Origin: Candidatus Magasanikiibacteriota bacterium
GTDB lineage: Bacteria; Patescibacteriota; Patescibacteriia; Magasanikbacterales; GWA2-37-8
Length of the DNA: 64,000 nucleotides
NCBI GenBank assembly: GCA_963840935.1
Contig: CAWJAS010000001.1
Location: forward strand, 256,875 to 320,874
Direction: 5' to 3'
Shown: positions 1 through 64,000 of the stretch, in pieces
Layout: every line of letters begins with the position of its first letter
How positions within the stretch are numbered: position 1 is the first letter of the stretch
Made by a program: the position numbers and the translations under genes
Notes under the pieces: generated by a model
Databases searched by the model: none
Told to the model about the DNA's origin: nothing
The model's input: the letters and a program-made list of their open reading frames with translations, nothing else

Positions 1-1
1 T

Positions 2-733
2 TCATTGGCCGGCGCGCAAAATATTGATGTGAAAGCCAAAAGAACCCAACAATCGGGCGCCGAGCAAAGACCGGTAACTTCAACCGGCGGTGAAAGCCAT
101 GATGAAGAAAAAAAATATCTTAATGTAATTGTGAAAGCCGATACTTTGGGTTCGCTTGAGGCGATTATCGGGTCTTTGGAAAAAATAAAAAACGACGAAG
201 CGGCGGTGAAAGTGGTGGGTAAAGGTCTTGGCAATGTCAGCCCTGACGATGTTTTGCTTGCCGAAACAACCCAAGCAATCCTCTTTGGTTTTAATGTGTC
301 TCCCACTTCAATCGCCGAAGAAATGATTCGCGGAAAAAATACAAATTATAAATCATATAAAGTAATTTATGACTTGCTCGATTTTGTGAAAGATGAGCTT
401 GAAAAAATATTGAATCCGGAATTGATTATTACCGAACTTGGCAGTATCAAAATATCCGATATTTTTAGGACAGATAAACATACCATGATTTTGGGTGGGC
501 GAGTTCAGAGTGGGAAAATTATTAAAGATGTTAAGGTTAGAGTGGTCAGAAAAAAAGAAACAATCGGCATCGGCAAAATTACTCAATTGCAAATTGGCAA
601 ACAATCGGCGCCGGAAGTTCCGGATGGCACTGAATGCGGAATGCAATATGAGGGCAAATTAAAAGTTGAAGTCGGAGATGTTTTGGAAGCATACAAAGAA
701 GAAAAGAAAGAAAAGAAGTTGGTGCTGAACTAA
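2..733 (+). CDS. infB: Translation initiation factor IF-2, C-terminal portion (5' end lies outside the window)
   Basis: ORF open to the window edge. The translation matches the IF-2 C-terminal domains (VKADTLGSLEAI..., beta-barrel domain II/C2). Basis: established family knowledge. Confidence 0.8.
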   Translation, partial: SLAGAQNIDVKAKRTQQSGAEQRPVTSTGGESHDEEKKYLNVIVKADTLGSLEAIIGSLEKIKNDEAAVKVVGKGLGNVSPDDVLLAETTQAILFGFNVSPTSIAEEMIRGKNTNYKSYKVIYDLLDFVKDELEKILNPELIITELGSIKISDIFRTDKHTMILGGRVQSGKIIKDVKVRVVRKKETIGIGKITQLQIGKQSAPEVPDGTECGMQYEGKLKVEVGDVLEAYKEEKKEKKLVLN

Positions 734-762
734 TTTTAATTTTGATATTTAATTAATATTAT

Positions 763-1083
763 ATGGAGCATACTTTTACTGATGACAATTTTTCCACCGA
801 AGTGCTCGCTTCGAGCGATCCGGTGTTGGTGGATTTTTGGGCTACATGGTGCGGGCCTTGCCAAATGATGGGTCCGATTGTGGAAGAGTTGGCGAAAGAA
901 TATGAAGGCAAAAAAATAAAAATCGGAAAATTAAATGTTGATGAAAATCCGGAAACTGCCGGCAAGTATAATATTATGAGCATCCCTTCTTTTATGATTT
1001 TTAAGGGCGGTGACGTGGTTGATACTTTGAGCGGGGGAGTACAGAAGGAAAAATTGGCGGAATTGATTGATAAAAATCTCTAA
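763..1083 (+). CDS. trxA: Thioredoxin
   Basis: 106 aa with the canonical WCGPC active site and typical thioredoxin length. Confidence 0.9.
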   Translation: MEHTFTDDNFSTEVLASSDPVLVDFWATWCGPCQMMGPIVEELAKEYEGKKIKIGKLNVDENPETAGKYNIMSIPSFMIFKGGDVVDTLSGGVQKEKLAELIDKNL

Positions 1084-1103
1084 AAAAATTAAAATTTTTT
1101 TTT

Positions 1104-1128
1104 GGCTCCGGTTAGCGCCGGAGTTTTT
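1104..1128 (+). terminator. Rho-independent terminator after trxA
   Basis: GC hairpin ctccgg-ttagcg-ccggag followed by TTTTT. Confidence 0.55.
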
Positions 1129-1204
1129 AATTTTCTGTGGATAACTTGGCAAAAAAACATTCAATATTAATGTATATAGTGTTATAATATAGATGTAATA
1201 AAAA

Positions 1205-2242
1205 TTGATTATGGATAATCGGTCGGAAACGACTAAGATTAATGCTAGGCAAAGAAAACCGAAAGTTTTTTACTTGTTCGGATTGTTTGTTTTTGCCGTA
1301 TTTTTTATGGCTTCAGTTTTTACGATTAAAGCAAACACCGCTCCACCGCCATCAGTTGTTACTTATCAAGGCAAAATTTTGGTGGGCGGAGCTTCGGCCA
1401 CCACTTCACTCAACATGCATTTTAGAATTTATGACGCGTCGTCCGGGGGTACTTTGCTTTACACCGCCTCCGGTACTTTGGTGTCGCCCACGTCAATCAG
1501 TGTTACTCCGAATTCCGGATTGTTCTCGGTGATTTTTGGAGAGAGCGGAACCAATGCAATGGACCCATCAATTTTCAAAGACAATTCAGATATGTATTTG
1601 GAGGTTCAAGTTGAGTCAGAAATTTTGACTCCAAGAAAAAGAATTACATCCGCTCCGTACGCTTTTAACGCGAAATATTTGGACGGTTTTGCCCCAAGCC
1701 AAACCCCGACTAACACGGCATATATTCCAGTATCAGATGATGATGGTAATTTTAATTTTAGCGGAGTGACGACAACCAATCTTTATTCATCGGGTGATAT
1801 CACCGCCTCGGGAAGCGTGCAATCAAGTTTGTATTGCGATGAGGATGGTAGTAATTGTTTTGACCCGTCTACGGGGTGGTCAACCGGTCCGACTCAATTG
1901 GTTACGACGACCGCGTCATACAACGGTTCATTCGCGACAGGAACTTTGATTGGTTATCAGGCAGCGAATGATATGTGTAAAGCGCGATTAGCCGGCAGTC
2001 ATTTTTGCAGAACCGATGAAGTGATCGGTTTTATTCAAAGTCAAGATATTTCATTTTTTGCCGGCACTGCCTGGATTGCCGAAGGCCCGCCGGGTTACAC
2101 CGCCAATTCCAATGATTGCAATGGCTGGACTAATTCAAGCGATACAATGCTTGGCGCTTTTTGGCAATTTGTTTCAAACGGAGGCGGTATGGGTTGGCTC
2201 GTTAATTGTTCAGTCACCAAACCAATTGCTTGTTGTAAATAA
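1205..2242 (+). CDS. Secreted or membrane-anchored fibre-family protein of 345 aa
   Basis: N-terminal hydrophobic anchor. The N-terminal module (YQGKL...LYLEVQV...PRK...PYAFNA) is also found at the start of the 15554 gene. The Cys-rich C-terminal domain (GYQAAND.C......WIAEGPPGYTA.SNDC.GW...CCK) is shared with the 2246 gene. Confidence 0.6.
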   Translation: MIMDNRSETTKINARQRKPKVFYLFGLFVFAVFFMASVFTIKANTAPPPSVVTYQGKILVGGASATTSLNMHFRIYDASSGGTLLYTASGTLVSPTSISVTPNSGLFSVIFGESGTNAMDPSIFKDNSDMYLEVQVESEILTPRKRITSAPYAFNAKYLDGFAPSQTPTNTAYIPVSDDDGNFNFSGVTTTNLYSSGDITASGSVQSSLYCDEDGSNCFDPSTGWSTGPTQLVTTTASYNGSFATGTLIGYQAANDMCKARLAGSHFCRTDEVIGFIQSQDISFFAGTAWIAEGPPGYTANSNDCNGWTNSSDTMLGAFWQFVSNGGGMGWLVNCSVTKPIACCK

Positions 2243-2245
2243 TTT

Positions 2246-4120
2246 ATGATAAGAACGCGACTACAATTAATAATATTATTCGCAGTCATTACTGGCGGTT
2301 TGTTGTTCGCGATTTCCGCCAAATCTGCTTCATATTGGGTGACAAATCCTTCAACTTGTCCTTCAAGTGACCCGGTATTTTTTCCGGGTCAGAATTGCGT
2401 GCCGGATAATATTTGCGGAGACAGTTCCGGTATCGCCCAATGTTATTCAACTGCGGGTATCAGCGCGCCGTCCGCTTCAACCACTTCAAATGTTCAATAC
2501 AGCGCTTCGCATCCGAGTGGCGGGTATTTGTTAAATTGTTATGCCACCCAAGATGCGTCAGCTCCTTTTTGCGATAACAATGGGGCCATGTGGTGCAACC
2601 GCAACGAAACATGCTACGGCACAAATCACAAAGTAACCGAATGTACCGGCGGAGTTTTTGGTTCGGCTCTTTGCGGAGCGGACTGCGTTTCCGGTTATCA
2701 GGATTGCGACGCCACTCCGACTGTTTGCGAAGTGCAAACAGGTGTGACAAGTTGTTCCGCGGGAGCGAATAATAATATTGGCGCTTCATGCACCTGCCAG
2801 TGCGATAGTGGTTATGTGGATTGTGACGGTTCTACTCCCGGCGCGGGAACCGGTTGTGAAACCACAATCGGCGGTTCATGTTCCCTCGGTGGTTTGAACG
2901 GAGTGTGGAACGCTTCCTGCGTTTGCGTTGTTTCACCCCAAAATTTTGTTACCGGCGTTGAAGCGCAGTTTGCCACCGCGAGCCCGTTTCTTTGGGGCAC
3001 GCAATATGGAGGAGGGGATTTGATAAATATTTCACAAAATGATTTAACAACTTCCACTTTTCTTGTTTCCAATTCCGGCCAAGTCGGCATCGGTCTCACC
3101 TCGGTTCATGCCGCCGCCGCTCTTGAAGTTTCTTCCACAAGCAGAGGTGTTCTTTTCACGCGACTAACCACCGTCCAAAGAGACGGCATCGCGACACCTC
3201 CTGAAGGTCTTTTGATTTATAATATAGATAATAATCAATTTGAATATTATGCCACTTCAAGCTGGATGGCTATGGGTGCCGGTGGTTCGATTACATATTC
3301 GGCCGATGGAGAAGGTTTGGAGCTCACCGGCAATCAATTTTCCATTGAACTTGACGGAAACACACTTTTCAAATCCGCTTCCGGATTGCGTTTGGCGACC
3401 ACAACTGTAATGGCGGGCACATATGGCTCGTCAACTGAAATGGTCGTTTTCACGGTTGATGCCTACGGCCGTTTAACCGCGGTCACGACCACCACTCTTT
3501 CATTTTCTTCCGCCGATTTAATGGATTCTTCAACCATTGCTTATCTCAATCAAGACCAAACATTCACCGGCCAAAATACTTTTGCCAATACCACAACATT
3601 TAATTCGTCTACTGTTTTTAATAATCAAGTTTTTGTTAATACCACCACGGCTACAAGTTCGCTTAATCTCAAAGTGGCCGGCAAAATCGGAGCCAATTAT
3701 TATTGCGATGCAAATGGAGAAAATTGTTTTGACCCGTCAGCCGGTTTGGTGACATTGGTTAGCGATGTTACTTCCACGCCGATAAGCACTTTCAGCGGAA
3801 GCTTTTCTACGGGCACATTAAAAGGCTATCAAGCGGCGAACGATATTTGTAATTATTATTTCCCCGACTATCATCTTTGTTTTAGCGGTGAAATAATAAC
3901 TTTTATTCGAACTCATTCGATTGCCAAGTTTGCCGGTTTACCCCAAAGTTGGATTGCCGAAGGTCCGCCCGGTTACACCGCATATTCCAATGATTGTGGT
4001 GGCTACACAACAACATCAATGACATATTTGGGCGCGCTTTGGGCATATGACAGCGACGGCGGAGGCCAAGGTTGGCTTACCGGATGCAATAACACTCGCG
4101 CCATAAGCTGTTGCAAATAA
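2246..4120 (+). CDS. Secreted Cys-rich fibre-family protein of 624 aa
   Basis: Signal peptide, then a Cys-rich region and a conserved module (RGVLFTRLTTVQRD...LLIYNIDNNQFEYY) that also occurs in the 4127 gene. A phage-tail-fibre-like motif (GTYGSSTEMVVFTVDAYGRLT) is present. The C-terminal Cys-rich domain is shared with the 1205 gene. Starts 4 nt after the upstream gene, so operon-like. Confidence 0.65.
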   Translation: MIRTRLQLIILFAVITGGLLFAISAKSASYWVTNPSTCPSSDPVFFPGQNCVPDNICGDSSGIAQCYSTAGISAPSASTTSNVQYSASHPSGGYLLNCYATQDASAPFCDNNGAMWCNRNETCYGTNHKVTECTGGVFGSALCGADCVSGYQDCDATPTVCEVQTGVTSCSAGANNNIGASCTCQCDSGYVDCDGSTPGAGTGCETTIGGSCSLGGLNGVWNASCVCVVSPQNFVTGVEAQFATASPFLWGTQYGGGDLINISQNDLTTSTFLVSNSGQVGIGLTSVHAAAALEVSSTSRGVLFTRLTTVQRDGIATPPEGLLIYNIDNNQFEYYATSSWMAMGAGGSITYSADGEGLELTGNQFSIELDGNTLFKSASGLRLATTTVMAGTYGSSTEMVVFTVDAYGRLTAVTTTTLSFSSADLMDSSTIAYLNQDQTFTGQNTFANTTTFNSSTVFNNQVFVNTTTATSSLNLKVAGKIGANYYCDANGENCFDPSAGLVTLVSDVTSTPISTFSGSFSTGTLKGYQAANDICNYYFPDYHLCFSGEIITFIRTHSIAKFAGLPQSWIAEGPPGYTAYSNDCGGYTTTSMTYLGALWAYDSDGGGQGWLTGCNNTRAISCCK

Positions 4121-4126
4121 AATATT

Positions 4127-7100
4127 ATGGAAAAATTTGAAAAACAATTTAAAATTCGTGCGAGCATAAAATCAATGATGATTTTTGTGTTTGTATTTGG
4201 AATTTTTGTTGTTTTTGCAAATTCGGCAAGCGCCACAAATTGGAAGCCAAATCCAAATCAATGTCCGACCACATACAACGGTCAAATTGGTAATCCGGGC
4301 GAAGTGATGTGCGGTTTGAACAGTGGAGTGGCGCATTGGTATGACATGACGACTTTAGTTGGTTTGGTACCCGCGGGTAATACAACCGTTAACACTGGTG
4401 GGGGAACATACGGTGGTTATGTGGTTGATTGCGATGCTTTTGATGCGAGCGTTCCGCGTTGCGACAACACGGGTTCTTTTTGGTGCAGTCCGGACGCTAC
4501 TTGCAACAGTGCCTACAGAAAAACAGAATGTATTGGAACAAAATGGGCTACTGATTCCGGATCTTCTAATTGCGATGTTTGTCAAGATAATAGATGGGAT
4601 TGCGACACTAATAATACTTGCGAAACCGCGGATGGGGCCAGTTGCACGGCGACTCTTGGCGGTAATAATGTTCCCGGCACAATGAATTGCGTTACCGGCG
4701 CCGGTTCATGCTCTGATTTGGGAGCTACTCTTGCCACTTGTACTTGCGTACCGGGTGTTCAATATTTTCAAACGGGCATCCAAGCCCAGTTCGCCACAAC
4801 TTCGCCTTTGCTTTGGGGCACTCAATATGGTACCGGTGATTTAATAAATATTTCCAGCAATGATTTATCAACCACCACATTCATGGTTTCTAATTCCGGC
4901 CAAGTGGGTGTCGGTTTGGCTTCTGCAATAAACACCAATGTTGCTTTTGAAGTTTCGTCCACCAATCGAGGCGTGCTTTTGCCAAGATTAACAACCACGC
5001 AGAGAAACGCGATTTTAACTCCACCGGAAAGTTTGCTTGTATATAATATTGACAATCATCAATTTGAATATTATGCCACTTCAAGCTGGCTTGCCATGGG
5101 CTCGGGAGGTGGTTCGTTTACCGAAACCGACCCGATCTGGATGACGGCAAGTGGCACTTTGACTACCGCGCATTTTGCCACCAATACTGTTTCACAATGG
5201 TCTAATGACGCCGGTTATCTTACTTCATACACCACCACTTCACCCGCCGGCATAAATGGGCAAGTGCAATTTAATGATAATGGCGCATTTGGCGCGACTA
5301 ATACTCTTGTTTGGGATAACTTACTCGGTTCCTTGTCTGTGGGTGATAATTATACTTTTCTATCAGGTTCAAGGTCTTTTGTGCAGGGCCTTTATAGTCA
5401 GGCTACCGGCACAAATTCAATTGCCATGGGGCAATACGCGCAAGCAACAAATAATTTTGCCGTAGCTATCGGCGGTTCTTCTCCGGTATCATCCGGTAAT
5501 TCTTCCATTGCTATGGGTTCTGGCGCGCACGCGTATGGTAATAGTTCAATCGCGCTCGGCAATCTTGCATCAGCGGAAAATTTATCTTCCGTCGCCATTG
5601 GTTATCAAACCAGGTCAACCGGTAATTATGCGGTCGCTATCGGTGGAAATACTAGAGCGACCGGTTTGTTCAGCGTGGCGATTGGCAATAACAGTACCTC
5701 AAGCGGAAATTCATCTTTTGTCGGCGGTTATAATAATGATTCAAGCGGTAATTATTCAGCAGTATTTGGTTCTGACAACATTAACACGGGCGGAGATTAC
5801 GCTTTTATATCCGGCGACAATAATGTAAATTCAGGTGGCCTGTATTCCGCGATTTTCGGGGCCTACAACACATCAACCGGCCAATATTCATTTATCGGCG
5901 CCGGTTTAAATAGTGTGGCGAGCGGAATTAATTCAGTTGCTTTTGGTCGAAATTTGACAGTGTCCGGTAATTATTCTTTTGGGGTTAATGCCCACGGTTC
6001 AAATTCATATACCTTATCTCAAGCTAACACAGTTGCTCTTATGGGTGGCAATGTTGGCGTGGGGACTACGACTCCGGCCTATAGGTTAACCGTTTCCGGA
6101 GATTTCGCCGTTACTGGCACAATAAGAGTGGGGAATGCTATGACCCCGGGCACTTATGGCCAACTTCTAATGTCAACCGGCACGGGAGCGGTTTGGATGA
6201 GTACCAGTTCACTTGGTTTGGGCGGGGGAGGCGTCACAGGTTCCGGCACATCAACTGAAGTCGCTTTTTGGTCCGGCACAAATTCACTTTCATCCTCAAG
6301 TTCACTTTATTGGAATAACACGAATGGCAGACTTGGTATTAACAATGCAACTCCGGAATTCGCTTTAACTATTGGAAATGACGGGGGTATTATCGCAACC
6401 GGCACAGTTGGGTCCGGCGCGACTCTTTCTACCGCTGGCGCCGGCACCCGCATGATTTGGTACCCGCGTAAAGCCGCATTCAGAGCCGGTTATGTAAATG
6501 GAACGCAGTGGAATGACGCGAACATCGGAGAATATTCCGTAGCCATGGGGAACGGTTCAAGAGCCAGCGGATATGGTGACATTGCTATTGGTACTGGTGT
6601 AGTCGCAAGCGGTGGAAATTCCGCCACGGCAATAGGCGCTCTTAATACGGCAAGCGGTGATGGGGCGTTTGCCCTTGGCCGTTCAATGACAGTATCCGGC
6701 GACTATTCTTTTGGTGTTAATGTTTCCACAACCGGTGCCACATTATCCCAAGCGAGTACCATTGCTTTAATGGGTGGCAATGTTGGTGTTGGCACAACTT
6801 CTCCATTATTCAAATTAACAATTGACGGTGGAATTTATTCCACGGGTACTTTTAATGCGGGTGAAACTTTGTCTTATTCCGGTGCTGGTACCCGCATGAT
6901 TTGGTACCCACGTAAAGCCGCGTTTAGAGCGGGTAATGTAGATAGCACACAATGGAATGATGCGAATATCGGGACTTATTCCGTTGCTTTTGGAGAAGAC
7001 ACCGAAGCGAGCGGTGACCACGGGTCAACCGCCTTCGGAACCGGTTCAATTGCGAGCGGTGATTATGGGTCCGCCGCTTTTGGCTCGTGGACAGAAGCTT

Positions 7101-10100
7101 CCGGTCAAAGCTCGGCCGCTTTTAACATAGCCACAATTGCCAGTGGTAATTATTCAACCGCTTTTGGCAACACCACTGTGGCCAGTGGCATGACGGCGAC
7201 AGCTTTTGGTAATGGTACGACCGCCAGTGGTTATATTTCCACAGTATTTGGCAATAGCATGACAGTATCCGGTGATTATTCATTTGGCGTAAATGTTGGG
7301 GCTTCAGCTTCCCCTGTGCTCTCGCAAGCAAATACTATTGCTCTTATGGGTGGGAATGTCGGCATTGGTACAACTTCGCCACAATATCGATTGACAGTCG
7401 CTGGTGATTTGGCGGTTACAGGCACAATCAGAGTGGGGGATACTATGGCTTCCGGCACTTACGGCCAGATTTTGATGTCAACCGGCACAGGAGCTACCTG
7501 GATGAGCACCAGTTCACTTGGTTTGGGCGCTGGTACTGTTACAGGTTCCGGCACATCAACCGAAATAGCTTTTTGGTCCGGCACAAATTCACTTTCATCC
7601 TCAAGTTCACTTTATTGGAATAACACAACCGGCAAGTTAGGTATAAATAATTCAAATCCTGAATTCGCTTTAACTATTGGAAACGACGGCGGTATTATCG
7701 CAACAGGAACCTATGGTAGTGGAACTATTCTTACCACAGCAGGCGCCGGCACTCGAATGATTTGGTATCCGTATGGCGCGGCTTTTAGAGCTGGCATAAT
7801 CGACGGTACTCAGTGGAACGAATTTAATATCGGACATGGTTCCGTCGCTTTTGGCGCTAACACTATTGCGAGCGGAGCCGGCTCAATGGCTGTTGGTGCA
7901 GATACAGTAGCTTCAAATGCCTCGTCTTTTGCGTCGGGTTATGGAGCTGTTGCTTCAGGTTACGTTGGTTCTTCTATCGGTTTATATACAACTTCAAGCG
8001 GACATTATGGTTCATTTTCCATAGGCGAACGAACAGTAGCAAGTGGTAATCGCGCTTTTGCTGGTGGGTATTATTCCATAGCTTCAGGCACGGCCACACT
8101 TGCTTTTGGTCAAAACGCGAATGCATTAGGTAACAATTCAGTTGCGCTTGGTCAAAATGTTACCACCACATTGTCTTCAAGTAATAATTTTGCTCTTGGC
8201 AATAATATAATAGTTAGCGGTAATTATTCATTTGGTGTGAATGTTTCGTCAACTGTCGCGACTCTCGCGCAAGCCAACACTATTGCTCTAATGGGTGGTA
8301 ATGTCGGCATCGGCACAACGAGTCCGCCGTTAAAATTAACAATAGACGCGACTGTCGGTAGTGGCGGTTCTGAAGGAATTGGAATTTTTGGCGGTAATAG
8401 CACTACTGTTGCTCTTGGAAATTATAATAGCGGGGGCACATATACCGGAGTTTTGGCATTGTATCGCTCAGATTACTGGGGGCCAACCGCGATGTTTTCT
8501 GCCGGAGGTTCCGCTTCGCTTTATGGTTTTCATATTGGTACTTCCACTATTCCATCTACTATTTCACGTTTTACTGTTGGTTCAGATTTGGAATTTGCAA
8601 TAAGCAGTGACGGGGATATTACAAGAATAAATGACGTGCCCATGTCTTGGCCGTCGTCTCAAGGGGGAGTTGGCACGATTTTACAAAATGACGGTTCGGG
8701 TAATTTGTCTTGGGAGGCGACAAGTTCACTCGGGTTAATTGATGGCGAGGGTTCCGCCGGTTTTGTTACACTTTGGAATAGCAGTACCACTTTGTCTTAT
8801 GATGGTGATGGTATGTATTGGGACGGAATGGATAATCGATTGGGTATTGGGACAACGACTCCCTTGGGGAGACTGCATATGCGTACGAATATAAGTGGAG
8901 ATGGAATTTTTTTAAGTAATGATGTAGGTAAAGTGGCTTCAAAATTGTTTCTTATTTTAGATTCCGACAGCTATCAGTCAGGTAAACTATCTCTATTACA
9001 AAATGACGTGGAAAAAGTGTCTTTAGTTGCAAAAGGCAATTCTTATTTAACCGGCGGTAATGTGGGTATTGGCACATCAACACCGGAAACAGTATTGTCT
9101 GTTGCTGTTCCGGGGAATAATGGCATTGTTTTGTATGGATCCACAAATGGCTATCAATTGGCAGCACTTGCCAGCGGAGCCGGGAATGAAACGGGTGGTC
9201 TTGTGCTTTTTACCAACAATATATCTCAACCGAGTGTTTCCATTACTGGTGGAGTTGGAGGCGCGATTACTTATTTCGGCACTTCAACCTATCGTTTTGG
9301 CATTGCCACAAGTAGTCCTTTATCAGGGTTCACTTTTGTGGTTGCCGGCACTTCATCACAGCGTTCTATTTTACCGGAAACTAATTTGACTTACACATTG
9401 GGTGATTCTTCCAAGCGTTGGAATGAGTTGTGGACCGGCACGGCAAATATTGGTACAAGCACATGGTCGCTTACCACAACCGGCGCGGACCGATTTGGAA
9501 TTTTTAGCGGTCCGAGCGGAACGGCTACGGAAACAATATCGATTTTGCAGGATTTGGGTAATGTTGGTATCAACAACATATCACCATCAAAAACTTTAGA
9601 TGTTAACGGCAGTATTAATATTCCATCAACCGACACTACCACAGATTCAGGAATAATATATATGAATAGTAGCCGTTTTATTCATTCAGTGGGCGGAACA
9701 ACGAATTTTTATGCAGGCTTAGGATCCGCAAATACAAATGCCATTTCAGATTACAATACCGGTATTGGTGGCAATGCATTGATGAATATCACATCTGGCG
9801 ATGGCGCGAATGTTGCAGTTGGTTATAACGCTGGCAGAAGCATTACCACTGGAGCATATAATGTCGGTATTGGTATAAATAATTTTTATGAAAACGGAGG
9901 CGGTATTATTGGAAACGTAGCGATTGGTCGACACACCATGTATTCCACACAAAGTAATTCCAGTACCGCCGTTGGCTACGCTGCGATGAGAAATAACACG
10001 ACCGGTGAAGGTAATGTTGCCCTAGGATATTATGGACTTTATGCCAACTCTACAGGTAATTACAATACAGCCGTTGGTTTCGAAGCTTTGGCTACAACCA

Positions 10101-12919
10101 CAAATTCAAATAATACAGCTTTGGGTTATCAAGCATTATATGGGAGTAGAAGCGGTGCGCGCAATGTTGGTGTTGGTGTCCAATCGTTATATTCTTTGAC
10201 ATCGGGCAGTGACAACACTGCTCTTGGGTATAACGCTTTATATGGAATTACAAGTGGCTCATACAATGTTGGAGTCGGACCTTATTCTCTTTCAAGTATT
10301 TCCGGTACAACTATTACCAATAATACGGCAATAGGACAGCATGTTATGCGCGATGCGGTTGGCACAACCATGTATTATAATGTGGCAATTGGCTATGAAG
10401 CATTAAGATATTTATCAGTTTCCACGGCAACAGATAATGTGGCTATCGGCAGAGGCTCGATGAGTAATGCCTCCGGCACCCCAACAATAAATTACAATAT
10501 TGCTATCGGTCGAGAATCATTATTGAATACGGAAACTAGCGATAGTGTTGCTATTGGTGCATATGCTTTGCGTTATAATACTACAGGTGATGGCAATGTC
10601 GCGATTGGTTATGAAGCTTTGGAATTGAACGACACAGGCTCATATAATACAGCACTTGGTTATCGCGCTTTGGCTACTAATGATATCGCCATTGGTGGTA
10701 GTAATGTGGCTGTGGGTTATTCTGCGCTTGAAGACAGCTCAAACGGAGTGAACAATACTGCCTTGGGGTCAAGTGCGTTGTCAAATTTAACTTCGGGCAG
10801 TTACAATGTAGCCATTGGTAGCCAGTCTGGAAATGATGTGATATTTAGCACCGAGAATGGCAATACATTGATTGGCTACGCGACAGATATTCTTAATGGC
10901 GTCGAATATTCGACAGCTTTAGGCTATAGTGCAGTTGCAAGTACAAGTAATTCAATTTATTTGGGTCAATTAGGTAATGGTAATGGCAGGGTATTTTTTC
11001 CGGGAATATATGGCAGTGTGCCTGCAGCGACAAATTATGTTTGTATAAATCCAACAACCCGAGAAGTTGCCTATCAATCAACTGCCTGTGGTAGCTCCGA
11101 TGATAATTTAAAAATAAATGAAGAGAGTATCGCAGACGAGATTGATGTTTTAAATGCAGTCAAACAATTACGTGGCGTATTTTTTAATTGGGATTTATCT
11201 AATCCGGAAATGATGGGTGCGCCGTCAGATCGGCAGATTGGCGTAATAGCGCAAGAAGTTTTACCAATTTTACCAGAAGTAGTTGAATATAGCGAAGATT
11301 GGGGCTACTATTCGGTTGACTATCCCAAACTCACTGCTTTCCTCATCGAAGTCGCCAAAGCCCAGCAGAATATCCTCGACCCCATCACCGAGTCCATATT
11401 CATTAACACCACCACTCTAAACATGGCCTTTGGCTCATCTTCCACCCCATACAACCTGACCACCTATGGCAATCTGTCCTTCATATTACCTTCAGACTCC
11501 ACCTCAACTCACAAAATATCTTTTTCCAACACCGTTGATTTTGAATCTTCCGTCTCATCCACCCCCGACTCCCGCGCTTTCATCTTTAACGCTCTTAACT
11601 TTGATACCACATCAACCGACAAATACATATTATCTCTCCGTTCCAACAACAATCCGGTCTTTAGCGTCTCATCAAACGGCGATGTTCATTCCTCCGGCAA
11701 CATGTATGCCGCTTCCGCCGTCCTCGGCACATCCACCAACCCGGGTGACCTGGCAGAAAAAGTAGATATAAACCCCACGGAAACCGTGGAAGCAGGGGAT
11801 GTGATGATGGTTGACCCGGCCTCACCCGACAGATACCAAAAATCAAATCAAGCATACGAACCGACTGTGGCCGGCGTTATCTCCACGAACCCAACCATCA
11901 TTGTCGGCAACGGCAAAACCGACCAAACCGCTCCTCTTGCCATGGTTGGAAGGGTACCGGTCAAATTCAGTGAAGAAAACGGCGCAATACAAAGAGGCGA
12001 CCTCCTTGTATCGGCGAGCACTCCTGGCTATGCCATGAAATATGACCCGATTCTCGACAACTCCAGAAAAGTGGTCGGCATTATCGGTATTGCTCTTGAT
12101 AATTCCATGGAATCAACCAATGGTAAGATAATGACCCTTATCAGAACCGGTTGGGTCTACAACAAAACCCAAGCTGTCTCCAATCTTGAACAACAAGTTT
12201 ACTATGTCGCTTCAAGTGCCGGTGTTGACCTATCGGTTGACCCTGAACTCATGAATATTGAAACTACGAGCGAAGGATCTATCACCTACAACAGTGATAG
12301 CAACCTTAGTCTCAACAATTTCTCCATCACCAATGTCAAATCAATAATATCAACCAACAACAAATGGACCATAGATGAATACGGCCTCTTAATCACCAAA
12401 GTCATCACCGCTGAAGGAACTGAAAAGAATATCTACGGCATGACTTCTGAATCGGCGGAGATTACGCTGTCCGGCTCCGCCGAACTCATAAACGGTGAAG
12501 CAATAATTAACTTTGCCACCGATACACAGTGGTTGATTGATGAGACGCAAGAAATAAAAGTTATCCCAGCCTTAACTTCCGGTGATTGCAATGGAATATT
12601 TGTCAGCGAAAAATCATCTGCCGGCTTCACAATAAAGGAATTAAATAGTGGAACAAGTGCATCAACATTTGATTGGCTTGTGATTGCAAAAAGAAAAATA
12701 AATATTCAGGATGAAATAATTTATGAACCCACACCAACTCCGCCTATTGATGATACACCAACTACAACACCTTTGGTTGATTCTCCCACCACCACACCTC
12801 CAATTGATACATCTATCTCAACTCCACCAACAAGTACTCCATCCATAGACCCACCGACAACCACGCCTTCTGTAGAAGCCTCGTCTTCGCCAGATGAAAC
12901 AGCTATGGATGAATCATAA
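4127..12919 (+). CDS. Giant secreted fibre/adhesin-like protein of 2930 aa
   Basis: Uninterrupted 8.8-kb ORF. It contains a signal peptide, a Cys-rich cap, the RGVLLPRLTTTQRNA...EYY module, Hep_Hag/YadA-head-like repeats, large internal repeats carrying GAGTRMIWYPRKAAFRAG, an S74-type chaperone domain, a shared C-terminal module and a Pro/Thr-rich tail. Confidence 0.8.
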   Translation: MEKFEKQFKIRASIKSMMIFVFVFGIFVVFANSASATNWKPNPNQCPTTYNGQIGNPGEVMCGLNSGVAHWYDMTTLVGLVPAGNTTVNTGGGTYGGYVVDCDAFDASVPRCDNTGSFWCSPDATCNSAYRKTECIGTKWATDSGSSNCDVCQDNRWDCDTNNTCETADGASCTATLGGNNVPGTMNCVTGAGSCSDLGATLATCTCVPGVQYFQTGIQAQFATTSPLLWGTQYGTGDLINISSNDLSTTTFMVSNSGQVGVGLASAINTNVAFEVSSTNRGVLLPRLTTTQRNAILTPPESLLVYNIDNHQFEYYATSSWLAMGSGGGSFTETDPIWMTASGTLTTAHFATNTVSQWSNDAGYLTSYTTTSPAGINGQVQFNDNGAFGATNTLVWDNLLGSLSVGDNYTFLSGSRSFVQGLYSQATGTNSIAMGQYAQATNNFAVAIGGSSPVSSGNSSIAMGSGAHAYGNSSIALGNLASAENLSSVAIGYQTRSTGNYAVAIGGNTRATGLFSVAIGNNSTSSGNSSFVGGYNNDSSGNYSAVFGSDNINTGGDYAFISGDNNVNSGGLYSAIFGAYNTSTGQYSFIGAGLNSVASGINSVAFGRNLTVSGNYSFGVNAHGSNSYTLSQANTVALMGGNVGVGTTTPAYRLTVSGDFAVTGTIRVGNAMTPGTYGQLLMSTGTGAVWMSTSSLGLGGGGVTGSGTSTEVAFWSGTNSLSSSSSLYWNNTNGRLGINNATPEFALTIGNDGGIIATGTVGSGATLSTAGAGTRMIWYPRKAAFRAGYVNGTQWNDANIGEYSVAMGNGSRASGYGDIAIGTGVVASGGNSATAIGALNTASGDGAFALGRSMTVSGDYSFGVNVSTTGATLSQASTIALMGGNVGVGTTSPLFKLTIDGGIYSTGTFNAGETLSYSGAGTRMIWYPRKAAFRAGNVDSTQWNDANIGTYSVAFGEDTEASGDHGSTAFGTGSIASGDYGSAAFGSWTEASGQSSAAFNIATIASGNYSTAFGNTTVASGMTATAFGNGTTASGYISTVFGNSMTVSGDYSFGVNVGASASPVLSQANTIALMGGNVGIGTTSPQYRLTVAGDLAVTGTIRVGDTMASGTYGQILMSTGTGATWMSTSSLGLGAGTVTGSGTSTEIAFWSGTNSLSSSSSLYWNNTTGKLGINNSNPEFALTIGNDGGIIATGTYGSGTILTTAGAGTRMIWYPYGAAFRAGIIDGTQWNEFNIGHGSVAFGANTIASGAGSMAVGADTVASNASSFASGYGAVASGYVGSSIGLYTTSSGHYGSFSIGERTVASGNRAFAGGYYSIASGTATLAFGQNANALGNNSVALGQNVTTTLSSSNNFALGNNIIVSGNYSFGVNVSSTVATLAQANTIALMGGNVGIGTTSPPLKLTIDATVGSGGSEGIGIFGGNSTTVALGNYNSGGTYTGVLALYRSDYWGPTAMFSAGGSASLYGFHIGTSTIPSTISRFTVGSDLEFAISSDGDITRINDVPMSWPSSQGGVGTILQNDGSGNLSWEATSSLGLIDGEGSAGFVTLWNSSTTLSYDGDGMYWDGMDNRLGIGTTTPLGRLHMRTNISGDGIFLSNDVGKVASKLFLILDSDSYQSGKLSLLQNDVEKVSLVAKGNSYLTGGNVGIGTSTPETVLSVAVPGNNGIVLYGSTNGYQLAALASGAGNETGGLVLFTNNISQPSVSITGGVGGAITYFGTSTYRFGIATSSPLSGFTFVVAGTSSQRSILPETNLTYTLGDSSKRWNELWTGTANIGTSTWSLTTTGADRFGIFSGPSGTATETISILQDLGNVGINNISPSKTLDVNGSINIPSTDTTTDSGIIYMNSSRFIHSVGGTTNFYAGLGSANTNAISDYNTGIGGNALMNITSGDGANVAVGYNAGRSITTGAYNVGIGINNFYENGGGIIGNVAIGRHTMYSTQSNSSTAVGYAAMRNNTTGEGNVALGYYGLYANSTGNYNTAVGFEALATTTNSNNTALGYQALYGSRSGARNVGVGVQSLYSLTSGSDNTALGYNALYGITSGSYNVGVGPYSLSSISGTTITNNTAIGQHVMRDAVGTTMYYNVAIGYEALRYLSVSTATDNVAIGRGSMSNASGTPTINYNIAIGRESLLNTETSDSVAIGAYALRYNTTGDGNVAIGYEALELNDTGSYNTALGYRALATNDIAIGGSNVAVGYSALEDSSNGVNNTALGSSALSNLTSGSYNVAIGSQSGNDVIFSTENGNTLIGYATDILNGVEYSTALGYSAVASTSNSIYLGQLGNGNGRVFFPGIYGSVPAATNYVCINPTTREVAYQSTACGSSDDNLKINEESIADEIDVLNAVKQLRGVFFNWDLSNPEMMGAPSDRQIGVIAQEVLPILPEVVEYSEDWGYYSVDYPKLTAFLIEVAKAQQNILDPITESIFINTTTLNMAFGSSSTPYNLTTYGNLSFILPSDSTSTHKISFSNTVDFESSVSSTPDSRAFIFNALNFDTTSTDKYILSLRSNNNPVFSVSSNGDVHSSGNMYAASAVLGTSTNPGDLAEKVDINPTETVEAGDVMMVDPASPDRYQKSNQAYEPTVAGVISTNPTIIVGNGKTDQTAPLAMVGRVPVKFSEENGAIQRGDLLVSASTPGYAMKYDPILDNSRKVVGIIGIALDNSMESTNGKIMTLIRTGWVYNKTQAVSNLEQQVYYVASSAGVDLSVDPELMNIETTSEGSITYNSDSNLSLNNFSITNVKSIISTNNKWTIDEYGLLITKVITAEGTEKNIYGMTSESAEITLSGSAELINGEAIINFATDTQWLIDETQEIKVIPALTSGDCNGIFVSEKSSAGFTIKELNSGTSASTFDWLVIAKRKINIQDEIIYEPTPTPPIDDTPTTTPLVDSPTTTPPIDTSISTPPTSTPSIDPPTTTPSVEASSSPDETAMDES
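5400..5975 (+). other. Hep_Hag / YadA-head-like repeat region inside giant gene 1
   Basis: Repeated ..SIAMG..A.A.G..SVAIG..S.A.G.. units (e.g. NSSIALGNLASAENLSSVAIGYQTRSTGNYAVAIGGNTRATGLFSVAIG). Confidence 0.55.
5965..6555 (+). repeat. Copy 1 of a ~590-bp internal segmental repeat of giant gene 1
   Basis: The peptide YSFGVN...ALMGGNVGVGTT...GDFAVTGTIRVG...GAGTRMIWYPRKAAFRAG recurs at 7272-7860 with high identity. A shorter version lies at about 6700-6990. Confidence 0.6.
7272..7860 (+). repeat. Copy 2 of the ~590-bp internal segmental repeat of giant gene 1
   Basis: See copy 1. The peptide here is YSFGVNVGASASPVLSQANTIALMGGNVGIGTTSPQYRLTVAGDLAVTGTIRVG...GAGTRMIWYPYGAAFRAG. Confidence 0.6.
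11093..11380 (+). other. S74-type intramolecular-chaperone autoproteolysis domain, internal to giant gene 1
   Basis: The peptide SSDDNLKINEESIADEIDVLNAVKQLRGVFFNWDL...RQIGVIAQEVLPILPEVV...YYSVDYPKLTAFLIEVAKAQQ matches the SD(K/N)RLK...GLIAQEV..V.PE.V...Y..L..L.EA.K signature of the tail-spike/endosialidase C-terminal chaperone domain (Peptidase_S74). Confidence 0.6.
11546..12475 (+). repeat. About 930-bp block nearly identical to 25875-26795 in giant gene 2
   Basis: Direct nucleotide comparison shows only scattered mismatches across this block, whereas the flanking regions of the two genes are divergent. Confidence 0.75.
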
Positions 12920-12995
12920 TTGGTTTTGAAGAATATAAAAAACGCTTTTTTCGGCGTTTTTTGTTATATATTAGCCAAATTATTTGGGCATACTC

Positions 12996-13024
12996 TTGAC
13001 AAAAATCTAAAAATATGCTATATT
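12996..13024 (+). promoter_or_regulatory. Sigma70-like promoter (TTGACA-17-TATATT) upstream of the 13122 gene
   Basis: Consensus -35 hexamer, 17-nt spacer and a near-consensus -10. A strong SD (AAAGGAGG) lies 7 nt before the ATG. Confidence 0.55.
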
Positions 13025-13121
13025 ATGATGTTATTGTCATGATAATTTAAGGTTCATTAAAAATATTAAAATGTAACAAAATCAGTCTTAAGAGGCTGAT
13101 TTAGGAAAAAAGGAGGACGAA

Positions 13122-13637
13122 ATGTCGTTCAAGTCGATTGTTTTCTGTGTGGTGTTCACGCTCGCCATTCTTGGATGCCAGTCGAGCGCCAACTTTGAGG
13201 CGGGAGACGGAGATGATGGTTTCGAGTCGTACGTCTTCAACGCCCTGTACTTCGATATCGAGAATTCGCTGGTTTGGGAACTGGTTCCGTCGCACGAAAG
13301 CAGTTACAGCACTGCCATTTGGGCGGAAGCAGAGAAACACTGCGAGGATCTTCGGGTCGTAGGGGAGGAGGGCATTTACGAAGATTGGCGCCTTCCCACC
13401 ATCGATGAACTGCGCACACTCGTGGTCGGTTGCGACGAACCTTCGTGTCTGATCGAGGCTGGTACCGGTCCGAACGGCTGCTATTGGCCGGATGCTTTTT
13501 CCGGCGTTTGTGCCCGTTATTGGTCGTTGAGTCGGTGCGGTGAAGATAGCCGGTCGGCAGTCACATTTTCTTTTGCCAGAACGGATTGTTGGCCAGAAGA
13601 TCAGCCGGCAATCGTCCGCTGCGTCCGCGACCTCTAA
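13122..13637 (+). CDS. Short lipoprotein (171 aa) with a DUF1566/Lcl-C-terminal-like (C-type-lectin-like) domain
   Basis: Signal peptide with a lipobox (LAILGCQS). Motifs WRLPTIDELRTL, GCYWP and YWS are present, and the protein ends RCVRDL. The gene is GC-rich relative to its flanks. Confidence 0.75.
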   Translation: MSFKSIVFCVVFTLAILGCQSSANFEAGDGDDGFESYVFNALYFDIENSLVWELVPSHESSYSTAIWAEAEKHCEDLRVVGEEGIYEDWRLPTIDELRTLVVGCDEPSCLIEAGTGPNGCYWPDAFSGVCARYWSLSRCGEDSRSAVTFSFARTDCWPEDQPAIVRCVRDL

Positions 13638-13681
13638 CCATCCCGCCTCACACCCCGCTCTTTCCGCTCTTTCAACTCCCG

Positions 13682-13711
13682 CCCGCCGATATTCCATCGG
13701 CGGGTTTTTTT
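13682..13711 (+). terminator. Rho-independent terminator (cccgccgat-attcc-atcggcggg + T7)
   Basis: Perfect 9-bp stem followed by a T-run. The identical element recurs at 15405-15428. Confidence 0.7.
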
Positions 13712-13929
13712 ATCGTTAACTATTGACTTAATTCGCTAAAAATGGTATTTTAATATATTAAAAAATTCGTATTTTTATTATTCTAAGCGAAGTAAAAAAT
13801 ATAATTTTTTTTCTGCGCCTAGAATGATAATGATAGCTCGTTGAAAATATTAAAAAAACCGACACAATACTGTGCGTCCCCAAGAGGCGTTCGTGGGGGA
13901 TAAAGCATTCCCGAAAAAAGGAGTAGTTC

Positions 13930-15354
13930 ATGAAAAAAATAATGATAGTTCCGGTGATTCTTTTTGCAACTATTTTTTTTACCGCATGCGGTAAAAGCGC
14001 CCCGGTTCGCATCACTGATACCGATACCGAAGACGATGATTCAATCATCATTTCCGGCGCAATGCAGAAGGGTCCTTTTCTTACGGGAAGCACGCTCGCC
14101 ATTTCAATGCTTGATTCTGACGGAGAAGCAATCGGGCTTGATTATCAAACCGTTTCCGAGGATGATTTCGGCGCTTTTAGCACGACTGTTCAATCTGACG
14201 GCCCAAGTGAGTTTGCCTGTAGCGGAGTATACTTCAATGAAGTGGCCGACCGCTTGTCAGATTCGCATTCGCCTATAACCTTGCGAGCAGTTTACGACAT
14301 ATCGGATGAAAGCCAACACGAAGTCATTCTGAATGTGTTTACCCATATGAGCTCGGGCCTTGTTCTAAAAAGAATGGCTGAAGGCGAAACAATTGCGAAC
14401 GCAATAGCATACGCCGAGAACAAGCTTTTTGAAGAGATAGGTATCGTCCATCCGCTTGGTTCCTTGCAGGGCAATGGCACAAGCATGGATTTGGCCGGGC
14501 TGAATTCACCGGACAATCAATACATTGTTGCTTTGTCTTGTGTTGTCGCGAAGACCGCAGAACTCATGGCAGGTGATTCGTCCGAAGTGGATGAGCATCT
14601 CCGAGAGATGATTAATGATATTCGTTCCCAATTGGAAAACGATGAGATTATCTCTTCGGAGTACAAAGAATATCTGCGCGAGGCTGAGTCCGCTCTTAAT
14701 CCGATTGATGGATGCGTCGATAATTTGGCCGACTATATATATTACCAAGCGGGTGAGGTTGTGGAACTTCCCGACCCCGACCAATGTCTTGATAATGATC
14801 ACGACGGCACGGTTAACGCCGAAGATACAGATATTGACGGCGATGGAATTGTCAACGACGATGACGAAGCCCCATACAACATCAATATCGGCGGTGGCAT
14901 GTATTTTGATTACGCCACTAACCTGGCGTGGGAAAATATGCCAAAGAATTACAAAATTCTTTGGTCAGTAGCCAAGAATTATTGTTTGAACCTTGTCGTC
15001 TACGGTTATGATGACTGGCGCATGCCCGCTATTTCTGAGCTTCGAACTCTCGTCAGAGACTGTTCCAACACAGAAACAGGCGGTGAGTGCGCGGTCACCG
15101 ATAGTTGTTCGACCGTTAGTTGTTTTGATGAGATTGACTGCTTCGAGCCGTGTCCACAGGGTTCAGGCCCGGCGGAGCCGAACAACTGCTACTGGCTATC
15201 TGACCTTGGCGGTGAATGTAGCGCCGATATTCAATATTGGTCATATTCAGTCGCCGATGATTATAATGCTTGGATGATTGATTTTGATTACGCTTCAATC
15301 CATCTTGGTGATTACACCTATAACGGGGCTATCCGTTGCGTCCGCGACCTCTAA
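13930..15354 (+). CDS. Long lipoprotein (474 aa): paralogous N-domain, TSP3-like Ca-binding repeats and a DUF1566-like C-terminal domain
   Basis: Lipobox FFTACGKS. The N-domain is paralogous to that of the 28377 gene. DxDxDG repeats are present (DNDHDGTVNAEDTDIDGDGIVNDDDE). The C-terminus carries WRMPAISELRTL ... IRCVRDL. Confidence 0.75.
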   Translation: MKKIMIVPVILFATIFFTACGKSAPVRITDTDTEDDDSIIISGAMQKGPFLTGSTLAISMLDSDGEAIGLDYQTVSEDDFGAFSTTVQSDGPSEFACSGVYFNEVADRLSDSHSPITLRAVYDISDESQHEVILNVFTHMSSGLVLKRMAEGETIANAIAYAENKLFEEIGIVHPLGSLQGNGTSMDLAGLNSPDNQYIVALSCVVAKTAELMAGDSSEVDEHLREMINDIRSQLENDEIISSEYKEYLREAESALNPIDGCVDNLADYIYYQAGEVVELPDPDQCLDNDHDGTVNAEDTDIDGDGIVNDDDEAPYNINIGGGMYFDYATNLAWENMPKNYKILWSVAKNYCLNLVVYGYDDWRMPAISELRTLVRDCSNTETGGECAVTDSCSTVSCFDEIDCFEPCPQGSGPAEPNNCYWLSDLGGECSADIQYWSYSVADDYNAWMIDFDYASIHLGDYTYNGAIRCVRDL

Positions 15355-15404
15355 CCAATCCCGCCCCACCCCCGCTCTTTCCGCTCTTTCAACTCCCGCC
15401 CGCC

Positions 15405-15428
15405 GATATTCCATCGGCGGGTTTTTTT
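15405..15428 (+). terminator. Rho-independent terminator, a duplicate of the 13682 element
   Basis: The same hairpin and T-run. About 110 bp of the 3' end plus UTR is near-identical between the two genes. Confidence 0.7.
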
Positions 15429-15553
15429 ATCCCTAAAAAGCATCTTAATAAATTGTAATCAAATTGTGGATAACTTATAAATAATATCGAAAATAACACA
15501 AAAATGTGATATAATAATAATGTAAAAAACAAGCCGGCCAATAAAAAGGCAAC

Positions 15554-17434
15554 ATGTTTATGTTAAATTGGAAAAAGGCTAAATTCATTGCGCTAGCGAC
15601 CGTATTTTTTGCGTTGCTTTTTTTGGTATCTCCGGCAAAATCCGCTTTTAACCCTCAAATTAATTATCAAGGTAAATTAATGAATGCTGTTGGCCAGCCG
15701 GCTCCGAACGGCGATTATAATTTTAAATTTCAACTTTGTTCAGCCCCCGATAATTGCACCTCTCCGGTTTGGACTGAGACATATGAAAGTTCAAATAAAA
15801 TTACCGTCACTTCAAGTTTGTTCAGCGTGCTATTAGGTTCGCTTGAAGATTTTGACGGCGTTGATTTTAATCAAACTTTGTATTTGGAAGTTCAAGTTGG
15901 AGGAACGAGCACCCCGAGTTACGAGACATTATTACCCCGCAAAAAACTTGGCGCAGTCCCAGTTTCTTTTTACGCCTCCACTTCAACATACTCGAATAAC
16001 TCCGGCCAGCTTCAGGGTCAAACTTGGGCTTCGCCTGGCGCCATCGGAACAGACACCGCCACAACCGCGGTGTTCACAAATGCCACCACAACAAATATAT
16101 TGCGGGTAATCGGCAATTCATATTTCGGTACAGTGGCAAGCGGTACGTGGCAGGGGACGGTAGTAGCAAACACTTACGGTGGCACCGGACAAAATTCATC
16201 CGGCTGGACCGGGTTCGCCTATGTAACATCCGGTATCTGGAGTCCTACAACAAGCATTTCTTTATTTACTAACGACGCTGGATATTTAACCAGCTATACC
16301 GAAACTGACCCGGTTTGGACAACAGCAAGTGGTTCCCTAACTGTCGCTCATTTCGCGACTAATACAGTTTCACAATGGTATAACGACGCTGGCTATATCA
16401 CTTCATCCGCTACTACGTCGCCCGCTGGCAATGACGGCGAAATCCAATTTAATGATTCCGGCGCGTTCGGCGCGACCACAACTTTTGTTTGGGATAATTC
16501 TGCGGGGAGATTAGGTATAAACACAACCACGCCAGCCGGGAAAATTCATGTAGTAACCGGCGCGAGCGCTGAAATTACAATTGGCACCCCGTCAAATGTT
16601 CAGGTTACTCCTAATTACGCGTCAAAAAAATATTATACGGCGAACAGTTATTCACACAACATGCGAGTGTATGCTTTCAAAGACACATCTGCGGGCAGAG
16701 TTTATTCATCATCATATGATGACCTTGCGAGCGATTGGACAGACAATGGTTCAGCTGGTAAATACGACCTTTCCTGGACATGGGACGCTGTATCTGGGGC
16801 CAGTGGTTATCGAATTTTGAAATACGATACTTCGCATCCATATAATTATGATGTGTATAAAGATGTAGCCACGAATTCTTATACCGATGACAATGGTGAC
16901 GCATGGCTTTCTTCGCCGGTTATGACCCCGACTTCATTGTATGAATCCGGCAAGGCCTTAAGATTGGGTTATGACTCTGCAAATTATGTTGATTTTAATA
17001 TTAACAGCGACGCTTCTTTTGGCATGTTCAATAACGCGGGTACCGGCATATTGTATATGGATGAAGACGGAAAAATTGCCGTTGATAGTACTGATCCGTT
17101 GGCGCAATTTTATGTCGGCGGTACCGGGGACATAATTGCCGAGGGTATTTTTGACAATGAGGATAGCTTGGGTGTTTCCGGTGCTGGCACCAGAATGATG
17201 TGGTATCCGGAAAAAGCGGCATTCAGAGCGGGGCGCGTTACAGGAGATGATTGGGATGATGCAAATATTGGTGATTATTCAGCAGTTTTCGGAATGGAAA
17301 ACTTGGCATTAGGTGAAGCGTCTTTTATTGCCGGATCATCAAATGAAGATGCCGGTGCGGGTAATGCAGTATTTGGGACAATGAATACTGCTAATGGATA
17401 TTATTCAATCGTTGCTGGCTTGGAAATAGTATAA
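15554..17434 (+). CDS. N-terminal segment (626 aa) of giant fibre gene 2, ending at an in-frame TAA
   Basis: Signal peptide. The N-module is shared with the 1205 gene, and the DPVWTTASGSLTVAHFATNTVSQW... module is shared with gene 1. The reading frame continues in the same frame immediately after the TAA at 17432. Confidence 0.65.
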   Translation: MFMLNWKKAKFIALATVFFALLFLVSPAKSAFNPQINYQGKLMNAVGQPAPNGDYNFKFQLCSAPDNCTSPVWTETYESSNKITVTSSLFSVLLGSLEDFDGVDFNQTLYLEVQVGGTSTPSYETLLPRKKLGAVPVSFYASTSTYSNNSGQLQGQTWASPGAIGTDTATTAVFTNATTTNILRVIGNSYFGTVASGTWQGTVVANTYGGTGQNSSGWTGFAYVTSGIWSPTTSISLFTNDAGYLTSYTETDPVWTTASGSLTVAHFATNTVSQWYNDAGYITSSATTSPAGNDGEIQFNDSGAFGATTTFVWDNSAGRLGINTTTPAGKIHVVTGASAEITIGTPSNVQVTPNYASKKYYTANSYSHNMRVYAFKDTSAGRVYSSSYDDLASDWTDNGSAGKYDLSWTWDAVSGASGYRILKYDTSHPYNYDVYKDVATNSYTDDNGDAWLSSPVMTPTSLYESGKALRLGYDSANYVDFNINSDASFGMFNNAGTGILYMDEDGKIAVDSTDPLAQFYVGGTGDIIAEGIFDNEDSLGVSGAGTRMMWYPEKAAFRAGRVTGDDWDDANIGDYSAVFGMENLALGEASFIAGSSNEDAGAGNAVFGTMNTANGYYSIVAGLEIV

Positions 17435-18240
17435 ATATTCAGTTTTGGTTCTTATGCCGAATATAATGCGGTTTTTGGCACAAATAATCAATTGTATAAT
17501 ACTGCAAAGTATTCTTAGTTACCGGTGGTTTTAATAATGTCACTTCAACATATTCCAGCGCGTTTGGCCAATCTCATATTATTAAAGGAGATTATTCACA
17601 TCTTTTTGGTTATAGCATTGACAGCCAACAGCGAATTTATTCTTTTGGTGTTAATGTTAGTTCAACGGCAGTAACTATGAACACCCCCAATACCATCGCC
17701 CTTATGGGTGGGAATGTCGGTATTGGCACAACATCGCCGGCATCATTATTAACAATTGGTAGTGGTGGTCAGTTTCAAGTTAATTCGACCGGCAATTTAA
17801 CGAAAATTAACAATGTTCAATACTCATGGCCTTCCGCCAACGGAGCTTCCGGTACGCTATTTACCACCGATGCTTCGGGTAATTTATCTTGGGTTGCCAC
17901 AACTTCTCTTGGATTGGCAACCGGCAATGTCACCGGTTCGGGTTCGACCGGCATGGTTACTTTTTGGACCGACACCAATGTGATATCAGGTTCATCTTCA
18001 TTTATTTGGGATAATACCAATCGCTCTTTGTCGGCTGGCGGAGTCGGAAGCATGTTATTTGTCGGCACGAAAAACTCTTTTGTATTTTCGGATAACAGTA
18101 GTATACAAATTAACCCGGATTCTTTTATTGGCGGTGGTTATTCAAATGTAGTAGTTGCAACATCGTCTTTTGTTGGAGGCGGTTATTATAACGAAATTCG
18201 TGATGGGGGAAACCTTCATCATTTATTGGTGGGGGCATGA
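17432..18240 (+). pseudogene. Disrupted junction region of giant gene 2 with three lesions
   Basis: An in-frame TAA lies at 17432-17434, and the repeat-consistent translation continues after it (IFSFGSYAEYNAVFGTNNQLYNTAKYS). A TAG/frame change occurs near 17515-17521. A +/-1 shift occurs in a G5 run near 18200-18210 (GGYYNEIRDGG / KPSSFIGGGMSNVIAG). Confidence 0.6.
17677..18240 (+). CDS. Internal fragment (187 aa) of giant gene 2
   Basis: Repeat-type sequence (NTIALMGGNVGIGTTSP...) continuous in content with the upstream and downstream segments. Overlaps the next ORF by 4 nt in another frame. Confidence 0.5.
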   Translation: MNTPNTIALMGGNVGIGTTSPASLLTIGSGGQFQVNSTGNLTKINNVQYSWPSANGASGTLFTTDASGNLSWVATTSLGLATGNVTGSGSTGMVTFWTDTNVISGSSSFIWDNTNRSLSAGGVGSMLFVGTKNSFVFSDNSSIQINPDSFIGGGYSNVVVATSSFVGGGYYNEIRDGGNLHHLLVGA

Positions 18241-21200
18241 GCAATGTTATTGCCGGGCAACATTCAGGTGTGGTCGCAGGCACTTATAATATTGTTACTT
18301 CTTCGAATTCATTTATCGGAGGCGGTTCAAATAATCAAATAACAAATTCCGCATCGCGCTCGTTTATCGGTGGCGGTCAATATAATTTCGCGGATGGTTT
18401 AAATTCTTTTATTGGGGGCTACGCCAACACCACCACTGGTAATAATGCGACTGCCTTCGGGTATCAGATGCAAGTTGATGGTAATTACTCTTTTGGCATA
18501 AATGTTTCCTCGACTAATCCGGCCACAATTACAAATAATAATACTATAGCTTTAATGGGTGGGAATGTTGGAGTGGGCACCACAACGCCAGAAACAAAAT
18601 TAACCATTGATTCAACTGTAGGCGCTGGTTTATTTGGTGGAATATCTTTATCTGGCGGGGGTGCTCCAACTGCGATTTTAGGTCATGCCAATATAGTTAG
18701 TAATCATTCGGGTGTTTTAGCATTATATAACAATACCCCAGCCGAATTATTACCACCAGTATTTATTCCCGCATGGACTAAATCGGCAATATTACACGGC
18801 TTGAATATTGGTACGACATCATATTCGGGAACTGGGTTGTTAAATGTCGGTCTTACCCAACAATTCCGGGTTGATAACGATGGTGACATTGCAAGGATTA
18901 AAAATATTTCTTATGATTGGCCAGACTCTCAAGGTGCCGTTGGTACTATCTTACAAAATAACGGGGCAGGAGCATTATATTGGACTGCGACATCATCGCT
19001 CGGTTTTGTTGACACAGACACCACCACATCCCCGGCCGGTTTTGACGGGTATATTCAATTTAATGAAGACGGTGAATTCGCGGCGAGTCAGAATTTATAT
19101 TGGGCCACATCAACTGGACGATTGGGTGTTGGTGACGCATCGATAGCCGGAAGTCCGACCAATAAATTATCAATTGGCGCGACACCCAGCAGTGGTTCCG
19201 CTGACGGTATGTCTATATACGGTGATGACTTATTAACTGCCTTTGTCGGTAATTACAATTCCAGTGGTGTTTATACCGGTCGTATCGGACTTTATCGCGC
19301 CGAAGACGCTGATACTGAATTAAAAACATTCATCAGTGCCAGTGCTTCATATTTTGTCGGCGGTAATGTCGGAATCGGTGTTTCAACGACAATCCCGTCT
19401 TTGTTAACCGTTGGTTCAAATAGCGGTTTCCAAGTCAATTCTTCCGGCAATTTAACAAAAATTAACAATGTCACATATTCCTGGCCAGGATCACAAGGCG
19501 CGGCTAGCACAATTTTACAAAATGACGGTTCGGGCACATTAACTTGGGTCAATACCTCCACCCTCGGTTTCGCCACCTCTTCGCACACCCATGCCACGCT
19601 CTCACAAGGTACCGGTATCGCCGCGTTTTCATACAACGGTTCATCGGCCGCCACTGTCGGTCTGGCCACTTCGGGTGTTACTGCCGGCACTTATGGCACG
19701 GTTTCAGCAGTGCCTATCTTAGTAGTTGATACCTATGGTCGTATTACTTCGGCTTCCACATCATCAATTGCCATTTCTGCCAGTCAAATTACATCCGGGA
19801 TTCTTCCTATCGCTCGTGGTGGCACTAATTCTTCAACTATCGGCGCTGCCGGTTCGGTCCCATATTCCGATGCCACTTCATACCGTTTTACAGCCGTTGG
19901 CACCTCCGGTCAAATTCTACGCTCCAACGGGGCCGGAGCCCCAACTTGGGTTTCCACTTCAACTCTCGGCATTACTGTCACTGAAACCGATCCTGTTTTT
20001 GACGCCTTGCCGGCGGCCAAAGGTGATATATTTACCGCCACGGCCAATGATACACCATCAATTTTGTCTGTCGGTACGAATGGAAAAATATTAACAGCTT
20101 CTTCTTCCGCCACTAACGGCATAGATTGGATGACGACATCTTCTCTCATCGGCACTCTTGGCACCATGGCTTATCAAAATGCTAATAACGTAAATATTTC
20201 GGGGGGAACGATTACCAGTATAGGGGATGTTACAATTAACGAAGGTCAGCTTTATGTGCATGACAATTTATATATTACAGACGGTGATAGCGATACGGTG
20301 TCCGGCATATATTTGGGTGCCACCGAAGTCGGTCAATATTTTATAACCTCAGCCGGTACTGCCGGTCAACTTTGGTCGTCTGACGGAGATGGGCGCGGAA
20401 CATGGGTGGCGACATCTTCACTTGGTATTGCTAGCGCCGGTGGTTGGACTGATGATGGCATGGTAGTGCGATTGACCACCATTATAGACAATGTCGGCAT
20501 CGGCACAACCACACCGGCGGCTAAACTGCATGTAAATATCACAACTGGCGACGGTATCATATTAGGCTCAGGAAGCAGTGGAAGCGCAGTAGCTAAATTG
20601 TTTGCCAATGGTGACTATGGCGATGTTGGTAATATATCGTTGCATTATGGCTCAAGCCAAAAAGCTTTATTATCGGCCGACGGTGTTTCCTATCTTAATG
20701 GCGGGAATGTAGGCATTGGTACCACTTCACCGGCGGCTAAACTGCATGTAAATATCACAACTGGCGACGGTATCATATTAGGCTCAGGAAGCAGTGGAAG
20801 CGCAGTAGCTAAATTGTTTGCCAATGGTGACTATGGCGATGTTGGTAATATATCGTTGCATTATGGCTCAAGCCAAAAAGCTTTATTATCGGCCGACGGT
20901 GTTTCCTATCTTAATGGCGGGAATGTAGGCATTGGTACCACTTCACCGGCGGCTAAACTGCATGTAAATATCACAACTGGCGACGGTATCATATTAGGCT
21001 CAGGAAGCAGTGGAAGCGCAGTAGCTAAATTGTTTGCCAATGGTGACTATGGCGATGTTGGTAATATATCGTTGCATTATGGCTCAAGCCAAAAAGCTTT
21101 ATTATCGGCCGACGGTGTTTCCTATCTTAATGGCGGGAATGTCGGCATTGGTACCACTTCACCGTCATACAGCTTATCTGTTGCTGGTCATATGGCAGTT

Positions 21201-24200
21201 ACTGGAACGTTCAGAGTGGGGAATTCTCAAGATGCCGGTGCTTCAGGATATATTTTGCGATCAAATGGTTCATCGGTCGCCCCGACTTGGGTGGCCACAT
21301 CTTCGCTTGGCTTAATGAGTACTGCTCTTGCTTCCGCATACATTTGGGTAGGCAATGCTTCCGGCGTAGCAACTGCTGTTTCTATGAGCAGTGACGCTAC
21401 GATATCCAACACAGGTGCTCTAACTATTTCAGCCAATGCGGTTGGGTCAAATGAAATAATTAACAATTCAATTGCGCCGGTTGACATGGCTTCAAGTAGC
21501 GCCCCATCAGCAGTTGGAAATGTTTTAACCTATAACGGAAGTAACTTTAAATGGATTGCCACATCTTCTCTGGGAATCGCCTCTGCCGGTGGTTGGACTG
21601 ATGATGGTACGGTGGTCAGATTAACCGCAATTACAGATAGTGTCGGCATCGGCACAACCACTCCGCCATTTAAATTGGCGGTTCAAGCAGGATATAATGA
21701 TGGAATTACTTTATATAGCCCAACAGCGGTTGGGACTATTGGGATGGTTAGTATTCTTGGTGGTGGCGGTGGTCCGGCCGGAGTTTTGTTAGCAATGGAT
21801 ACTGGAGTAATAAAAACTCGTATTAGCGCCGACGCCAGCACGGATTCATATTTTGATGCTGGTGATGTCGGTATAGGTACAACTACCCCATCAAACAAAT
21901 TGCAGGTAAATGTCACTAGCAATAATGATGGCATATTATTGAGTGGCAATAGCACACTTGCTGCAAAATTATATTATGATGGTTCGAGTGGCCATATCGG
22001 ATATATGTCTTTATATGGCGGTGGAGCGGAAACCGTTAAATTATCAGCATCTGGCTATTCATATATAAATGGCGGTAATGTCGGCATCGGCACAACCACT
22101 CCGCCATTTAAATTGGCGGTTCAAGCAGGATATAATGATGGAATTACTTTATATAGCCCAACAGCGGTTGGGACTATTGGGATGGTTAGTATTCTTGGTG
22201 GTGGCGGTGGTCCGGCCGGAGTTTTGTTAGCAATGGATACTGGAGTAACAAAAATTAGAATAAGCGCTGACGCTAGTACTGATTCATATTTTAACGCTGG
22301 TGATGTCGGCATCGGCACAACAACCCCCGCCGGAAAACTGCATGTATTATCATCCGCAAGCGACGGCATATTATTAAGCGGAACAGATGATAACAAAATT
22401 GCGGCTAAACTTCATCACACTTACATGAGCGGAGCAACCGCGGGTTTGTTGTCCATGTACGATAATACAGTCCAAAAAATATATTTGAATGCCGGCGGTA
22501 TTTCGTATTTGAACGGAGGCAATGTGGGTATTGGCACTACTTCTCCTGCCTATAAATTAACTGTTGCCGGCGATTTACACGTTACAGGTACTTTAAGAGT
22601 AGGAAATAATTTTGATGCAGGTATTACCGGATACCTGTTGATGTCAAATGGCTCTTCTCTTGCACCTAGCTGGACATCAACAGCAACTTTATTTTCCTCT
22701 GCCGGTGGTTGGACTGACGATGGTACTATAGTAAGGTTGACTACATTGGGTGATAAAGTTGGAATTAATACATACAGCGCTTTTGCGCCCCTCCATGTTG
22801 GAGATACATCAAATGATGGCACTATTGTCGCAAAAGGATTACTAGGTTCTGGATACTCATTAAATTTAGATCAAGATCAACCATATTTTGTATGGAGTTC
22901 CAAGCGAGCAGCGTTAAGAGCTGGTATATCAGGGTCATCTTTAGCTTGGGATGATGCCTATGTTGGAAATTATTCTGTTGCCATGGGTTATTATTCGGCG
23001 GCAACAGGCACAGCATCAGTTGCAATCGGTGGAGCTAATATTGCCACAGCAGATTATGCAACAGCGCTTGGTTACAATATGACTGTTTCCGGCGCGCGTT
23101 CATTCGGTGTAAATGTTTCAACTACAGCCGCCACCCTCTCGCAGGCTGATACTATCGCCTTGATGGGTGGCAATGTTGGGGTTGGTAAAGTTAACCCAGA
23201 AAGAAAGCTCGATGTTAGCGGAGTGGCGCGAATTCAAAATTTTGCTTCTTTGAGCAATGTACAATATGATGCAGTCAATATTAATTATACGATGTTGGGC
23301 AACAACATCTACATGAATGAATATTCCGGTGTTCCTTATTTTGCTTATTTAAATACTGACAGCGGTGGAGCGACAGGTTATTCCGGTATGTTATTGGCTT
23401 CCGCTGGTTTTAATTTTTACGCCGATGTTTCTTCAACTGTTAAAGATGGTGTTTTGAGTGACCCAAATAAATTAATGGATTTATTATATGATGGGCAACT
23501 TATTTCATATGGCACTTATAGCGTAGGCGATTCTTTAACTGCGTCAGGCGCCGGCACCCGTATGATTTGGTTCCCAAAAAAATCCGCTTTTAGAGCGGGC
23601 ACAGCAGAAGGCACAGAATATAACGACGCGAATATTGGCAATTATTCATTTGCAGGAGGTTCTGGTAATCTTGCAAGCGGTGAATCTGCTACTGCCTTTG
23701 GAAGCAGAAATACTGCAAGTGGACAGTGGTCTTTTATCGCTGGCTCGCAAAATACCGCGTCTAATACGGCGTCCATCGCTTTGGGTCGCTCAAATAATGC
23801 CACTGGAATTTATTCTTTTACCGCTGGTTATGGTAACACTGCAAGCGGAATTTATTCCGTGGCTATTGGTAGAAGTTCAGTTGCGAGCGAAGAACACACT
23901 ACGGCTTTGGGCTATAATGCAACAGCAAGCGGTGAATATGCGACTGCTTTGGGTTATCAGAGTACCGCAAGTTTTTATGGTGCTTCTGCGTTTGGTTTTA
24001 GAAGTGTTGCTAGTAGCTTTTACTCTCTGGCTTTAGGTAACACTGTAACGTCAAGCGGATCAAACGCCGTTGCTATGGGTAGCTTTATTACTGTTTCTGG
24101 TTCTAGCTCGCTTGGTATTAATGTGTCTTCTACTGTGCCCGCAACACTTTCTCAAAATCACACTATCGCCTTAATGGGTGGGAATGTCGGTGTTGGCACA

Positions 24201-27200
24201 GTGACACCAAGTGAACAGTTGGCTGTTTGGGGTGATATGCGTGTCGCGACTACCACAGGAACTGCGCCCGCATTATATGTTGACGTATCGGCCAATGCGA
24301 TTGGTGTTCGAATGATAGCGCCACAAGAAGCTTTGCATGTTGAAGGCAATATTAGAATTCCTGGAACAGGTGCTTCAGACGGATATATTAAAATGGATGC
24401 TAATCGATATATCCATAGTTATGGGGGCACAACAAACTTTTTTGCCGGTGTTAATGCCGGTGGGCTGTCAATGACCGGTGATTACAACACAGGTGTTGGA
24501 GCTAGTTCATTAAATAATATTACATCCGGTCAAAACAATGTAGCTTTGGGTTACTACGCCTCACGAGATTTGCAAACCGGTTCAGATAATGTTGCGGTTG
24601 GAGTAAATGCGCTTTTTAATGCTACGGGTTATAGTGCCAATGTCGCCGTTGGTAAAGATGCTATGGCGGAAACTACTGCGAATTCAAGCACCGCAGTTGG
24701 TTATGAGGCGCTCAGTCGTAATACCAGTGGCGAAGGCTTGGTCGCGGTTGGTTATCAAGCTCTTACAACCAATTCCACAGGTAATTACAATTCGGCTCTT
24801 GGTTATCAAGCGCTTTATTCCAATACAACCGGTTTATATAACACGGCCTTTGGCTCTCAAACTCTTTATGATAATGTTAGCGCCCATGCCAATACCGCTT
24901 TGGGTTGGGGTGCGCTGGCGAACACAACGAACGCATCAAATACTGCGGTTGGTTTTGGAGCTTTAATTACTGATACAACTGGTTATAGTAATACTGCCGT
25001 GGGTTTGTACGCTCTAAGATATGTTTCTTCGGGCAGTTATAACGTTGCTATTGGGCTTGATGCGGGCGATAATTCTGTTTTTAATACCGAAAGTTATAAT
25101 ACTTTGATTGGAGCAAGAGCGGATGTTTCTGCTGATGCCATATCAAATTCAACCGCAATTGGCTATGACGCTGTGGTTGGTTCTAGCAACAGGGTCGTTC
25201 TTGGAAATGGCGATGTTACTTCTGTTTATATGTCCGATGATGGTGGAGCAAGTGTCTACTTCACGCCGGCTAGCACTCTTTATACTACTGCGTTATGTTG
25301 GGATAATTCCGGCCCGTCGAGTATATATGATTGTAACGGTTCGGCGACCGACTACATGGAATACTACGCGGTTGACAACGATGTTGAATCCGGGGATTTG
25401 GTTGTAATCGGAGATACTTATGTTTCAACAACCGAAGGTTTTACAATAGCAAAATTAGAAAAAGCGACAGGCCCATACGACCCGAAATTATTAGGTGTTA
25501 TTTCAATAAAAGAATGGGCTGGCGATTTCAATTCAATCGGTCAAAATAGTATTTACGAATCAGACAATCCGCACGTGCTTGCTCTTTCAGGTCGTATTCC
25601 CGTAAAGGTTACCACAGATAATGGTCCTATTTATAAAGGCGACAAGCTTACTTCATCTGATCGCCCTGGTTATGCCATGAAAGCCACCGAAGACGGTCCG
25701 ACTATTGGTATTGCTTTGGCAGATTTTACAGGTTCGGCCACAGGAACGGTTATGGTATTTATTGATCTTGGGTGGAATAATACAATTTATCGCGGATTAA
25801 CAATAAATGAAAGCGACTCGGAAATAACATTCAAAACACCAACTTTGGCTTTCACAACCACCACATATTTTACCTCTTCCGTCTCATCCACCCCCGACTC
25901 CCGCGCTTTCATCTTTAACGCTCTTAACTTTGATACCACATCAACCGACAAATACATATTATCTCTCCGTTCTAACAACAACCCGGTCTTCTCTGTCTCA
26001 TCAAACGGCGATGTTCATTCCTCCGGCAACATGTACGCCGCTTCGGCTGTCCTCGGTACTTCCACCAACCCGGGTGACTTGGCAGAAAAGGTAGACATAA
26101 ACCCCTCGGAAACCGTGGAAGCAGGGGATGTGATGATGGTTGACCCGGCATCACCCGACAGATACCAAAAATCAAATCAAGCATACGAACCGACTGTGGC
26201 CGGCGTTATCTCCACGAACCCAACCATCATTGTCGGCAACGGCAAAACCGACCAAACCGCTCCTCTTGCCATGGTCGGCAGGGTACCGGTCAAATTCAGT
26301 GAAGAAAATGGCGCAATACAAAGAGGTGACCTCCTTGTTTCCGCGAGTACCCCGGGCTATGCCATGAAATATGACCCGATTCTCGACAACTCCAGAAAAG
26401 TGGTCGGCATCATCGGTATTGCTCTTGATAATTCCATGGAATCAACCAATGGCAAAGTAATGACTCTCATCAGAACCGGTTGGGTCTACAACAAAACCCA
26501 AGCCGTCTCCAACCTTGAACAACAAGTTTACTATGTTGCTTCAAGCGCCGGTGTTGACCTATCGGTTGACCCTGAACTCATGAATATTGAAACTACTAGT
26601 GAAGGCTCTATCACCTACAACAGCGATAGCAACCTTAGTCTCAACAATTTCTCCATCACCAATGTCAAATCAATAATATCAACCAACAATAAATGGACCA
26701 TAGACGAGAACGGCATATTAATTTCTAAAATCATTACCGCTGAAGGCGCTGAAAAGAATATCTATGGCATGACTTCAGAATCTGCAGAGATTACGCTATC
26801 GGGAACCGGAACTTTGCAAATGGGTGAAATATTTATTTCTTTTGCGACCGATACAAAATCAATTATTGATGAATTAGAACCGATTAAAGTGAGTGTCACC
26901 TTAACTTCCATAGACGCAAAAGGAATCGCGGTTATAGAAAAATCCAATGAAGGATTTAAAGTTAAGGAATTGGATAATGGGACATCAAACGCCACATTTG
27001 ATTGGATTGTGATTGCCAAACGGCGTGCAATAATTAACGAATCAAGCAGTGAACCTGAAACTATTGATACTAAATCATCATCCGGTTCGCCGGTTGATGA
27101 GAGTTCTGTTGATGAGGAATTAACTCAAGCAGGAGAGGAAGACGAAACGACGGACTCGTCTTCTTCTCCTGCCGGTGATTCTTTCGAGGAACCGTTGGCT

Positions 27201-27299
27201 GAAGAACCGCCTGCAGACGAAGAACCATCTCTGGAAGAAACTCTGCCAGCCCCTGAACCTTCGGCAGAAGAGTCAACCCCTGAAGAATTTACCCCATAA
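18237..27299 (+). CDS. Main segment (3020 aa) of giant fibre/adhesin-like gene 2
   Basis: Contains Hep_Hag-like repeats, phage-fibre motifs (GVTAGTYGTVSAVPILVVDTYGRITSAS...ILPIARGGTN), perfect tandem repeats, GAGTRMIWFPKKSAFRAG, the C-terminal module shared with gene 1 and an acidic Pro/Glu-rich tail. Confidence 0.75.
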   Translation: MSNVIAGQHSGVVAGTYNIVTSSNSFIGGGSNNQITNSASRSFIGGGQYNFADGLNSFIGGYANTTTGNNATAFGYQMQVDGNYSFGINVSSTNPATITNNNTIALMGGNVGVGTTTPETKLTIDSTVGAGLFGGISLSGGGAPTAILGHANIVSNHSGVLALYNNTPAELLPPVFIPAWTKSAILHGLNIGTTSYSGTGLLNVGLTQQFRVDNDGDIARIKNISYDWPDSQGAVGTILQNNGAGALYWTATSSLGFVDTDTTTSPAGFDGYIQFNEDGEFAASQNLYWATSTGRLGVGDASIAGSPTNKLSIGATPSSGSADGMSIYGDDLLTAFVGNYNSSGVYTGRIGLYRAEDADTELKTFISASASYFVGGNVGIGVSTTIPSLLTVGSNSGFQVNSSGNLTKINNVTYSWPGSQGAASTILQNDGSGTLTWVNTSTLGFATSSHTHATLSQGTGIAAFSYNGSSAATVGLATSGVTAGTYGTVSAVPILVVDTYGRITSASTSSIAISASQITSGILPIARGGTNSSTIGAAGSVPYSDATSYRFTAVGTSGQILRSNGAGAPTWVSTSTLGITVTETDPVFDALPAAKGDIFTATANDTPSILSVGTNGKILTASSSATNGIDWMTTSSLIGTLGTMAYQNANNVNISGGTITSIGDVTINEGQLYVHDNLYITDGDSDTVSGIYLGATEVGQYFITSAGTAGQLWSSDGDGRGTWVATSSLGIASAGGWTDDGMVVRLTTIIDNVGIGTTTPAAKLHVNITTGDGIILGSGSSGSAVAKLFANGDYGDVGNISLHYGSSQKALLSADGVSYLNGGNVGIGTTSPAAKLHVNITTGDGIILGSGSSGSAVAKLFANGDYGDVGNISLHYGSSQKALLSADGVSYLNGGNVGIGTTSPAAKLHVNITTGDGIILGSGSSGSAVAKLFANGDYGDVGNISLHYGSSQKALLSADGVSYLNGGNVGIGTTSPSYSLSVAGHMAVTGTFRVGNSQDAGASGYILRSNGSSVAPTWVATSSLGLMSTALASAYIWVGNASGVATAVSMSSDATISNTGALTISANAVGSNEIINNSIAPVDMASSSAPSAVGNVLTYNGSNFKWIATSSLGIASAGGWTDDGTVVRLTAITDSVGIGTTTPPFKLAVQAGYNDGITLYSPTAVGTIGMVSILGGGGGPAGVLLAMDTGVIKTRISADASTDSYFDAGDVGIGTTTPSNKLQVNVTSNNDGILLSGNSTLAAKLYYDGSSGHIGYMSLYGGGAETVKLSASGYSYINGGNVGIGTTTPPFKLAVQAGYNDGITLYSPTAVGTIGMVSILGGGGGPAGVLLAMDTGVTKIRISADASTDSYFNAGDVGIGTTTPAGKLHVLSSASDGILLSGTDDNKIAAKLHHTYMSGATAGLLSMYDNTVQKIYLNAGGISYLNGGNVGIGTTSPAYKLTVAGDLHVTGTLRVGNNFDAGITGYLLMSNGSSLAPSWTSTATLFSSAGGWTDDGTIVRLTTLGDKVGINTYSAFAPLHVGDTSNDGTIVAKGLLGSGYSLNLDQDQPYFVWSSKRAALRAGISGSSLAWDDAYVGNYSVAMGYYSAATGTASVAIGGANIATADYATALGYNMTVSGARSFGVNVSTTAATLSQADTIALMGGNVGVGKVNPERKLDVSGVARIQNFASLSNVQYDAVNINYTMLGNNIYMNEYSGVPYFAYLNTDSGGATGYSGMLLASAGFNFYADVSSTVKDGVLSDPNKLMDLLYDGQLISYGTYSVGDSLTASGAGTRMIWFPKKSAFRAGTAEGTEYNDANIGNYSFAGGSGNLASGESATAFGSRNTASGQWSFIAGSQNTASNTASIALGRSNNATGIYSFTAGYGNTASGIYSVAIGRSSVASEEHTTALGYNATASGEYATALGYQSTASFYGASAFGFRSVASSFYSLALGNTVTSSGSNAVAMGSFITVSGSSSLGINVSSTVPATLSQNHTIALMGGNVGVGTVTPSEQLAVWGDMRVATTTGTAPALYVDVSANAIGVRMIAPQEALHVEGNIRIPGTGASDGYIKMDANRYIHSYGGTTNFFAGVNAGGLSMTGDYNTGVGASSLNNITSGQNNVALGYYASRDLQTGSDNVAVGVNALFNATGYSANVAVGKDAMAETTANSSTAVGYEALSRNTSGEGLVAVGYQALTTNSTGNYNSALGYQALYSNTTGLYNTAFGSQTLYDNVSAHANTALGWGALANTTNASNTAVGFGALITDTTGYSNTAVGLYALRYVSSGSYNVAIGLDAGDNSVFNTESYNTLIGARADVSADAISNSTAIGYDAVVGSSNRVVLGNGDVTSVYMSDDGGASVYFTPASTLYTTALCWDNSGPSSIYDCNGSATDYMEYYAVDNDVESGDLVVIGDTYVSTTEGFTIAKLEKATGPYDPKLLGVISIKEWAGDFNSIGQNSIYESDNPHVLALSGRIPVKVTTDNGPIYKGDKLTSSDRPGYAMKATEDGPTIGIALADFTGSATGTVMVFIDLGWNNTIYRGLTINESDSEITFKTPTLAFTTTTYFTSSVSSTPDSRAFIFNALNFDTTSTDKYILSLRSNNNPVFSVSSNGDVHSSGNMYAASAVLGTSTNPGDLAEKVDINPSETVEAGDVMMVDPASPDRYQKSNQAYEPTVAGVISTNPTIIVGNGKTDQTAPLAMVGRVPVKFSEENGAIQRGDLLVSASTPGYAMKYDPILDNSRKVVGIIGIALDNSMESTNGKVMTLIRTGWVYNKTQAVSNLEQQVYYVASSAGVDLSVDPELMNIETTSEGSITYNSDSNLSLNNFSITNVKSIISTNNKWTIDENGILISKIITAEGAEKNIYGMTSESAEITLSGTGTLQMGEIFISFATDTKSIIDELEPIKVSVTLTSIDAKGIAVIEKSNEGFKVKELDNGTSNATFDWIVIAKRRAIINESSSEPETIDTKSSSGSPVDESSVDEELTQAGEEDETTDSSSSPAGDSFEEPLAEEPPADEEPSLEETLPAPEPSAEESTPEEFTP
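20513..21169 (+). repeat. Perfect tandem repeat, 3 x 219 bp (73-aa unit), inside giant gene 2
   Basis: Three nucleotide-identical copies were seen. Each encodes AAKLHVNITTGDGIILGSGSSGSAVAKLFANGDYGDVGNISLHYGSSQKALLSADGVSYLNGGNVGIGTTSP. Confidence 0.8.
21643..22255 (+). repeat. Two ~438-bp tandem units with long identical stretches inside giant gene 2
   Basis: GIGTTTPPFKLAVQAGYNDGITLYSPTAVGTIGMVSILGGGGGPAGVLLAMDTGV... is repeated starting at 21643 and 22081. Confidence 0.65.
25875..26795 (+). repeat. About 930-bp block nearly identical to 11546-12475 in giant gene 1
   Basis: See the partner entry. A more diverged tandem copy of the same protein module lies just upstream, at about 25380-25800 (GDLVVIGDTYVS...GRIPVKVTTDNGPIYKGDKLTSSDRPGYAMKA...VMVFIDLGWNN). 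Confidence 0.75.
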
Positions 27300-27391
27300 A
27301 AACTATCGCGTAAAGTGATAGTTTTTTAAATGAATTATCTATTATATATCGCATCACGATATTTATTTTTTTATAAAAAGGGTGTCGGGGA

Positions 27392-27420
27392 TTGACAATT
27401 GTCATTAAATGTGCTATAAT
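27392..27420 (+). promoter_or_regulatory. Consensus sigma70 promoter (TTGACA-17-TATAAT) upstream of the 27509 gene
   Basis: Perfect -35 and -10 hexamers with a 17-nt spacer. The SD (AGGAGG) precedes the ATG. Confidence 0.6.
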
Positions 27421-27508
27421 AATGCGTTATAGTATATAAAGAAGTATTGGATTATTTTGATTGGCGTACCTTGAAAACAATTCAAAACAAAAAATATGAG
27501 GCATTGAA

Positions 27509-28153
27509 ATGTCTCAGGAGGATACCATGAAAAAAGTATTTTTGGTCCTGTTCTTTTCTGGCGTAATCGTTTGGATTGCCGGTTGCAATCAAATGTCATC
27601 AACTTTTGACTGCGATGAATGCGCCGATACGGACACTGAATCAGATGAGGATTCGGATAGCGATTCCGAGACCGATTCCGACGAAGATTCCGATGATACT
27701 TATGTCAGCGATGGCATGTATTTCACGGGTGGTGATATTGCTTGGCAAGTTGCACCGCCGGATGGTGTGCTCACCCTTGCAGATGCTGTTTATTACTGTG
27801 ATAGTCTAACACTTGGTGACCATGATGATTGGCGGATTCCGACTATTTCGGAGTTGCGATCAATTGTTGTTGGTTGCCCTTCGATTGAAACCGCAGGCGA
27901 GTGTGCCATCACGGACGAGCAAACATCAGTTACCGAGATGGAAAACTGTGATGGTTGTGAATTTCTGTCCGGCCCTGGTCTTGAAGGGTGCTACTGGCCA
28001 AGTAGTTTGACCGGCGTGTGTGGTGAATATTGGAGTTGGACTACTGCGACGGGGACCGATGCTGGCTCGATTTTTTATGAAATAAATTTCAATTTTGCCA
28101 GTGTGATAACAGGCGCTCAGTCGCCTCACGTACGCTGTGTCCGCGATCTCTAA
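27509..28153 (+). CDS. Short lipoprotein (214 aa) with an acidic D/E/S-rich linker and a DUF1566-like C-terminal domain
   Basis: Lipobox WIAGCNQ, an acidic low-complexity stretch, WRIPTISELRSIVVGC, CYWP, YWS, and the protein ends VRCVRDL. Confidence 0.75.
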   Translation: MSQEDTMKKVFLVLFFSGVIVWIAGCNQMSSTFDCDECADTDTESDEDSDSDSETDSDEDSDDTYVSDGMYFTGGDIAWQVAPPDGVLTLADAVYYCDSLTLGDHDDWRIPTISELRSIVVGCPSIETAGECAITDEQTSVTEMENCDGCEFLSGPGLEGCYWPSSLTGVCGEYWSWTTATGTDAGSIFYEINFNFASVITGAQSPHVRCVRDL

Positions 28154-28228
28154 TCGACTCACCCCCTCATATTCATGAGGGAAAAATACCTGCCTCAAAC
28201 CCTGCTCTTTAATCAAACCGTTCATTTA

Positions 28229-28267
28229 CCCGCCATGTCGCATGACCTCTGGCGGGTCTTTTTTTTA
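28229..28267 (+). terminator. Rho-independent terminator (cccgcca...tggcggg + T-run), duplicated at 29925
   Basis: Hairpin followed by TCTTTTTTTT. About 85 bp of 3' UTR is identical between the 27509 and 28377 genes. Confidence 0.65.
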
Positions 28268-28275
28268 TAAAAATA

Positions 28276-28304
28276 TTGACAAAATAAAGTATTTTTGTTA
28301 TAAT
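28276..28304 (+). promoter_or_regulatory. Consensus sigma70 promoter (TTGACA-17-TATAAT) upstream of the 28377 gene
   Basis: Perfect hexamers with a 17-nt spacer. Confidence 0.6.
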
Positions 28305-28376
28305 ATTTTGTTATCAGATTTGGATCTTTAACAATATACAAAAGCAAAAAAACTGGCATCGCAGAAAGGATAAAAA

Positions 28377-29849
28377 ATGGCAAGAAATATTGTTATTTTG
28401 TGTGGTTTTGTTTTTATATTCGTTTTCGGATGCGACCACATGGCGTCAGATATCGACTATGTTCCCGATTCGGACACTTCATCTGACGCGGATTCGGATT
28501 CTGATTCGGATACGGAAACAGAAAGCGAGGTTTGTACTCTGGTTTCCGGAGCCATACAAAAAGGGCCTTTTGTGTCTGATTCAACCCTTACCGTTTCCAT
28601 GCTTAACGCTACCGGAGCTCCGACCGGGCTTTTCTATTCCACGACGACCGAGGACGACCTGGGCACCTTCAATGTGGTCGTCCAGACCACAGGACCGTGT
28701 GAATTGGTTGCAAATGGTCTCTACTATAATGAGGTTGTGGGCAAGCTCTCAGGAGAGCCCATCACCTTGCGCGCTATCTACGAGATTTTCAATGGCGACT
28801 CGCAGAAGGCCTATTCAAATATATTTACCCACATGAGCTCGGGTCTTGCCAAGAAGCGTCTTTCTGAGGGTGACACGGTGGCCGAAGCGATTGTCTATGC
28901 TGAGAACAAGCTTTTCAACGAGCTTGGTATCCTGCACCCCTCCGGTGCCCTTGAGGGCAATGGTGCGGGGATGGACTTGATCGGAGCTAACTCGCCAGAT
29001 AATCAGTACATTGTGGCTTTGTCATGCATCGTCGCTAAGTCAGCTGAACTTCTGGCTGAGGATTCGACCGAGGTGGATGACAAATTGCAAATGCTTCTGA
29101 ATGACATCAGAAGTCAGGTGCAGGCAAGCGAAGCCATCAATCCGGAATACAAGCAGTATCTTCGAGATGGCGAAACCGCTCTTAATCCGGCAAAGGACTG
29201 CATCGAGAAATTGACTAGCTACTTGTACAATAAAACCGGCGAAGTCATGGGAATACCCGACCCGGATACTTGTTCTGACAATGATGGCGACGGTACTCCT
29301 AATTCTGCAGATCCGGACATCGACGGCGACGGCGTTCCCAATGAAGAGGACGAAGCACCCTACAACGCAAATGTTGGTGCCGGCATGTACTTCGACAGTG
29401 AGAGTGGTTACGCTTGGCAGTTAGTGTCGCCGGCCGAATATTATACATGGGCAGACGCGCAATCCTATTGCGAAGACCTTCTTGTTGGCGGGCACGACGA
29501 TTGGCGGATGCCAAGTATCAGCGAAATGCGTTCTCTTATTAGAGGATGTGCTTTAACTGAGACTAGTGGTGCGTGTGGGCTTACAGATGAATGCAACTAC
29601 CAATTGTGCTTTAATAATGCTTGTTATGTTGGTTGTTCCGGCCTTCAAGGACCCGGGATTGGTGGTTGCTATTGGCCGGATACTATGCAAGGTGAATGCG
29701 GAGCATATTGGTCGGCAACTAACAACCTAACTTTTCCTTATCTGTATTTTATTCCTATTTTTTCGCATGCATATATCGTTGCCGACCCGATTTCAACTTC
29801 GGAAACGTCTTTCGTAACGCACCTTATCCGTTGCGTCCGCGACATGTAA
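28377..29849 (+). CDS. Long lipoprotein (490 aa): paralogous N-domain, TSP3-like repeats and a DUF1566-like C-terminal domain
   Basis: Signal peptide with a lipobox (VFGCDH). The N-domain is paralogous to the 13930 gene. Repeats DNDGDGTPNSADPDIDGDGVPNEEDE, WRMPSISEMRSL, CYWP and YWS are present, and the protein ends RCVRDM. Confidence 0.75.
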   Translation: MARNIVILCGFVFIFVFGCDHMASDIDYVPDSDTSSDADSDSDSDTETESEVCTLVSGAIQKGPFVSDSTLTVSMLNATGAPTGLFYSTTTEDDLGTFNVVVQTTGPCELVANGLYYNEVVGKLSGEPITLRAIYEIFNGDSQKAYSNIFTHMSSGLAKKRLSEGDTVAEAIVYAENKLFNELGILHPSGALEGNGAGMDLIGANSPDNQYIVALSCIVAKSAELLAEDSTEVDDKLQMLLNDIRSQVQASEAINPEYKQYLRDGETALNPAKDCIEKLTSYLYNKTGEVMGIPDPDTCSDNDGDGTPNSADPDIDGDGVPNEEDEAPYNANVGAGMYFDSESGYAWQLVSPAEYYTWADAQSYCEDLLVGGHDDWRMPSISEMRSLIRGCALTETSGACGLTDECNYQLCFNNACYVGCSGLQGPGIGGCYWPDTMQGECGAYWSATNNLTFPYLYFIPIFSHAYIVADPISTSETSFVTHLIRCVRDM

Positions 29850-29924
29850 TACGCTCCACCGTCCTTCATCACGAAGGTAAATACCTGCCTCAAACCCTGC
29901 TCTTTAATCAAACCGTTCATTTAC

Positions 29925-29961
29925 CCGCCATGTCGCATGACCTCTGGCGGGTCTTTTTTTT
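29925..29961 (+). terminator. Rho-independent terminator, a duplicate of the 28229 element
   Basis: Identical hairpin and T-run. Confidence 0.65.
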
Positions 29962-29988
29962 GACTTTTTTCCGCTAAATTTATATAAT
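29960..29988 (+). promoter_or_regulatory. Sigma70-like promoter (TTGACT-17-TATAAT) upstream of leuS
   Basis: Near-consensus hexamers with a 17-nt spacer, 30 nt upstream of the leuS ATG. Confidence 0.5.
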
Positions 29989-30017
29989 AAACACAATATT
30001 AAAATCGATTTTTTATC

Positions 30018-32585
30018 ATGAAACAATACGACCCCAAAAAAATAGAGAAAAAATGGCAAAAAATTTGGAACAAGGAAAAAGCCTTTTCCACGCCAAAAGA
30101 CGCCATTGAAAAAAATAAATATTATATCTTGCCTCAATTGCCGTATCCTTCCGGCTCCGGTCTTCATGTCGGCCATGCCGAGGTTTATACTGCTTGCGAT
30201 ATTTATGCCCGCTACAAGCGCATGACCGGCAAAAAAGTCCTTCAAGTGATTGGTTGGGACGCTTTTGGTTTACCAGCAGAAAATTACGCCATAAAAACAA
30301 ATGTTCATCCGCGCAAATCAACCGATAAAGCGATTGATAATTTTCGTGAACAAATAAAATCTCTTGGCGTGTCTGTGGATTGGGGCAGGGAAGTGGGTTC
30401 GCATAATCCTGATTATTATAAATGGACGCAATGGTTTTTTCTGCTTTTCTACAAACGCGGACTGGCTTATCGCAAAAAACAATCGGTCAATTGGTGCGAT
30501 TCATGTAAAACAGTTTTGGCGAATGAACAAGTAACCGGTGACGGAAAATGCGAGAGGTGTGAGACTATTGTTGAACAAAGAGAGATGGAACAGTGGTATT
30601 TGAAAATTACGGATTATGCCGACCGATTACTAAAAGATTTAGATAAATTGGATTGGCCGGAAGAAACCAAAAAACGTCAGCGCGACTGGATCGGACGCTC
30701 TGACGGAGCCGAGGTTTATTTTAATGTCATTGCGAGAAGCGAAGCGCCGAAGCAATCTAATGGGATTGCTTCGTCACCTGCTACGCATGTTCCTCGCAAT
30801 GACAAAAAAATCACCGTTTTCACCACCCGGCCAGACACGTTGTTCGGCGCGACATTTATGGTACTCGCGCCCGAGCATAAATTAGTTCAGCAGTTAAAAG
30901 ACAAAATTAAGAATTGGAAAGAGGTTGAAAAATATATTAATGAAGCAAAACTCAAAACGGACCTCGACCGTCAAATACAAAAAGAAAAAACAGGAGTGGA
31001 ATTAAAAGGAATTAAGGCGATAAATCCGGCGAACAATGAAGAGATTCCTATTTTTATTGCCGATTATGTTTTGGCCACTTATGGCTTTGGCGCGATTATG
31101 GCCGTTCCGGCTCATGATGAGCGAGATTTTGAATTTGCAAAAAAATATGGGTTATTGGTTAAACAGGTTGTCATTGCGAGAAGCGAAGCGACGAAGCAAT
31201 CTCATGGGATCGCCGCGTCACTCGCTCCGCTTGTTCCTCGCGATGACAATAAGAGTTGTTATACCGGCGAAGGCGTTTCAATCAATTCCGATTTTTTAAA
31301 CGGCTTATCAACCAAAGAAGCATCTGCCAAAATGATTGGCTGGCTTCACGAAAAAAAATTGGGCAAGCGAAAAATTCAATACAAACTTCGCGACTGGTCG
31401 GTGTCCCGCCAACGCTTTTGGGGCGCCCCGATTCCTGTCCTGTATGATGAAAAAAATGAACTGCATCCGGTGTCGGAAAAAGATTTGCCGGTAATTTTGC
31501 CTGATGATGTTGATTTTAAGCCGACCGGTGAGTCGCCATTAAACTATTCAAAAAGTTTTAACAAGGGAGTAGAAAAAAAATACGGCAAGGGTTGGCACCG
31601 CGAACCCGATACGCTTGATACATTCATGTGTTCCAGTTGGTATTTTTTCCGCTATTTGGATCCGAAAAATGACAAAGCGTTTGCTTCGCCCGAAGCGCTG
31701 AAAACTTGGATGCCGGTGGATTTTTATTTGGGCGGAGCCGAGCATGTCAACAGCCATCTTTTGTATTCACGATTTTTTACCAAAGTTTTGTTTGATGAGG
31801 GGCTGATTGATTTTGATGAACCGTTTATAACCCATCGTCATCAAGGAATGATTTTGGGCGAAGATAATCACAAAATGAGCAAACGCTGGGGCAACGCGAT
31901 AAATCCGACCGATGTAATAAATGAATTTGGCGCGGATACTTTGCGCTGTTATGAAATGTTTATGGGACCTCTTGAGGCCGATAAACCATGGGATACAAAC
32001 GGTGTGCGTGGAATACGCAGATTTTTGGAGCGTGTTTGGAATTTACAGTCGCGTGTCATTGCGAGCGAAGCGAAGCAATCCCATGGGGTCGCTTCGTCGC
32101 TTGCTTCGCAGTCTCCTCGCGATGACAAATTGAATCGCCTCATCCACCAAACAATAAAAAAAGTGTCAGAGGATTTGGAAAATATGCGTTTTAATACCGC
32201 CATCGCCAAAATGATGGAATTGATTAACGAATTTTCAAAAGAGGAGAAGATTGCTAAAAGTAATTTTGAGGCGCTAATATTAATACTGGCGCCGTTTGCC
32301 CCGCATATGTGTGAGGAGCTTTGGAGTTTGCTGGGTCATAAGAATATTTTGGCTTTTGAAAAATTTCCGGAATATGATAAAAAATTGATTGAAGAAACTG
32401 AAATTACCTTGGCCGTGCAGGTTAACGGCAAATTGCGAGATACTTTGATTGTGCCGGCGGATATTACTGATAATGATGCTAAAAAATTGTCTTTGGCCAG
32501 TGAAAAGGTACAAAAATGGCTCGAGGGTAAAGAACCTAAAAAAATAATTTATATTAAAGGAAAACTGGTGAGCATTGTGGTTTGA
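30018..32585 (+). CDS. leuS: Leucyl-tRNA synthetase carrying three in-frame palindromic-element insertions
   Basis: HIGH-type motif (PYPSGSGLHVGHA), KMSKR, TTRPDT and a conserved C-terminal region. Three extra segments interrupt otherwise conserved blocks: VIARSEAPKQSNGIASSPATHVPRNDK, VIARSEATKQSHGIAASLAPLVPRDDNK and VIASEAKQSHGVASSLASQSPRDDK. Confidence 0.9.
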   Translation: MKQYDPKKIEKKWQKIWNKEKAFSTPKDAIEKNKYYILPQLPYPSGSGLHVGHAEVYTACDIYARYKRMTGKKVLQVIGWDAFGLPAENYAIKTNVHPRKSTDKAIDNFREQIKSLGVSVDWGREVGSHNPDYYKWTQWFFLLFYKRGLAYRKKQSVNWCDSCKTVLANEQVTGDGKCERCETIVEQREMEQWYLKITDYADRLLKDLDKLDWPEETKKRQRDWIGRSDGAEVYFNVIARSEAPKQSNGIASSPATHVPRNDKKITVFTTRPDTLFGATFMVLAPEHKLVQQLKDKIKNWKEVEKYINEAKLKTDLDRQIQKEKTGVELKGIKAINPANNEEIPIFIADYVLATYGFGAIMAVPAHDERDFEFAKKYGLLVKQVVIARSEATKQSHGIAASLAPLVPRDDNKSCYTGEGVSINSDFLNGLSTKEASAKMIGWLHEKKLGKRKIQYKLRDWSVSRQRFWGAPIPVLYDEKNELHPVSEKDLPVILPDDVDFKPTGESPLNYSKSFNKGVEKKYGKGWHREPDTLDTFMCSSWYFFRYLDPKNDKAFASPEALKTWMPVDFYLGGAEHVNSHLLYSRFFTKVLFDEGLIDFDEPFITHRHQGMILGEDNHKMSKRWGNAINPTDVINEFGADTLRCYEMFMGPLEADKPWDTNGVRGIRRFLERVWNLQSRVIASEAKQSHGVASSLASQSPRDDKLNRLIHQTIKKVSEDLENMRFNTAIAKMMELINEFSKEEKIAKSNFEALILILAPFAPHMCEELWSLLGHKNILAFEKFPEYDKKLIEETEITLAVQVNGKLRDTLIVPADITDNDAKKLSLASEKVQKWLEGKEPKKIIYIKGKLVSIVV
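30726..30803. repeat. Palindromic MITE-like element (78 bp) inserted in-frame in leuS
   Basis: Terminal inverted repeats gtcattgcgag ... ctcgcaatgac with an internal gaagcgaagc/gcttcg palindrome. Length is a multiple of 3. Located in the loop before TTRPDT. Confidence 0.75.
31170..31247. repeat. Palindromic MITE-like element (78 bp) inserted in-frame in leuS
   Basis: gtcattgcgag ... ctcgcgatgac. Length is a multiple of 3. Confidence 0.75.
32055..32126. repeat. Palindromic MITE-like element (72 bp) inserted in-frame in leuS
   Basis: gtcattgcgag ... ctcgcgatgac. Length is a multiple of 3. Confidence 0.75.
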
Positions 32586-34117
32586 TTATGATTTTTGAGG
32601 AGGGAATTATAAAAATAGCTAATTCAAAAAGCAAAACGTTTCTGACGTTTTGCTTTTGTTTTATTTTGGGCGTAGCTTTTGCTTCACTCAAATCAATGAC
32701 TGACCAAATAGATAATTTTATTTATGCGGTCATATCTTTGTTTTTGTTATTCTTTATTGCATTTTTTTGGCGCGATAAAAAAATTCGTCTGTATTTTTTA
32801 ATTGTCGCCGGTTTGTTTTTTGGTTTTTTTCGATACAATATATATTTTTTTAACGATTCAATTTTGCCTCGAGAAAAAATATTGCTCACGGCTCGCGTGG
32901 TTCAAGAGCCGAGCACTCGAACAAAAAATATATCATACACAATAAAAGCCGATGGTTTTAAACAAAATTTTTTGGCATATTTGCCGTTGTCTTCCGATTA
33001 CCGCTATGGGGACTCCATAAATTTGTGGTGTGATTTGGAAAAGCCAAATAGTGATTTTGCCGATGGATTCAGATATGATTTATTTTTGTCGGCTCAAGGC
33101 ATATCGGCAATATGCAATAATCCGGCAATTGTTCAGCTTGGCACGCCGATTGAATTTAAAAAAAATATTACGCAGATAATTTTTAGCCCGATTTATCGAT
33201 TCAAAGAAATCGTTGCCAGACAAGTAAAAAAATTGTGGCCCGAGCCGGAATCGGCCTTAATCGGCGGTTTGCTGTATGGCGAGCGGGCAAGTTTCCCGGA
33301 TGATTTGACGGAAAATTTTAACCGAGTTGGTCTGACTCATATTATCGCGGTTTCGGGTTTTAATATCAGCATTATCGCTTCATTTTTTATGTTTGCCTTA
33401 ATCGGCGTTGGTTTAAACAGACGCCAGGCATTTTGGGTGTCAATTATCGCAATAGGCGTTTTTGTATTTTTTTGCGGAGCTCCGGCATCCGCGGTTAGAG
33501 CGGGGATAATGGGTTCAATCGTTTTATTCGGACAATATTTGGGCCGTCCTTCTCGCGCCGGCCGAGCATTGTTTTTTACAATTTTTTTAATAGTTTTGTT
33601 TAATCCATTGGCTTTATTTTGGGACGCCGGGTTTCAACTTTCGGCAATCGCCACCGCCGGTTTGCTATATTTGCCATCAATTATAAAAGAAAAAGTTTTA
33701 AATTGTTCGTTGATTAGTAAAATTTCTAAATTAAAAATATTTTTTGAAACGAGCGTGTTTGCAGAAATTATTTTTGCCACGTTATCGGCTATTATCGCCA
33801 CATTGCCTTTGATTCTGTTTCAATTTGGTCGGTTGTCTGTTGTCGCTTTGCCCGTGAACCTGCTTGTTTTATGGCTTATCCCATATATTATGCTTTTTGG
33901 TTTTTTGGCCGTTACTTCTAGCGCTATTTTTTATCCGGCCGGACTTGTGGTCGCCTGGTTTACCGGATTTGGTTTGAAGTATATAATTATGATAAGCGAA
34001 TTTTTTGGTTCGCTTAGCTGGTCATCAGTTGATATAAAGATTCCTTGGTGGGTGATGATTGTAACGTATGGTTTGCTAATATTTTTTATTAAGCGTGAAT
34101 ATGCCCAAAAAAATTAA
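32582..34117 (+). CDS. comEC: ComEC/Rec2-like competence membrane channel, N-terminal part (DUF4131 plus competence domain)
   Basis: Polytopic membrane protein carrying the competence-domain signature GLTHIIAVSGFNISI...AVRAG. The start is TTG at 32582 or ATG at 32588, overlapping the leuS stop. Confidence 0.7.
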   Translation: MIMIFEEGIIKIANSKSKTFLTFCFCFILGVAFASLKSMTDQIDNFIYAVISLFLLFFIAFFWRDKKIRLYFLIVAGLFFGFFRYNIYFFNDSILPREKILLTARVVQEPSTRTKNISYTIKADGFKQNFLAYLPLSSDYRYGDSINLWCDLEKPNSDFADGFRYDLFLSAQGISAICNNPAIVQLGTPIEFKKNITQIIFSPIYRFKEIVARQVKKLWPEPESALIGGLLYGERASFPDDLTENFNRVGLTHIIAVSGFNISIIASFFMFALIGVGLNRRQAFWVSIIAIGVFVFFCGAPASAVRAGIMGSIVLFGQYLGRPSRAGRALFFTIFLIVLFNPLALFWDAGFQLSAIATAGLLYLPSIIKEKVLNCSLISKISKLKIFFETSVFAEIIFATLSAIIATLPLILFQFGRLSVVALPVNLLVLWLIPYIMLFGFLAVTSSAIFYPAGLVVAWFTGFGLKYIIMISEFFGSLSWSSVDIKIPWWVMIVTYGLLIFFIKREYAQKN

Positions 34118-34709
34118 AATATTATCCTCGCAAACGGGTTATGATTTAGCCGCGTTTGATTACGACAAAAAAGAAGCCTATTTAAACAGTTTTGAAAAAA
34201 GCCAACTTTTGCCGTTGCTTGGCGATATAAAAAACAAAACAATTCTTGATGTTGGTGCAGGTACCGGCCGATTGGCAATAAATCTTTCTAAAATTGGAGC
34301 CGAAGTAACAGCGCTTGATCTATCTCAAAAAATGCTTGATGAACTTCATAAAAAAAATCCGAATATCAAAATATCGCTTGGCGATGCCGAATCATTGCCT
34401 TTTTTGGATAATAGTTTTGATTTTGTGATTGCCGTGTTTTTGATTGTCCACCTAAAAAATCCTTCGATATTTTTTGAAGAAGCGTACCGAGTTCTCAAAG
34501 ACGGTGGAAAATTATTGGTTACAAACATTAATCAAAAAGAACCGCCGGAAATCAAAACTAAGGATGGACTGATAAAAATTGAATCATATTACCATCAGCC
34601 AAAAAATATTATTGACGCGCTTGAACAAATTGCCTTTGGTGTTGAAAAAGAATTATTTGTTAAAGAAAATGATTTATGGGTGAACCAGATAGTACTCGCG
34701 CAAAAATAA
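34095..34709 (+). CDS. Class I SAM-dependent methyltransferase
   Basis: ILDVGAGTGRLA glycine-rich SAM-binding motif. 204 aa. Confidence 0.65.
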   Translation: MNMPKKIKILSSQTGYDLAAFDYDKKEAYLNSFEKSQLLPLLGDIKNKTILDVGAGTGRLAINLSKIGAEVTALDLSQKMLDELHKKNPNIKISLGDAESLPFLDNSFDFVIAVFLIVHLKNPSIFFEEAYRVLKDGGKLLVTNINQKEPPEIKTKDGLIKIESYYHQPKNIIDALEQIAFGVEKELFVKENDLWVNQIVLAQK

Positions 34710-35539
34710 TGTCATATATTATAGTGCTTTTGATTATAACTTTGGCGATTTTGGTTTATTTAAAATTTTTTGAACAAATAAATTATCGCGTTATTTTTTT
34801 TGATATCGGCCAAGGGGATTCCGCCTTAATTAGATTTGAAAATAAAGAAAAAATGCTTGTTGATTGCGGTCCCGACCGGAGTGTTTTGAATAAATTAGGG
34901 CGGTACCTTCCGTTTTATGATCGGACGATTGATTATTTGGTCGTCACTCATTTTGATTTGGATCATTATGGCGGATGCGATGAAGTTCTTGAGAGGTATA
35001 AAGTAAAAAATATTTTAATTAATTCGGACAATAAAAGCGGAGATAAATATTTTGATAACTGGGCCGTTAGTTTAAAAGAAGAAAGGGCAAATGTAAAAAT
35101 AGTTACCAGTTCGTTTTCTTTTGATATTGCCGGAGCGCGGATTGAGGTTTTGTCGCCCGACCCGAATATACCTTCGTCAATAGTCTCCGGCAATAATCAT
35201 TCTATTGTGTTCCGACTGACTCATGGAACGACGACCGTGTTTTTTTCGGCCGACATGGAAGAGCCGGTAGAAAAAGAATTAATTAATTATTGGTGCGAAA
35301 CCCTGGAAAATGGGGAATTATGCCAAAATTTACAATCAGAATATCTCAAAGTCGGTCATCACGGCAGTGATTCATCATCCGGAAGCGATTTTTTGTCTGC
35401 AATTAGCCCAAAAAATGCCATTATTTCCGTTGGTAAGAATCATTTTGGTCACCCGTCCCTTCGCGTTTTGCGCCGACTTGAAAGAATCGGCGCGCAAATC
35501 TGGCGAACAGACGAGTTAACTGATATAATAGTTAGGTAA
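34676..35539 (+). CDS. Membrane-anchored metallo-beta-lactamase-fold protein, resembling the ComEC C-terminal MBL domain
   Basis: One TM helix followed by MBL motifs (VVTHFDLDHYGG, KVGHHGS..S, GHPS). Confidence 0.65.
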   Translation: MGEPDSTRAKIMSYIIVLLIITLAILVYLKFFEQINYRVIFFDIGQGDSALIRFENKEKMLVDCGPDRSVLNKLGRYLPFYDRTIDYLVVTHFDLDHYGGCDEVLERYKVKNILINSDNKSGDKYFDNWAVSLKEERANVKIVTSSFSFDIAGARIEVLSPDPNIPSSIVSGNNHSIVFRLTHGTTTVFFSADMEEPVEKELINYWCETLENGELCQNLQSEYLKVGHHGSDSSSGSDFLSAISPKNAIISVGKNHFGHPSLRVLRRLERIGAQIWRTDELTDIIVR

Positions 35540-35562
35540 ATAAGGGGGAATAACGATAAATT

Positions 35563-36330
35563 ATGGTTATCAGCGCTTTGGTGACAACTACGATTATGGC
35601 TGGTTTTTTGTTGCCCGCAACGCCCCATGACCTTGACGCGGATGGTTTGAATGATATTCAAGAAACGTATATTTATCATACCGACCCAAATTTGAGAGAT
35701 ACCGATGGAGATGGGTATGCCGACGGAATTGAAATTAAATACGGATTTTCGCCACTTCATGGAAATAACAAAAAATTATCGGAAGTCGATACTGATTCTG
35801 ACGGATTAAATGATGAATTGGAATTGGAGTTGGGCTCCAATCTAAACAGTCCGGACTCTGACGGTGACGGGCATTCGGACGGTGAAGAAGTATTAAACGG
35901 TTGGAATCCTTCAGCCGGCTTGGAAACCAGAGATGTGGCTCGTCGAATTTTAGTGAATCGTTCCACGCAGTCGCTTGATTATTTTTTGAACGGAGTAAAA
36001 ATCGGAACAATTCCCGTGTCGACCGGTTTGCGGGCCACAGAAACTCCGCTTGGCGAATTTCGTATTACTCGCAAAGCGCCCGTCGTGCATTATATCGGGC
36101 CCGGATATAATTTGCCAAATACAAAATGGAACTTGGAATTTAAACGCAGTTATTATATTCACGGCGCCTATTGGCACAATCAATTTGGCATTAGGCCGAT
36201 GAGTCACGGGTGTGTTAATGTTTCTTATAAAGACGTAGAAGCCCTATACAAATTTGCTCAAGTAGGAGATAAAGTGGAAATTATCGGAGAAACGCCAAAA
36301 GGAAAAGTGAATGTTGCTTCGGCGCGTTAG
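35563..36330 (+). CDS. L,D-transpeptidase (YkuD domain) with N-terminal TSP3-like Ca-binding repeats
   Basis: Four DxDxDG-type repeats (DADGLND, DTDGDGYADG, DTDSDGLND, DSDGDGHSDG), then a YkuD catalytic region with the SHGCVNV motif. Confidence 0.7.
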   Translation: MVISALVTTTIMAGFLLPATPHDLDADGLNDIQETYIYHTDPNLRDTDGDGYADGIEIKYGFSPLHGNNKKLSEVDTDSDGLNDELELELGSNLNSPDSDGDGHSDGEEVLNGWNPSAGLETRDVARRILVNRSTQSLDYFLNGVKIGTIPVSTGLRATETPLGEFRITRKAPVVHYIGPGYNLPNTKWNLEFKRSYYIHGAYWHNQFGIRPMSHGCVNVSYKDVEALYKFAQVGDKVEIIGETPKGKVNVASAR

Positions 36331-36352
36331 TTGTTATTGATAATATGCGAGA

Positions 36353-36381
36353 TTGACAAAGCTTTTGAAGCGTGTTATGAT
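36353..36381 (+). promoter_or_regulatory. Sigma70-like promoter (TTGACA-17-TATGAT) upstream of nusA
   Basis: Consensus -35 hexamer, 17-nt spacer and a near-consensus -10. Confidence 0.45.
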
Positions 36382-36444
36382 GAATTATAAGCGCTTCAAT
36401 CATGAAGTTGCTTTTTTGTTAAAAAATTATTAATTTAAAAATTT

Positions 36445-37710
36445 ATGTCCAGCGAAATTTCAAAAGCCATCCAGACTTTGTGCGATGAAAAAAACCTTTC
36501 GTATGATGTGGTTATGGAAACCATTGAAGCCGCACTCGCGGCCGCTTATCGTAAGGATTTTGGTAATAAACAGCAAAATATCCAGGTTAAATTCGACCCG
36601 GAAACCGGTGACATCGCCGCTTGGGATGTGAAAACCGTGGTTGAAGATATTGAAGAAGAAGTTTTGGAAAAAGCCCAAGAAGAATTGGCCGGCAGGCGCG
36701 AAAAAGCCAGGGAAGAAGAGCGTGAACTGACCGAGGAGGAAATTGAAGATTTACCTCGTTTTAATCCAAAAACCGAAATGATGATAAGTGAGGCAAAAAA
36801 AATAAATAAAAAAGCCAAACTTGGCGATGTTTTGGAAATACCTTTAGAAGTGACAAGGGATTTTGGCAGAATGGCCGCGCAAACCGCCAAGCAAGTGATT
36901 ATACAAAAAATTCGCGAAGCTGAAAGGAACATGGTTTACGGGTCATACAAAGACCAAGAAGGAAAAATTATTACCGGCATAATTCAAAGAGTGGAAGGAC
37001 GCAAAGTTTTGATCGACCTTGGTAAAGTGACGGCAATAATGCCTTCAGACCAACAAATCAGCCGTGAATTCTATCGACCGGGAGCTAGGATGAAATTTTT
37101 TGTGCTTGCGGTAAATATGACAGCTAGAGGTCCGGAGATTATATTGTCCAGAAATAGCACCGGAATTATTGAAGAAATTTTTAGGCAAGAAATTCCGGAA
37201 ATCGGCGATGGTGTGATTGAAATAAAAAATATTGCCCGAGACGCAGGTTGGCGTTCCAAAATCGCTGTTTATACCGACGATAATTCCATTGACCCGATTG
37301 GTTCATGTATCGGCCAGCGCGGTGGCAGAATCAACACGATTATTGAAGAATTGGGCGGAGAAAAAATCGATGTGATTAAATGGTCTGATGATCCGGCAGT
37401 TTATATTGGTAACGCCTTATCTCCGGCAAAAGTTTTGCATACGGAAATTGATGAGGACAGCAAAGAAGCCGAAGTATATGTGATACCGGACCAATTTTCT
37501 TTGGCCATCGGGAAAAACGGCCAAAATGTTCGCTTGGCGTCGGAATTGACCGGTTGGTCTATCCGCGTTAAAGAGGAGGGAGGAACACAAGAAATATCAA
37601 GCGAAGAAATTGCAGAGCCTGAAGCAGAGGTGGAGCTCGAAGCGGAAGAGAAAGAAAACACTGAAGAAACGGCAGCGCCGGTGGAAACAGAAGAAAAAAA
37701 GAGCGAATAA
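36445..37710 (+). CDS. nusA: Transcription termination/antitermination factor NusA, with an acidic insertion and an acidic C-terminal tail
   Basis: NusA N-terminal domain, S1 and two KH regions (GSCIGQRGGRINTIIEELGGEKIDVIKW). Confidence 0.85.
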   Translation: MSSEISKAIQTLCDEKNLSYDVVMETIEAALAAAYRKDFGNKQQNIQVKFDPETGDIAAWDVKTVVEDIEEEVLEKAQEELAGRREKAREEERELTEEEIEDLPRFNPKTEMMISEAKKINKKAKLGDVLEIPLEVTRDFGRMAAQTAKQVIIQKIREAERNMVYGSYKDQEGKIITGIIQRVEGRKVLIDLGKVTAIMPSDQQISREFYRPGARMKFFVLAVNMTARGPEIILSRNSTGIIEEIFRQEIPEIGDGVIEIKNIARDAGWRSKIAVYTDDNSIDPIGSCIGQRGGRINTIIEELGGEKIDVIKWSDDPAVYIGNALSPAKVLHTEIDEDSKEAEVYVIPDQFSLAIGKNGQNVRLASELTGWSIRVKEEGGTQEISSEEIAEPEAEVELEAEEKENTEETAAPVETEEKKSE

Positions 37711-37757
37711 ATAATAAAACCCGTCGCTCACGAGCGACAGGTAAAAATTCTTTTTAT

Positions 37758-38540
37758 ATGATTACTTCATTTTTTCACACAATATTATACCAGCCGATAT
37801 TTAATTTATTTGTCGGTATTTATAATATTATTCCGGGCCATGATGTTGGAGTGGTGATTATCATAATCACTCTTATTGTGCGATTAGTGGTTTATCCTTT
37901 GGCTTCAAAATCAATCAAAGCGCAAAAATCGGTTCAGGACCTTCAGCCAAAAATTGATGCCATAAAAAAGGAATACGCGGATGACAAGCAAAAGCAATCT
38001 TTAATGCTCATGAATGCATATAAAGAAAATAAAGTTAATCCTTTTGCTTCTTGCTTGCCTTTGCTTATTCAATTGCCGATTTTGATTGCTTTGTATATGG
38101 TGATGAGAGACGGGCTAACAGCCGATAAATTTTCGCAGGAATTGTATTCGTTTGTGACTAATCCGGGCAAATTAAATCCGATATCTTTTGGATTTATTGA
38201 TATGTCCGCTTCCAAAAATTATATTTTGGCAATTCTTGCCGGCGCGGCGCAATATTGGCAGGCCAAGGGAATGCTTTTGCGACAACCGCCGAAAGAAGCC
38301 GGTGCGGGTGGAAAAGACGAAAACATGGCGTCAATGATGAGCAAACAAATGCTGTATTTTATGCCATTAATGACTGTGGTCATCGGCGTTTCTTTGCCGG
38401 CCGGTCTTACTCTTTATTGGTTATTCAGCACCTTGTTCACTATTGCCCAGCAAACATATTTACTTCGCAAAAAAGACGATGAAGGCCCGAAAAATGAAGA
38501 CAAAAATAAAATCATTGAAGGAGAAGTAGTAAATAAATAA
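37758..38540 (+). CDS. yidC: Membrane protein insertase YidC (short form)
   Basis: Five-TM 60-kDa-insertase core (PLASKSIKAQKSVQDLQPKIDAIKKEY...NPFASCLPLLIQLPILIALY). Confidence 0.8.
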   Translation: MITSFFHTILYQPIFNLFVGIYNIIPGHDVGVVIIIITLIVRLVVYPLASKSIKAQKSVQDLQPKIDAIKKEYADDKQKQSLMLMNAYKENKVNPFASCLPLLIQLPILIALYMVMRDGLTADKFSQELYSFVTNPGKLNPISFGFIDMSASKNYILAILAGAAQYWQAKGMLLRQPPKEAGAGGKDENMASMMSKQMLYFMPLMTVVIGVSLPAGLTLYWLFSTLFTIAQQTYLLRKKDDEGPKNEDKNKIIEGEVVNK

Positions 38541-38548
38541 TTTTATTC

Positions 38549-39121
38549 ATGACTCCTCTCGCGGATTCAATCAATAAAACCCTTTCTTACTTTTCGCTTT
38601 TTAGCTATCCTTTAACCAAAGAGGAATTATTCGCTTTTTTATGGCAACCCCCGTTAGTAAGTTATGAAGATTTTTTGATTAACGGTTTGCCGAATATAAA
38701 TGAAAAATACGGCTATTATTATTTGGGGAATGAAAGCGATATCGTTGATAAACGACGGGAGCGACTATTGATTTGCGAGCAAAAAATAAAAGTTGCCATT
38801 AAAGCGGTGCGAAAAATCAGGTCTGTGCCTTTTATTCGCGCTGTTTTTGTTTGTAATACCGTTGGAGCGGGGACGGCCAATCAAAAAAGTGATATTGATT
38901 TTTTTATTATAACCGCGCCAAAACGCGTTTGGCTGGTCAGATTTTTTACCAATTTAATTTTAAAATTTTGGAATTTGAGAGTTTCGGCGAATAATACGAA
39001 AAGCAAAATTTGTTTATCTTTTTTTGTTGATGCCGATAATTTGAATTTGGATAAACTTCGAAATCGTGAACGAGGATGTCTATTTAGCCTATTGGACCCA
39101 TCAGTTAATTCCTATTTTTGA
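38549..39121 (+). CDS. Hypothetical protein with a nucleotidyltransferase-fold-like motif (GAGTANQKSDIDFFII), possibly the 5' part of a frameshifted gene
   Basis: G[GS]-x-D.D-type motif. It overlaps the next ORF by 56 nt in another frame. Confidence 0.4.
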   Translation: MTPLADSINKTLSYFSLFSYPLTKEELFAFLWQPPLVSYEDFLINGLPNINEKYGYYYLGNESDIVDKRRERLLICEQKIKVAIKAVRKIRSVPFIRAVFVCNTVGAGTANQKSDIDFFIITAPKRVWLVRFFTNLILKFWNLRVSANNTKSKICLSFFVDADNLNLDKLRNRERGCLFSLLDPSVNSYF

Positions 39122-39464
39122 CCCGAATAATTATTATGAGGAATTTTTAAAATCCAATAATTGGACGGTAAAATTTTTGCCCAATGCTTATCGATTAACT
39201 TCAAAATATTTAAGCGAAGTCAAAGACACAAAAAAATCTCGTGTCTGGCGTGGAATTTGGCAAAAAATGTGGAGTGGAATTTATGGCGATATAATCGAAG
39301 GTCAGGTTAAGCAAATTCAAATGTCGATTTTCAAAAAAACGATTAAAAAAATGCCCGAAGCGGGAGATAAAGGAATGGTGATAAGCGACACCATATTAAA
39401 ATTTCATGAAAACGACGCCAGACGACAAATTTTTGAAAATTGGAAAAAAAGAATTAATCAATAA
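39066..39464 (+). CDS. Hypothetical protein, possibly the 3' part of the 38549 gene
   Basis: GTG start inside the upstream ORF. No recognisable family. Confidence 0.35.
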   Translation: MNEDVYLAYWTHQLIPIFDPNNYYEEFLKSNNWTVKFLPNAYRLTSKYLSEVKDTKKSRVWRGIWQKMWSGIYGDIIEGQVKQIQMSIFKKTIKKMPEAGDKGMVISDTILKFHENDARRQIFENWKKRINQ

Positions 39465-39470
39465 TTATAT

Positions 39471-40763
39471 ATGATTAATTTATCAAAAATTACCGATTAT
39501 TTAATTTTAATTTTTTTATTTTTGTTACCATGGCAAACGCGCTGGATTTATGGCGAAGCTTTGTTAAATGGCAGAGCATGGGAATATGGCACTTTGAGTT
39601 TTTACGGCACGGAAATTTTGCTGTGGTTAATTATTATTTTTACCGGCATAAAATTGTTTGGCAATAAGGAGTTTTGGCAACAAATAAAAAAACCATCTTG
39701 GTCGTGGCGTTTATTTGTTTTTGCCCTTGGCATGGCTATGATATTTTTTGGCTTGTATTCATACGCCGTGTCGCCGGTGAGGGAAGTGAGCGTGCAGTTT
39801 ATGAGCAGATTGATTGGGTCAATTTGCTTGATGTTTTGTTTAATAAAATCTGATTTGGGATTCAAAAAAATGGGTTTGGCATTTTGGGGCGGGGGAGTAT
39901 TGCAAGGACTTTTGGCAATTTGGCAATTTTTATCACAATCTGTTTTTTCCAGTAAATGGCTGGGGCTCGCGGGGCACAAAGCGTCAGACATCGGCGCTTC
40001 GGTTATTCAAACAGCTGATGAGCGATGGCTTCGCGCTTACGGCTCTTTTGGTTGGCCGAATTCATTGGGAATTTTTTTGGCTGTTATTTTTGTTTTGGGA
40101 ATATTGCTTACGCAAAAATTTGATAAAAAATATTTGCCGTTTTTTTTGGCCGGCCAAATGATTATTATCGCCGGTTTGATATTTTCTTTTTCAAGAGCGG
40201 CGTGGCTGTCGGCAATTATCGGTCTTGTTGGTTTATTAGCCATATCAATTTGGCAAAAAAATAATCAGATTATTACATTGATTTTGAAAAATGCCATAGC
40301 ATCTTTGTTGGTTGTGCTTACTTTGTCTGCTCTATTTCCAAATTTATTTTTGAGTCGCGTTCAAGCTTCCGGCTATTTGGAACAGTTGTCCATCAGCGAA
40401 AGAGTATCTCAATATGATACTGCCGGAAAAATTATTGCCGATAATTTTTTTATGGGAGTGGGGCCCGGGTTGTACACATATTATTTAGCGGAGAATTTTG
40501 ACCCAGTCGCCTATGGTCTTTATCAGCCGGTTCATAATGTTTACTTGCTTGCTTTGACGGAATTTGGCATTATTTGGTTTGTAATTTTTCTAATAGGATT
40601 AGTATTTCTGATCGCGCATTTGTATAAAAAAAATATTTTATTTTTGCCTTTAATTATCGTTTTGTTTTGTTTTGGTTTTTTTGATCATTATTTGTGGACG
40701 TTGTTTACCGGGCAAGCGATATTTTTTACGGTTTTTGGGCTTTCTTTGGCCAAAAACGATTAA
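39471..40763 (+). CDS. O-antigen ligase/polymerase (Wzy/WaaL-like) family polytopic membrane protein
   Basis: About 10 TM helices with a Wzy_C-like segment (FSFSRAAWLSAIIGLVGLL). Confidence 0.55.
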   Translation: MINLSKITDYLILIFLFLLPWQTRWIYGEALLNGRAWEYGTLSFYGTEILLWLIIIFTGIKLFGNKEFWQQIKKPSWSWRLFVFALGMAMIFFGLYSYAVSPVREVSVQFMSRLIGSICLMFCLIKSDLGFKKMGLAFWGGGVLQGLLAIWQFLSQSVFSSKWLGLAGHKASDIGASVIQTADERWLRAYGSFGWPNSLGIFLAVIFVLGILLTQKFDKKYLPFFLAGQMIIIAGLIFSFSRAAWLSAIIGLVGLLAISIWQKNNQIITLILKNAIASLLVVLTLSALFPNLFLSRVQASGYLEQLSISERVSQYDTAGKIIADNFFMGVGPGLYTYYLAENFDPVAYGLYQPVHNVYLLALTEFGIIWFVIFLIGLVFLIAHLYKKNILFLPLIIVLFCFGFFDHYLWTLFTGQAIFFTVFGLSLAKND

Positions 40764-40789
40764 TTAACCGGCTTGTCAAGGATGGGGTA

Positions 40790-40817
40790 TTGACAAGTTT
40801 TTTTATTAGGCTAAAAT
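40790..40817 (+). promoter_or_regulatory. Candidate groESL promoter (TTGACA-16-TAAAAT)
   Basis: Consensus -35 hexamer with a 16-nt spacer, immediately upstream of the CIRCE-like element. Confidence 0.45.
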
Positions 40818-40826
40818 GTAATCAAA

Positions 40827-40853
40827 TTATCACTCCATTATCAAGAGTGATAA
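40827..40853. promoter_or_regulatory. CIRCE-like HrcA operator (TTATCACTC-N9-GAGTGATAA)
   Basis: Perfect 9-bp inverted repeat with a 9-nt spacer. It differs from the canonical CIRCE (TTAGCACTC-N9-GAGTGCTAA) by one compensated position per arm. It sits between the promoter and groES. Confidence 0.6.
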
Positions 40854-40863
40854 ATCGTTCAGT

Positions 40864-40987
40864 GTCATTGCGAGCCGCCAAAGGGGGCGCGGCAATCCCA
40901 TTGTTTTCAGAGCTATGTTGTTGGTTCAAAATACCGTGGGATCGCCACGTCGCTTCCTGCCTGCAGGCAGGCGCTCCTCGCGATGAC
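40864..40987. repeat. Palindromic MITE-like element (124 bp) in the groES 5' UTR
   Basis: Same termini as the leuS copies (gtcattgcgag ... ctcgcgatgac), with an extra internal palindrome cctgcctgcaggcagg. Confidence 0.7.
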
Positions 40988-41011
40988 AAATAATTTATTA
41001 ATTTTATATAT

Positions 41012-41317
41012 ATGAACATAAAACCATTAGGTGACCGAGTGTTGGTCAAGCCAACAAAAGAGGAAGAGGTGACCGCGTCCGGAATTGTTTTGCCGGATAC
41101 TGTGGATAAAGAAAAAAAGGCCGAAGGTGAGATTGTTGCTGTCGGTAATGGCGAATATATCACCAAGTTAGGATTGAAAGTCGGTGATAAAATTTTATAT
41201 AAAAAATGGGGAGGGGAAGACGTGAAGACAGGTCGCGGAAAAGATGACCCGGAATACAAAATTTTGTATGTGGGCCGTGAAGAAGATAAAAGCGATGTTG
41301 TGGCTGTGATAGAATAA
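41012..41317 (+). CDS. groES: Co-chaperonin GroES
   Basis: 101 aa, [14 protein letters not shown]... Confidence 0.9.
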
Positions 41318-41341
41318 ATATTTAATCGCATAAAATTTTAA

Positions 41342-42985
<1,644 letters not shown>

Positions 42986-43012
42986 AGACGAATGTTAAAT
43001 GCTTAAAACTTT

Positions 43013-43040
43013 AAGCGCGCCTTGTCAGGCGCGCTTTTTG
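43013..43040 (+). terminator. Rho-independent terminator after groEL
   Basis: aagcgcgcc-ttgtca-ggcgcgctt followed by TTTT. Confidence 0.65.
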
Positions 43041-43107
43041 TTATCTTCCTTTTTCCTGGTAAATATACTATACTAAATATAGCGTTTTTCAAATCATAAT
43101 AATCAAT

Positions 43108-44949
43108 ATGAAAAAAATATTACTTTATGGCTCGGGAGCCATTTTAGCGTTTTTTTTGTTTTTTGTTTCGAGTACTCAAGTTTCCGCTGAAACAAAAACC
43201 AGAATACCTAGGACCGGTGAAAATATAGCTTCAGTGGGAACGATTGCCTGGACAAATCCGGATAATATTACTGGTAACGACGTCATATCTGCCGTTGCTT
43301 CATCTGTACCTGCCGGTGGCGGCATTACTAATTATTTGCAAGGTACTGATTTTAGATTTTCCAATGTACCCATTCCGGACGATGCCTTCATCCAAGGAAT
43401 AAGACTGCGCATCAAAAGGTTTTCGTCTTCTGACGGTACCGGCCAGCGCTTGAGAGATAGTGTTGTAAGTTTAATGAAAAATGGTATTATCGTTGGTGAT
43501 AATAAAGCGGTAACAAGTACAAATTGGCCGACCGATTTTGCGGTTAGAGCATATGGCGGAGAAAATGATTTGTGGGGCACAACTTGGACTCCCGCCGATA
43601 TAAATACTTCAACATTCGGAGCCGTACTATCCGCGGCCAATAATAACGGGTCTTTAGCTCGAACCGGAACTGTAGATTATTTTCAAGTAGTTGTTTATTA
43701 TTTTAGAACTTCGACTTTGGAAGTTGGAGACGCAACGGGAATATATGGCGGATCGGTCAATTTAACAGCTACTTTAACCCCGGCAGTTAGCGGACAAAGC
43801 ATTGTCTTTTCTCTTAATGGTACTGATGTGGGGACTTCAACAATAGACATAAATGGAGTAGCCATGTTGAGCGACGCCAGTTTAAGTGGTATTGACGTGG
43901 GCGCGTATCCCACCGGTGTTGGAGCGGTATTTGCCGGTGATGATTATTATGTTTCGAGCACTGCTTCAAATACATTAACTATTAGTGCCAAACCATTGAC
44001 TATTACTGCTCTAGATAAAAATAAATATGTCGGCGAAGTTGACCCGGTTTTAACATATACATCTTCTGATTCCTCGGCGTCTTTTTCTGGGTCTTTGACC
44101 AGAACTACCGGAGAAACATCGGGAACTTATGAAATTCAGCAAGGTACATTGGCAATTGTTGGCACAAATTATTTTATCAATAGCTTTGTACCGGCGTATT
44201 TAACCATCCAACATAAAGGCGGTTCAAGTTTACCGGATGGTTTTAATTTACCCCCGATAGCGCCCGTAGGCGGATTTAGCGTTCATCTTTCAGATAACAA
44301 ACAAACCACTTCAAATCGCATAGTAACTTTAAATCTATCTGGTGGCTCAGCTGTCAGAATGGCAATTTCTAATTTTTCAGATTTCAGATTTGCCGGTCAA
44401 ATTCCCTATAGTCCCATTATTAATTGGAATATTTGCGAAGGCAAAGAAAGCTGTGTGTGGGGTATAAACAAGATTTATGTTAAGTTTTTTACACAATATG
44501 GATATTCATCTGAAACATTAGTTTTTGAGGTAAATTATACGGGTCAAGATATAGAAAAAATTGAAGATTCGAACGAATTTTTTGTTGGAGGAGAATATAA
44601 CCAAGATGATATATTGGCTTTGATTAATAGTATTAAAATTGGCGAAAGAAATGAAAAAGTCAAACAACTGCAAACAATATTAAAGAATAAAGATTTTTTC
44701 CGGTATTCAACAGCCACAGGTTATTACGGTAATATTACCAAACAAGCGATTATTGATTATTTAATTAGTATTAAAAAAGACGGTCTGGGCTCTTTGGTAA
44801 AAATTATCAGATATGGCGAAAGAAGCGAAGCGATTAAATATGTTCAAACACAATTGAAAGAAATGGGGTTTTTTGAATATCCCACAATTACAGGTTTTTA
44901 TGGGGCTATTACACAAAAGGCCATTAATGATTATTTAGCAATTCAATAG
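43108..44949 (+). CDS. Secreted protein with an MBG/Ig-like domain and two C-terminal peptidoglycan-binding (PG_binding_1-like) repeats
   Basis: Signal peptide, an MBG-like segment (LTITALDKNKYVGEVDPVLTYT...TGETSGTYEI), and duplicated ...FFRYSTATGYYGNITKQAIIDYL / FFEYPTITGFYGAITQKAINDYL repeats. Confidence 0.55.
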   Translation: MKKILLYGSGAILAFFLFFVSSTQVSAETKTRIPRTGENIASVGTIAWTNPDNITGNDVISAVASSVPAGGGITNYLQGTDFRFSNVPIPDDAFIQGIRLRIKRFSSSDGTGQRLRDSVVSLMKNGIIVGDNKAVTSTNWPTDFAVRAYGGENDLWGTTWTPADINTSTFGAVLSAANNNGSLARTGTVDYFQVVVYYFRTSTLEVGDATGIYGGSVNLTATLTPAVSGQSIVFSLNGTDVGTSTIDINGVAMLSDASLSGIDVGAYPTGVGAVFAGDDYYVSSTASNTLTISAKPLTITALDKNKYVGEVDPVLTYTSSDSSASFSGSLTRTTGETSGTYEIQQGTLAIVGTNYFINSFVPAYLTIQHKGGSSLPDGFNLPPIAPVGGFSVHLSDNKQTTSNRIVTLNLSGGSAVRMAISNFSDFRFAGQIPYSPIINWNICEGKESCVWGINKIYVKFFTQYGYSSETLVFEVNYTGQDIEKIEDSNEFFVGGEYNQDDILALINSIKIGERNEKVKQLQTILKNKDFFRYSTATGYYGNITKQAIIDYLISIKKDGLGSLVKIIRYGERSEAIKYVQTQLKEMGFFEYPTITGFYGAITQKAINDYLAIQ

Positions 44950-44956
44950 ACGGATA

Positions 44957-45460
44957 TTGTTAATTTTTATGGTTTATTCTATAGCCCACTTTTTTATCTC
45001 ATTTCCGCCGGCAATCGCAACTGTTTTGATGGCGATGACCCCGGTCGGGGAATTGCGACTGGCTTTGCCTATAGCTATTTTAGTTTTCAAAATGCCAATT
45101 TGGCAAGTGATGCCCCTTGTTATTTTGGGGAATTTTATTCCCGCTTTTATAATTATGTTTTTTGCCAAGCGATTTCATGAATATATTGATAAAAAATCCG
45201 GAATTTTGTCGCGCGGATGGATAAAGGCATTGCATCGGGCGCAAGAAAAATTATCAGGCAAATATCAAAAATACGGTCTGATTGGTTTACTGCTTTTTGT
45301 GGGAATTCCTTTGCCATTTACCGGGGCTTGGACTGGCGCTTTAGGGGCATTTGTGTTTGGCATTCCTTTGCGCAAGGCCTGGCCGTTTATGCTTGGCGGT
45401 ATAATCATGTCATCAATTATCACATTATTCGTAACAGTTGGGGCTAATAGAATATTTTAA
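44957..45460 (+). CDS. Small polytopic membrane protein (COG2426-like)
   Basis: Four or five TM helices, 167 aa. Confidence 0.45.
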   Translation: MLIFMVYSIAHFFISFPPAIATVLMAMTPVGELRLALPIAILVFKMPIWQVMPLVILGNFIPAFIIMFFAKRFHEYIDKKSGILSRGWIKALHRAQEKLSGKYQKYGLIGLLLFVGIPLPFTGAWTGALGAFVFGIPLRKAWPFMLGGIIMSSIITLFVTVGANRIF

Positions 45461-45468
45461 TTTTTAAT

Positions 45469-45654
45469 ATGGAAAAATATAAACCGGAAATTAATTTTAA
45501 TCAAATTAATTCAATAGAAGGACAATTAGAAAAATTGCGTTCCGAATACGCCCGGGCAAAAAATGATCCCCGTCACAAAACAAGAGCGCAAGAATTGTTG
45601 CGAAAAATAAACCAGCTTGAAAAAGCAAAATATAATTCGCTTTATAAAAAATGA
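45469..45654 (+). CDS. Small basic coiled-coil hypothetical protein
   Basis: 61 aa, ending 4 nt into uvrB. Confidence 0.3.
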   Translation: MEKYKPEINFNQINSIEGQLEKLRSEYARAKNDPRHKTRAQELLRKINQLEKAKYNSLYKK

Positions 45655-46967
45655 AATTTAAATTACATTCAAAATACAAACCGGCTGGAGATCAGCCAAA
45701 GGCCATCGACCAATTGGTCGATGGTTTAAAAAAAGGGTTTGATAAACAAACTCTGCTTGGTGTTACCGGTTCGGGAAAAACATTTACCGTCGCCAATGTA
45801 ATTGAAAAATCGCAATTACCAACTTTGGTTATCGCGCACAACAAAACTTTGGCAGCGCAATTGTGTAATGAGTTCCGTGAATTTTTTCCGAATAATGCGG
45901 TTGAATATTTTGTTTCATATTATGATTATTATCAACCGGAAGCGTATTTGCCAGGGTCAGACACATACATAGAAAAAGAAGCAATGATCAACCAAGAAAT
46001 TGATCGCTTGCGCCATGCTTGCACGCAAGCGCTTTTAACTCGGCGCGATGTTATTATTGTCGCTTCGGTTTCCGCTATTTATGGATTAGGTTCGCCTAAA
46101 CAATATGAAAATATTGTTTTGCATTTAACCGTCCACCAAAAATTAAACCGCTCAAAACTCCTTAAACAATTGATTGATATGCAATTTGGGCGGACCAGTA
46201 CCGATTTAAAAAGAGGGGAGTTTCGCTTGCGCGGACAAGTTTTGGAAATTATGCCGGTCAACGAAGAAATGATTTATCGTCTTCAAGTGAACGAACAAAT
46301 TGAATCAATTGAAGCAATAGACCCGCTTACAAGAAAAATGAAGCGCGAACAAAATGATCTCTGGCTTTTTCCGTCAAAACATTACGTGGTCGGCGAAGAA
46401 GCAAAAGAAAATGCTTTCAAAGAAATACGCGATGAATTAAAAAAACAACTCAAGAATTTTGAAAAAGCTGGAAAAGTTTTGGAATATGAAAGATTAAAAC
46501 GCCGAACGAATTATGATTTGGAGATGATAAAAAATATCGGTTATTGCAATGGCATTGAAAATTATTCCAGGCATTTTGACGGGCGAGTGTCGGGTGAACC
46601 ACCATTTACTCTTCTTGATTATTTTGCTTATGGAAATAGTGATGGTTTTCTAACAATAATTGATGAATCACATGTGACCGTTCCGCAAATTCGTGGAATG
46701 TATTTTGGTGACAGGTCGCGCAAAGATACATTGGTTGAACATGGGTTCAGATTGCCAAGCGCTCGCGACAATCGCCCGCTTCAATTTGATGAATTTGAAT
46801 TGAGAACAAAAAATACCATATATATGTCTGCCACTCCGAGCGACTATGAAATTAAAGAAAGCGACCAAGTGGTTGAGCAGATTGTTCGGCCGACCGGTTT
46901 GATTGACCCGGAGGTTATTATTAGGCCGGTGACGGGAAAAGAAGGTGAAATTGTCGCAGGTGGATGA
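45651..46967 (+). CDS. uvrB: Excinuclease ABC subunit B, N-terminal ~435 aa (gene is interrupted downstream)
   Basis: Walker A ([10 protein letters not shown]), the beta-hairpin region [10 protein letters not shown], and helicase motifs. Confidence 0.85.
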
Positions 46968-47245
46968 TCTGTTGGTGAGAATTGATGAGCGGATTAAAAT
47001 CGGTGAGCGTGTTTTGGCAACAACTTTAACTAAAAAGATGGCAGAAGATCTGTCTGAATATTTGGAAAAGAAAGAAAATTAAAGTTAAATATTTACATAG
47101 CGACATAGATACGATTGAACGAATAGAAATTATTACTGATTTGCGTTTGGGTAAAATTGATGTGATTGTCGGCGTGAATTTGCTTCGCGAAGGTTTGGAT
47201 ATGCCGGAAGTTTCTTTGGTGGCGATTCTTGGACGCGGATAAAGA
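46940..47245 (+). pseudogene. uvrB: uvrB central segment carrying three +/-1 frameshifts
   Basis: Conserved UvrB peptides can be read only by switching frames three times: [39 protein letters not shown], then [50 protein letters not shown], then DADKEGFLR. The implied indels are in short homopolymers. Confidence 0.7.
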
Positions 47246-47726
47246 AGGATTTTTGCGCAATTCCACCTCTCTCATACAAACAATCGGCCGGGCGGCTCGA
47301 AATGTGAATGGGCAAGTTGTTTTGTATGCCGATGTAATTACCGGTTCAATTAAACAAGCCGTTCGAGAGACTGATAGACGGCGTAAAATACAAATTGAGT
47401 ACAACAAACAACATGGCATTACGCCAAAAACAATTGAAAAAAATATCAGAAATATTTTGGAGGAGTTTGGCCTATCTTCATCAAAAAACAAGAACACAAA
47501 AACATTAAAACAAAAACGCGACCGAACGATTGCGGAATTGGATACATTGGGAGACGGTAGGCCGACGGAGGAAATTATCAGAGACAAAGAAAAACAAATG
47601 CGTAAATCGGCGAAGAATTTACAATTCGAACTGGCGGCTATTTTGCGGGATGAAATACATGAATTGAGTAAAAAGTCAGATGTGTCATCGCGAGGAGGAG
47701 CAAAGCGACGACGTGGCAATCTATAA
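47229..47726 (+). CDS. uvrB: Excinuclease ABC subunit B, C-terminal part including the UVR domain
   Basis: [27 protein letters not shown] ... [11 protein letters not shown]. Confidence 0.8.
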
Positions 47727-47814
47727 TTTTTTGGGTATGAATGGTAGACAATAAAAAAACGGACCGAGATAGAATCTCGGTCCGAGTGTTTATATGAATG
47801 AGCTTGCAAGGCTA

Positions 47815-48597
47815 CTAAACAGTAGGGTCTGGTTTGTTTGCGAACAGCTTGTTTTCTATGCGTCTATAGAGAAAATGAGCGAGTACGGCGCTTGTCGGCA
47901 TGAGTAGATAGAATGTCGCGCCAAAACCAACAGCACTCCACGTCGTTGGATTAGCTCCTGAAAAAATAACCGCTGTGATTATTAAATTTGGAAATATTGA
48001 AGACGCGATGATTGCAAAATAAATTTTTTTACTTTCTATTCCAATTATCACACCGAACATCACAATAACAAATGCCACGCCGATGAGTATCCAATTCACC
48101 GAACTTTCCTTTTTTTTAACTTCCGAAAAAGTCATTCCTCCGAACGCGTTTTTTTGCACGGTAAGTTCGGCGGAGACATCATTACTTATAAACCAATTAA
48201 ACGTCGTCTTACCTCTTTTCGGTAATTTTTTATCGTTATACGTGGAGACGATTGCTTCGCTTGGCGTGATGCCCCAGTTTTTGGTGAGGTCTTTCGGGAA
48301 TACAGCCTTTATCGTTTCGGTTTTTACGTTCGCGCGGTCAACGAATTGGAAGGTTCCGTCAGGCCGTTTTTCGAATCCGTATCCTAATTGCGATTCGAAA
48401 AAGCCTTCAGTTTTGATGGCCACGCACCACAAGCCGGTTTCACCCGGGCACGGAGCGGCGAATATGGCACGCTTGGGCAGGCTGTCGGTTTTGCCGTTTT
48501 CGGCTGTAGCCGCTCCCGCGAGCACCGTCACAAATAGAGCTACAAACATTATCATTGTCACGAATAGAACTACAAACATCATCTTTGCGTCTTTCAT
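47815..48597 (-). CDS. Hypothetical membrane-anchored protein of 260 aa
   Basis: N-terminal TM helix encoded by a short tandem duplication (FVVLFVTMIM / FVALFVTVL), plus C-terminal TM helices. Confidence 0.45.
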   Translation of the reverse strand: MKDAKMMFVVLFVTMIMFVALFVTVLAGAATAENGKTDSLPKRAIFAAPCPGETGLWCVAIKTEGFFESQLGYGFEKRPDGTFQFVDRANVKTETIKAVFPKDLTKNWGITPSEAIVSTYNDKKLPKRGKTTFNWFISNDVSAELTVQKNAFGGMTFSEVKKKESSVNWILIGVAFVIVMFGVIIGIESKKIYFAIIASSIFPNLIITAVIFSGANPTTWSAVGFGATFYLLMPTSAVLAHFLYRRIENKLFANKPDPTV

Positions 48598-48777
48598 CTT
48601 TCGTCCCTTTTGTTCTCCGGATCTAATCCGATTGAATTGTTATAGAACTGTTTCACTGACAGATTAAGTTAACATTAAAATTATGAAAATGTCAAGATTG
48701 ACACCGGGACTGCTCTGATCAGTGTATTATTCACTGACCCCCTAGTATCGCAAGATGCCGGGGCTTTTGGCTTTTTA

Positions 48778-51537
48778 TTGAAACGCATGCAGGAAAAAAT
48801 CATAATTAAAGGCGCGCGGGAACATAATTTGAAGAATATAAATCTTGAAATTCCGCGCAACAAAATGATTGTGTTCACAGGACTGTCCGGCTCGGGCAAG
48901 TCCTCTTTGGCATTTGATACGATTTTTGCCGAAGGCCAACGCCGTTATGTGGAATCTTTGTCCGCTTATGCCCGACAATTTTTGGGCGGAATGCAAAAAC
49001 CGGATGTTGATGAAATTGAAGGATTGTCTCCGGCCATTTCCATTGACCAAAAAGCGCACAGCGCCAACCCGCGCTCCACGGTCGCCACAATCACCGAAAT
49101 TTATGATTATTTGCGCGTTTTGTTTGCCCGCGTTGGTACGCCATTTTGCCCGATTTGCGGTCACAAAATTGAGAAGATGACAGTTGATGAAATAAAAGAA
49201 AAAATTATTGATGGCGTCGAATCAATCGTCGCGTGTCATCCCCGCGTCCCGAAGGGATCCCTTTGGGAAAGACGGGAATCCAGACAACAGATCCTTCACT
49301 CCGTTCAGGATGACAAAATGAGATTGCCACGTCGCTCTTCGGTCGCTTCTCGCAATAACACTATCAAAGAACTTGTTATTCTTTCCCCCGTAGTTCGAGG
49401 AAGAAAAGGGGAGTATTACCAGATGCTTTATGATTTGTATAATTCCGGTTTTGCCGAAGTGCGAATCGATAATAAATTTTATGGTTTGAAAGACAGGATA
49501 GTTTTGTCAAAAAATAAAAAACACACGATTGAAGTGGTAGTCGACAGAATATTTTTTGATGATGCTAAAAAATTAAATAGTGACAAAGAATTAAAACAAA
49601 GATTTGCCGAAGCGATTGAGACAGCAGTTGATTTGTCCAACGGACTCGCGAATGTTGTTTTCCCCGATAAAAATGAACAAATTTTTTCCACGGAATATTC
49701 ATGCCCGAATGACGGTTTTAGCTTTCCGGAAATTGAGCCTCGTCTTTTTAGTTTTAATAGTCCTTATGGCTATTGTGAGGCTTGCACCGGCCTTGGCACG
49801 AAGGAATTATTCAGCGAAGAGATTTGCCCCAAATGCAACGGGAAACGCTTGAATGACAATGCTTTGAGCGTGCGTATTTACAATAAAAATATTTGGGAGA
49901 TAGTATCCATGACAATTTCTGAAGCGCGGGAATTTTTTACACATCTGGAAAATAATTTGGGAGCGAAAGAAAAAGAAATTTCCGGAGCGGTGATTCGGGA
50001 AATCAATAACCGACTGGATTTTATGTTTAATGTTGGTTTGCACTATTTAACTTTGGAAAGACGAGCCGGATCGTTGTCTGGCGGTGAAGCTCAGCGAATA
50101 CGCCTGGCTTCGCAAGTCGGCACGCGTTTGGTTGGCGCTCTTTATGTTTTGGACGAACCGACAATCGGATTGCATCAGAAAGACAATGAACAGCTGGTAA
50201 AAACTTTGCGTAATCTTTGCGATATTGGTAATACGATTATTGTGGTTGAACATGATGAAGACACGATACTTGCGAGCGATTGGGTGGTGGATATCGGACC
50301 GGGTGCCGGTAAACACGGCGGAGAGATAGTTTACTCGGGACCGCTCGATGTCATTCTGAACGGAGCGAAGCGAAGTGAAGAATCTTTGGAAAATAATAAA
50401 GGATCCTTCGCTATCGCTCAGGATGACAAAACGGACTACTACGCTATCGTTGGCAACCCGATAGCTTCTCTCACCGGTCAATATTTACGAGGAGAGAAAA
50501 AAATTGCCATGCCTGATAAGCGTCGGAAAGTTGACAATACAACGCCGAAATTAAAAATTAAAGGAGCGGTAGCTCACAATTTAAAAAATATTGATGTTCA
50601 AATTCCTTTGCGCCGTTTTGTTTGTTTAACCGGAGTATCCGGTTCGGGCAAGTCAACGTTAATGCACGATATAATCGAGCGCAATTTACAAAATAGATTT
50701 TTTAGGATGAACAAACAATCGGGCCAAGTAAAATCCATTACCGGCAGTGAATACTTAGACGGCGTAATTACCATTAATCAATCGCCGATAGGGCGTACCC
50801 CACGTTCCAATCCGGCAACATATACCAAAGCATTTGACCATATTCGCGAAATATTTTCCGCCACTCCCGAAGCCCGAATGCGCGGATTTGGCCCGGGTAG
50901 ATTCAGTTTTAATGTGCCCGGAGGAAGATGCGAAAATTGTGAAGGGCGTGGAGCGCTCCAAATTGAAATGCATTTTTTGCCGAGTGTAGAAATTGTTTGT
51001 GACGTATGCAAAGGCAAAAGATTTAATCAAGAAACTTTAGCCGTCCACTATAAAGGAAAAAATATTTCTGATATTCTAAATATGACGATAGAAGAAGCGC
51101 AGGTGTTTTTTAAAGATATTCCGCAGATAAACGATAAGCTAAAAATGCTTAATGAAGTTGGCTTGGATTATTTGACGTTGGGTCAGTCGGCCACCACGCT
51201 TTCCGGCGGTGAAGCCCAGCGAATAAAATTATCAAAAGAATTATCAAGGTATGGCCACACAAAAACCCTCTATCTTTTGGATGAACCGACTACAGGATTG
51301 CACTATGATGACGTAAAAAAATTATTGGAAGTTTTACAGCGTCTTGTTTCTCAAGGCAATACCGTTTTGGTAATCGAACATAATTTGGATGTTATTAAAT
51401 GCGCCGACTGGGTAATTGATTTGGGTCCGGAAGGCGGGGATAAGGGCGGTGAATTAGTTGCCGATGGTACTCCTGAAGAAGTGGCGAGAAAATCAGGTAG
51501 TCATACCGGTTTTTATTTGCGGAGATTTTTAAAATAA
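48778..51537 (+). CDS. uvrA: Excinuclease ABC subunit A, with two in-frame repeat-element insertions
   Basis: Two ABC ATPase modules (GLSGSGKSSLAFDT, GVSGSGKSTL, LSGGEAQRI x2) and zinc-finger cysteines. Extra segments lie at about aa 150-195 and about aa 525-550. Confidence 0.9.
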   Translation: MKRMQEKIIIKGAREHNLKNINLEIPRNKMIVFTGLSGSGKSSLAFDTIFAEGQRRYVESLSAYARQFLGGMQKPDVDEIEGLSPAISIDQKAHSANPRSTVATITEIYDYLRVLFARVGTPFCPICGHKIEKMTVDEIKEKIIDGVESIVACHPRVPKGSLWERRESRQQILHSVQDDKMRLPRRSSVASRNNTIKELVILSPVVRGRKGEYYQMLYDLYNSGFAEVRIDNKFYGLKDRIVLSKNKKHTIEVVVDRIFFDDAKKLNSDKELKQRFAEAIETAVDLSNGLANVVFPDKNEQIFSTEYSCPNDGFSFPEIEPRLFSFNSPYGYCEACTGLGTKELFSEEICPKCNGKRLNDNALSVRIYNKNIWEIVSMTISEAREFFTHLENNLGAKEKEISGAVIREINNRLDFMFNVGLHYLTLERRAGSLSGGEAQRIRLASQVGTRLVGALYVLDEPTIGLHQKDNEQLVKTLRNLCDIGNTIIVVEHDEDTILASDWVVDIGPGAGKHGGEIVYSGPLDVILNGAKRSEESLENNKGSFAIAQDDKTDYYAIVGNPIASLTGQYLRGEKKIAMPDKRRKVDNTTPKLKIKGAVAHNLKNIDVQIPLRRFVCLTGVSGSGKSTLMHDIIERNLQNRFFRMNKQSGQVKSITGSEYLDGVITINQSPIGRTPRSNPATYTKAFDHIREIFSATPEARMRGFGPGRFSFNVPGGRCENCEGRGALQIEMHFLPSVEIVCDVCKGKRFNQETLAVHYKGKNISDILNMTIEEAQVFFKDIPQINDKLKMLNEVGLDYLTLGQSATTLSGGEAQRIKLSKELSRYGHTKTLYLLDEPTTGLHYDDVKKLLEVLQRLVSQGNTVLVIEHNLDVIKCADWVIDLGPEGGDKGGELVADGTPEEVARKSGSHTGFYLRRFLK
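49235..49365. repeat. Diverged palindromic MITE-like element(s) (about 130 bp, one full plus one partial copy) in-frame in uvrA
   Basis: gtcatcc...ggatgac inverted repeats, then gccacgtcgctcttcggtcgcttctcgcaataac, which resembles the leuS copy (gccgcgtcactcgctccgcttgttcctcgcgatgac). Confidence 0.5.
50350..50427. repeat. Diverged palindromic MITE-like element (78 bp) in-frame in uvrA
   Basis: gtcattctgaacggagcgaagcgaag ... gctcaggatgac. Compare the leuS copies gtcattgcgagaagcgaagcg ... cctcgcgatgac. Length is a multiple of 3. Confidence 0.55.
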
Positions 51538-51578
51538 AAAAGAGGCGGTTAGCCTCTTTAAGATCGGATGAGAGCGGA

Positions 51579-51839
51579 TTAATGAGCGGAGTTGCGGAGA
51601 GAAACAGTGACTTTGACGATTCCGGTTTTGCGGTTGATGACTTTGAAGGCATTGTAGCCTTGTTCGCGAAGATGCGAGATCAAGTCGTTTGCGATCTCAT
51701 CATCTGTCCCGGGCATGATAATTCTTCCGCGAAAAAGATCGGTGAAAAAACCGCCTATGCCAGGCCGTCTTTCGGCGATATAATTTCTATAGATATGAAC
51801 AGCCGTTTCATTTCGCCCATTTTTTCTGGCGCGATTCAA
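51579..51839 (-). CDS. Small hypothetical protein of 86 aa
   Basis: Convergent with uvrA, with a shared hairpin between them. An overlapping plus-strand ORF of similar size exists, so the coding strand is uncertain. Confidence 0.3.
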   Translation of the reverse strand: MNRARKNGRNETAVHIYRNYIAERRPGIGGFFTDLFRGRIIMPGTDDEIANDLISHLREQGYNAFKVINRKTGIVKVTVSLRNSAH

Positions 51840-51892
51840 TTGATAAAGAGCTGCGCGAATTAATTCGGATAAAATCTTTTCACGTATCTTGC

Positions 51893-53212
51893 TTGTTAAG
51901 CATTTATTCTCCTTTCTGTGTATTCACCATTATGCCAAAAAATATGAATTTGTCAAGAGGTATATCGGTCGACAAACAATCATTAAAAAATATTCCGAGC
52001 AAACCGGGTGTTTATTTGTTTTATACAAAGAAAAAAGAGTTAATTTATGTGGGCAAGGCGATTTCCCTGAAAAACAGAGTAAAAAGTTATTTTTCCGGGC
52101 CAAAAAATCATCGCCCAATAGAATTGATGATACACGAGGTTTATTTGATAAAATACGTTGTAACCGATTCCGCATTGGATGCCATTATTCTTGAAGGAAA
52201 TTTAATAAAAAAATATCGTCCAAAGTACAACGTTTTGTGGAAAGATGATAAAAGCTGGAATTACATCACCATCAGCAAAGATGAATATCCCAAAGTTGGA
52301 ACCGCGCGGGAACGTGAGTTGAGCTTGTTGACTGACAGTCAGATAACAAATAATTATTGTGCTTTATTTGGTCCTTATCCCGGTCTTAAAACAAAGGAAA
52401 CGATGAAAATTTTACGAAGAATGTTTAATATTTCCACGTGCACTTCGAATGCCAAAAGAGCTTGCCTTTATCGTCAAATGGGTGAATGTTTGGGTGTTTG
52501 CACCGGAGAAATTTCAACCAACGAATATAAAAAAAAAGTAATCACACCTCTTAAATTATTTTTGGAAGGGAAAAAAGAAAAATTGATTCAAAAAATTAAG
52601 AAGGCAATGATGTCGGCTTCAAAAAATCAGAATTTTGAAGAAGCTGGTCGTTTACGAGATACGATAAAATCACTTCAACATGTCAAAGATATTTCTTTAG
52701 TAAATGATTCGTTCATTAAAGAAAAATTTGAAAATACTAACGGAAAATTTTTGGTAAAACGAATTGAAGGGTATGACATTTCCAATCTTGGTGTTGCCGA
52801 CAAGGTCGGCTCAATGGTTGTTTTTGATTCTAATGAGCCGATAAAGTCGGAATATCGTAAATTTATTATTCGTTCAATAAAGGGTCAAAGCGATGTTGGC
52901 TGTCTAAAAGAAATAATATCAAGACGACTAAATCGAAAAGATTGGATGTTGCCCGATATAATATTGGTTGACGGCGGTATTGCTCAAATTCGAGCAGTTA
53001 AAAAAACTCTTCAAGAAAAAAATATAGCAATTCCAATCGTGGGTATCGCTAAAGGCCAAAAAAGATTAAGAAATGATTTTTATTTAATCTCGAGAAATCC
53101 GGCAGTAATAGATTGGACGAAAAAAAATAAAAATTTGTTAATTCGTGTTCGCGACGAAGCGCATCGTTTTGCGATCGCTTTTCATCGTCAGAAAAGACTT
53201 ATTTTAAAATAA
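51893..53212 (+). CDS. uvrC: Excinuclease ABC subunit C, short form lacking the C-terminal (HhH)2 region
   Basis: GIY-YIG (VYLFYTKKKELIYVGKA...LKNRVKSYF), a UvrB-interacting/UVR motif, and an RNaseH-like endonuclease region (EGYDISN). The true start may be the internal MPKNMN. Confidence 0.75.
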   Translation: MLSIYSPFCVFTIMPKNMNLSRGISVDKQSLKNIPSKPGVYLFYTKKKELIYVGKAISLKNRVKSYFSGPKNHRPIELMIHEVYLIKYVVTDSALDAIILEGNLIKKYRPKYNVLWKDDKSWNYITISKDEYPKVGTARERELSLLTDSQITNNYCALFGPYPGLKTKETMKILRRMFNISTCTSNAKRACLYRQMGECLGVCTGEISTNEYKKKVITPLKLFLEGKKEKLIQKIKKAMMSASKNQNFEEAGRLRDTIKSLQHVKDISLVNDSFIKEKFENTNGKFLVKRIEGYDISNLGVADKVGSMVVFDSNEPIKSEYRKFIIRSIKGQSDVGCLKEIISRRLNRKDWMLPDIILVDGGIAQIRAVKKTLQEKNIAIPIVGIAKGQKRLRNDFYLISRNPAVIDWTKKNKNLLIRVRDEAHRFAIAFHRQKRLILK

Positions 53213-53221
53213 AAAAGGCGA

Positions 53222-53244
53222 GTGCTTGAAGCGCTCGCCCGGAC
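53222..53244. terminator. Hairpin between convergent uvrC and the 53273 minus-strand gene
   Basis: ggcgagtgc-ttgaa-gcgctcgcc. An A/T run on the 5' side would act as the T-tract for the minus-strand transcript. Confidence 0.45.
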
Positions 53245-53272
53245 AAAGTCGAAAGAAAGAACGAAATTAATT

Positions 53273-53584
53273 TTAATAAAGCGCGGACGAATTGGGTTTG
53301 ACAGAGTGAAGACCCGCCAGCTTGAACAAGCTCGGGCAATCAGATTTGCATGCTCCGCATTTGGGGCAGTGATGCCATTTGCAATCCGGACAGCGATTAT
53401 CCGGCGTACCCACTATATCGGCTCCGCATCGCCAGCAATTATTGAAATAAATTGTGTTTCCACAATTGGGGCAGGCGAGTACGCTTGCGTATTGAGTCGG
53501 AACAAGTTCTTCAATACAGAAGGGGCACAGTCGTTTTTTTTCCATTTTCCCATCCTTTTTGCTTTTAGCGTCTTGACGACGCAT
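53273..53584 (-). CDS. Cys-rich zinc-ribbon protein of 103 aa
   Basis: Multiple CxxC pairs (CPFC...CPNC...CWRC...CPDC...CPKCGAC). Confidence 0.5.
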   Translation of the reverse strand: MRRQDAKSKKDGKMEKKRLCPFCIEELVPTQYASVLACPNCGNTIYFNNCWRCGADIVGTPDNRCPDCKWHHCPKCGACKSDCPSLFKLAGLHSVKPNSSALY

Positions 53585-53666
53585 TTGTTAAAATGAGCGG
53601 TTACAGTGTTCAAAAATAACACTTTTTTGAACAAACGTCAACCCTTTTTCCGTAAATGGCAAATAT

Positions 53667-54374
53667 TTGAATATTTGCTATTTTTTTGTTATAATTTATT
53701 CAATAAATCATAACAATTTAAATAGTAATATGAAATTAAAAACTCTAATTATAGCGGTTATTTTGCTGGCAATAGCGGGTGTTTTTTTGATAATTAACCG
53801 TTCAATTGCCCCGACTGCCGACAATATTAAAAATAATCATGTAATAATCGATGAAACATCACCGGCGGATGAGGAAAAATTAACGGAAAAAAATTTGCCT
53901 TGGGTGGAAGTTTTATCCAGCTTGGTTGAAAAAAAGTCCGGAGAGGAGTGGCTGGAATTAATTTCCGGCGATCAGTTAAAAAGCGGTGATATTGTCAAAA
54001 CCGATTCTTCAGGGTTGGCCAATATTTATTTTCCCGATGGCTCTGTAATCAGGTTGGATTCCAATTCGCAAATTGTTATATCCGAAGCCGATTATGATAA
54101 CAATACAAAAACATTAAAATTAAAAATTAAATTATTGGCTGGAAGGGTTTGGTCAAAAATTTTTGAATTAGCCACAAATGAATCTTATTGGGAAGTGGAA
54201 ACCGCCAATGCCGTGGCTGCGGTCAGGGGAACGGCTTTTGGCGTGGAATATGAGAATAATGAAACGGTTGTCATCGGCTGGGAAAATACGGTTGAAGTGG
54301 AAGCGGTTGATATTTATAGCGGTCGCAATCTAGGTGTAGTCAACAGTATCGGCGAACAAAATATTGCGTATTAA
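53667..54374 (+). CDS. Secreted FecR-domain protein
   Basis: Signal anchor, then a FecR-like segment (DSSGLANIYFPDGSVIRLDSNSQIVI ... AAVRGTAFGVEYENNETVV). Confidence 0.55.
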   Translation: MNICYFFVIIYSINHNNLNSNMKLKTLIIAVILLAIAGVFLIINRSIAPTADNIKNNHVIIDETSPADEEKLTEKNLPWVEVLSSLVEKKSGEEWLELISGDQLKSGDIVKTDSSGLANIYFPDGSVIRLDSNSQIVISEADYDNNTKTLKLKIKLLAGRVWSKIFELATNESYWEVETANAVAAVRGTAFGVEYENNETVVIGWENTVEVEAVDIYSGRNLGVVNSIGEQNIAY

Positions 54375-54618
54375 TGAAGCGACCGCAAGAATGAGTGTGA
54401 ATGAAAGATATGTTTTGTCGGATGCGGTGGATGATTTACCTTTGGAAATGCAAAATTTGGAGTGGGTTAAGAGGTCGATTAATGCTGACGTCGGTTTGTT
54501 TGAAGAGGAAGATACGAACGAAGATTTGATTGTTGATGGAATTGAGCAAGTTGAGCCGGAAGAAGATTCAATTGAGCTTCTTGACGTTAGCGCGCCAATT
54601 ATTAATCAGCGCAAATAA
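54364..54618 (+). CDS. Acidic 84-aa ORF, possibly a frameshifted C-terminal extension of the FecR-domain gene
   Basis: TTG start overlapping the upstream stop by 11 nt in another frame. Confidence 0.3.
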   Translation: MRINEATARMSVNERYVLSDAVDDLPLEMQNLEWVKRSINADVGLFEEEDTNEDLIVDGIEQVEPEEDSIELLDVSAPIINQRK

Positions 54619-54624
54619 AAATAT

Positions 54625-54855
54625 ATGATGGGAAAAAAAACACCTTTTATCACTATTAGTTTATTTGTCGGACTGTTGTTCGCTTGGTCTTTTTGGAGTG
54701 GAATTTTTTCCGGTCCGGAAAACTTTTTTGAGGATTTGTTATTTTCGGCCAAACCGATTGACGGCCGTGTAGTTGTGCTGGCTGTTGATAATGAATCACT
54801 GCAAAAAATTGGCCAATGGCCTTGGCCGAGAGAAGTATTTGCGCAAAGCGATTGA
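54625..54855 (+). CDS. CHASE2 sensor adenylate/guanylate cyclase, 5' fragment (frameshifted)
   Basis: TM helix followed by the CHASE2 start (VVVLAVDNESLQKIGQWPWPRE). The reading frame changes near 54840-54850 (gcgcaaagcg). Confidence 0.6.
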   Translation: MMGKKTPFITISLFVGLLFAWSFWSGIFSGPENFFEDLLFSAKPIDGRVVVLAVDNESLQKIGQWPWPREVFAQSD

Positions 54856-56386
54856 AAATTTGAAAGATTACGCGCCAAAGGCGTTGGCAATCGACGTTTT
54901 ATTTGCCGAACCATCTCGCTTGGGTGAAGACGACGACCAAATTTTGGCTGATGCGTTTTCAGGTTCCAAATTTCCCATTGTTTTGGCTACCGAAGCGAAT
55001 AATGTGTTTTTATCCAAAGATAGTCTGCCTATGGCCGATTATTTTATGGAGCCTTTGGATATGTTTTATGGCACGTCGCAAATATTTTTGGGGCAAGTCA
55101 GCATTATTGTCGATAAAGATGGCGTGGTCAGAAAGTTTCCCTTGGAAGTGCGTGGCAGACAGAGTGGTAAAATTTACAAATCACTTTCATACGAAACCGT
55201 AATTCAAAGCGGAGCGGAAATTCCTCGCGCCAATTCTTTAAATTTGGTAAATAGAATCGTGTACGCCGCTCCGGCCGGTTCTGTAAGGACAATTCCTTTT
55301 TGGCGATTATACGAAAACTCTTCGGGTGACATGCTCAAAGACAAAATTATTTTTTTGGGTGCGACCGCCCCGGATTTGCATGACAGACGAACGGTTGCCT
55401 ATGGGCGCGAAAAAGACATGCCCGGAGTGGAAATTCAGGCAAATATCGCCAATATGATTCTTCAGGGGTATAGAATTAATCCGCTTTCAAAAAGCGTTAA
55501 CGCGTTATGGATTATTTTGGCCGCGCTTTTGCCGGCATTATTCTTTATTTATTTCAGACGTTTGAGGTTTGCTTTGATTGTTAGTTCTCTTGTCGGTATT
55601 TTTCACCTTGTGGCGGTAATTATTCTTTTCCAACAGGGGATAGCGGTTAATTTTATTAATTTGACTTTGGCTTGGATTATTTCCATCATCGGCCAGTTCG
55701 CTTATCGTTATTTTGTCGGTGAAAAAGAAAAACACCAACTAAAAGATATTTTTTCCCGTTATGTTTCCAAAGAAGTGGTTAAAGAAATAATCGACGACCC
55801 GTCAAAAGTTCATTTGGGTGGAGAAGAGAAAAAAATTACCGTATTTTTTTCCGATATTCGAAGCTTCACCACTTTATCGGAAAAGGCCGGGCCGGTTAAA
55901 TTGGTGCATATTTTGAATCGTTATTTCACCGCCATGACCGAAGAAATTTTATCTCAAAAAGGAGTGCTCGATAAATATATCGGCGACGCCATCATGGCTT
56001 TTTGGGGAGCTCCGATTGATGACCCGGACCAGGTTGACCACGCTTTATCATCTTCCATTGCCATGCTTCAAAAATTAAAAAAATTAAACAAAGAATTAGA
56101 AAAAGAAGGGATAGACCCGATCAATATTGGTATTGGTCTTTATACTGGTCCGGCTGTTGTCGGCAATATGGGCTCGGAAATACGTCTTAATTACACGGCC
56201 ATGGGCGACACGGTTAATGTGGCTTCGCGGTTGGAAGGGTTAAACAAAGAATTCAAAACAAACATAATTGTCGGCGAGAGTGTAAAGAATAATGCCAAAG
56301 GGAATTATGCTTGGAAATCGCTTGGCTCGGTTCAAGTTAAAGGGCGAGTTGAACCGGTTAGTATTTACACGTTAGATTTACCGTAG
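54773..56386 (+). CDS. CHASE2 sensor fused to a class III adenylate/guanylate cyclase, main segment
   Basis: CHASE2 continuation, three TM helices, and a cyclase homology domain (ITVFFSDIRSFTTLSE ... YIGDAIMAFWGAP ... NVASRLEG). Confidence 0.75.
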   Translation: MCWLLIMNHCKKLANGLGREKYLRKAIENLKDYAPKALAIDVLFAEPSRLGEDDDQILADAFSGSKFPIVLATEANNVFLSKDSLPMADYFMEPLDMFYGTSQIFLGQVSIIVDKDGVVRKFPLEVRGRQSGKIYKSLSYETVIQSGAEIPRANSLNLVNRIVYAAPAGSVRTIPFWRLYENSSGDMLKDKIIFLGATAPDLHDRRTVAYGREKDMPGVEIQANIANMILQGYRINPLSKSVNALWIILAALLPALFFIYFRRLRFALIVSSLVGIFHLVAVIILFQQGIAVNFINLTLAWIISIIGQFAYRYFVGEKEKHQLKDIFSRYVSKEVVKEIIDDPSKVHLGGEEKKITVFFSDIRSFTTLSEKAGPVKLVHILNRYFTAMTEEILSQKGVLDKYIGDAIMAFWGAPIDDPDQVDHALSSSIAMLQKLKKLNKELEKEGIDPINIGIGLYTGPAVVGNMGSEIRLNYTAMGDTVNVASRLEGLNKEFKTNIIVGESVKNNAKGNYAWKSLGSVQVKGRVEPVSIYTLDLP

Positions 56387-56411
56387 TAAATAAATTAATA
56401 ATTTTAATAAT

Positions 56412-56735
56412 ATGGAGGATCAAAAAAAATCATTAGTTAATCCGGATTTTATTCAGGGCCAAATTATTTCGCGTCTTAATTTGGATTATTTGCCGGAAGA
56501 AGATAGGGTAAAATTACTGGACAGCATGGCTGAAGTAGTCAGCCAACGAGTTTTTTTGAAAGTTTTGGAATCATTGCCCAAAGAAAAAAGTGAGGAATTG
56601 GCAAAATTACTCGATACTGGCAGTGATGACCAAGTGGCGGAATTTATGGAAAACAATGTGGCAGATTTTTTGAAAATTTTGCAAACAGAAATTGACGCAG
56701 TGAGCGAAGGTTTAATAAAAGCGTCGCAAAAATAA
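56412..56735 (+). CDS. Hypothetical acidic protein of 107 aa
   Basis: ORF only. No recognisable family. Confidence 0.35.
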   Translation: MEDQKKSLVNPDFIQGQIISRLNLDYLPEEDRVKLLDSMAEVVSQRVFLKVLESLPKEKSEELAKLLDTGSDDQVAEFMENNVADFLKILQTEIDAVSEGLIKASQK

Positions 56736-56741
56736 ATTTGT

Positions 56742-56948
56742 ATGGAGGGAGATGATAAAAAAACAAATGATAATTCCGCGGATAACACCGAAAAAATTAA
56801 TAAGATAAACGGTCTGATTAATGATTTGCAAAATGAAATAAAATCTCTTGATGCCGAAGGAGAAGCAATTGCTGTGGCAATATTAAAAAATATTGACCAA
56901 ATTAAAATAAAAAAAATAAGCCAATTTATCAATAAAATTCCAGATTAG
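56742..56948 (+). CDS. Hypothetical small coiled-coil protein of 68 aa
   Basis: ORF only. Confidence 0.3.
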   Translation: MEGDDKKTNDNSADNTEKINKINGLINDLQNEIKSLDAEGEAIAVAILKNIDQIKIKKISQFINKIPD

Positions 56949-56949
56949 T

Positions 56950-57573
56950 ATGGGGCGGACAAAAAAAATTAAAAAAGAAGACAGGGATGAGGGCGCTTAT
57001 CCCATGCATTCCAAACCTTCATCCGGCGGTTATAAAATGAACGAAGAAAAGGCGGAGCCTGATTTGTCGGATGCTCTTTTGGAATTGGACCCGACAAAAG
57101 AACCCACCGAACCATCGTCCGAATCCGCGCCGGAAATACCGGCGGATGTTGAAATTGATTCTGCCGAAAGTGTACCCCAACAAAAAACAAATGAAATTTT
57201 AACAGCTCGTGTTGAATTAATAAAATCAATTGCCACGGCTCATGATAGATTAAAAGAAATTGACGACATGAGAGGGTTAAGAACAGAGGCGCAAAAAAGT
57301 AAAATCGCGAAAGTTTTTAAAAAATTAGAAAAAATTTCAGTCGGACTCAAAGAAACGGAAAATTTGCCGGTAAAGGAAATGGAAAAAAGAATAGAGCAAT
57401 TCAATAAGAGAATTGAAAAATTCAATAATAGAATATCGTCTCTCAAAAAAGAGATAAAAGAAATGGTGGATAAACTAATTGAAGAAGGAAAAGAGCCGGC
57501 AAAAAAATTTGTAGAAACTAGCAGACGGAAGATGGTTATACTGTTAAAATTGGGCAAGAAGTTAAAGCTTTAA
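56950..57573 (+). CDS. Hypothetical coiled-coil protein of 207 aa
   Basis: ORF only. Protein-like reading continues downstream in other frames, which suggests frameshifts. Confidence 0.35.
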   Translation: MGRTKKIKKEDRDEGAYPMHSKPSSGGYKMNEEKAEPDLSDALLELDPTKEPTEPSSESAPEIPADVEIDSAESVPQQKTNEILTARVELIKSIATAHDRLKEIDDMRGLRTEAQKSKIAKVFKKLEKISVGLKETENLPVKEMEKRIEQFNKRIEKFNNRISSLKKEIKEMVDKLIEEGKEPAKKFVETSRRKMVILLKLGKKLKL

Positions 57574-58009
57574 GATGAAGTGGTGAGTTAGATGCTGGCT
57601 GGATTGTTGAAAGTATTGACGGAGATACAGTAACGTTGGATAAACGAAAGCCAGCAAAAAAGGCGGACTAAAAAATACGATGTTTTAATAAGTGATTTAA
57701 AAAAATGGAATGAGCAACCAAAAATTGTTGAACCTGTTACAAAAGAGGGAATAATCATTAAAAATGAAGATGATATAAAAATCGGACAAATTTTGCGTTT
57801 GAAGCGAACTAGTGGAGAGATGGACGATGGGTGGAAAGTTGACTTTATTTTGGACAAACAAGTTGCATTGCAAAAAGAAGCGCCTGACGGCACATTAAAT
57901 AAGGTTGTTTTACTATCTGAGCTTGTTGAATGGAACGGGACCGATATTCCACAGAAGAAAACAGCTCCGGATGTTAGTTCGGATACAGACGCCAAACTAG
58001 CTTGAAGAT

Positions 58010-58300
58010 GTGTCTGCGGTTGAAGAAATTACGCCATCATCGGAAACAATCATGCCAACTCCGGAAACAATGGAAAATCCGCCGGAAGATATTTTTGAAT
58101 TGAAAAACACGGGCGAGATTAAAGAACAATATGAACTAATTCAAAAACTATCTTTGCGCTTGGGAGAAGCGCGGAACAGATTAAAAGAAGCGTTTGTAAA
58201 AAAAGAAAAGGCATCGGGTTTTGTCGGGAAATTCAAAAAAATGTTCGGTTCAAAAGATTCTGAAATCAGCCAACCAAGAATACGAGACCGCTTGGAATGA
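58010..58300 (+). CDS. Probable 5' fragment of the large 58221 gene, in a different frame
   Basis: Plausible protein sequence in both frames across 58221-58300, consistent with an indel. Confidence 0.3.
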   Translation: MSAVEEITPSSETIMPTPETMENPPEDIFELKNTGEIKEQYELIQKLSLRLGEARNRLKEAFVKKEKASGFVGKFKKMFGSKDSEISQPRIRDRLE

Positions 58301-60998
58301 ATACGCGAATTTGCAAAAAGAAATGATTGAAGCAAGCCAAGCCCAAGCAGGAAATTTGCGTGAATTTTTGAACCAAGAATCAAGCGATTTGCAGGCAAAA
58401 ATCGGGGAGTATTATAAAGGAAAAGAAAATATTATTTCCAAGGTTTGGCGCCGTTTGGGCGAAATGAATCTGGCAAATTATTTGGAAAAAAAATCCGCCA
58501 CTGTTAAGGCAATGGAAGAACAGGGCGAGGAGATTGGAAAATGGGATAAATTTTGGGCTAATCGAGCAAAAGAATTGGAACAAAGCAATAAACTGTATAA
58601 AATCGGTGCCAAAGTTTTGAGCGTCAGATTGGGGCTTTCCATGGGTCTTCTTGGTGGAGGTATTTTTGGCATACCGGGCGCGGCCGTTGCCCGTGGCGCT
58701 TTTGTTGGCCTGGGTTCTGCCATGGGTTCGCGCCATTTGGAAGACGCGGCACAAAACAAAATTCAGCGCTGGCTTGGGAATCGCGGAGAATTTTATTCTT
58801 CAAGCGAAGAAGCGCAAAAGATAATGGCTGAAAAATACGGTCTTGTTGAAAAAACCATGGATGAAGGCGCGGACCCGAATGAACCGGAAGACAAAAAAAC
58901 CGTTCGCAGACGCAAAAAATTTGAAAAATTACTTGGGCAAGCGGAAAAAGAAATACTTGGTTTTGAATCATTGCCGGTTGATAAAAGAATAGAAAAAATA
59001 CAAGAAAAAATTTCCGCCATTGAGGCCTATGCCTATGTTAATGGATTGGATTTGTCAAAAGATACAAGTTATCAGCAATTGATAATGGCGCGCGAAATAA
59101 ACATGGAGAAATTTTTGTCGGAAAAAGCTGTGGAAATTGGCGATGACCGGCCGGTAGTTCGTCCGGATTCTTTGGAAGATGCAATGGCATTTTTGGAATC
59201 ACGAAAAAAAGAATTGGCAAAAACAGCAGAAAAAGTCGCTGGTGAAAAAAAATTACGCTGGGCCAAAAGATTGGTCTCAGTCGCGGTCGGAGCAGTATCC
59301 GGTACTTATGCCTATTTAGCCACTTTAAGTCGAGCAGAACTTTTTAACGGTGGCGGTTCCACAACAGAAGCCACTCCCGCGCCTATTGCGCCCGTTGTGG
59401 AAGCCGGAAGTCCTGCGCCAACTTCAAATATTGGAGAATTTGGGGTAGGTGAAAATGTTGTTATGGAGGATGAATTAGTACCAATGAATTCCGAAGATTT
59501 GGCAATGGTCAAAAATTTTGTCACGGTTGCCGATGGAAATGAAAAAGTAATGGAAGCTTTTAATAAAGCAATAAACGAAGGCCGTTCGCCAAAAGAAATT
59601 TATGAATCGTTCATGGTTCACAAAGGTGATGGTATGGAGAGAATTCTGCAGAGGCAATTAACCGTAAATCCCGAGAAATTTGGTTATCAGGGTGATTTGG
59701 AAGACGCAAACGCGATAAAAAAATGGGCCGGACGAGAAGCCAGTTTGATTGCGCAAAAACAGGGTATTGCCGACAAATATTTTGTTTATAATGAAAATAA
59801 ACCTCAGTTTTTAATTTTAAATGAAGATAAATCAGTTGATTCTCTTGGCCGTCTTCACCATGTCTCCGAAATTTTAAAAGCCAAAGCGGTTGAGGCGGCT
59901 CGTTTGGCAGAGGATTCGGCGGAACAAGTTTCACCACCATCGTCTGAAGGTGGCGTGTTTGAAGTTCGGCAAGTGATTGATGCTATGGCCGGTGGGCCAA
60001 AAATGATGACCAATGCTGAACAAATAGAATTCGACAATTTATTTGATAGCGGTAAATACGAAGAAGCGATGGAGTATATGTTGGAGCATCGGACGCGTGG
60101 ACCGATTTTTGAGTTATCGGATGGTACGCAGGTGCACAGAGCCGATATCGGCGGGTGGGAAGGAAACGCGCCGGATATTGAACTTCCAAGCGGTTCCAAA
60201 ATTGAATTTTTAGAAAATTCTACTATAGCCAACTGGAAACCGTCCTCTGGACCAACCATAGACATGGATGAATATTTGGCCGAAAGAAGCATCCCCGAAA
60301 AATTGGTTGGAATAGTCGGGGAAGGAAAAACTGACCAGTTTTTATATCATGAGCGGATGGGTCGTATTAATGACTACAGTCAGGCGCTTGAGCAAGTTAA
60401 TCCGGATTCTGATGAATACAAGGCAATTGTTAATAAATTAAAAAGAGAATTTGAATTATTTAATCAAGACACCGGGCAAGATCCATCAGAATTTTTTAGC
60501 AAGGATATTATTGATAGAATTAATTTCGAATCTGTCGCGCCAAAGCCGGCAGTTGACTTTGAAGCTAACGAACCCCTTGACCAAGAAGAAATAACGACAC
60601 AGATTTTTGAGTCCGCGCCTTTGAATTCAGTTAATACCAGGTATGGTGATATAAAATTTGATTATGATAACGGCCAACCCACAGCATTCGATTTGCCGGA
60701 TATTCCGAGAGATGCCCAAAAATCGTTGGTTAGTGTATTGGCATCGTCTGAAACCGGCGAAGTTACAGCTTCTTCTTTATCATCAAATTTGGATGTTGTT
60801 CATTGCGAATTGGTTGATGCATATAATAAAATTTATATTGATATGCAAAATCAGGGTTTGCAAAATACCGCTGAAGCAAGGTTTATGAAAGATAAAATTA
60901 GGGAATTGGCGATGACTATTTCAGAGAACACTTCAAAATCGCCAGAAGAATTATTCAACGATGATATTGTCAATCGATATAATTTAAAAAATAATTAA
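58221..60998 (+). CDS. Large hypothetical protein of 925 aa with Gly-rich membrane segments and coiled-coil regions
   Basis: Long ORF. Putative TM segments LSMGLLGGGIFGIPGAAVARGAFVGLGSAMG and VSVAVGAVSGTYAYLA. Confidence 0.55.
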   Translation: MSGNSKKCSVQKILKSANQEYETAWNEYANLQKEMIEASQAQAGNLREFLNQESSDLQAKIGEYYKGKENIISKVWRRLGEMNLANYLEKKSATVKAMEEQGEEIGKWDKFWANRAKELEQSNKLYKIGAKVLSVRLGLSMGLLGGGIFGIPGAAVARGAFVGLGSAMGSRHLEDAAQNKIQRWLGNRGEFYSSSEEAQKIMAEKYGLVEKTMDEGADPNEPEDKKTVRRRKKFEKLLGQAEKEILGFESLPVDKRIEKIQEKISAIEAYAYVNGLDLSKDTSYQQLIMAREINMEKFLSEKAVEIGDDRPVVRPDSLEDAMAFLESRKKELAKTAEKVAGEKKLRWAKRLVSVAVGAVSGTYAYLATLSRAELFNGGGSTTEATPAPIAPVVEAGSPAPTSNIGEFGVGENVVMEDELVPMNSEDLAMVKNFVTVADGNEKVMEAFNKAINEGRSPKEIYESFMVHKGDGMERILQRQLTVNPEKFGYQGDLEDANAIKKWAGREASLIAQKQGIADKYFVYNENKPQFLILNEDKSVDSLGRLHHVSEILKAKAVEAARLAEDSAEQVSPPSSEGGVFEVRQVIDAMAGGPKMMTNAEQIEFDNLFDSGKYEEAMEYMLEHRTRGPIFELSDGTQVHRADIGGWEGNAPDIELPSGSKIEFLENSTIANWKPSSGPTIDMDEYLAERSIPEKLVGIVGEGKTDQFLYHERMGRINDYSQALEQVNPDSDEYKAIVNKLKREFELFNQDTGQDPSEFFSKDIIDRINFESVAPKPAVDFEANEPLDQEEITTQIFESAPLNSVNTRYGDIKFDYDNGQPTAFDLPDIPRDAQKSLVSVLASSETGEVTASSLSSNLDVVHCELVDAYNKIYIDMQNQGLQNTAEARFMKDKIRELAMTISENTSKSPEELFNDDIVNRYNLKNN

Positions 60999-61018
60999 TT
61001 AAATTAATAAAAAGACAT

Positions 61019-63082
61019 ATGTTACAAACACATATTAGCACAAAAGTCGGTGTGATTATTTTAACAGCCACTCTTGTGATTTGCGCCGGAATTTTATTTT
61101 TTTTGGCGTCAAAGCTGGATTTTGAAATTTCATTTAATCCGGCGACTCCGGGCATCAAAATTACTGAAGATGTTTTTGAAGTTGATGCGGGTGAGTTAAA
61201 AAAATTCGCTTCCTTGGATGAATTTAAAAAATATTTATCAGATAACCAAAGCGATTCGAATTATTACGGAATCGGCATGGGGTCGGCTCGTAATGAAGCG
61301 GTATCGATGGATGTCGCCATGGAATCATCCGCCGGTGGTGTGGCGCCAAAGACAGCCCCGATGCCGGCCACGGATTCTTCTCAATCGCTTTCGGCTGATC
61401 GAGTTTCCGAGACCAACGTTCAAGTGATTGGGATTGATGAGCCGGATATTGTGAAAACAGACGGCAAAGAAATATATTATTCAAGAAGTGGAGGATATTA
61501 TCCTTGGCGCGGGGGAACAACGCCGGAAATAATGGTAGAAAAGGCAATAATGCCATATCCGGATTATAATAAAGGACAAACTGATTTAATCTTGGCTTTT
61601 CCGCCGGACACAATGAAAAAAGATTCCACGATTGAGCAAAGCGGTAATTTGCTTTTGGACGATAGTACTTTGATAGTGCTTTCCAATGACCAAAAAATAT
61701 TGGCTTACGATGTTTCCAATAAGGCGGAACCAAAAGAAAAATGGACGGCAAAATTAGGTGACAGAGAATACTTGGTTAACGCTCGCTTAATGGACGGTAA
61801 AATTTATTTAGCCACTCGACACGGAATTGATTACAATAACCCGTGTCCGATTGTTCCTATGGTTGTCGGTGATAATGAAGTTACGATTTCATGCTCGGAT
61901 ATTTATTATCCAAGCAGAGGCGGATACGCGGACGCCACATATAATTTTATGATTATGGATGTGGATGACGGCAAAGTGGAAAAGAAAACGTCATTTATCG
62001 GTTCGTATGGCCAAACCGTATTTTATATGTCGGAAAAAGCGATTTATTTGACCTATCCCGTTCAAATCGATTCAACGCAAATTGCTTATAAGTTTTTTTC
62101 AGAAAATTCAGATATTGTGCCAAGCTGGGTGATTGAACGGCTTGCTAAAGTAAGTTCGTATGACTTGAGTCCGAGCGCCAAGTCGGCTGAATTGTATTCT
62201 ATTCTTGAAAAATATAGAAATTCTTTGAATAACGACCAAATGTTAAAAATGGAAAATGAAATGACCAATAGAATGGAAAAATTTTATTCCGTACATCGCC
62301 GTTCAATAGAAAAAACCGGAGTTATCAAGGTGTCTCTTGATAATTTTTCCGCTATCGTTGGTGAAGTACCCGGCGCTCCTTTAAATCAATTTTCGCTTGA
62401 TGAATACGACAATCATCTGCGGATCGCCGTGACAATTGGGCAGAATTGGTGGGGGATTGCCGGTTTTGGGTCAAGCGGAAAGACCGTGAGCGATGTTTAT
62501 GTTTTGGACAAGAATTTGGATATTACAGGCTCGGTTAAAGATTTGGGCGAGACAGAAAGAATTTATTCAGTTAGATTTATTGAAGATCGCGGTTATGTCG
62601 TCACATTCCGTCAAATTGATCCTTTCTATGTTCTTGATATGAGTAGTCATACAAATCCGGTAATGCGCGGGGAATTAAAAATTCCGGGGTATTCTTCATA
62701 TTTGCATCCGTTAGCTGAACACAAAGTTCTCGGCATCGGGCGCGATGAAAATAAAGTAAAATTATCAATTTTTGACACCACTCGGGCTGAAGATCCAAAG
62801 GAAGTGGATAAATATTTACTGAGTGAATATTGGTCAGAAGCGTTAGATAATCATCGAGCGTTTCTTCAGGATAAAAAGCATCAAGTGATATTTATTCCCG
62901 GAAGTCAAGGTGGATATGTGTTCAGTTACGCCGGAGATAAGCTTAAATTAGAAACAGCTGTAAGCGGATCGAATATTTCGCGGGCTATTTATTTGAATGA
63001 CTACATGTATTTAATTGGCTCGGAAAAGATCATAGTTCTCGATGAGAAAACATGGGAAAAAATTAAGGAATTTGACCTGTAA
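61019..63082 (+). CDS. Secreted beta-propeller-domain protein (Beta_propel-like family, common in CPR and archaea)
   Basis: N-terminal signal anchor. The C-terminal region (YSVRFIEDRGYVVTFRQIDPFYVLDMSSHTNPVMRGELKIPGYSSYLHP) is typical of that family. Confidence 0.6.
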   Translation: MLQTHISTKVGVIILTATLVICAGILFFLASKLDFEISFNPATPGIKITEDVFEVDAGELKKFASLDEFKKYLSDNQSDSNYYGIGMGSARNEAVSMDVAMESSAGGVAPKTAPMPATDSSQSLSADRVSETNVQVIGIDEPDIVKTDGKEIYYSRSGGYYPWRGGTTPEIMVEKAIMPYPDYNKGQTDLILAFPPDTMKKDSTIEQSGNLLLDDSTLIVLSNDQKILAYDVSNKAEPKEKWTAKLGDREYLVNARLMDGKIYLATRHGIDYNNPCPIVPMVVGDNEVTISCSDIYYPSRGGYADATYNFMIMDVDDGKVEKKTSFIGSYGQTVFYMSEKAIYLTYPVQIDSTQIAYKFFSENSDIVPSWVIERLAKVSSYDLSPSAKSAELYSILEKYRNSLNNDQMLKMENEMTNRMEKFYSVHRRSIEKTGVIKVSLDNFSAIVGEVPGAPLNQFSLDEYDNHLRIAVTIGQNWWGIAGFGSSGKTVSDVYVLDKNLDITGSVKDLGETERIYSVRFIEDRGYVVTFRQIDPFYVLDMSSHTNPVMRGELKIPGYSSYLHPLAEHKVLGIGRDENKVKLSIFDTTRAEDPKEVDKYLLSEYWSEALDNHRAFLQDKKHQVIFIPGSQGGYVFSYAGDKLKLETAVSGSNISRAIYLNDYMYLIGSEKIIVLDEKTWEKIKEFDL

Positions 63083-63140
63083 AACAGGCTATTTTGGGCG
63101 ATAAATGCCGATTAACAGGCATTTATCGCTACTATTTGTC

Positions 63141-63169
63141 TTGACAAAAAGCGTAAAATAAATTACTAT
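63141..63169 (+). promoter_or_regulatory. Sigma70-like promoter (TTGACA-17-TACTAT)
   Basis: Consensus -35 hexamer with a 17-nt spacer, 12 nt upstream of the 63181 ATG. Confidence 0.4.
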
Positions 63170-63180
63170 ATCGGCGATTT

Positions 63181-63516
63181 ATGTTTGGTGCAAAAAAAAG
63201 CCGTCTCTCATGGCATGACGCATTAAAATTCATTAATAAATGCCCTTCTTGCGGAGCCGTTTACTCCACAGACAAAGCGCGTCTTTTTGCGCAAAGTAAT
63301 TCCGCCAACCTGGTGCACATTACTTGTTCTGATTGCGGAGGGGGATTCATCGCGATGATTTTGGTGATGAATCAAGGCATCAGCACAATCGGCATGCTTA
63401 GTGATTTAAGCTTTGAGGATGCTGAAAGGCTTTATACCCTTCCGCCGATAAGTATTGATGAGTTAATTGAAGGCAGAGAAGCAGTAAAAAAATTTGTTTA
63501 CCCATTAAGTATTTAA
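63181..63516 (+). CDS. Hypothetical zinc-ribbon protein of 111 aa
   Basis: CPSCGAVY ... CSDCGG. Probably leaderless or short-leadered. Confidence 0.4.
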   Translation: MFGAKKSRLSWHDALKFINKCPSCGAVYSTDKARLFAQSNSANLVHITCSDCGGGFIAMILVMNQGISTIGMLSDLSFEDAERLYTLPPISIDELIEGREAVKKFVYPLSI

Positions 63517-63524
63517 TAGTTGAA

Positions 63525-64000
63525 TATGTATAAATTGTCCGCGGTTAGACGCGAAATTAAAGGAGAAAAAGTTCGAAAAGAAGGCTTATTGCCGGCCGTT
63601 GTTTATGGCGCCGGTTCAAGCGAATTGGAATCCATTTCACTGGTGTATAATGATTTTTTAAAATTATATAATGAAGCTGGCGAGTCATCTTTGATTGATT
63701 TTGATATAGATAATAAAGATGCCGGAAAAATTTTGGTACACTCCGTTCAATATGATCCGGTATCAGGACGCGTGGCGCATGTTGATTTGAGAAAAATCGA
63801 TATGAAAAAGATTATTGACGCCTCCATTGAATTGGTTTTCATAAACGAAGCCCCGGCGGTTAAAGAGCTGGGTGGAACATTGGTAAAAAACTTTGACAGT
63901 ATTGATGTCGAATGTTTACCGGAAGATTTGATTAATCATATTGATGTTGATTTATCCACGCTCAAAACTTTTGACGACGCAATTACAGTGGCTGATTTGG
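63525..64000 (+). CDS. rplY: Ribosomal protein bL25 (general stress protein Ctc family), 5' portion (3' end lies outside the window)
   Basis: MYKLSAVRREIKGEKVRKEGLLPAVVYGAG ... typical of L25/Ctc. The ORF is open to the window end. Confidence 0.75.

Follow-up and report, generated by a model that had tools for sequence, protein, structure and literature searches.

Clustered frame breaks in a giant fibre gene of a Patescibacterium are probably consensus errors

Introduction

The DNA analysed here (the window, 64,000 nucleotides in length, with positions counted from its first letter and all features below lying on the plus strand) carries a giant fibre-type gene, gene 2, whose reading frame is broken repeatedly over a short distance. 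A preliminary description of the locus counted three interruptions within 800 bp and left three explanations for them, namely a decaying pseudogene, a phase-variable switch or errors of assembly. We ask whether the pieces belong to one gene, what the interruptions consist of, and whether they reflect the biology of the bacterium or the quality of its sequence.

Results

Gene 2 is composed of ORF A, segment C and ORF D, which are pieces of one fibre/adhesin gene. ORF A (15554-17434, frame 2, 626 aa) is closed by a TAA at 17432-17434. As the preliminary description had noticed, frame 2 nevertheless reads on past this stop as IFSFGSYAEYNAVFGTNNQLYNTAKYS until a TAG at 17516-17518. The fibre-type coding then moves to frame 1 (about 17511-18240), in keeping with the shift first placed near 17515-17521, and next to frame 0 (open from 18204, with an ATG at 18237, to 27299). 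In the codon-usage frame plot, the frame order 2 to 1 to 0 is followed across gene 2 without a gap. After joining, the product is about 3,913 aa long, which bears out the protein of some 3900 aa proposed at the outset. More specifically, the spliced sequence aligns colinearly with unbroken modules of gene 1 (an intact paralog at 4127-12919; 2,930 aa; ORF list), of the ortholog in the sister genome (L001) and of two further relatives (L004 and L005), and because of this colinearity the continuity of gene 2 goes beyond chance.

The content of the pieces was assigned from the ORF list, domain scans and comparison with gene 1. Piece A (15554-17418, frame 2) has a signal/anchor peptide at its N-terminus as well as the AFNPQINYQGKL domain, after which the first head-repeat module (GAGTRMMWYPEKAAFRAG...) begins; the piece shares 63% amino acid identity with the L001 ortholog. 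Next comes an out-of-frame patch of 8 codons (17419-17443) which contains the TAA and whose true frame, according to nucleotide alignment with L001 and three-frame translation, is frame 1 (LGNSINIQ). Piece B (17444-17510) is in frame 2 again (...FGSYAEYNAVFGTNNQLYNTAK). Piece C (17511-18204, frame 1) supplies the remainder of the head-repeat module and a module of ~190 aa (about 17,600-18,150; GNVGIGTTSP...YSWP...LSW) that is absent from L001. Piece D (18204-27299, frame 0; annotated ORF from the ATG at 18237, 3,020 aa) contains YadA-head-like repeats that score 62.6 bits, above their Pfam cutoff. It also has tandem repeats of 72 aa and a C-terminal part with a paralogous counterpart in gene 1. 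The domain scan detected no Peptidase_S74 domain in gene 2, unlike gene 1 and the L001 ortholog, and PDB sequence searches with piece A and with the C-terminus of piece D gave no matches. The predicted architecture would comprise an N-terminal signal/anchor domain, repeated beta-helical YadA-head-like modules, GNVGIGTTSP connector modules and the gene 1-like C-terminal region.

Comparison with L001 changes the picture of the interruptions themselves. The breaks and their clustering are confirmed, but instead of one substitution and two shifts we find four deletion events (-1, -2, -1 and -1) within about 800 bp. At the first lesion, nucleotide alignment places a gap of 1 nt at 17418/17419 (GCTGG-CTTGG) and one of 2 nt at about 17443/17444 (TTCAGT--TTTGG). 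Between these gaps frame 1 of the window reads LGNSINIQ against LGNTIGSS in L001; with the gaps, 11 of 20 nt agree, compared with 3 of 21 when the patch is forced in frame (our own count). Because the gapped alignment is the better one, the TAA at 17432-17434 arises from a -1/-2 indel pair, and the earlier argument that an in-frame stop made by substitution favours a real mutation does not hold. The second lesion is a 1-nt gap at 17510/17511 (AAAGT-ATTC; allowed shift window 17500-17518) outside any homopolymer, after which frame 2 meets the TAG; its repaired reading is TAK-S-FLVTGG, against SAQSVLVAGG in L001. The third (-1, frame 1 to frame 0) lies inside GATGGGGGAAACC, in a tract of G5 (18205-18209) and A3 (18210-18212). 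With one TGA (18201-18203) closing frame 0 and another (18238-18240) ending frame 1, this second frame change must fall within 18204-18215, in agreement with the position of about 18200-18210 given before.

All four indels lie in 17419-18212 and none in the remaining ~10.9 kb of the gene, piece D (9.06 kb) and piece A (1.86 kb) being free of lesions. Read in their true frames, the patches that are out of frame still encode sequence resembling that of the ortholog. Long homopolymers are absent from three of the four deletion sites, and the many A7-9 and T7-9 runs of the window coincide with none of the lesions found. By eye, no convincing shared sequence or methylation motif was seen at nine lesion sites.

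Two other genes of the window serve as controls. The uvrB gene (45651-47726) shows three +1 frame changes (0 to 1 to 2 to 0) at about 46956, 47075 and 47230, i.e., within 290 nt. Once repaired, it matches positions 1-652 of the 653 positions of the UvrB equivalog model NF003673 with 1000 bits (cutoff 743); unrepaired, its two ORFs cover just 1-428 and 518-657. The uvrA (919 aa) and uvrC genes are unbroken and have the expected domains. A CHASE2 adenylate/guanylate cyclase gene (54628-56386) carries one frame change (1 to 2) at about 54,840-54,853; this frameshift falls inside a conserved domain, and the joined N-terminus matches positions 4-90 of the CHASE2 profile without a break. In total, the 64 kb contain at least 8 indels, every one in still-conserved sequence, which amounts to roughly one per 8 kb in a clustered distribution. 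The direction is uniform in each cluster, with deletions throughout gene 2 and insertions throughout uvrB. We also noted a further candidate frameshift between the ORFs at 38549-39121 and 39066-39464, neither of which has a Pfam match.

Given that uvrB and the cyclase are broken likewise in the same window, the indels of gene 2 are most likely sequence errors, and with the rest of these genes pristine, the clusters of indels implicate the consensus. We consider it probable that the interruptions of gene 2 are assembly/consensus errors and not biology, and of the three initial options assembly error is the one that best fits the data. The four deletions would be local consensus or polishing errors in an error-prone, probably long-read, metagenome assembly, where we infer both the artefact status and the platform. 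Similar frameshift errors are known from Nanopore-only MAGs, in which single-base indels split conserved genes into adjacent overlapping ORFs, at a rate of several genes per tens of kb (Sereika et al., 2022, PMC9262707; mmlong2/Microflora Danica MAGs, PMC12313526). Below a coverage of about 40x, assemblies of this kind are known to retain indels that break up gene calls (PMC9262707). The sister genome was assembled in just this way: the only close relative found is MAG MFD04716.bin.1.125, a Nanopore-only metaFlye assembly with one round of Medaka polishing. Its ortholog of gene 2 carries a frameshift of its own elsewhere in the gene, which cuts a conserved FRAGR...DWDD motif.

Several observations count against errors as the source. 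Compared with Nanopore-only MAGs, whose platform is given while that of the window is deduced, the lesions here are tightly clustered, run in the same direction and lie mostly off long homopolymers, unlike the classic homopolymer error signature; the shared direction within each cluster is unexplained by simple random error. In addition, the breaks of the window and of L001 are within about 200 nt of each other, a coincidence that we estimate at ~10% if errors are random. As for independent sequences of the locus, protein searches found no same-species assembly closer than the 58%-identical L001 ortholog, the exact DNA pattern beside the second lesion had no matches in JGI metagenomes, and a protein-pattern scan of JGI metagenomes gave identities of at most 47%.

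The alternative that survives best, although we regard it as unlikely, is that the lesions are real and very recent, so that the fibre gene has only just been inactivated in the sequenced population, or in its dominant strain, and yields a 626-aa secreted N-terminal fragment or nothing. The cause could be the loss of a costly or host-specific adhesin, and the indels could have arisen together, as a cluster, in a single mutational event close to a module that varies between strains. Surface-fibre genes are often lost or varied. The sequence as given does carry the lesions, and these bracket the ~190-aa module missing in the sister genome, which marks the region as structurally variable; the absence of Peptidase_S74 from gene 2 and the nearby break in the L001 ortholog argue in the same direction. 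However, this reading also needs uvrB to have gained three frameshifts just as recently, and the cyclase one, although both genes are otherwise perfectly conserved. No plain nonsense substitution is found among the lesions of the window, whereas real pseudogenes gather those as well as indels, and most of gene 2 is untouched. Under uniform neutral decay at the local density, we estimate that ~55 more lesions would be expected elsewhere in the gene; instead of being spread along it, four of four are confined to one segment.

Nor does gene 2 look like a recent redundant copy of gene 1 under relaxed selection, as had been suggested. The two genes share ~53% identity over the C-terminal ~930 aa and ~35% over the other modules, and each has a separate syntenic ortholog in L001. 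Against these orthologs, pN is well below pS (0.24 vs 0.70 for piece A and 0.34 vs 0.72 for pieces C and D together), similar to intact gene 1; this comparison reveals no relaxed constraint, with dS saturated and very recent relaxation not visible to it.

It is very doubtful that the full-length fibre is toggled by -1 ribosomal frameshifting at G_GGA_AAC (18207-18213) or by slipped-strand variation of the G5 tract. The heptamer is a canonical X_XXY_YYZ slippery sequence in the incoming frame 1, and a -1 slip on it yields a well-formed ...DGGNPSSFIGGG repeat, the predicted trans-frame peptide being ...EIRDGGNPSSFIGGG. The 96 nt downstream also form a more stable fold than shuffled sequences (z = -3.1). 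Such recoding would explain only one of the four lesions, however, and the ribosome would already have halted at the TAA at 17432 and the TAG at 17516 before reaching the heptamer. The hairpin starts directly after the heptamer with a spacer of zero, while a slippery heptamer and its stimulatory structure are usually separated by 5-9 nt. In-frame heptamers arise by chance 1-2 times per kb in these genes, neighbouring G and A runs are typical spots for indels, and the site is absent from L001. Rfam gave no match at this site. Phase variation, which the preliminary description had proposed for the G tract, fares no better: phase-variable homopolymer tracts typically have 7 or more units. The G5 falls far below known contingency tracts, it is one of 22 runs of five or more G in the window (maximum G6), and the other three lesions of gene 2 are outside repeat tracts. 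The likeness to phase-variable loci and to dnaX-type -1 frameshifting is limited to a homopolymer tract and an X_XXY_YYZ heptamer at one frame change. Against it stand a tract of insufficient length, a stimulatory structure at the wrong distance, a lack of conservation and three upstream lesions that it leaves unexplained. We give equally little credence to a composite in which the indels are real, surround the ~190-aa module that varies between strains in a host-attachment fibre of 3,900 aa, and leave G_GGA_AAC/G5 as a true switch (ribosomal or slipped-strand) in an episymbiotic Patescibacterium.

The least credible alternative treats each piece as a gene of its own, for a secreted protein of 626 aa, a small product in the middle and a fibre of 3,020 aa. 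In its favour, gene callers do give separate ORFs, in L001 as well (612 aa and 3,189 aa), and the GGTGGGGG stretch before the ATG at 18237 looks like a ribosome-binding site. However, the coding signal spans every boundary with no intergenic gap, the window and L001 are not broken at the same points, and the boundaries cut a conserved head-repeat module that runs uninterrupted in relatives and in three copies in gene 1, so that the breaks do not correspond to real gene ends. Instead, a single giant ORF is found in most relatives: the N-terminal domain there forms part of ORFs of 2,000 to more than 4,000 aa, including in relatives assembled from short reads (L003, >2,601 aa; L004, >3,572; L012, 3,371; L031, >3,498; L032, >3,494).

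Three further candidates were rejected. Mis-assembly through near-identical repeats was dismissed on the grounds that segment C has no near-identical DNA copy elsewhere in the window, its best match there being 88% over 50 nt. The lesions are not recombination junctions of the extra module, since colinearity with L001 holds on either side of lesions 1, 2 and 3. Reassignment of TAA or TAG was ruled out because the frames truly shift and other genes of the window read open under the standard bacterial code (table 11).

Discussion

Once the probable consensus errors are set aside, gene 2 is, judging from its sequence, a single and probably intact gene of about 3,915 aa, whose product would be a fibre/adhesin on the cell surface of a member of the Patescibacteria (CPR). 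Long modular fibres with a conserved N-terminal domain and mosaic exchange of modules are also found among the Bdellovibrio mosaic adhesive trimer (MAT) proteins and among phage tail fibres and endosialidases with the Peptidase_S74 intramolecular chaperone. The MAT proteins are chimeric fibres, reportedly described by Caulton et al. in 2024. Modules are likewise exchanged in mosaic fashion between the gene 1/gene 2 paralogs and their orthologs, and gene 1 and the L001 ortholog share the S74 chaperone domain. The N-terminal domain of gene 2 matches NCBIfam Bdello_MAT_N (NF053851) only weakly (22.6 bits against a curated cutoff of 60, E = 7e-5), i.e., as a resemblance below the cutoff. Differences from these families further include the undetected S74 domain in gene 2, proteins that are here 3-4 times longer, and a Patescibacterium as host, the present fibres being known from sequence.

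A second likeness is to the trimeric autotransporter adhesins (YadA/Ata family), with YadA_head repeats above the Pfam cutoff in both piece D and gene 1 (114 bits in the latter). Whole-protein NCBIfam scores are, however, far under their cutoffs, and Pfam and NCBIfam scans identified head repeats only, with no YadA-type C-terminal anchor/translocator. The organism is probably monoderm, and the likeness to YadA is therefore limited to the head-repeat fold and does not extend to the secretion system.

For users of this genome, the result is above all a quality flag: in gene 2, uvrB, the CHASE2 cyclase and possibly 38549-39464, split ORFs are not to be taken for pseudogenes, gene fissions or recoding. 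An inferred loss of nucleotide excision repair, as well as gene counts from this genome, would mislead. In this Patescibacterium, the giant mosaic fibre gene pair adjoins Lcl_C/DUF1566 proteins. Regardless of the interruptions, the pair is of moderate interest as likely host-attachment machinery.

Reading frames and anatomy of gene 2

Gene 2, the giant fibre gene, lies downstream of its intact paralog, gene 1 (4127-12919; 2,930 aa, with YadA_head repeats and a Peptidase_S74 chaperone domain). Between them is a gene for an Lcl_C (DUF1566) protein (13930-15354), beside which a 118-nt repeat occurs at 13615-13732 and 15332-15449 (86% identical). Gene 2 appears as three ORFs: A (15554-17434, 626 aa, frame 2), a middle ORF (17677-18240, 187 aa, frame 1) and D (18237-27299, 3,020 aa, frame 0). 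Three-frame translation confirms the preliminary description in that fibre-like sequence in frame 2 continues beyond the TAA at 17432-17434, until a TAG at 17516-17518. Coding sequence then follows in frame 1, ending at a TGA at 18238-18240, and frame 0 is open from 18204. Since frame 0 is closed before this point by a TGA at 18201-18203, the last shift, previously placed in a G5 run near 18200-18210, is confined to 18204-18215, a G5A3 tract. Codon usage plotted frame by frame, with other genes as the training set, gives an unbroken coding signal that switches from frame 2 to 1 to 0 at the same points. Joined, the pieces yield 3,913 aa, matching the single protein of about 3900 aa proposed earlier.

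The closest relative is the Candidatus Magasanikbacteria MAG MFD04716.bin.1.125 (contig CAWDHY010000002.1; L001/L002). L001 is syntenic with the window: a gene-1-like ORF (2,514 aa), an ORF of 525 aa where the window has its Lcl_C gene, and a gene 2 ortholog called as an A-like ORF of 612 aa and a D-like ORF of 3,189 aa. Spliced gene 2 is colinear across all junctions with the intact modules of gene 1, L001 and a further relative, L004. From this colinearity, the pieces are one gene, with the breaks falling inside a conserved structural module. Gene 1 holds three copies of a module reading GAGTRMIWYP.KAAFRAG...NIG.YS...YSFGVNVS...NTIALMGGNVG[IV]GTTSP. More distant relatives, assembled for the most part from short reads, carry the N-terminal AFNPQINYQGKL domain as part of one giant ORF of 2,000 to >4,000 aa.

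Nucleotide identity between the window and L001 is 73-82% over most of the region and about 60% at the TAA patch. Three gaps were found in the window relative to L001: 1 nt at 17418|17419, 2 nt at about 17443|17444 and 1 nt at 17510|17511. Between the first two, frame 1 of the window encodes LGNSINIQ where L001 has LGNTIGSS. By our own count, a gapped alignment of the TAA patch matches 11 of 20 nt and a forced in-frame alignment 3 of 21. The TAA is therefore the by-product of a -1/-2 indel pair and not a nonsense substitution, and the argument that a substitution-type lesion favours a real mutation at this site falls. The shift noted near the TAG at 17515-17521 is present, and its cause is the 1-nt gap at 17510|17511; once repaired, this site reads ...TAK-S-FLVTGGFNNV..., compared with SAQSVLVAGGFNNV in L001. 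Repair of the G5A3 tract gives ...YYNEIRDGG(K/N)PSSFIGGG. The interruptions are thus present in the sequence within the 800 bp first described, but they comprise four events rather than three, all of them deletions.

Frameshifts elsewhere in the window

Broken genes are not limited to the fibre locus. uvrB (45651-47726) is split into ORFs at 45651-46967 (438 aa) and 47229-47726 (165 aa), and its 90 missing residues are encoded between them in two other frames (order 0, 1, 2, 0), with extra bases at ~46956, ~47075 and ~47230, that is, three single-base frame changes in ~290 nt. The repaired gene encodes a highly conserved, full-length UvrB and matches UvrB equivalog models in one stretch (1-652/653, 1000 bits, cutoff 743), compared with 1-428 and 518-657 only for the unrepaired ORFs. 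An antisense ORF over uvrB (47093-47809) is probably spurious. In a CHASE2-adenylate/guanylate cyclase gene (54628-56386), the frame changes from 1 to 2 at ~54,840-54,853. Its called ORF (54773-56386) begins at profile position 55, the first ~55 CHASE2 positions being encoded upstream in frame 1, and the joined N-terminus is continuous over positions 4-90. The overlapping ORFs 38549-39121 (frame 2) and 39066-39464 (frame 0), neither with a Pfam match, look like parts of a single nucleotidyltransferase-like protein (...LDKLRN|EDVYLAYW...) and may be another frameshift.

The ORFs of uvrA (919 aa) and uvrC (439 aa) show no break, and each has the domains expected of it. uvrC (51893-53212) stops just after the RNase H-like endonuclease domain, and no C-terminal helix-hairpin-helix region is recognisable downstream in any frame; the short version may be the natural form. 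The leuS ORF carries three in-frame copies of a palindromic hairpin element of ~84 nt (30725-30808, 31169-31252, 32048-32131; MFE -37 to -40 kcal/mol), so that the product gains peptides like VIARSEAPKQSNGIASSPATHVPRNDK (aa 236-264, 384-412 and 677-705). These elements are similar to the Rickettsia palindromic elements found inside protein-coding genes.

Origin of the interruptions

In total, the window contains at least eight frameshifting indels, tightly clustered in genes whose conservation is otherwise perfect, and none of the lesions found is a plain nonsense substitution. Such a pattern is typical of consensus error and not of pseudogene decay. Assembly error was one of three options offered earlier; we favour it, as uvrB and the CHASE2 cyclase gene are broken likewise and restored by repair, and consider it the probable origin of the gene 2 interruptions. 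The MFD04716.bin.1.125 assembly is Nanopore-only, built with metaFlye and polished once with Medaka (PMC12313526), and Nanopore-only assemblies below ~40x coverage retain indels that break up gene calls (PMC9262707). From its single 770,905-bp contig and the NCBI/ENA origin recorded for its protein P0001, we infer that the window's assembly is of a similar long-read type. The L001 ortholog also changes frame, at a site differing from those in the window: at L001 11760-11840, inside a conserved FRAGR|...DWDD motif, L001 has 2 nt more than the window, and this divides its gene into the 612-aa and 3,189-aa calls. Three of the four gene 2 deletions lie outside homopolymers, the exception being the last, and no link with any lesion was found for the 108 A/T runs of 7-9 nt in the window. 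Shift direction is uniform inside each cluster, and the gene 2 lesions flank a module of ~190 aa that is absent from L001. Speculatively, polishing might fail locally where strains differ structurally, which would fit the homopolymer, direction and module observations.

Sequence searches, including metagenomes, found no reads or second assembly of this species. That the gene 2 lesions are real, very recent mutations seems to us unlikely. A programmed frameshift at the G5A3 tract would draw on an in-frame G_GGA_AAC heptamer coinciding with the lesion and on the 96 nt downstream, whose predicted fold is more stable than that of shuffled sequence (z = -3.1). However, the hairpin begins without a spacer, these genes hold 1-2 such in-frame heptamers per kb, L001 does not share the site, Rfam yields no match, and ribosomes would terminate twice upstream.

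The proposal that gene 2 is a duplicate of gene 1 decaying under relaxed selection is rejected. The two share 53% identity over the C-terminal ~930 aa only and ~35% over other modules, and L001 holds a separate ortholog of each. Relative to L001, nonsynonymous differences are much rarer than synonymous ones: pN and pS are 0.24 and 0.70 for piece A, 0.34 and 0.72 for the frame-1 segment plus D, and 0.38 and 0.72 for intact gene 1, values that, with dS saturated, inform on long-term constraint only. The four lesions all fall inside 800 bp, with zero in the other ~10.9 kb, where we estimate that uniform neutral decay at the same density would leave ~55 more. A phase-variable switch is poorly supported, the G5 tract being too short for a contingency tract and one of 22 runs of at least five Gs in the window. 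Separate genes are contradicted by module continuity and by the differing break points in the window and L001.

Predicted product of gene 2

The window is part of a bacterial chromosome and carries leuS, comEC, nusA, yidC, groEL, uvrA/B/C and a thioredoxin gene, and all relatives of its fibre genes are from Patescibacteria (CPR) MAGs. Downstream of gene 2, the Lcl_C (DUF1566) genes 27509-28153 and 28377-29849 are followed by 83-nt copies (28184-28266 and 29879-29961; 100% identical), each terminating in a GC-rich hairpin and a terminator-like T8 run.

Gene 2 putatively encodes a giant modular surface fibre. It comprises an N-terminal signal/anchor that weakly resembles the N-domain of Bdellovibrio MAT fibres (22.6 bits, under the cutoff), YadA-head-like beta-helical repeats, connector modules and a C-terminal region paralogous to that of gene 1. 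At three tandem repeats of 216 nt (72 aa) inside gene 2 (20490-21164, 97-98% identical), length may vary or the assembly may be ambiguous. A Peptidase_S74 intramolecular-chaperone domain is present in gene 1 (aa 2324-2386) and in the D-like ORF of L001 (aa ~2517-2730); none is detectable in gene 2, with no remnant in any frame over 24600-27296. A 300-nt patch (11520-11819 in gene 1, 25849-26148 in gene 2) is 91% identical, far above the background similarity of the two, which points to gene conversion between these paralogs. These genes are module mosaics. The gene 2 product has no autotransporter anchor and so does not belong to the trimeric autotransporter adhesins; its predicted role would be host attachment.

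Follow-up and report, generated by a model that had tools for sequence, protein, structure and literature searches.

Putative TGTC-tagged REP dimers lying in frame within the leucyl-tRNA synthetase gene of a Candidatus Magasanikbacteria genome

How can a gene as essential as leuS hold three palindromic repeats and keep its reading frame, and what kind of repeats are they? The question was raised by the leucyl-tRNA synthetase gene (30018..32585, + strand) in the 64-kb stretch of DNA analyzed here, which is called the window throughout. The gene was recognized from the ORF list and its translation, from the names of homologues and from structure matches. It is a single 855-aa ORF that holds all three elements, and its frame is unbroken across the three copies. 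The homologues of its product are named leucine--tRNA ligase of Candidatus Magasanikbacteria, and these names bear out the CPR-like host proposed in the original prediction. The best structure matches were LeuRS of T. thermophilus (E about 1e-215) and of E. coli (E about 1e-193).

Three copies of 72-78 bp had been predicted, and they were found to measure 78, 78 and 72 nt. The first (30725..30804, + strand, 78-nt core 30726-30803) starts with TGTC and ends with GACA, and both of its arms carry an ATTGC/GCAAT stem after the TGTC tag. It corresponds to LeuRS residues 237-262 (peptide VIARSEAPKQSNGIASSPATHVPRND) and lies where the editing (CP1) domain is entered; the three codons KKI separate it from the downstream TVFTTRPDT, in agreement with the position just before the conserved TTRPDT that had been claimed for it. 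The second (31169..31248, + strand, 78-nt core 31170-31247) corresponds to residues 385-410 (VIARSEATKQSHGIAASLAPLVPRDD), which fall within a variable editing-domain loop; its arms have different stems, ATTGC/GCAAT on the left and ATCGC/GCGAT on the right, which is a compensated change within one arm. The third (32054..32127, + strand, 72-nt core 32055-32126), delimited by sequence, folding and arm anatomy, corresponds to residues 680-703 (VIASEAKQSHGVASSLASQSPRDD) and lies between two helices past the KMSK loop, where the anticodon-binding domain starts. Translation of the leuS ORF verified that all lengths are multiples of three and that the copies are in phase and stop-free, giving peptides of 24-26 residues with the pattern VIA(R)SEAxKQS...PR(N/D)D; sharing orientation as well as phase, the three copies specify the same hydrophilic peptide. 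The termini, GTCATTGCGAG...CTCGC(A/G)ATGAC, had been described as perfect inverted repeats, which is true of copy 1 but not of copies 2 and 3, each with one A>G change; in every window copy the inverted repeat is one base longer per side (TGTCAT...ATGACA). Ungapped identity among the three copies was 87% and 62%, the repeat search grouped them as one family, and the GC content of the elements was 52-60% versus 42% for the window. Each copy folds as RNA into a long hairpin, with dG of -38.1, -34.9 and -33.3 kcal/mol and z of -7.1, -3.5 and -3.5 for copies 1, 2 and 3, respectively.

The status of these segments as insertions was established by comparison with 45 unfused Magasanikbacteria LeuRS at the protein and codon level. 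The leuS element family was absent from site 1, 2 and 3 in 43/45, 44/45 and 43/45 orthologues, respectively; most of the 45 are short at each site, and many have other insertions. In T. thermophilus LeuRS (1H3N), gaps of 21 and 13 residues stand opposite inserts 1 and 2. The variable loops that had been proposed as their location were predicted as low-confidence coil: in the AlphaFold model of LeuRS, pLDDT falls below 50 over a long coil segment in each of the three inserts and nowhere else (residues 242-260 in insert 1, 396-409 in insert 2 and 684-698 in insert 3), the last of which falls between helices 660-679 and 700-721. Judged from the model, the inserts are probably disordered, hydrophilic surface loops of 24-26 residues.

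Inserts at the three sites have been inherited and have decayed across lineages. The orthologue P0002 has the site-1 element in common with the window leuS, with 61/78 identity compared with 75% gene-wide, and the central stem of this copy has decayed in P0002. At the same site P0003 carries a different REP pair with the same left junction as dimer 1. Site 2 holds other REP families or nothing in the orthologues, and in P0003 and P0005 it is occupied by canonical CGTC-1 units (8-bp stem, 4-nt loop, CCAG tail) that read VIPAQAGIQ. At site 3 a longer copy of the leuS family was found in P0004 at the same junction as dimer 3, and in P0005 there is only a right-arm remnant, TCGCAGTCTCCAAGCGACGACAAA. 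The occupied sites in independent assemblies were thus site 1 in P0002, sites 2 and 3 in P0004, sites 1 and 2 in P0003, and site 2, besides the site-3 remnant, in P0005. An empty allele, which reads as the two tags abutted, was observed at site 2 of P0013 (GTTGTCGACAAA). As an observation apart, different REP families stand at identical junctions in sister lineages, which simple random insertion followed by selection would not predict.

The element is not unique to the leuS sites. Its terminal 11-mer, with at most one mismatch, occurred 11 times in the window versus 0.89 expected, and 0/100 shuffles reached 11. A total of six dimers and three single arms were recognized in the window; the reading frames of leuS and uvrA run through five of the dimers and two of the arms, and the third arm ends uvrB. 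An intergenic dimer of the leuS family (40863..40988, + strand, 124-nt core 40864-40987), with ATTGC/GCAAT and ATCGC/GCGAT arms, sits upstream of groES, flanked by a CIRCE-like operator on one side and the groES start codon (position 41012) on the other; its dG is -61.9 kcal/mol and its length is not divisible by three. A single leuS-family arm with an imperfect stem, ATCGC versus GCAAT (47683..47723, + strand), forms the end of uvrB, final residues and stop codon included. Separately, uvrB in the window shows three frame changes resembling indel errors or pseudogenisation. In uvrA, a dimer with other stem types, ATCCC/GGGAT and ATCCT/AGGAT (49234..49315, + strand, 80-nt core), lies in frame and encodes CHPRVPKGSLWERRESRQQILHSVQDD; next to it, a single leuS-family arm on the - strand (49318..49360, tag TGTT, stem ATTGC/GCAAT) is read through as MRLPRRSSVASRNN. 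A second in-frame uvrA dimer (50349..50428, + strand, 78-nt core 50350-50427, stems ATTCT/AGAAT and ATCCT/AGGAT) encodes VILNGAKRSEESLENNKGSFAIAQDD with a dG of -30.1 kcal/mol. Nothing in the UvrA structure 2R6F corresponds to the regions of these two dimers, uvrA residues 146-198 and 529-559. The lengths of genic dimers are 0 or 2 mod 3 and never 1 mod 3, the class that would bring TGA into frame whenever a copy is entered in the GTC phase, as 8/9 copies are.

All these elements follow one plan, in which each of two inverted arms consists of a 4-nt tag (TGTC), an AT-first stem, a loop and a CC-rich tail. Among 25 arms from the window and the orthologous leuS genes, the tag was TGTC in 24 and TGTT in one, and in 22 a perfect stem of 5 bp or more began right after the tag, a test passed by 4% of random window positions. 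The stems were of six different sequences, all of them AT-first (ATTGC, ATCGC, ATCCT, ATCCC, ATTCT, ATTCC and the like). The window arms have a 5-bp stem and a GA-rich loop of 11-34 nt (GAGCGAAGCGAA-like), the leuS-family unit being ATTGC-GAGGAGCGAAGCGACGAA-GCAAT, and their tails are C-first (CCC, CTC, CTA, CCT, CTT or CTG), compared with CCA in the canonical P0003 and P0005 units. The compact units in these two orthologues are ATTCCCGC-GCAG-GCGGGAAT and ATCCCCGAC-CCG-GTCGGGGAT, of which the latter has a 9-bp stem but a 3-nt loop, below the canonical 4-5 nt. Folded singly as DNA, the window arms were not stable as monomers, so the monomer stem is supported by covariation and not by energy.

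This anatomy recalls the CGTC-tagged REP superfamily with its families CGTC-1 to CGTC-4 (Di Nocera, De Gregorio, Rocco, BMC Genomics 2013, PMC3733652). According to that survey, the canonical unit has a stem of 8-9 bp, a loop of 4-5 nt and an unpaired tail of about CCA; TGTC is listed as a common variant of the tag, and CCTC is a further variant; right after the tag, complementary A and T occupy positions one and two of the stem; and the units mostly form inverted dimers with the tags outermost, single units and intragenic in-frame copies being found as well. The window elements are alike in the TGTC tag, the AT-first stem, the inverted dimers and the genic copies including those in uvrA and uvrB. 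The short tail, C-first but departing from the CCA consensus, may be a further likeness, as may the lack of a linked transposase, no transposase family having been found among 20 ORFs between 27.5 and 58 kb. They are unlike in the arm, where a 5-bp stem and an 11-34-nt loop stand against the canonical 8-9 bp and 4-5 nt, in the Patescibacteria/CPR host, and in the presence of three dimers in one aminoacyl-tRNA synthetase gene. Judging by tag, stem, tail, dimers and the co-occurrence of canonical units, the window elements appear to be a TGTC variant of this superfamily. The survey also notes loops of other length in Bradyrhizobium CGTC-1, and the exact 32-nt window arm is abundant in Bradyrhizobium, on which basis the window arm may be a loop variant of Bradyrhizobium CGTC-1. 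In the alphaproteobacterial copies shown, the flanks are mostly C...G, which gives a CGTC tag.

The leuS elements had been likened to Rickettsia palindromic elements, and the relationship turned out to be closer than analogy, since the 2013 survey identifies RPE-4 as a CGTC-4 REP and RPE-6 as a CGTC-1 REP, members of the superfamily whose plan the window elements share (PMC3733652). RPEs and the window elements alike are palindromes lying in frame in conserved functional genes and adding fold-compatible peptide segments (Ogata et al. 2000, 2002). However, classical RPE-1 is about 150 bp compared with 72-124 bp here, the repeat sequences differ (window peptide VIARSEATKQS...PRND, RPE peptides VIPAKAGI / SFPRKRES), and the host is a free-standing CPR lineage instead of Rickettsia, with the window arm sequence spread over many phyla. 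By peptide, the RPE-6/CGTC-1 signature VIPAKAGI resembles the VIPAQAGIQ at site 2 of P0003 and P0005, not the window copies. In-frame palindromic repeats are known from Rickettsia and other bacteria, and the leuS case is real but not new in kind; it is also less unusual than first implied, since in-frame CGTC REPs of 20-30 residues each are already catalogued in uvrA, uvrB, GlyRS and IleRS in the same survey (PMC3733652). REPINs (Bertels and Rainey 2011) are similar in that two inverted stem-loops form one hairpin of about 70-120 nt, in being non-autonomous and dispersed, and in having singlets that look like decayed dimers. They differ in their GTAG tag, where TGTC/CGTC is found here, and in being lineage-specific and intergenic, whereas the window arm recurs unchanged from phylum to phylum and often lies within genes; the transposase of REPINs, RAYT (a Y1 transposase), was not found among the 20 ORFs scanned (27.5-58 kb of the 64-kb window), nor does the literature link it to CGTC REPs. 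Readings as attC, CRISPR or dif-like sites were dropped, as the ends of the elements depart from the consensus of such sites.

These results strongly suggested, with high probability in our judgment, that the leuS segments are inverted dimers of TGTC REPs in permissive loops, read through and selfish or neutral. REP dimers would have entered leuS at three loops tolerant of extra residues, would be transcribed and then read by the ribosome as LeuRS residues, and each would add a hydrophilic, probably disordered surface loop of 24-26 residues. Junction-spanning peptides predicted from the insert reading frames include VYFNVIARSEAPK and DDNKSCYTGEGVSINSDFLNGLSTK. Behaving as selfish or neutral DNA, the surviving copies would be those that keep the frame, avoid the hidden TGA of the terminal ATGAC and sit in a permissive loop, under selection that may act in a genome of 0.77 Mb where intergenic space is scant; once inserted, the copies would drift and decay into ordinary loop sequence. 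REPs may persist as protein loops inside essential genes (leuS, uvrA) because intergenic room is scarce. The CGTC/TGTC REP superfamily is not known to have a transposase.

Co-option of the inserts, in which the peptide or the RNA hairpin would be functional in LeuRS and kept by selection, for example in editing-domain movement, tRNA contacts or translation speed at domain boundaries, is unlikely. The same orientation and phase in three copies, with the same hydrophilic peptide, could reflect selection on the peptide rather than neutrality, the three sites are repeatedly occupied in related lineages, and site 1 lies at the editing-domain entry. Yet most orthologues are without an insert at each site; from one sister lineage to another the inserts belong to different families and give different peptides, some of them being decayed halves; the site-1 copy in common with P0002 has kept pace with the gene in its divergence (61/78 versus 75%), and its central stem has decayed there; and the inserts are disordered in the model.

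The original description of the elements as MITE-like stands for their terminal inverted repeats and size, but not for target-site duplication or a parent IS, neither of which was seen in the window. Classical MITEs would be deleted IS moved in trans by a DDE transposase acting on the TGTCATTGCGAG...CTCGCAATGACA ends, and the 11-12-nt terminal inverted repeats with TG...CA ends, the lengths of 72-124 nt within the MITE range and the dispersed copies would all suit them; bacterial MITEs such as Correia/NEMIS, RUP, Nezha and ERIC are likewise small, with terminal inverted repeats and hairpin transcripts, and occasionally lie in frame within genes (review PMC10969869). However, target-site duplication was found at no copy, the flanks of the window copies and of the orthologous copies sharing only the T...A that continues the inverted repeat, and there was no transposase among the 20 neighbouring ORFs (27.5-58 kb), nor did the 2013 survey find one linked to CGTC REPs (PMC3733652). 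Moreover, single arms exist alone, and the compensatory stem changes within arms (ATTGC/GCAAT versus ATCGC/GCGAT, and others) point to a tagged stem-loop as the conserved unit, not a plain terminal inverted repeat. Classical MITEs are quite improbable here, and the elements are better described as inverted dimers of tagged REPs.

It is very improbable that the hairpins go untranslated, being excised from the mRNA or bypassed by the ribosome to leave a mature LeuRS without the peptides. Bypassed hairpins have precedents in T4 gene 60 and in the mitochondrial byp elements of Magnusiomyces, and the RNA hairpins in leuS are very stable (dG -33 to -38 kcal/mol). But excision or bypass would leave length and stops unconstrained, whereas every genic copy seen here is stop-free and keeps the host frame, genic dimers shun the length class that brings TGA in frame, and decayed remnants remain as ordinary codons in orthologues. 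An assembly artefact, be it chimeras caused by the repeats or errors in the metagenome-assembled genome, is scarcely credible: the three frame changes of uvrB indicate an assembly that is not flawless, but the same leuS sites are also occupied in assemblies made independently from other samples (P0002, P0003, P0004, P0005) and the frame is intact through all three leuS copies.

With regard to how tagged REP dimers arrive in such genes, two results bear on the spread of CGTC REPs without a known transposase: the breadth of their host range, and the presence in alignable genes of orthologous sites that are filled, empty or decayed. Tentatively, and with considerable doubt, the landing of CGTC/TGTC REPs might not be random, short (T)GTC...GAC(A) proto-sites or REP tags already resident being the targets. 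Directed landing would explain why GTC, the first codon of the REP, falls on a host Val/Ile at the three leuS sites and at 50349-50428 in uvrA, why the nearest empty alleles read GTC...GAC (as at site 2 of P0013), and why different REP families occupy identical junctions in sister lineages. If it is true, CPR genomes with copies in alignable conserved genes would offer the first handle on the movement of the superfamily.

Beyond this genome, the exact 32-nt arm was found at at least 120 loci in many phyla. Tagged REPs are present even in a 0.77-Mb CPR genome, and the host range of CGTC REPs reaches well past the five phyla listed in the 2013 survey, among which Patescibacteria/CPR, a previously unreported host phylum, do not appear (PMC3733652). 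A 30-aa profile searched against 1.84 billion representatives gave 66 matches at E<=1e-3, which with so short a query are examples and not a census; most of them were spurious small ORFs built of tandem repeats. Open frames were uninformative on the genic fraction in Alphaproteobacteria (21/83), long open frames being common in high-GC DNA. BLAST against annotated plasmids gave five partial matches, none annotated, and Rfam at E<=1 showed no known RNA family in 29-50 kb. Literature searches gave no match for the insert peptide strings, primers only for the element DNA strings, and nothing relevant on MITE or RPE in Patescibacteria. For annotation, strings such as VIARSEATKQS, SLREAKRRSNL, HCEERSDEAIS, LLRFARND and VIPAQAGIQ in metagenome proteins can be recognized as repeat-derived and not as domain features. 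The leuS family also lies in frame in unrelated proteins elsewhere, namely an M23 peptidase (P0131) and P0173.

The palindromic repeat of the window proved to be a dispersed repeat of the tagged-REP type, three copies of which reside in loops of leuS with the frame intact, where they are inherited and decaying. The leuS gene (30018-32585, + strand; 855 aa) is one ORF enclosing all three copies: copy 1 (30726-30803, +, 78 nt; peptide VIARSEAPKQSNGIASSPATHVPRND, residues 237-262), copy 2 (31170-31247, +, 78 nt; peptide VIARSEATKQSHGIAASLAPLVPRDD, residues 385-410) and copy 3 (32055-32126, +, 72 nt; peptide VIASEAKQSHGVASSLASQSPRDD, residues 680-703). In the window sequence the copies terminated in GTCATTGCGAG...CTCGC(A/G)ATGAC, and they clustered as one family (D15) in a repeat search of the window. 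The terminal 11-mer, with at most one mismatch, had 11 occurrences in the window where 0.89 were expected, a count not reached by any of 100 shuffles. The original prediction of related palindromic copies lying in frame and stop-free in leuS was confirmed by the sequence and the ORF translation, and RNA folding likewise yielded one long stable hairpin per copy (-38.1, -34.9 and -33.3 kcal/mol, z-scores -7.1, -3.5 and -3.5, for copies 1, 2 and 3). The closest relatives of the product were named leucine--tRNA ligase (LeuRS) of Candidatus Magasanikbacteria or Patescibacteria, an identical protein (P0001; P-numbers denote proteins from the homology searches) was found on a 770,905-bp contig, and the structure matches included LeuRS of T. 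thermophilus (E ~1e-215) and E. coli (E ~1e-193). Many other Magasanikbacteria LeuRS (e.g. P0007, P0020-P0026, P0035, P0075) were 940-1200 aa long, with C-terminal fusions to NUDIX (PF00293), alpha/beta-hydrolase (PF00561, PF06821, PF12697) or methyltransferase (PF08241, PF13489) domains; the window LeuRS carried no C-terminal fusion.

Sites 1, 2 and 3, the leuS positions holding copies 1, 2 and 3, were short in most of 45 aligned unfused orthologues (59-79% identity). Among these, the site-1 element was common to the window and P0002 only, and a related but longer element was present at site 3 in P0004 only. In the structure alignment with T. thermophilus LeuRS, insert 1 faced a gap of 21 residues and insert 2 one of 13; site 3 lies within a segment that is variable, and long in this enzyme. 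An AlphaFold model of the window LeuRS, built from the 45-sequence alignment (mean pLDDT 80.2, pTM 0.76), fell below pLDDT 50 over long stretches only at 242-260, 396-409 and 684-698, which are the three inserts; in the model each is coil with regular secondary structure on either side. The view that these segments are insertions in variable loops was thus upheld by alignment and model.

Every window copy had a T immediately before it and an A immediately after, and the ends therefore read TGTCAT...ATGACA; the flanks of the alphaproteobacterial copies shown were mostly C...G. The arm, one tagged stem-loop unit, was tested on 25 arms from the window and four orthologous leuS genes. In 22 of them a perfect stem of 5 bp or more began directly after the 4-nt tag, a test passed by 4% of random positions. 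Six distinct stem sequences were recorded, AT-first throughout (ATTGC, ATCGC, ATCCT, ATCCC, ATTCT, ATTCC...), with a C-rich tail after the stem (CCC, CCA, CTC...). Compensated changes inside single arms were present in some arms, as in the right arm of copy 2, where the inner half bears a T>C that offsets the terminal A>G (ATCGC/GCGAT). Because stem changes were compensated within one arm, the sequences support the single arm, beyond the long hairpin, as the conserved unit. Window arm loops spanned 11-34 nt with a common GA-rich motif, GAGCGAAGCGAA. Single window arms showed no stability alone on folding, and dimers (two inverted arms, tags outermost) were stable at -27 to -62 kcal/mol. The GC content of the elements was 52-60%, compared with 42% for the window, except for one uvrA dimer (43.6%).

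An HMM of the three leuS copies and direct inspection revealed further window copies: a 124-nt REP dimer (40864-40987) separating a CIRCE-like operator from groES, a single arm ending uvrB and giving its final residues and stop codon (47683-47723), a single arm within uvrA (to 49360), and two dimers of related families in frame in uvrA (49235-49314 and 50350-50427). Residues 146-198 and 529-559 of uvrA had no counterpart in UvrA structure 2R6F. Beyond the window, at least 120 stretches in GTDB species genomes matched the 32-nt left arm exactly apart from two free positions, so the element is not unique to the leuS sites. Among the matches listed, the majority were in Bradyrhizobium, Rhodopseudomonas and other Alphaproteobacteria, and other carriers were Gammaproteobacteria, Omnitrophica, Chloroflexota, Spirochaetaceae, Bacteroidota, Bacillota, Marinimicrobia, Desulfobacterota, Aminicenantes, Sulfurimonas and Opitutia; complete elements measured 73-131 nt, with every length class modulo 3 present. 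A 30-residue peptide profile, searched against 1.84 billion representatives, matched 66 proteins at E<=1e-3. Most were small spurious ORFs, tandem copies read in three frames (VIARSEATKQS, HCEERSDEAIS, SLREAKRRSNL, LLRFARNDG, LAMT); two were genuine hosts, the M23 peptidase P0131 (1152 aa) and P0173 (496 aa), each containing a pair of in-frame copies.

Codon alignments of nine leuS genes, including that of the window, were used to follow the history of the sites. At site 1, the window and P0002 had copies of one family, matching at 61/78 positions where the gene as a whole matched at 75%, P0003 held a different REP pair with an identical left junction (TTTAAT|GTCAT), and the remaining six genes were empty. 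Site 2 held its own repeat family in the window, a single CGTC-1 unit in P0003, P0005 and (decayed) P0009, one unit of another type in P0002, and a dimer of yet another type in P0004; P0013 read GTTGTCGACAAA, and P0036 and P0048 had a minimal loop. At site 3, the same family occurred in the window and P0004, whose longer copy had its right end read as ...LLAMT; P0005 kept a right-arm remnant alone (SQSPSDDK), and the others were empty. From this occupancy pattern, the inserts are judged to be inherited, diverging at about the gene rate and decaying in frame into ordinary loop sequence, and the same loops to be occupied repeatedly. Copies 1 and 2 of the window were more alike (68/78) than the orthologous site-1 pair, and the P0002 site-1 copy appeared to be a mosaic of window copies 2 and 3, a hint of either gene conversion between copies or recurrent replacement. 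Co-option of the inserts for a function is improbable, since most orthologues lack them, sister lineages carry different occupants, and the shared copy evolves at a gene-like pace.

A superfamily of CGTC-tagged REPs, in families CGTC-1 to CGTC-4, was defined by Di Nocera, De Gregorio and Rocco (BMC Genomics 2013; PMC3733652). That paper describes a CCA-like tail, predominant head-to-head dimers, five phyla and no linked transposase, and equates the Rickettsia palindromic elements (RPEs) RPE-6 and RPE-4 with CGTC-1 and CGTC-4 (PMC3733652). It also catalogues intragenic peptides (VIPAKAGI, SFPRKRES, ...DSRFRGND), dimers encoding 20-30 residues, and hosts including uvrA, uvrB, uvrC, polA, dnaE2, GlyRS-beta and IleRS (PMC3733652). 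Textbook CGTC-type units were present in leuS orthologues, at site 2 of P0003 and P0005 (TGTC-ATTCCCGC-GCAG-GCGGGAAT-CCAG; peptide VIPAQAGIQ; -8.9 kcal/mol, z -4.3) and at site 1 of P0003 (TGTC-ATCCCCGAC-CCG-GTCGGGGAT-CCAG). Because the window elements share the tag, AT-first stem, dimer form and genic habit of this superfamily, with tails that begin with C but deviate from the CCA consensus, and depart in stem and loop sizes, they were filed as a short-stem, long-loop member of it. The comparison with RPEs drawn in the original prediction was sound, RPE-6 and RPE-4 belonging to a superfamily of the same plan. "MITE-like" was less exact: the inverted termini fit, but no target-site duplication was seen flanking the copies, and no transposase or parent IS was found among 20 neighbouring ORFs. 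With covariation within arms also against them, classical MITEs are an improbable explanation.

The GTC-to-GAC lengths of nine genic dimers were 78, 78, 72, 78, 78 and 78 (0 mod 3) and 80, 86 and 107 (2 mod 3), and none was 1 mod 3, a length that would put the TGA of the terminal ATGAC in frame if entered in the GTC phase. That the hairpins are removed from the RNA or bypassed by the ribosome is very unlikely, given that every genic copy strictly preserves the frame and is free of stops. An assembly artefact is hardly conceivable, as elements occur at the same leuS sites in independent assemblies.

Overall, the original observation stood and its interpretation was supported. The leuS copies of this tagged REP would be transcribed and then translated as disordered surface loops, where harmlessness may account for their persistence; in a compact genome, selection would leave visible mainly copies in permissive loops and in an open phase. 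The first codon of the REP, GTC, coincided, at the three leuS sites and the uvrA dimer at 50349-50428, with a loop-edge Val/Ile that is likewise present in proteins without the insertion. The nearest empty alleles used GTC at that Val/Ile, though GTC makes up ~20% of Val codons, and one empty allele read TGTC|GACA. This coincidence could stem from targeting of GTC...GAC proto-sites, from footprints of excision, or from bias in alignment and selection. Genes that are read through repeats of the tagged REP/RPE type, aaRS genes and uvrA included, had been described in 2000-2013. The host phylum here, Patescibacteria/CPR, is one to which no paper in the literature searched ties such repeats, and the repeat family proved to be spread across many phyla. 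CPR genes with alignable filled, empty and decayed sites could help explain the movement of CGTC REPs.

Several further features of the window were recorded. The groES leader (40790-41012) contained a promoter-like TTGACA at 40790 and TAAAAT at about 40813, a CIRCE-like inverted repeat (TTATCACTC-N9-GAGTGATAA, 40827-40853) and the groES start codon at 41012; the REP dimer, lying between operator and start codon, is therefore within the 5' leader of the heat-shock operon. The uvrB gene (45651-47726, +) shifted frame by +1 three times in succession, near 46955, 47085 and 47225, with the original frame restored ahead of LDADKEGFL, and is either a pseudogene or affected by assembly indel errors. 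Immediately 3' of it, between convergent genes, was a strong terminator-like hairpin (AAAAAAACGGACCGAGAT / ATCTCGGTCCGAGTGTTT, 47751-47793). The uvrA product (48778-51537, +) lacked ~113 residues relative to G. stearothermophilus UvrA (chain residues 304-418; query jump from 343 to 344), which looks like loss of the insertion domain. Two giant ORFs, of 2930 aa (4127-12919, +) and 3020 aa (18237-27299, +), consisted, like their neighbours, of many diverged internal repeats, among them 216-nt tandem units at 20490-21164 and a shared NTIALMGGNVGIGT-like motif; they are probably surface proteins.

Follow-up and report, generated by a model that had tools for sequence, protein, structure and literature searches.

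The CGTC/TGTC-tagged REP superfamily, with Neisseria dRS3 and Rickettsia RPE-4 and RPE-6 among its members, consists mostly of head-to-head dimers with no known dedicated transposase, and its intragenic members include in-frame dimers that encode 20–30 residues in the genes for UvrA, UvrB and tRNA synthetases (PMC3733652, Di Nocera, De Gregorio & Rocco 2013). Among these are two dimers in uvrA of Thioalkalivibrio and repeats in both uvrA genes of Opitutus (PMC3733652). As outlined in PMC10969869, the Rickettsia palindromic elements (Ogata et al. 2000) are repeats of ~150 bp that lie in frame in housekeeping genes and are judged compatible with protein fold and function. REPINs, built from GTAG-type REPs, are overwhelmingly extragenic and are found in genomes that also encode a cognate RAYT (Bertels & Rainey 2011, PMC3116915).

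Here we analyse a 64-kb stretch of DNA from an ultra-small patescibacterium, a member of the Magasanikibacteriota (the window, meaning the whole 64,000 nt), in which the UvrA protein carries two extra segments. Very probably the segments are copies, set in frame, of a non-autonomous and REP-like palindromic repeat, for which the CGTC/TGTC-tagged REP superfamily (Di Nocera 2013) is the closest fit. Because the tagged-REP study already reports in-frame dimers in the same kinds of gene, the kind of event is known, and this bacterium is a new host of a known phenomenon, in-frame palindromic repeats being known chiefly from Rickettsia and on record, for tagged REPs, from a few other bacteria, uvrA included. 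Literature searches on the element strings, or on REP together with Patescibacteria, found nothing relevant.

Results and discussion

Two extra segments in UvrA

The uvrA reading frame, 919 aa when counted from TTG at 48778, gives a full-length best match to UvrA proteins of solved structure. Homologues open with MQ(D/E)KI, which makes the ATG at 48787 the more likely start codon. Approximately 47 and 30 UvrA residues have no counterpart in the solved structures. In an alignment to Geobacillus UvrA (2r6f), residues 146–198 face 6 residues only and residues 529–559 face none, which bears out an earlier sequence-only reading of this DNA in its claim that the gene has two extra segments relative to canonical UvrA. 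Insert 1 is situated at the N-terminal edge of the UvrB-binding domain (the Pfam UvrA_inter domain covers residues 197–295), and insert 2 in the linker joining the two ABC halves, exactly at the NBD-I/NBD-II junction in the 2r6f alignment. UvrA length is variable in the regions of both sites. The features of the gene are:

48778..51537, + strand: uvrA open reading frame
49234..49315, + strand: inner head-to-head dimer of insert 1, TGTCATCC...GGATGACA, with GTC..GAC of 80 nt; predicted translation CHPRVPKGSLWERRESRQQILHSVQDD
49235-49259: left unit of the inner dimer, GTC-ATCCC-loop-GGGAT-C
49290-49314: right unit of the inner dimer, reverse complement GTC-ATCCT-GAACGGAGTGA-AGGAT-C
49322..49360, + strand: outer right half-unit of insert 1, leuS-type, GATTGCCACGTCGCT...CTCGCAATAACA; predicted translation ..LPRRSSVASRNN
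50349..50428, + strand: head-to-head dimer of insert 2, with a 78-nt GTC..GAC core at 50350-50427; predicted translation VILNGAKRSEESLENNKGSFAIAQDD
50350-50384: left unit of insert 2, stem ATTCT/AGAAT, with GCGAAGC inside the loop
50385-50401: spacer of insert 2
50402-50427: right unit of insert 2, stem ATCCT/AGGAT, with GCGATAGC in the loop on the opposite strand

All the palindromic strings that the sequence-only reading quoted for uvrA are present at their positions. In insert 2, GTCATTCTGAACGGAGCGAAGCGAAG...GCTCAGGATGAC occupies 50350–50427, exactly 78 nt opening on uvrA codon position 1, so this copy is indeed a multiple of three, as had been pointed out; folded as a DNA hairpin it scores z = −4.46. 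Insert 1 is composite: behind an 82-nt dimer comes the right half of another element, of the leuS type, with GCCACGTCGCTCTTCGGTCGCTTCTCGCAATAAC located at 49327–49359. This outer half-unit aligns with the right arms of the copies in leuS and in intergenic DNA described below; its left partner is absent, or the inner dimer has overwritten it. The 80-nt dimer, taken alone, is not divisible by three; compared with the nearest relative, insert 1 adds a net 44 codons (132 nt). Since the DNA fold of the inner dimer is weak (z = −0.94), it is a decayed palindrome with most of its foldability gone, although its within-arm stems are intact. A perfect within-arm stem occurs in all four uvrA arms (ATTCT/AGAAT, ATCCT/AGGAT or ATCCC/GGGAT) and differs between the two arms of one element. 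Between insert 1 (right arm) and insert 2 (left arm), 91% complementarity extends over 22 nt.

Read through, the inserts would add ~44 (insert 1) and ~26 (insert 2) amino acids to UvrA in two linker regions. Translation is deduced here from the intact reading frames alone; stretches within the predicted translated inserts are VILNGAKRSEESLENNK and CHPRVPKGSLWER. UvrA modelled with AlphaFold2 on an alignment of 20 sequences (mean pLDDT 53, pTM 0.33) had the inserts as low-confidence coil, and the model was discarded as evidence because half of the whole protein was also of low confidence; it is too poor to place the inserts in surface loops.

Other copies in the window

The pattern TGTCAT-N55–85-ATGACA occurs six times in the window against 0.12 expected, a count reached in none of 100 shuffles. 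A seventh match of the form TGTCAT...ATGACA (29020–29106) shows no unit structure and is regarded as a chance occurrence. Besides the two uvrA inserts, the copies are:

30725..30804, + strand: leuS copy 1, in frame, VIARSEAPKQSNGIASSPATHVPRND; fold z = −6.7
31169..31248, + strand: leuS copy 2, in frame
32054..32127, + strand: leuS copy 3, in frame, with a 72-nt core
40863..40988, + strand: intergenic copy upstream of groES, 126 nt
47683..47721, + strand: solo unit at the end of uvrB, TGTCATCGCGAGGAGGAGCAAAGCGACGACGTGGCAATC, encoding the last ~13 UvrB residues, with the stop codon directly after it at 47724-47726

Five of the six window elements lie inside genes, and every intragenic copy keeps the frame and is free of stops in the frame used. 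The leuS copies fold as DNA with z = −3.5 to −6.7. The uvrA segments had been taken for diverged versions of the leuS element; they do belong to the same superfamily, but their stems (ATTCT, ATCCT and ATCCC) are unlike the leuS stem ATTGC/GCAAT, and only the trailing half of insert 1 is leuS-type. The solo uvrB unit opens with TGTCAT, and in three relatives UvrB ends 11 codons earlier, without these 37 nt. The uvrB of the window also has three +1 indels. Should the indels be genuine, nucleotide excision repair may no longer work in this bacterium; tolerating the inserts would then be trivial for this genome, though not for relatives with the same insert.

Anatomy and distribution of the repeat unit

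The unit is a hairpin of ~25–35 nt made of an unpaired TGTC tag, an A-T plus T-A stem opening, a loop, the complementary stem and a C-rich tail, so that its ends read TGTC-AT at the 5′ side and AT-C at the 3′ side. Beyond the fixed opening the stem has about 3–4 variable, covarying pairs, and the loop is usually centred on GAGCGAAGCGA, which contains the GCGAAGC mini-hairpin motif. Two head-to-head units flanking a free spacer make up the dimer of ~80 nt, a long hairpin as single-stranded DNA or RNA. When the search pattern did not fix the stem positions, 109 of 121 matches in viral contigs (10 stem types) and 130 of 146 in genome contigs (12 stem types) were fully Watson-Crick paired; the few non-Watson-Crick cases gave no clear G.U preference that would separate an RNA-level from a DNA-level hairpin.

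The unit was found in many bacterial phyla as well as in viral contigs. An inverted partner lies within 160 nt of 62 of the 146 genome-contig units, giving total lengths of 61–177 nt. Multiples of three are not enriched among these dimers (21 of 62), and the in-frame copies are therefore a selected subset. Outside this lineage the units are mostly extragenic, 79 of 128 lying in spanning ORFs of <100 aa. A search for a mobilising gene by all-against-all BLAST of 7,895 ORFs from ~340 element-bearing loci, viral and genomic, with ORF clusters judged by eye, found no recurrent transposase-like neighbour among ~120 genome loci. By the same visual judgement, the clusters near units at viral loci look like phage structural proteins, and those at genome loci are apparently generic families such as sensor kinases and dehydrogenases.

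Comparison with described repeats

All six full window elements start with TGTCAT and end with ATGACA, and are in this respect like the tagged REPs, whose tag is CGTC with the variants TGTC and CCTC. The A-T plus T-A stem opening is likewise shared, in the left arms and in both uvrA right arms; in leuS and the intergenic copy, the right arms failed the perfect-stem scan. The head-to-head dimer is a further likeness, with tags pointing outward in 6/6 window elements and a partner for 62/146 genome-contig units. Stem and loop depart from the description: the four defined families have an 8–9-bp stem and a 4–5-nt loop, whereas here 5 perfect pairs have 11–21 nt between them. The tail consensus of the superfamily is CCA; the tails here are CTA, CTC, CCC, CCC, CCC and CTT, of the form C(C/T)N, C-first but with no match to CCA. 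Drawn on the consensus, the GAGCGAAGCGA core could extend the stem via tandem G.A mismatches to a GAA triloop, giving a 9-bp stem. The survey of tagged REPs was without Patescibacteria, and most copies here are intragenic.

The Rickettsia palindromic elements, as far as the outline in PMC10969869 goes, are alike in being in-frame palindromic repeats in unrelated housekeeping genes of a small genome, absent from orthologues, and in that one gene can be struck more than once; they measure ~150 bp, against 72–82 nt here. The link to them comes from the literature that places RPE-4 and RPE-6 among the CGTC REPs, and not from sequence comparison. REPINs share the architecture of two inverted hairpin repeats with a less conserved spacer, forming one single-stranded DNA or RNA hairpin (PMC3116915), but the tag here is TGTC, not GTAG, and the copies are mostly intragenic (5/6 window elements). 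No RAYT was seen in the 64 kb of this genome or near units elsewhere. MITEs, intragenic ERIC and BOX sequences and PARCELs are, in the outlines of PMC10969869 and PMC2996958, also short non-autonomous repeats that make in-frame fusions or coding repeats. Terminal inverted repeats like those of classical MITEs are present here, but there is no parent insertion sequence and no recognisable target-site duplication in the one filled/empty pair, which is a replaced tract. PARCELs, as summarised in PMC2996958, are intragenic tandem repeats, whereas the elements described here are not tandem.

Insertion history

The closest UvrA relative (P0002, 92% identity over aligned residues) lacks both inserts, P0004 has insert 2 only, and P0003 has different elements at both sites, with the outer half of insert 1 also present at the orthologous position. 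Absence of both inserts from P0002 and patchy carriage elsewhere exclude a native conserved insertion domain in related taxa, the outcome against which the sequence-only reading had set its own proposal. Insert 2 is common to five UvrA lineages at an identical codon (72–88% protein identity to the window UvrA in best BLASTP), and across these lineages its tags and stems are invariant while spacers and loops are saturated. Compared between the window and P0004, the units of insert 2 are identical at 59/61 positions and the spacer at 7/17, with a third-codon identity of 55% for the gene. The view that divergence of the copies marks older insertions thus holds for insert 2 (same codon, five lineages) and for the outer half of insert 1 (shared with P0003), but the divergence is not a uniform decay, since the tags and stems of insert 2 have not changed. 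The inserts are repeat-derived and in frame, relatives carry them patchily, and the protein family evidently tolerates them, as had been proposed. Invariant stems in uvrA could mean that the element is more than tolerated junk. More widely, the site-2 linker is a hot spot: 36 of 119 homologues have at least 15 extra residues there, in several subfamilies and at different codons.

A recent polymorphism is seen between P0004 and P0006, whose genes are 98–100% identical in DNA except for the site-2 tract, which measures ~125 nt with the element in the former and ~70 nt without it in the latter. This difference is no simple indel; the whole loop is replaced, ~45 nt of flank included, and the tract looks more like the product of recombination between alleles than of an insertion. 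Neither this near-isogenic pair nor the leuS empty sites yielded a target-site duplication or a clean empty site. The leuS sites are blurred, in that native residues resemble the element end (NDK/DDK).

We propose that copies multiply or change places, both inside a genome and from one genome to another, and that element-bearing alleles would be exchanged by homologous recombination, which here appears directly visible. An intragenic copy would persist only with the frame kept, no stop codon and a permissive linker; most copies seen in the window of this small genome are of this intragenic kind. The added ~44 and ~26 residues are probably disordered, and their effect on UvrA is most likely neutral or slightly deleterious.

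Alternative explanations

Site 2 might have been filled by repeated independent insertion of consensus elements at a preferred target, instead of by one old insertion that was inherited and recombined. We consider this unlikely. In its favour, metagenomes commonly contain the arm variant TGTCATYCTGAACGGAGYGAAG (at least 120 stretches), and identical arms therefore need not mean orthology. ATTCT/ATCCT hetero-dimers are also present in other phyla, and independent entry into this linker is clear for other subfamilies, which sit at +5 to +9 codons. Shared ancestry of the elements in the window, P0004 and P0016 is nevertheless indicated by their identical codon and related downstream flanks, and by an enlarged 21-nt left loop with one difference between the window and P0004 and three differences in the similar loop of P0016. 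The spacer, too, has exactly equal length in the window and P0004 despite its saturated sequence. One old insertion, inherited and recombined, is the reading that we prefer for insert 2.

A second possibility is that the hairpins are kept in uvrA for an action in cis, as mRNA or DNA structure that tunes expression or mRNA stability, or through ribosome pausing between the ABC halves. We judge this very unlikely. It would account for tags and stems that are invariant in five lineages against saturated spacers, loops and synonymous sites, and it fits both the position of insert 2 at the NBD-I/NBD-II junction and the excess of REPs in excision-repair and recombination genes, which the REP authors left unexplained (PMC3733652). 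However, the element is absent from the closest relatives and from one of a ~99% identical gene pair and is therefore dispensable, and the fold of insert 1 is largely lost. The unit consensus is, moreover, kept across phyla, mostly at extragenic places, so conservation may be a property of the family (by enzyme recognition or gene conversion) and not of uvrA.

Two further explanations are scarcely credible. Native, lineage-specific UvrA insertion domains with an incidental palindromic look would suit patescibacterial site-2 linkers that are generally longer than that of Geobacillus and the variable length of UvrA around both sites, but not a nearest relative without the segments, related elements in leuS, intergenic DNA and the end of uvrB, the occurrence of the unit in many phyla and viral contigs, or six matches where 0.12 are expected. 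Translational bypassing can be promoted by strong hairpins in other systems. Removal of the inserts before or during translation, by this route or as an intron or intein, to leave a canonical protein, is opposed by Rfam searches, introns included, that gave nothing meaningful (covering the whole window at gathering threshold, 15 loci that bear the element and, with permissive settings, 49200–50460), by a length of 26–44 codons that is far too short for an intein (a splicing domain needs at least ~130 residues), by intragenic copies that keep frame and lack stops, which removal would not require, and by dozens of homologues with different inserts, all open.

Implications

Taken as in-frame copies of a tagged repeat, the UvrA segments would extend in-frame palindromic-repeat insertion to the Candidate Phyla Radiation, with the essential genes leuS and uvrA affected. 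In-frame repeats are widespread among related UvrA and LeuRS proteins of the lineage. They would account for many of the odd low-complexity stretches in Patescibacteria proteins (VILSEAK.., SLRGA.., ..AQDDK and ..PRNDK, for example) and for many differences in length, and such segments should not be read as domains. The same repeats offer clean material for asking what conserves one hairpin consensus across phyla without a known transposase, and why excision-repair genes are struck so often.

On the latter question, tagged hairpins are found in uvrA twice and uvrB once here, in uvrA of Opitutus and Thioalkalivibrio, and in uvrB of Rickettsia. It is conceivable, though we hold it quite doubtful, that their recurrence in excision-repair genes of unrelated phyla is maintained at the nucleotide level and is not an accident of permissive loops, through action in cis or an interaction of repair proteins with the hairpin. 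Were this true, the long linker that joins the UvrA halves specifically in Patescibacteria may consist in large part of fossil repeat, and motifs like IILSGK...RDEE would be protein sequence made de novo from a selfish palindrome. The leuS of a relative carries the peptide VIPAQAGIQ, which is classic for tagged REPs.

Two repeat-derived segments in UvrA

The window uvrA encodes 919 residues that match solved UvrA structures end to end (2r6f among them, E = 4e-302). Alignment with 2r6f breaks at two places, where residues 146-198 lie opposite just 6 Geobacillus residues and residues 529-559 opposite none, confirming the two extra segments that the sequence-only reading had described relative to canonical UvrA; every nucleotide string it quoted from them was found where it had been placed. 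The Pfam UvrB-interaction domain begins at residue 197, and insert 1, the first in-frame segment, therefore sits at the N-terminal edge of that domain, while insert 2 lies in the linker joining the two ABC halves. The ~113-residue canonical insertion domain (2r6f residues 305-417) is missing from the window protein (gap at 49806-49812, residues 343/344) and from 19/19 close Patescibacteria UvrA homologues aligned; no Pfam family for this domain matched the window protein or the homologue P0002.

Native UvrA domains are ruled out as an explanation of the two segments, as P0002 (856 aa; 92% identity over aligned columns) has neither and other relatives are patchy: P0004 carries insert 2 and not insert 1, and P0003 has repeat-like sequences at both sites that differ from the window's. 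The earlier proposal of repeat-derived segments inside uvrA was thus essentially right, and the segments are insertions. The uvrA genes of P0004 and P0006, from independent assemblies, share 98-100% DNA identity gene-wide save for one site-2 tract (~125 nt with the element, ~70 nt without), and presence or absence of the element is therefore polymorphic within a species-level lineage. The replaced tract extends ~45 nt downstream of the element, no target-site duplication could be defined there, and the difference looks like allelic recombination rather than clean insertion or excision.

Short stretches resembling the element's right end persist at 'empty' sites, both at uvrA site 2 in the P0002 genome (CCGGAATAAAAAATAAAA vs CAGGATGACAAAAC) and at leuS site 3 of the LeuRS homologue P0125 (SQSPSDDK vs SQSPRDDK in the window), which suggests that elements may be lost by internal deletion, not precise excision.

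Copies across the window

The pattern TGTCAT-N55-85-ATGACA occurs six times in the window against 0.12 expected; five of these matches and one 126-nt copy share a common anatomy, with two hairpin units head to head around a spacer. Fold z-scores refer to each copy folded as single-stranded DNA.

Repeat copies and host gene in the window
30725-30804, leuS copy 1, in frame
31169-31248, leuS copy 2, in frame
32054-32127, leuS copy 3, in frame (z = -3.5 to -6.7 across the three leuS copies)
40863-40988, intergenic copy, 126 nt, z = -2.19
47683-47721, solo unit encoding the last ~13 UvrB residues; the stop codon follows directly (by 47726)
48778..51537, + strand, uvrA ORF
49234-49315, insert 1 dimer, 82 nt, z = -0.94
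49322-49360, insert 1 outer piece, right half of a leuS-type element
insert 2, in uvrA, z = -4.46

Most of 27 LeuRS relatives lack the leuS elements, and in some the same sites are filled by other subfamilies. The uvrB-end unit (37 nt) is missing in three relatives, whose orthologues stop 11 codons earlier. Insert 1 is a composite of the 82-nt dimer followed by the leuS-type right half; P0003 shares the outer half and has a different interior, so the outer element is the older and its left part was overwritten or invaded. The inserts are, on sequence grounds, very likely translated.

The window LeuRS (30018..32585, 855 aa) has no NUDIX or alpha/beta-hydrolase Pfam matches, and many Magasanikbacteria-like homologues (P0127-P0234) have 940-1200 aa with extra NUDIX (PF00293) and/or alpha/beta-hydrolase (PF00561, PF06821) matches. 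Relative to three close orthologues, uvrB carries three single-base insertions within 280 nt (~46946, 47070 and 47228) that split it into two ORFs (45651..46967 and 47229..47726), the frame being regained past the third. These mark either a pseudogene or an error-prone assembly stretch; if real, excision repair may already have been lost in this genome.

Each arm is its own hairpin

Every element arm forms a small hairpin of its own, in which GTC precedes a stem strand of AT and three variable bases, followed by a loop, the complementary strand and C. The leuS stem is ATTGC/GCAAT; insert 2 uses ATTCT/AGAAT and ATCCT/AGGAT, and insert 1 ATCCC/GGGAT with ATCCT/AGGAT. A scan for perfect stems did not pick up the right arms of the leuS and intergenic copies. 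The arms of each uvrA element differ in stem: across arms, the differing position forms a wobble or mismatch, yet pairing inside each arm is perfect. When searched with GTCANNNNGAGCGAAGCGANNNNTC, a pattern that does not impose complementarity, viral contigs gave 109/121 fully Watson-Crick matches in 10 stem types, and species-representative genomes 130/146 fully paired among matches listed, in 12 stem types. The loop core contains GCGAAGC, and the insert 2 right unit has GCGATAGC on its own strand; both fit the GCGNAGC/GCGNNAGC 'mini-hairpin DNA' motifs (PMC13037366).

Age and conservation of insert 2

An element occupies the identical codon (GPL[D/S]|VIL) in five UvrA lineages, namely the window, P0004, P0016, P0024 and P0013, the others having 72-88% protein identity to the window (best BLASTP). 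All five have left stem ATTCT and right stem ATCCT; tags and stems are invariant, while loops vary and spacers vary in length and sequence. A derived 21-nt left loop is common to the window and P0004 apart from one difference, and the P0016 loop is similar with three, which argues for probable common descent of insert 2 in these three lineages. Between window and P0004, the two units are identical at 59/61 positions, against 7/17 in the 17-nt spacer and 55% at third codon positions of the whole gene (91% at first and second positions). This marks insert 2 as old, with stem conservation beyond coding needs; selection on this copy, gene conversion by copies elsewhere, or renewed insertion of a consensus element could each be the cause.

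In further homologues, different subfamilies (VIASEAKQS.., VIPSEV.., VIARSKAPKQS..) sit 5-9 codons deeper in the site-2 linker, which was therefore hit independently at least three times; 36/119 homologues show 15 or more extra residues at this site. The shorter, 'native' linkers frequently have the sequence IILSGK.., NILSGK.. or VILGKEKN.., and these may, speculatively, be decayed element remnants.

Distribution and relation to known repeats

Genome matches listed came from MAGs of at least 11 groups (Acidobacteriota, Nitrospirota, Planctomycetota, Chloroflexota, Bacteroidota, Gemmatimonadota, Verrucomicrobiota, Bacillota, Proteobacteria, Omnitrophota and Patescibacteria). Among them, 62/146 units had an inverted partner, forming dimers of 61-177 nt in which multiples of three were not favoured (21/62). 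The uvrA arm variant TGTCATYCTGAACGGAGYGAAG was also found in at least 120 metagenome stretches, on contigs with median GC 0.54 among matches listed. Among matches listed, no ORF of 100 aa spans 79/128 units, so the family is broadly REP-like and mostly extragenic; ORFs of at least 250 aa contain only 7/128. What sets this genome apart is that copies lie mainly within genes and in frame, for which the simplest explanation is selection purging all gene-breaking copies.

Among described repeats, the CGTC-tagged REP superfamily comes closest; it includes Neisseria dRS3 and Rickettsia RPE-4 and RPE-6, has a short tail, occurs predominantly as head-to-head dimers and has no known dedicated transposase (PMC3733652). 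In-frame REP dimers encoding 20-30 residues were already listed there in several genes, including two in Thioalkalivibrio uvrA, both uvrA genes of Opitutus terrae, R. conorii uvrB and several tRNA synthetase genes, and chance was judged hard to invoke for the excess in repair genes (PMC3733652). Window copies hit the same set of genes as that paper lists, with two in uvrA, one at the end of uvrB and three in leuS. In contrast to the 8-9-bp stems and 4-5-nt loops of the four defined CGTC REP families, window units have 5 perfect pairs around a conserved 11-21-nt interior; their tails begin with C and do not match CCA, and their host phylum is a new one for such repeats. REPINs have a comparable doublet-plus-spacer design but are GTAG-tagged, extragenic and linked to RAYT transposases (PMC3116915), and Rickettsia palindromic elements share the in-frame biology (PMC10969869). 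Our literature search found no paper tying such repeats to Patescibacteria. The finding is a known in-frame palindromic repeat type in a new phylum, with atypical unit geometry.

Other occurrences and window observations

The unit is frequent in related IMG/VR viral contigs (L006-L225, e.g. L132), with one protein common to 45 loci. At least one large viral ORF carries in-frame repeat-derived peptides (..VILSPSPPVILTLNEVKGKDL..ATSPRFSGASRNDR..) and is possibly, by eye, a phage structural protein. Regular tandem arrays occur in a Bacteroidaceae MAG (7 copies, 105-nt period; L232 3563-4217), a metagenome contig (4 copies, 133-nt period; L401 1573-1993) and a viral contig (3 copies, 238-nt period; L074 442-943).

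The host is a Magasanikbacteria-like member of Patescibacteria. Window 5100-26150 holds very large, internally repetitive coding regions, with a 76-nt motif recurring at least 9 times, 300-nt blocks duplicated 14 kb apart and, at 20490-21164, tandem repeats of a 216-nt unit, which suggests putative paralogous giant repeat proteins. Two adjacent ORFs have Asp/Ser/Thr-rich 12-nt periodic repeats (GATTC[GC]GA-type) close to their starts, at 27624-27711 and 28465-28528, and one of the two ORFs opens with a hydrophobic signal-peptide-like stretch.
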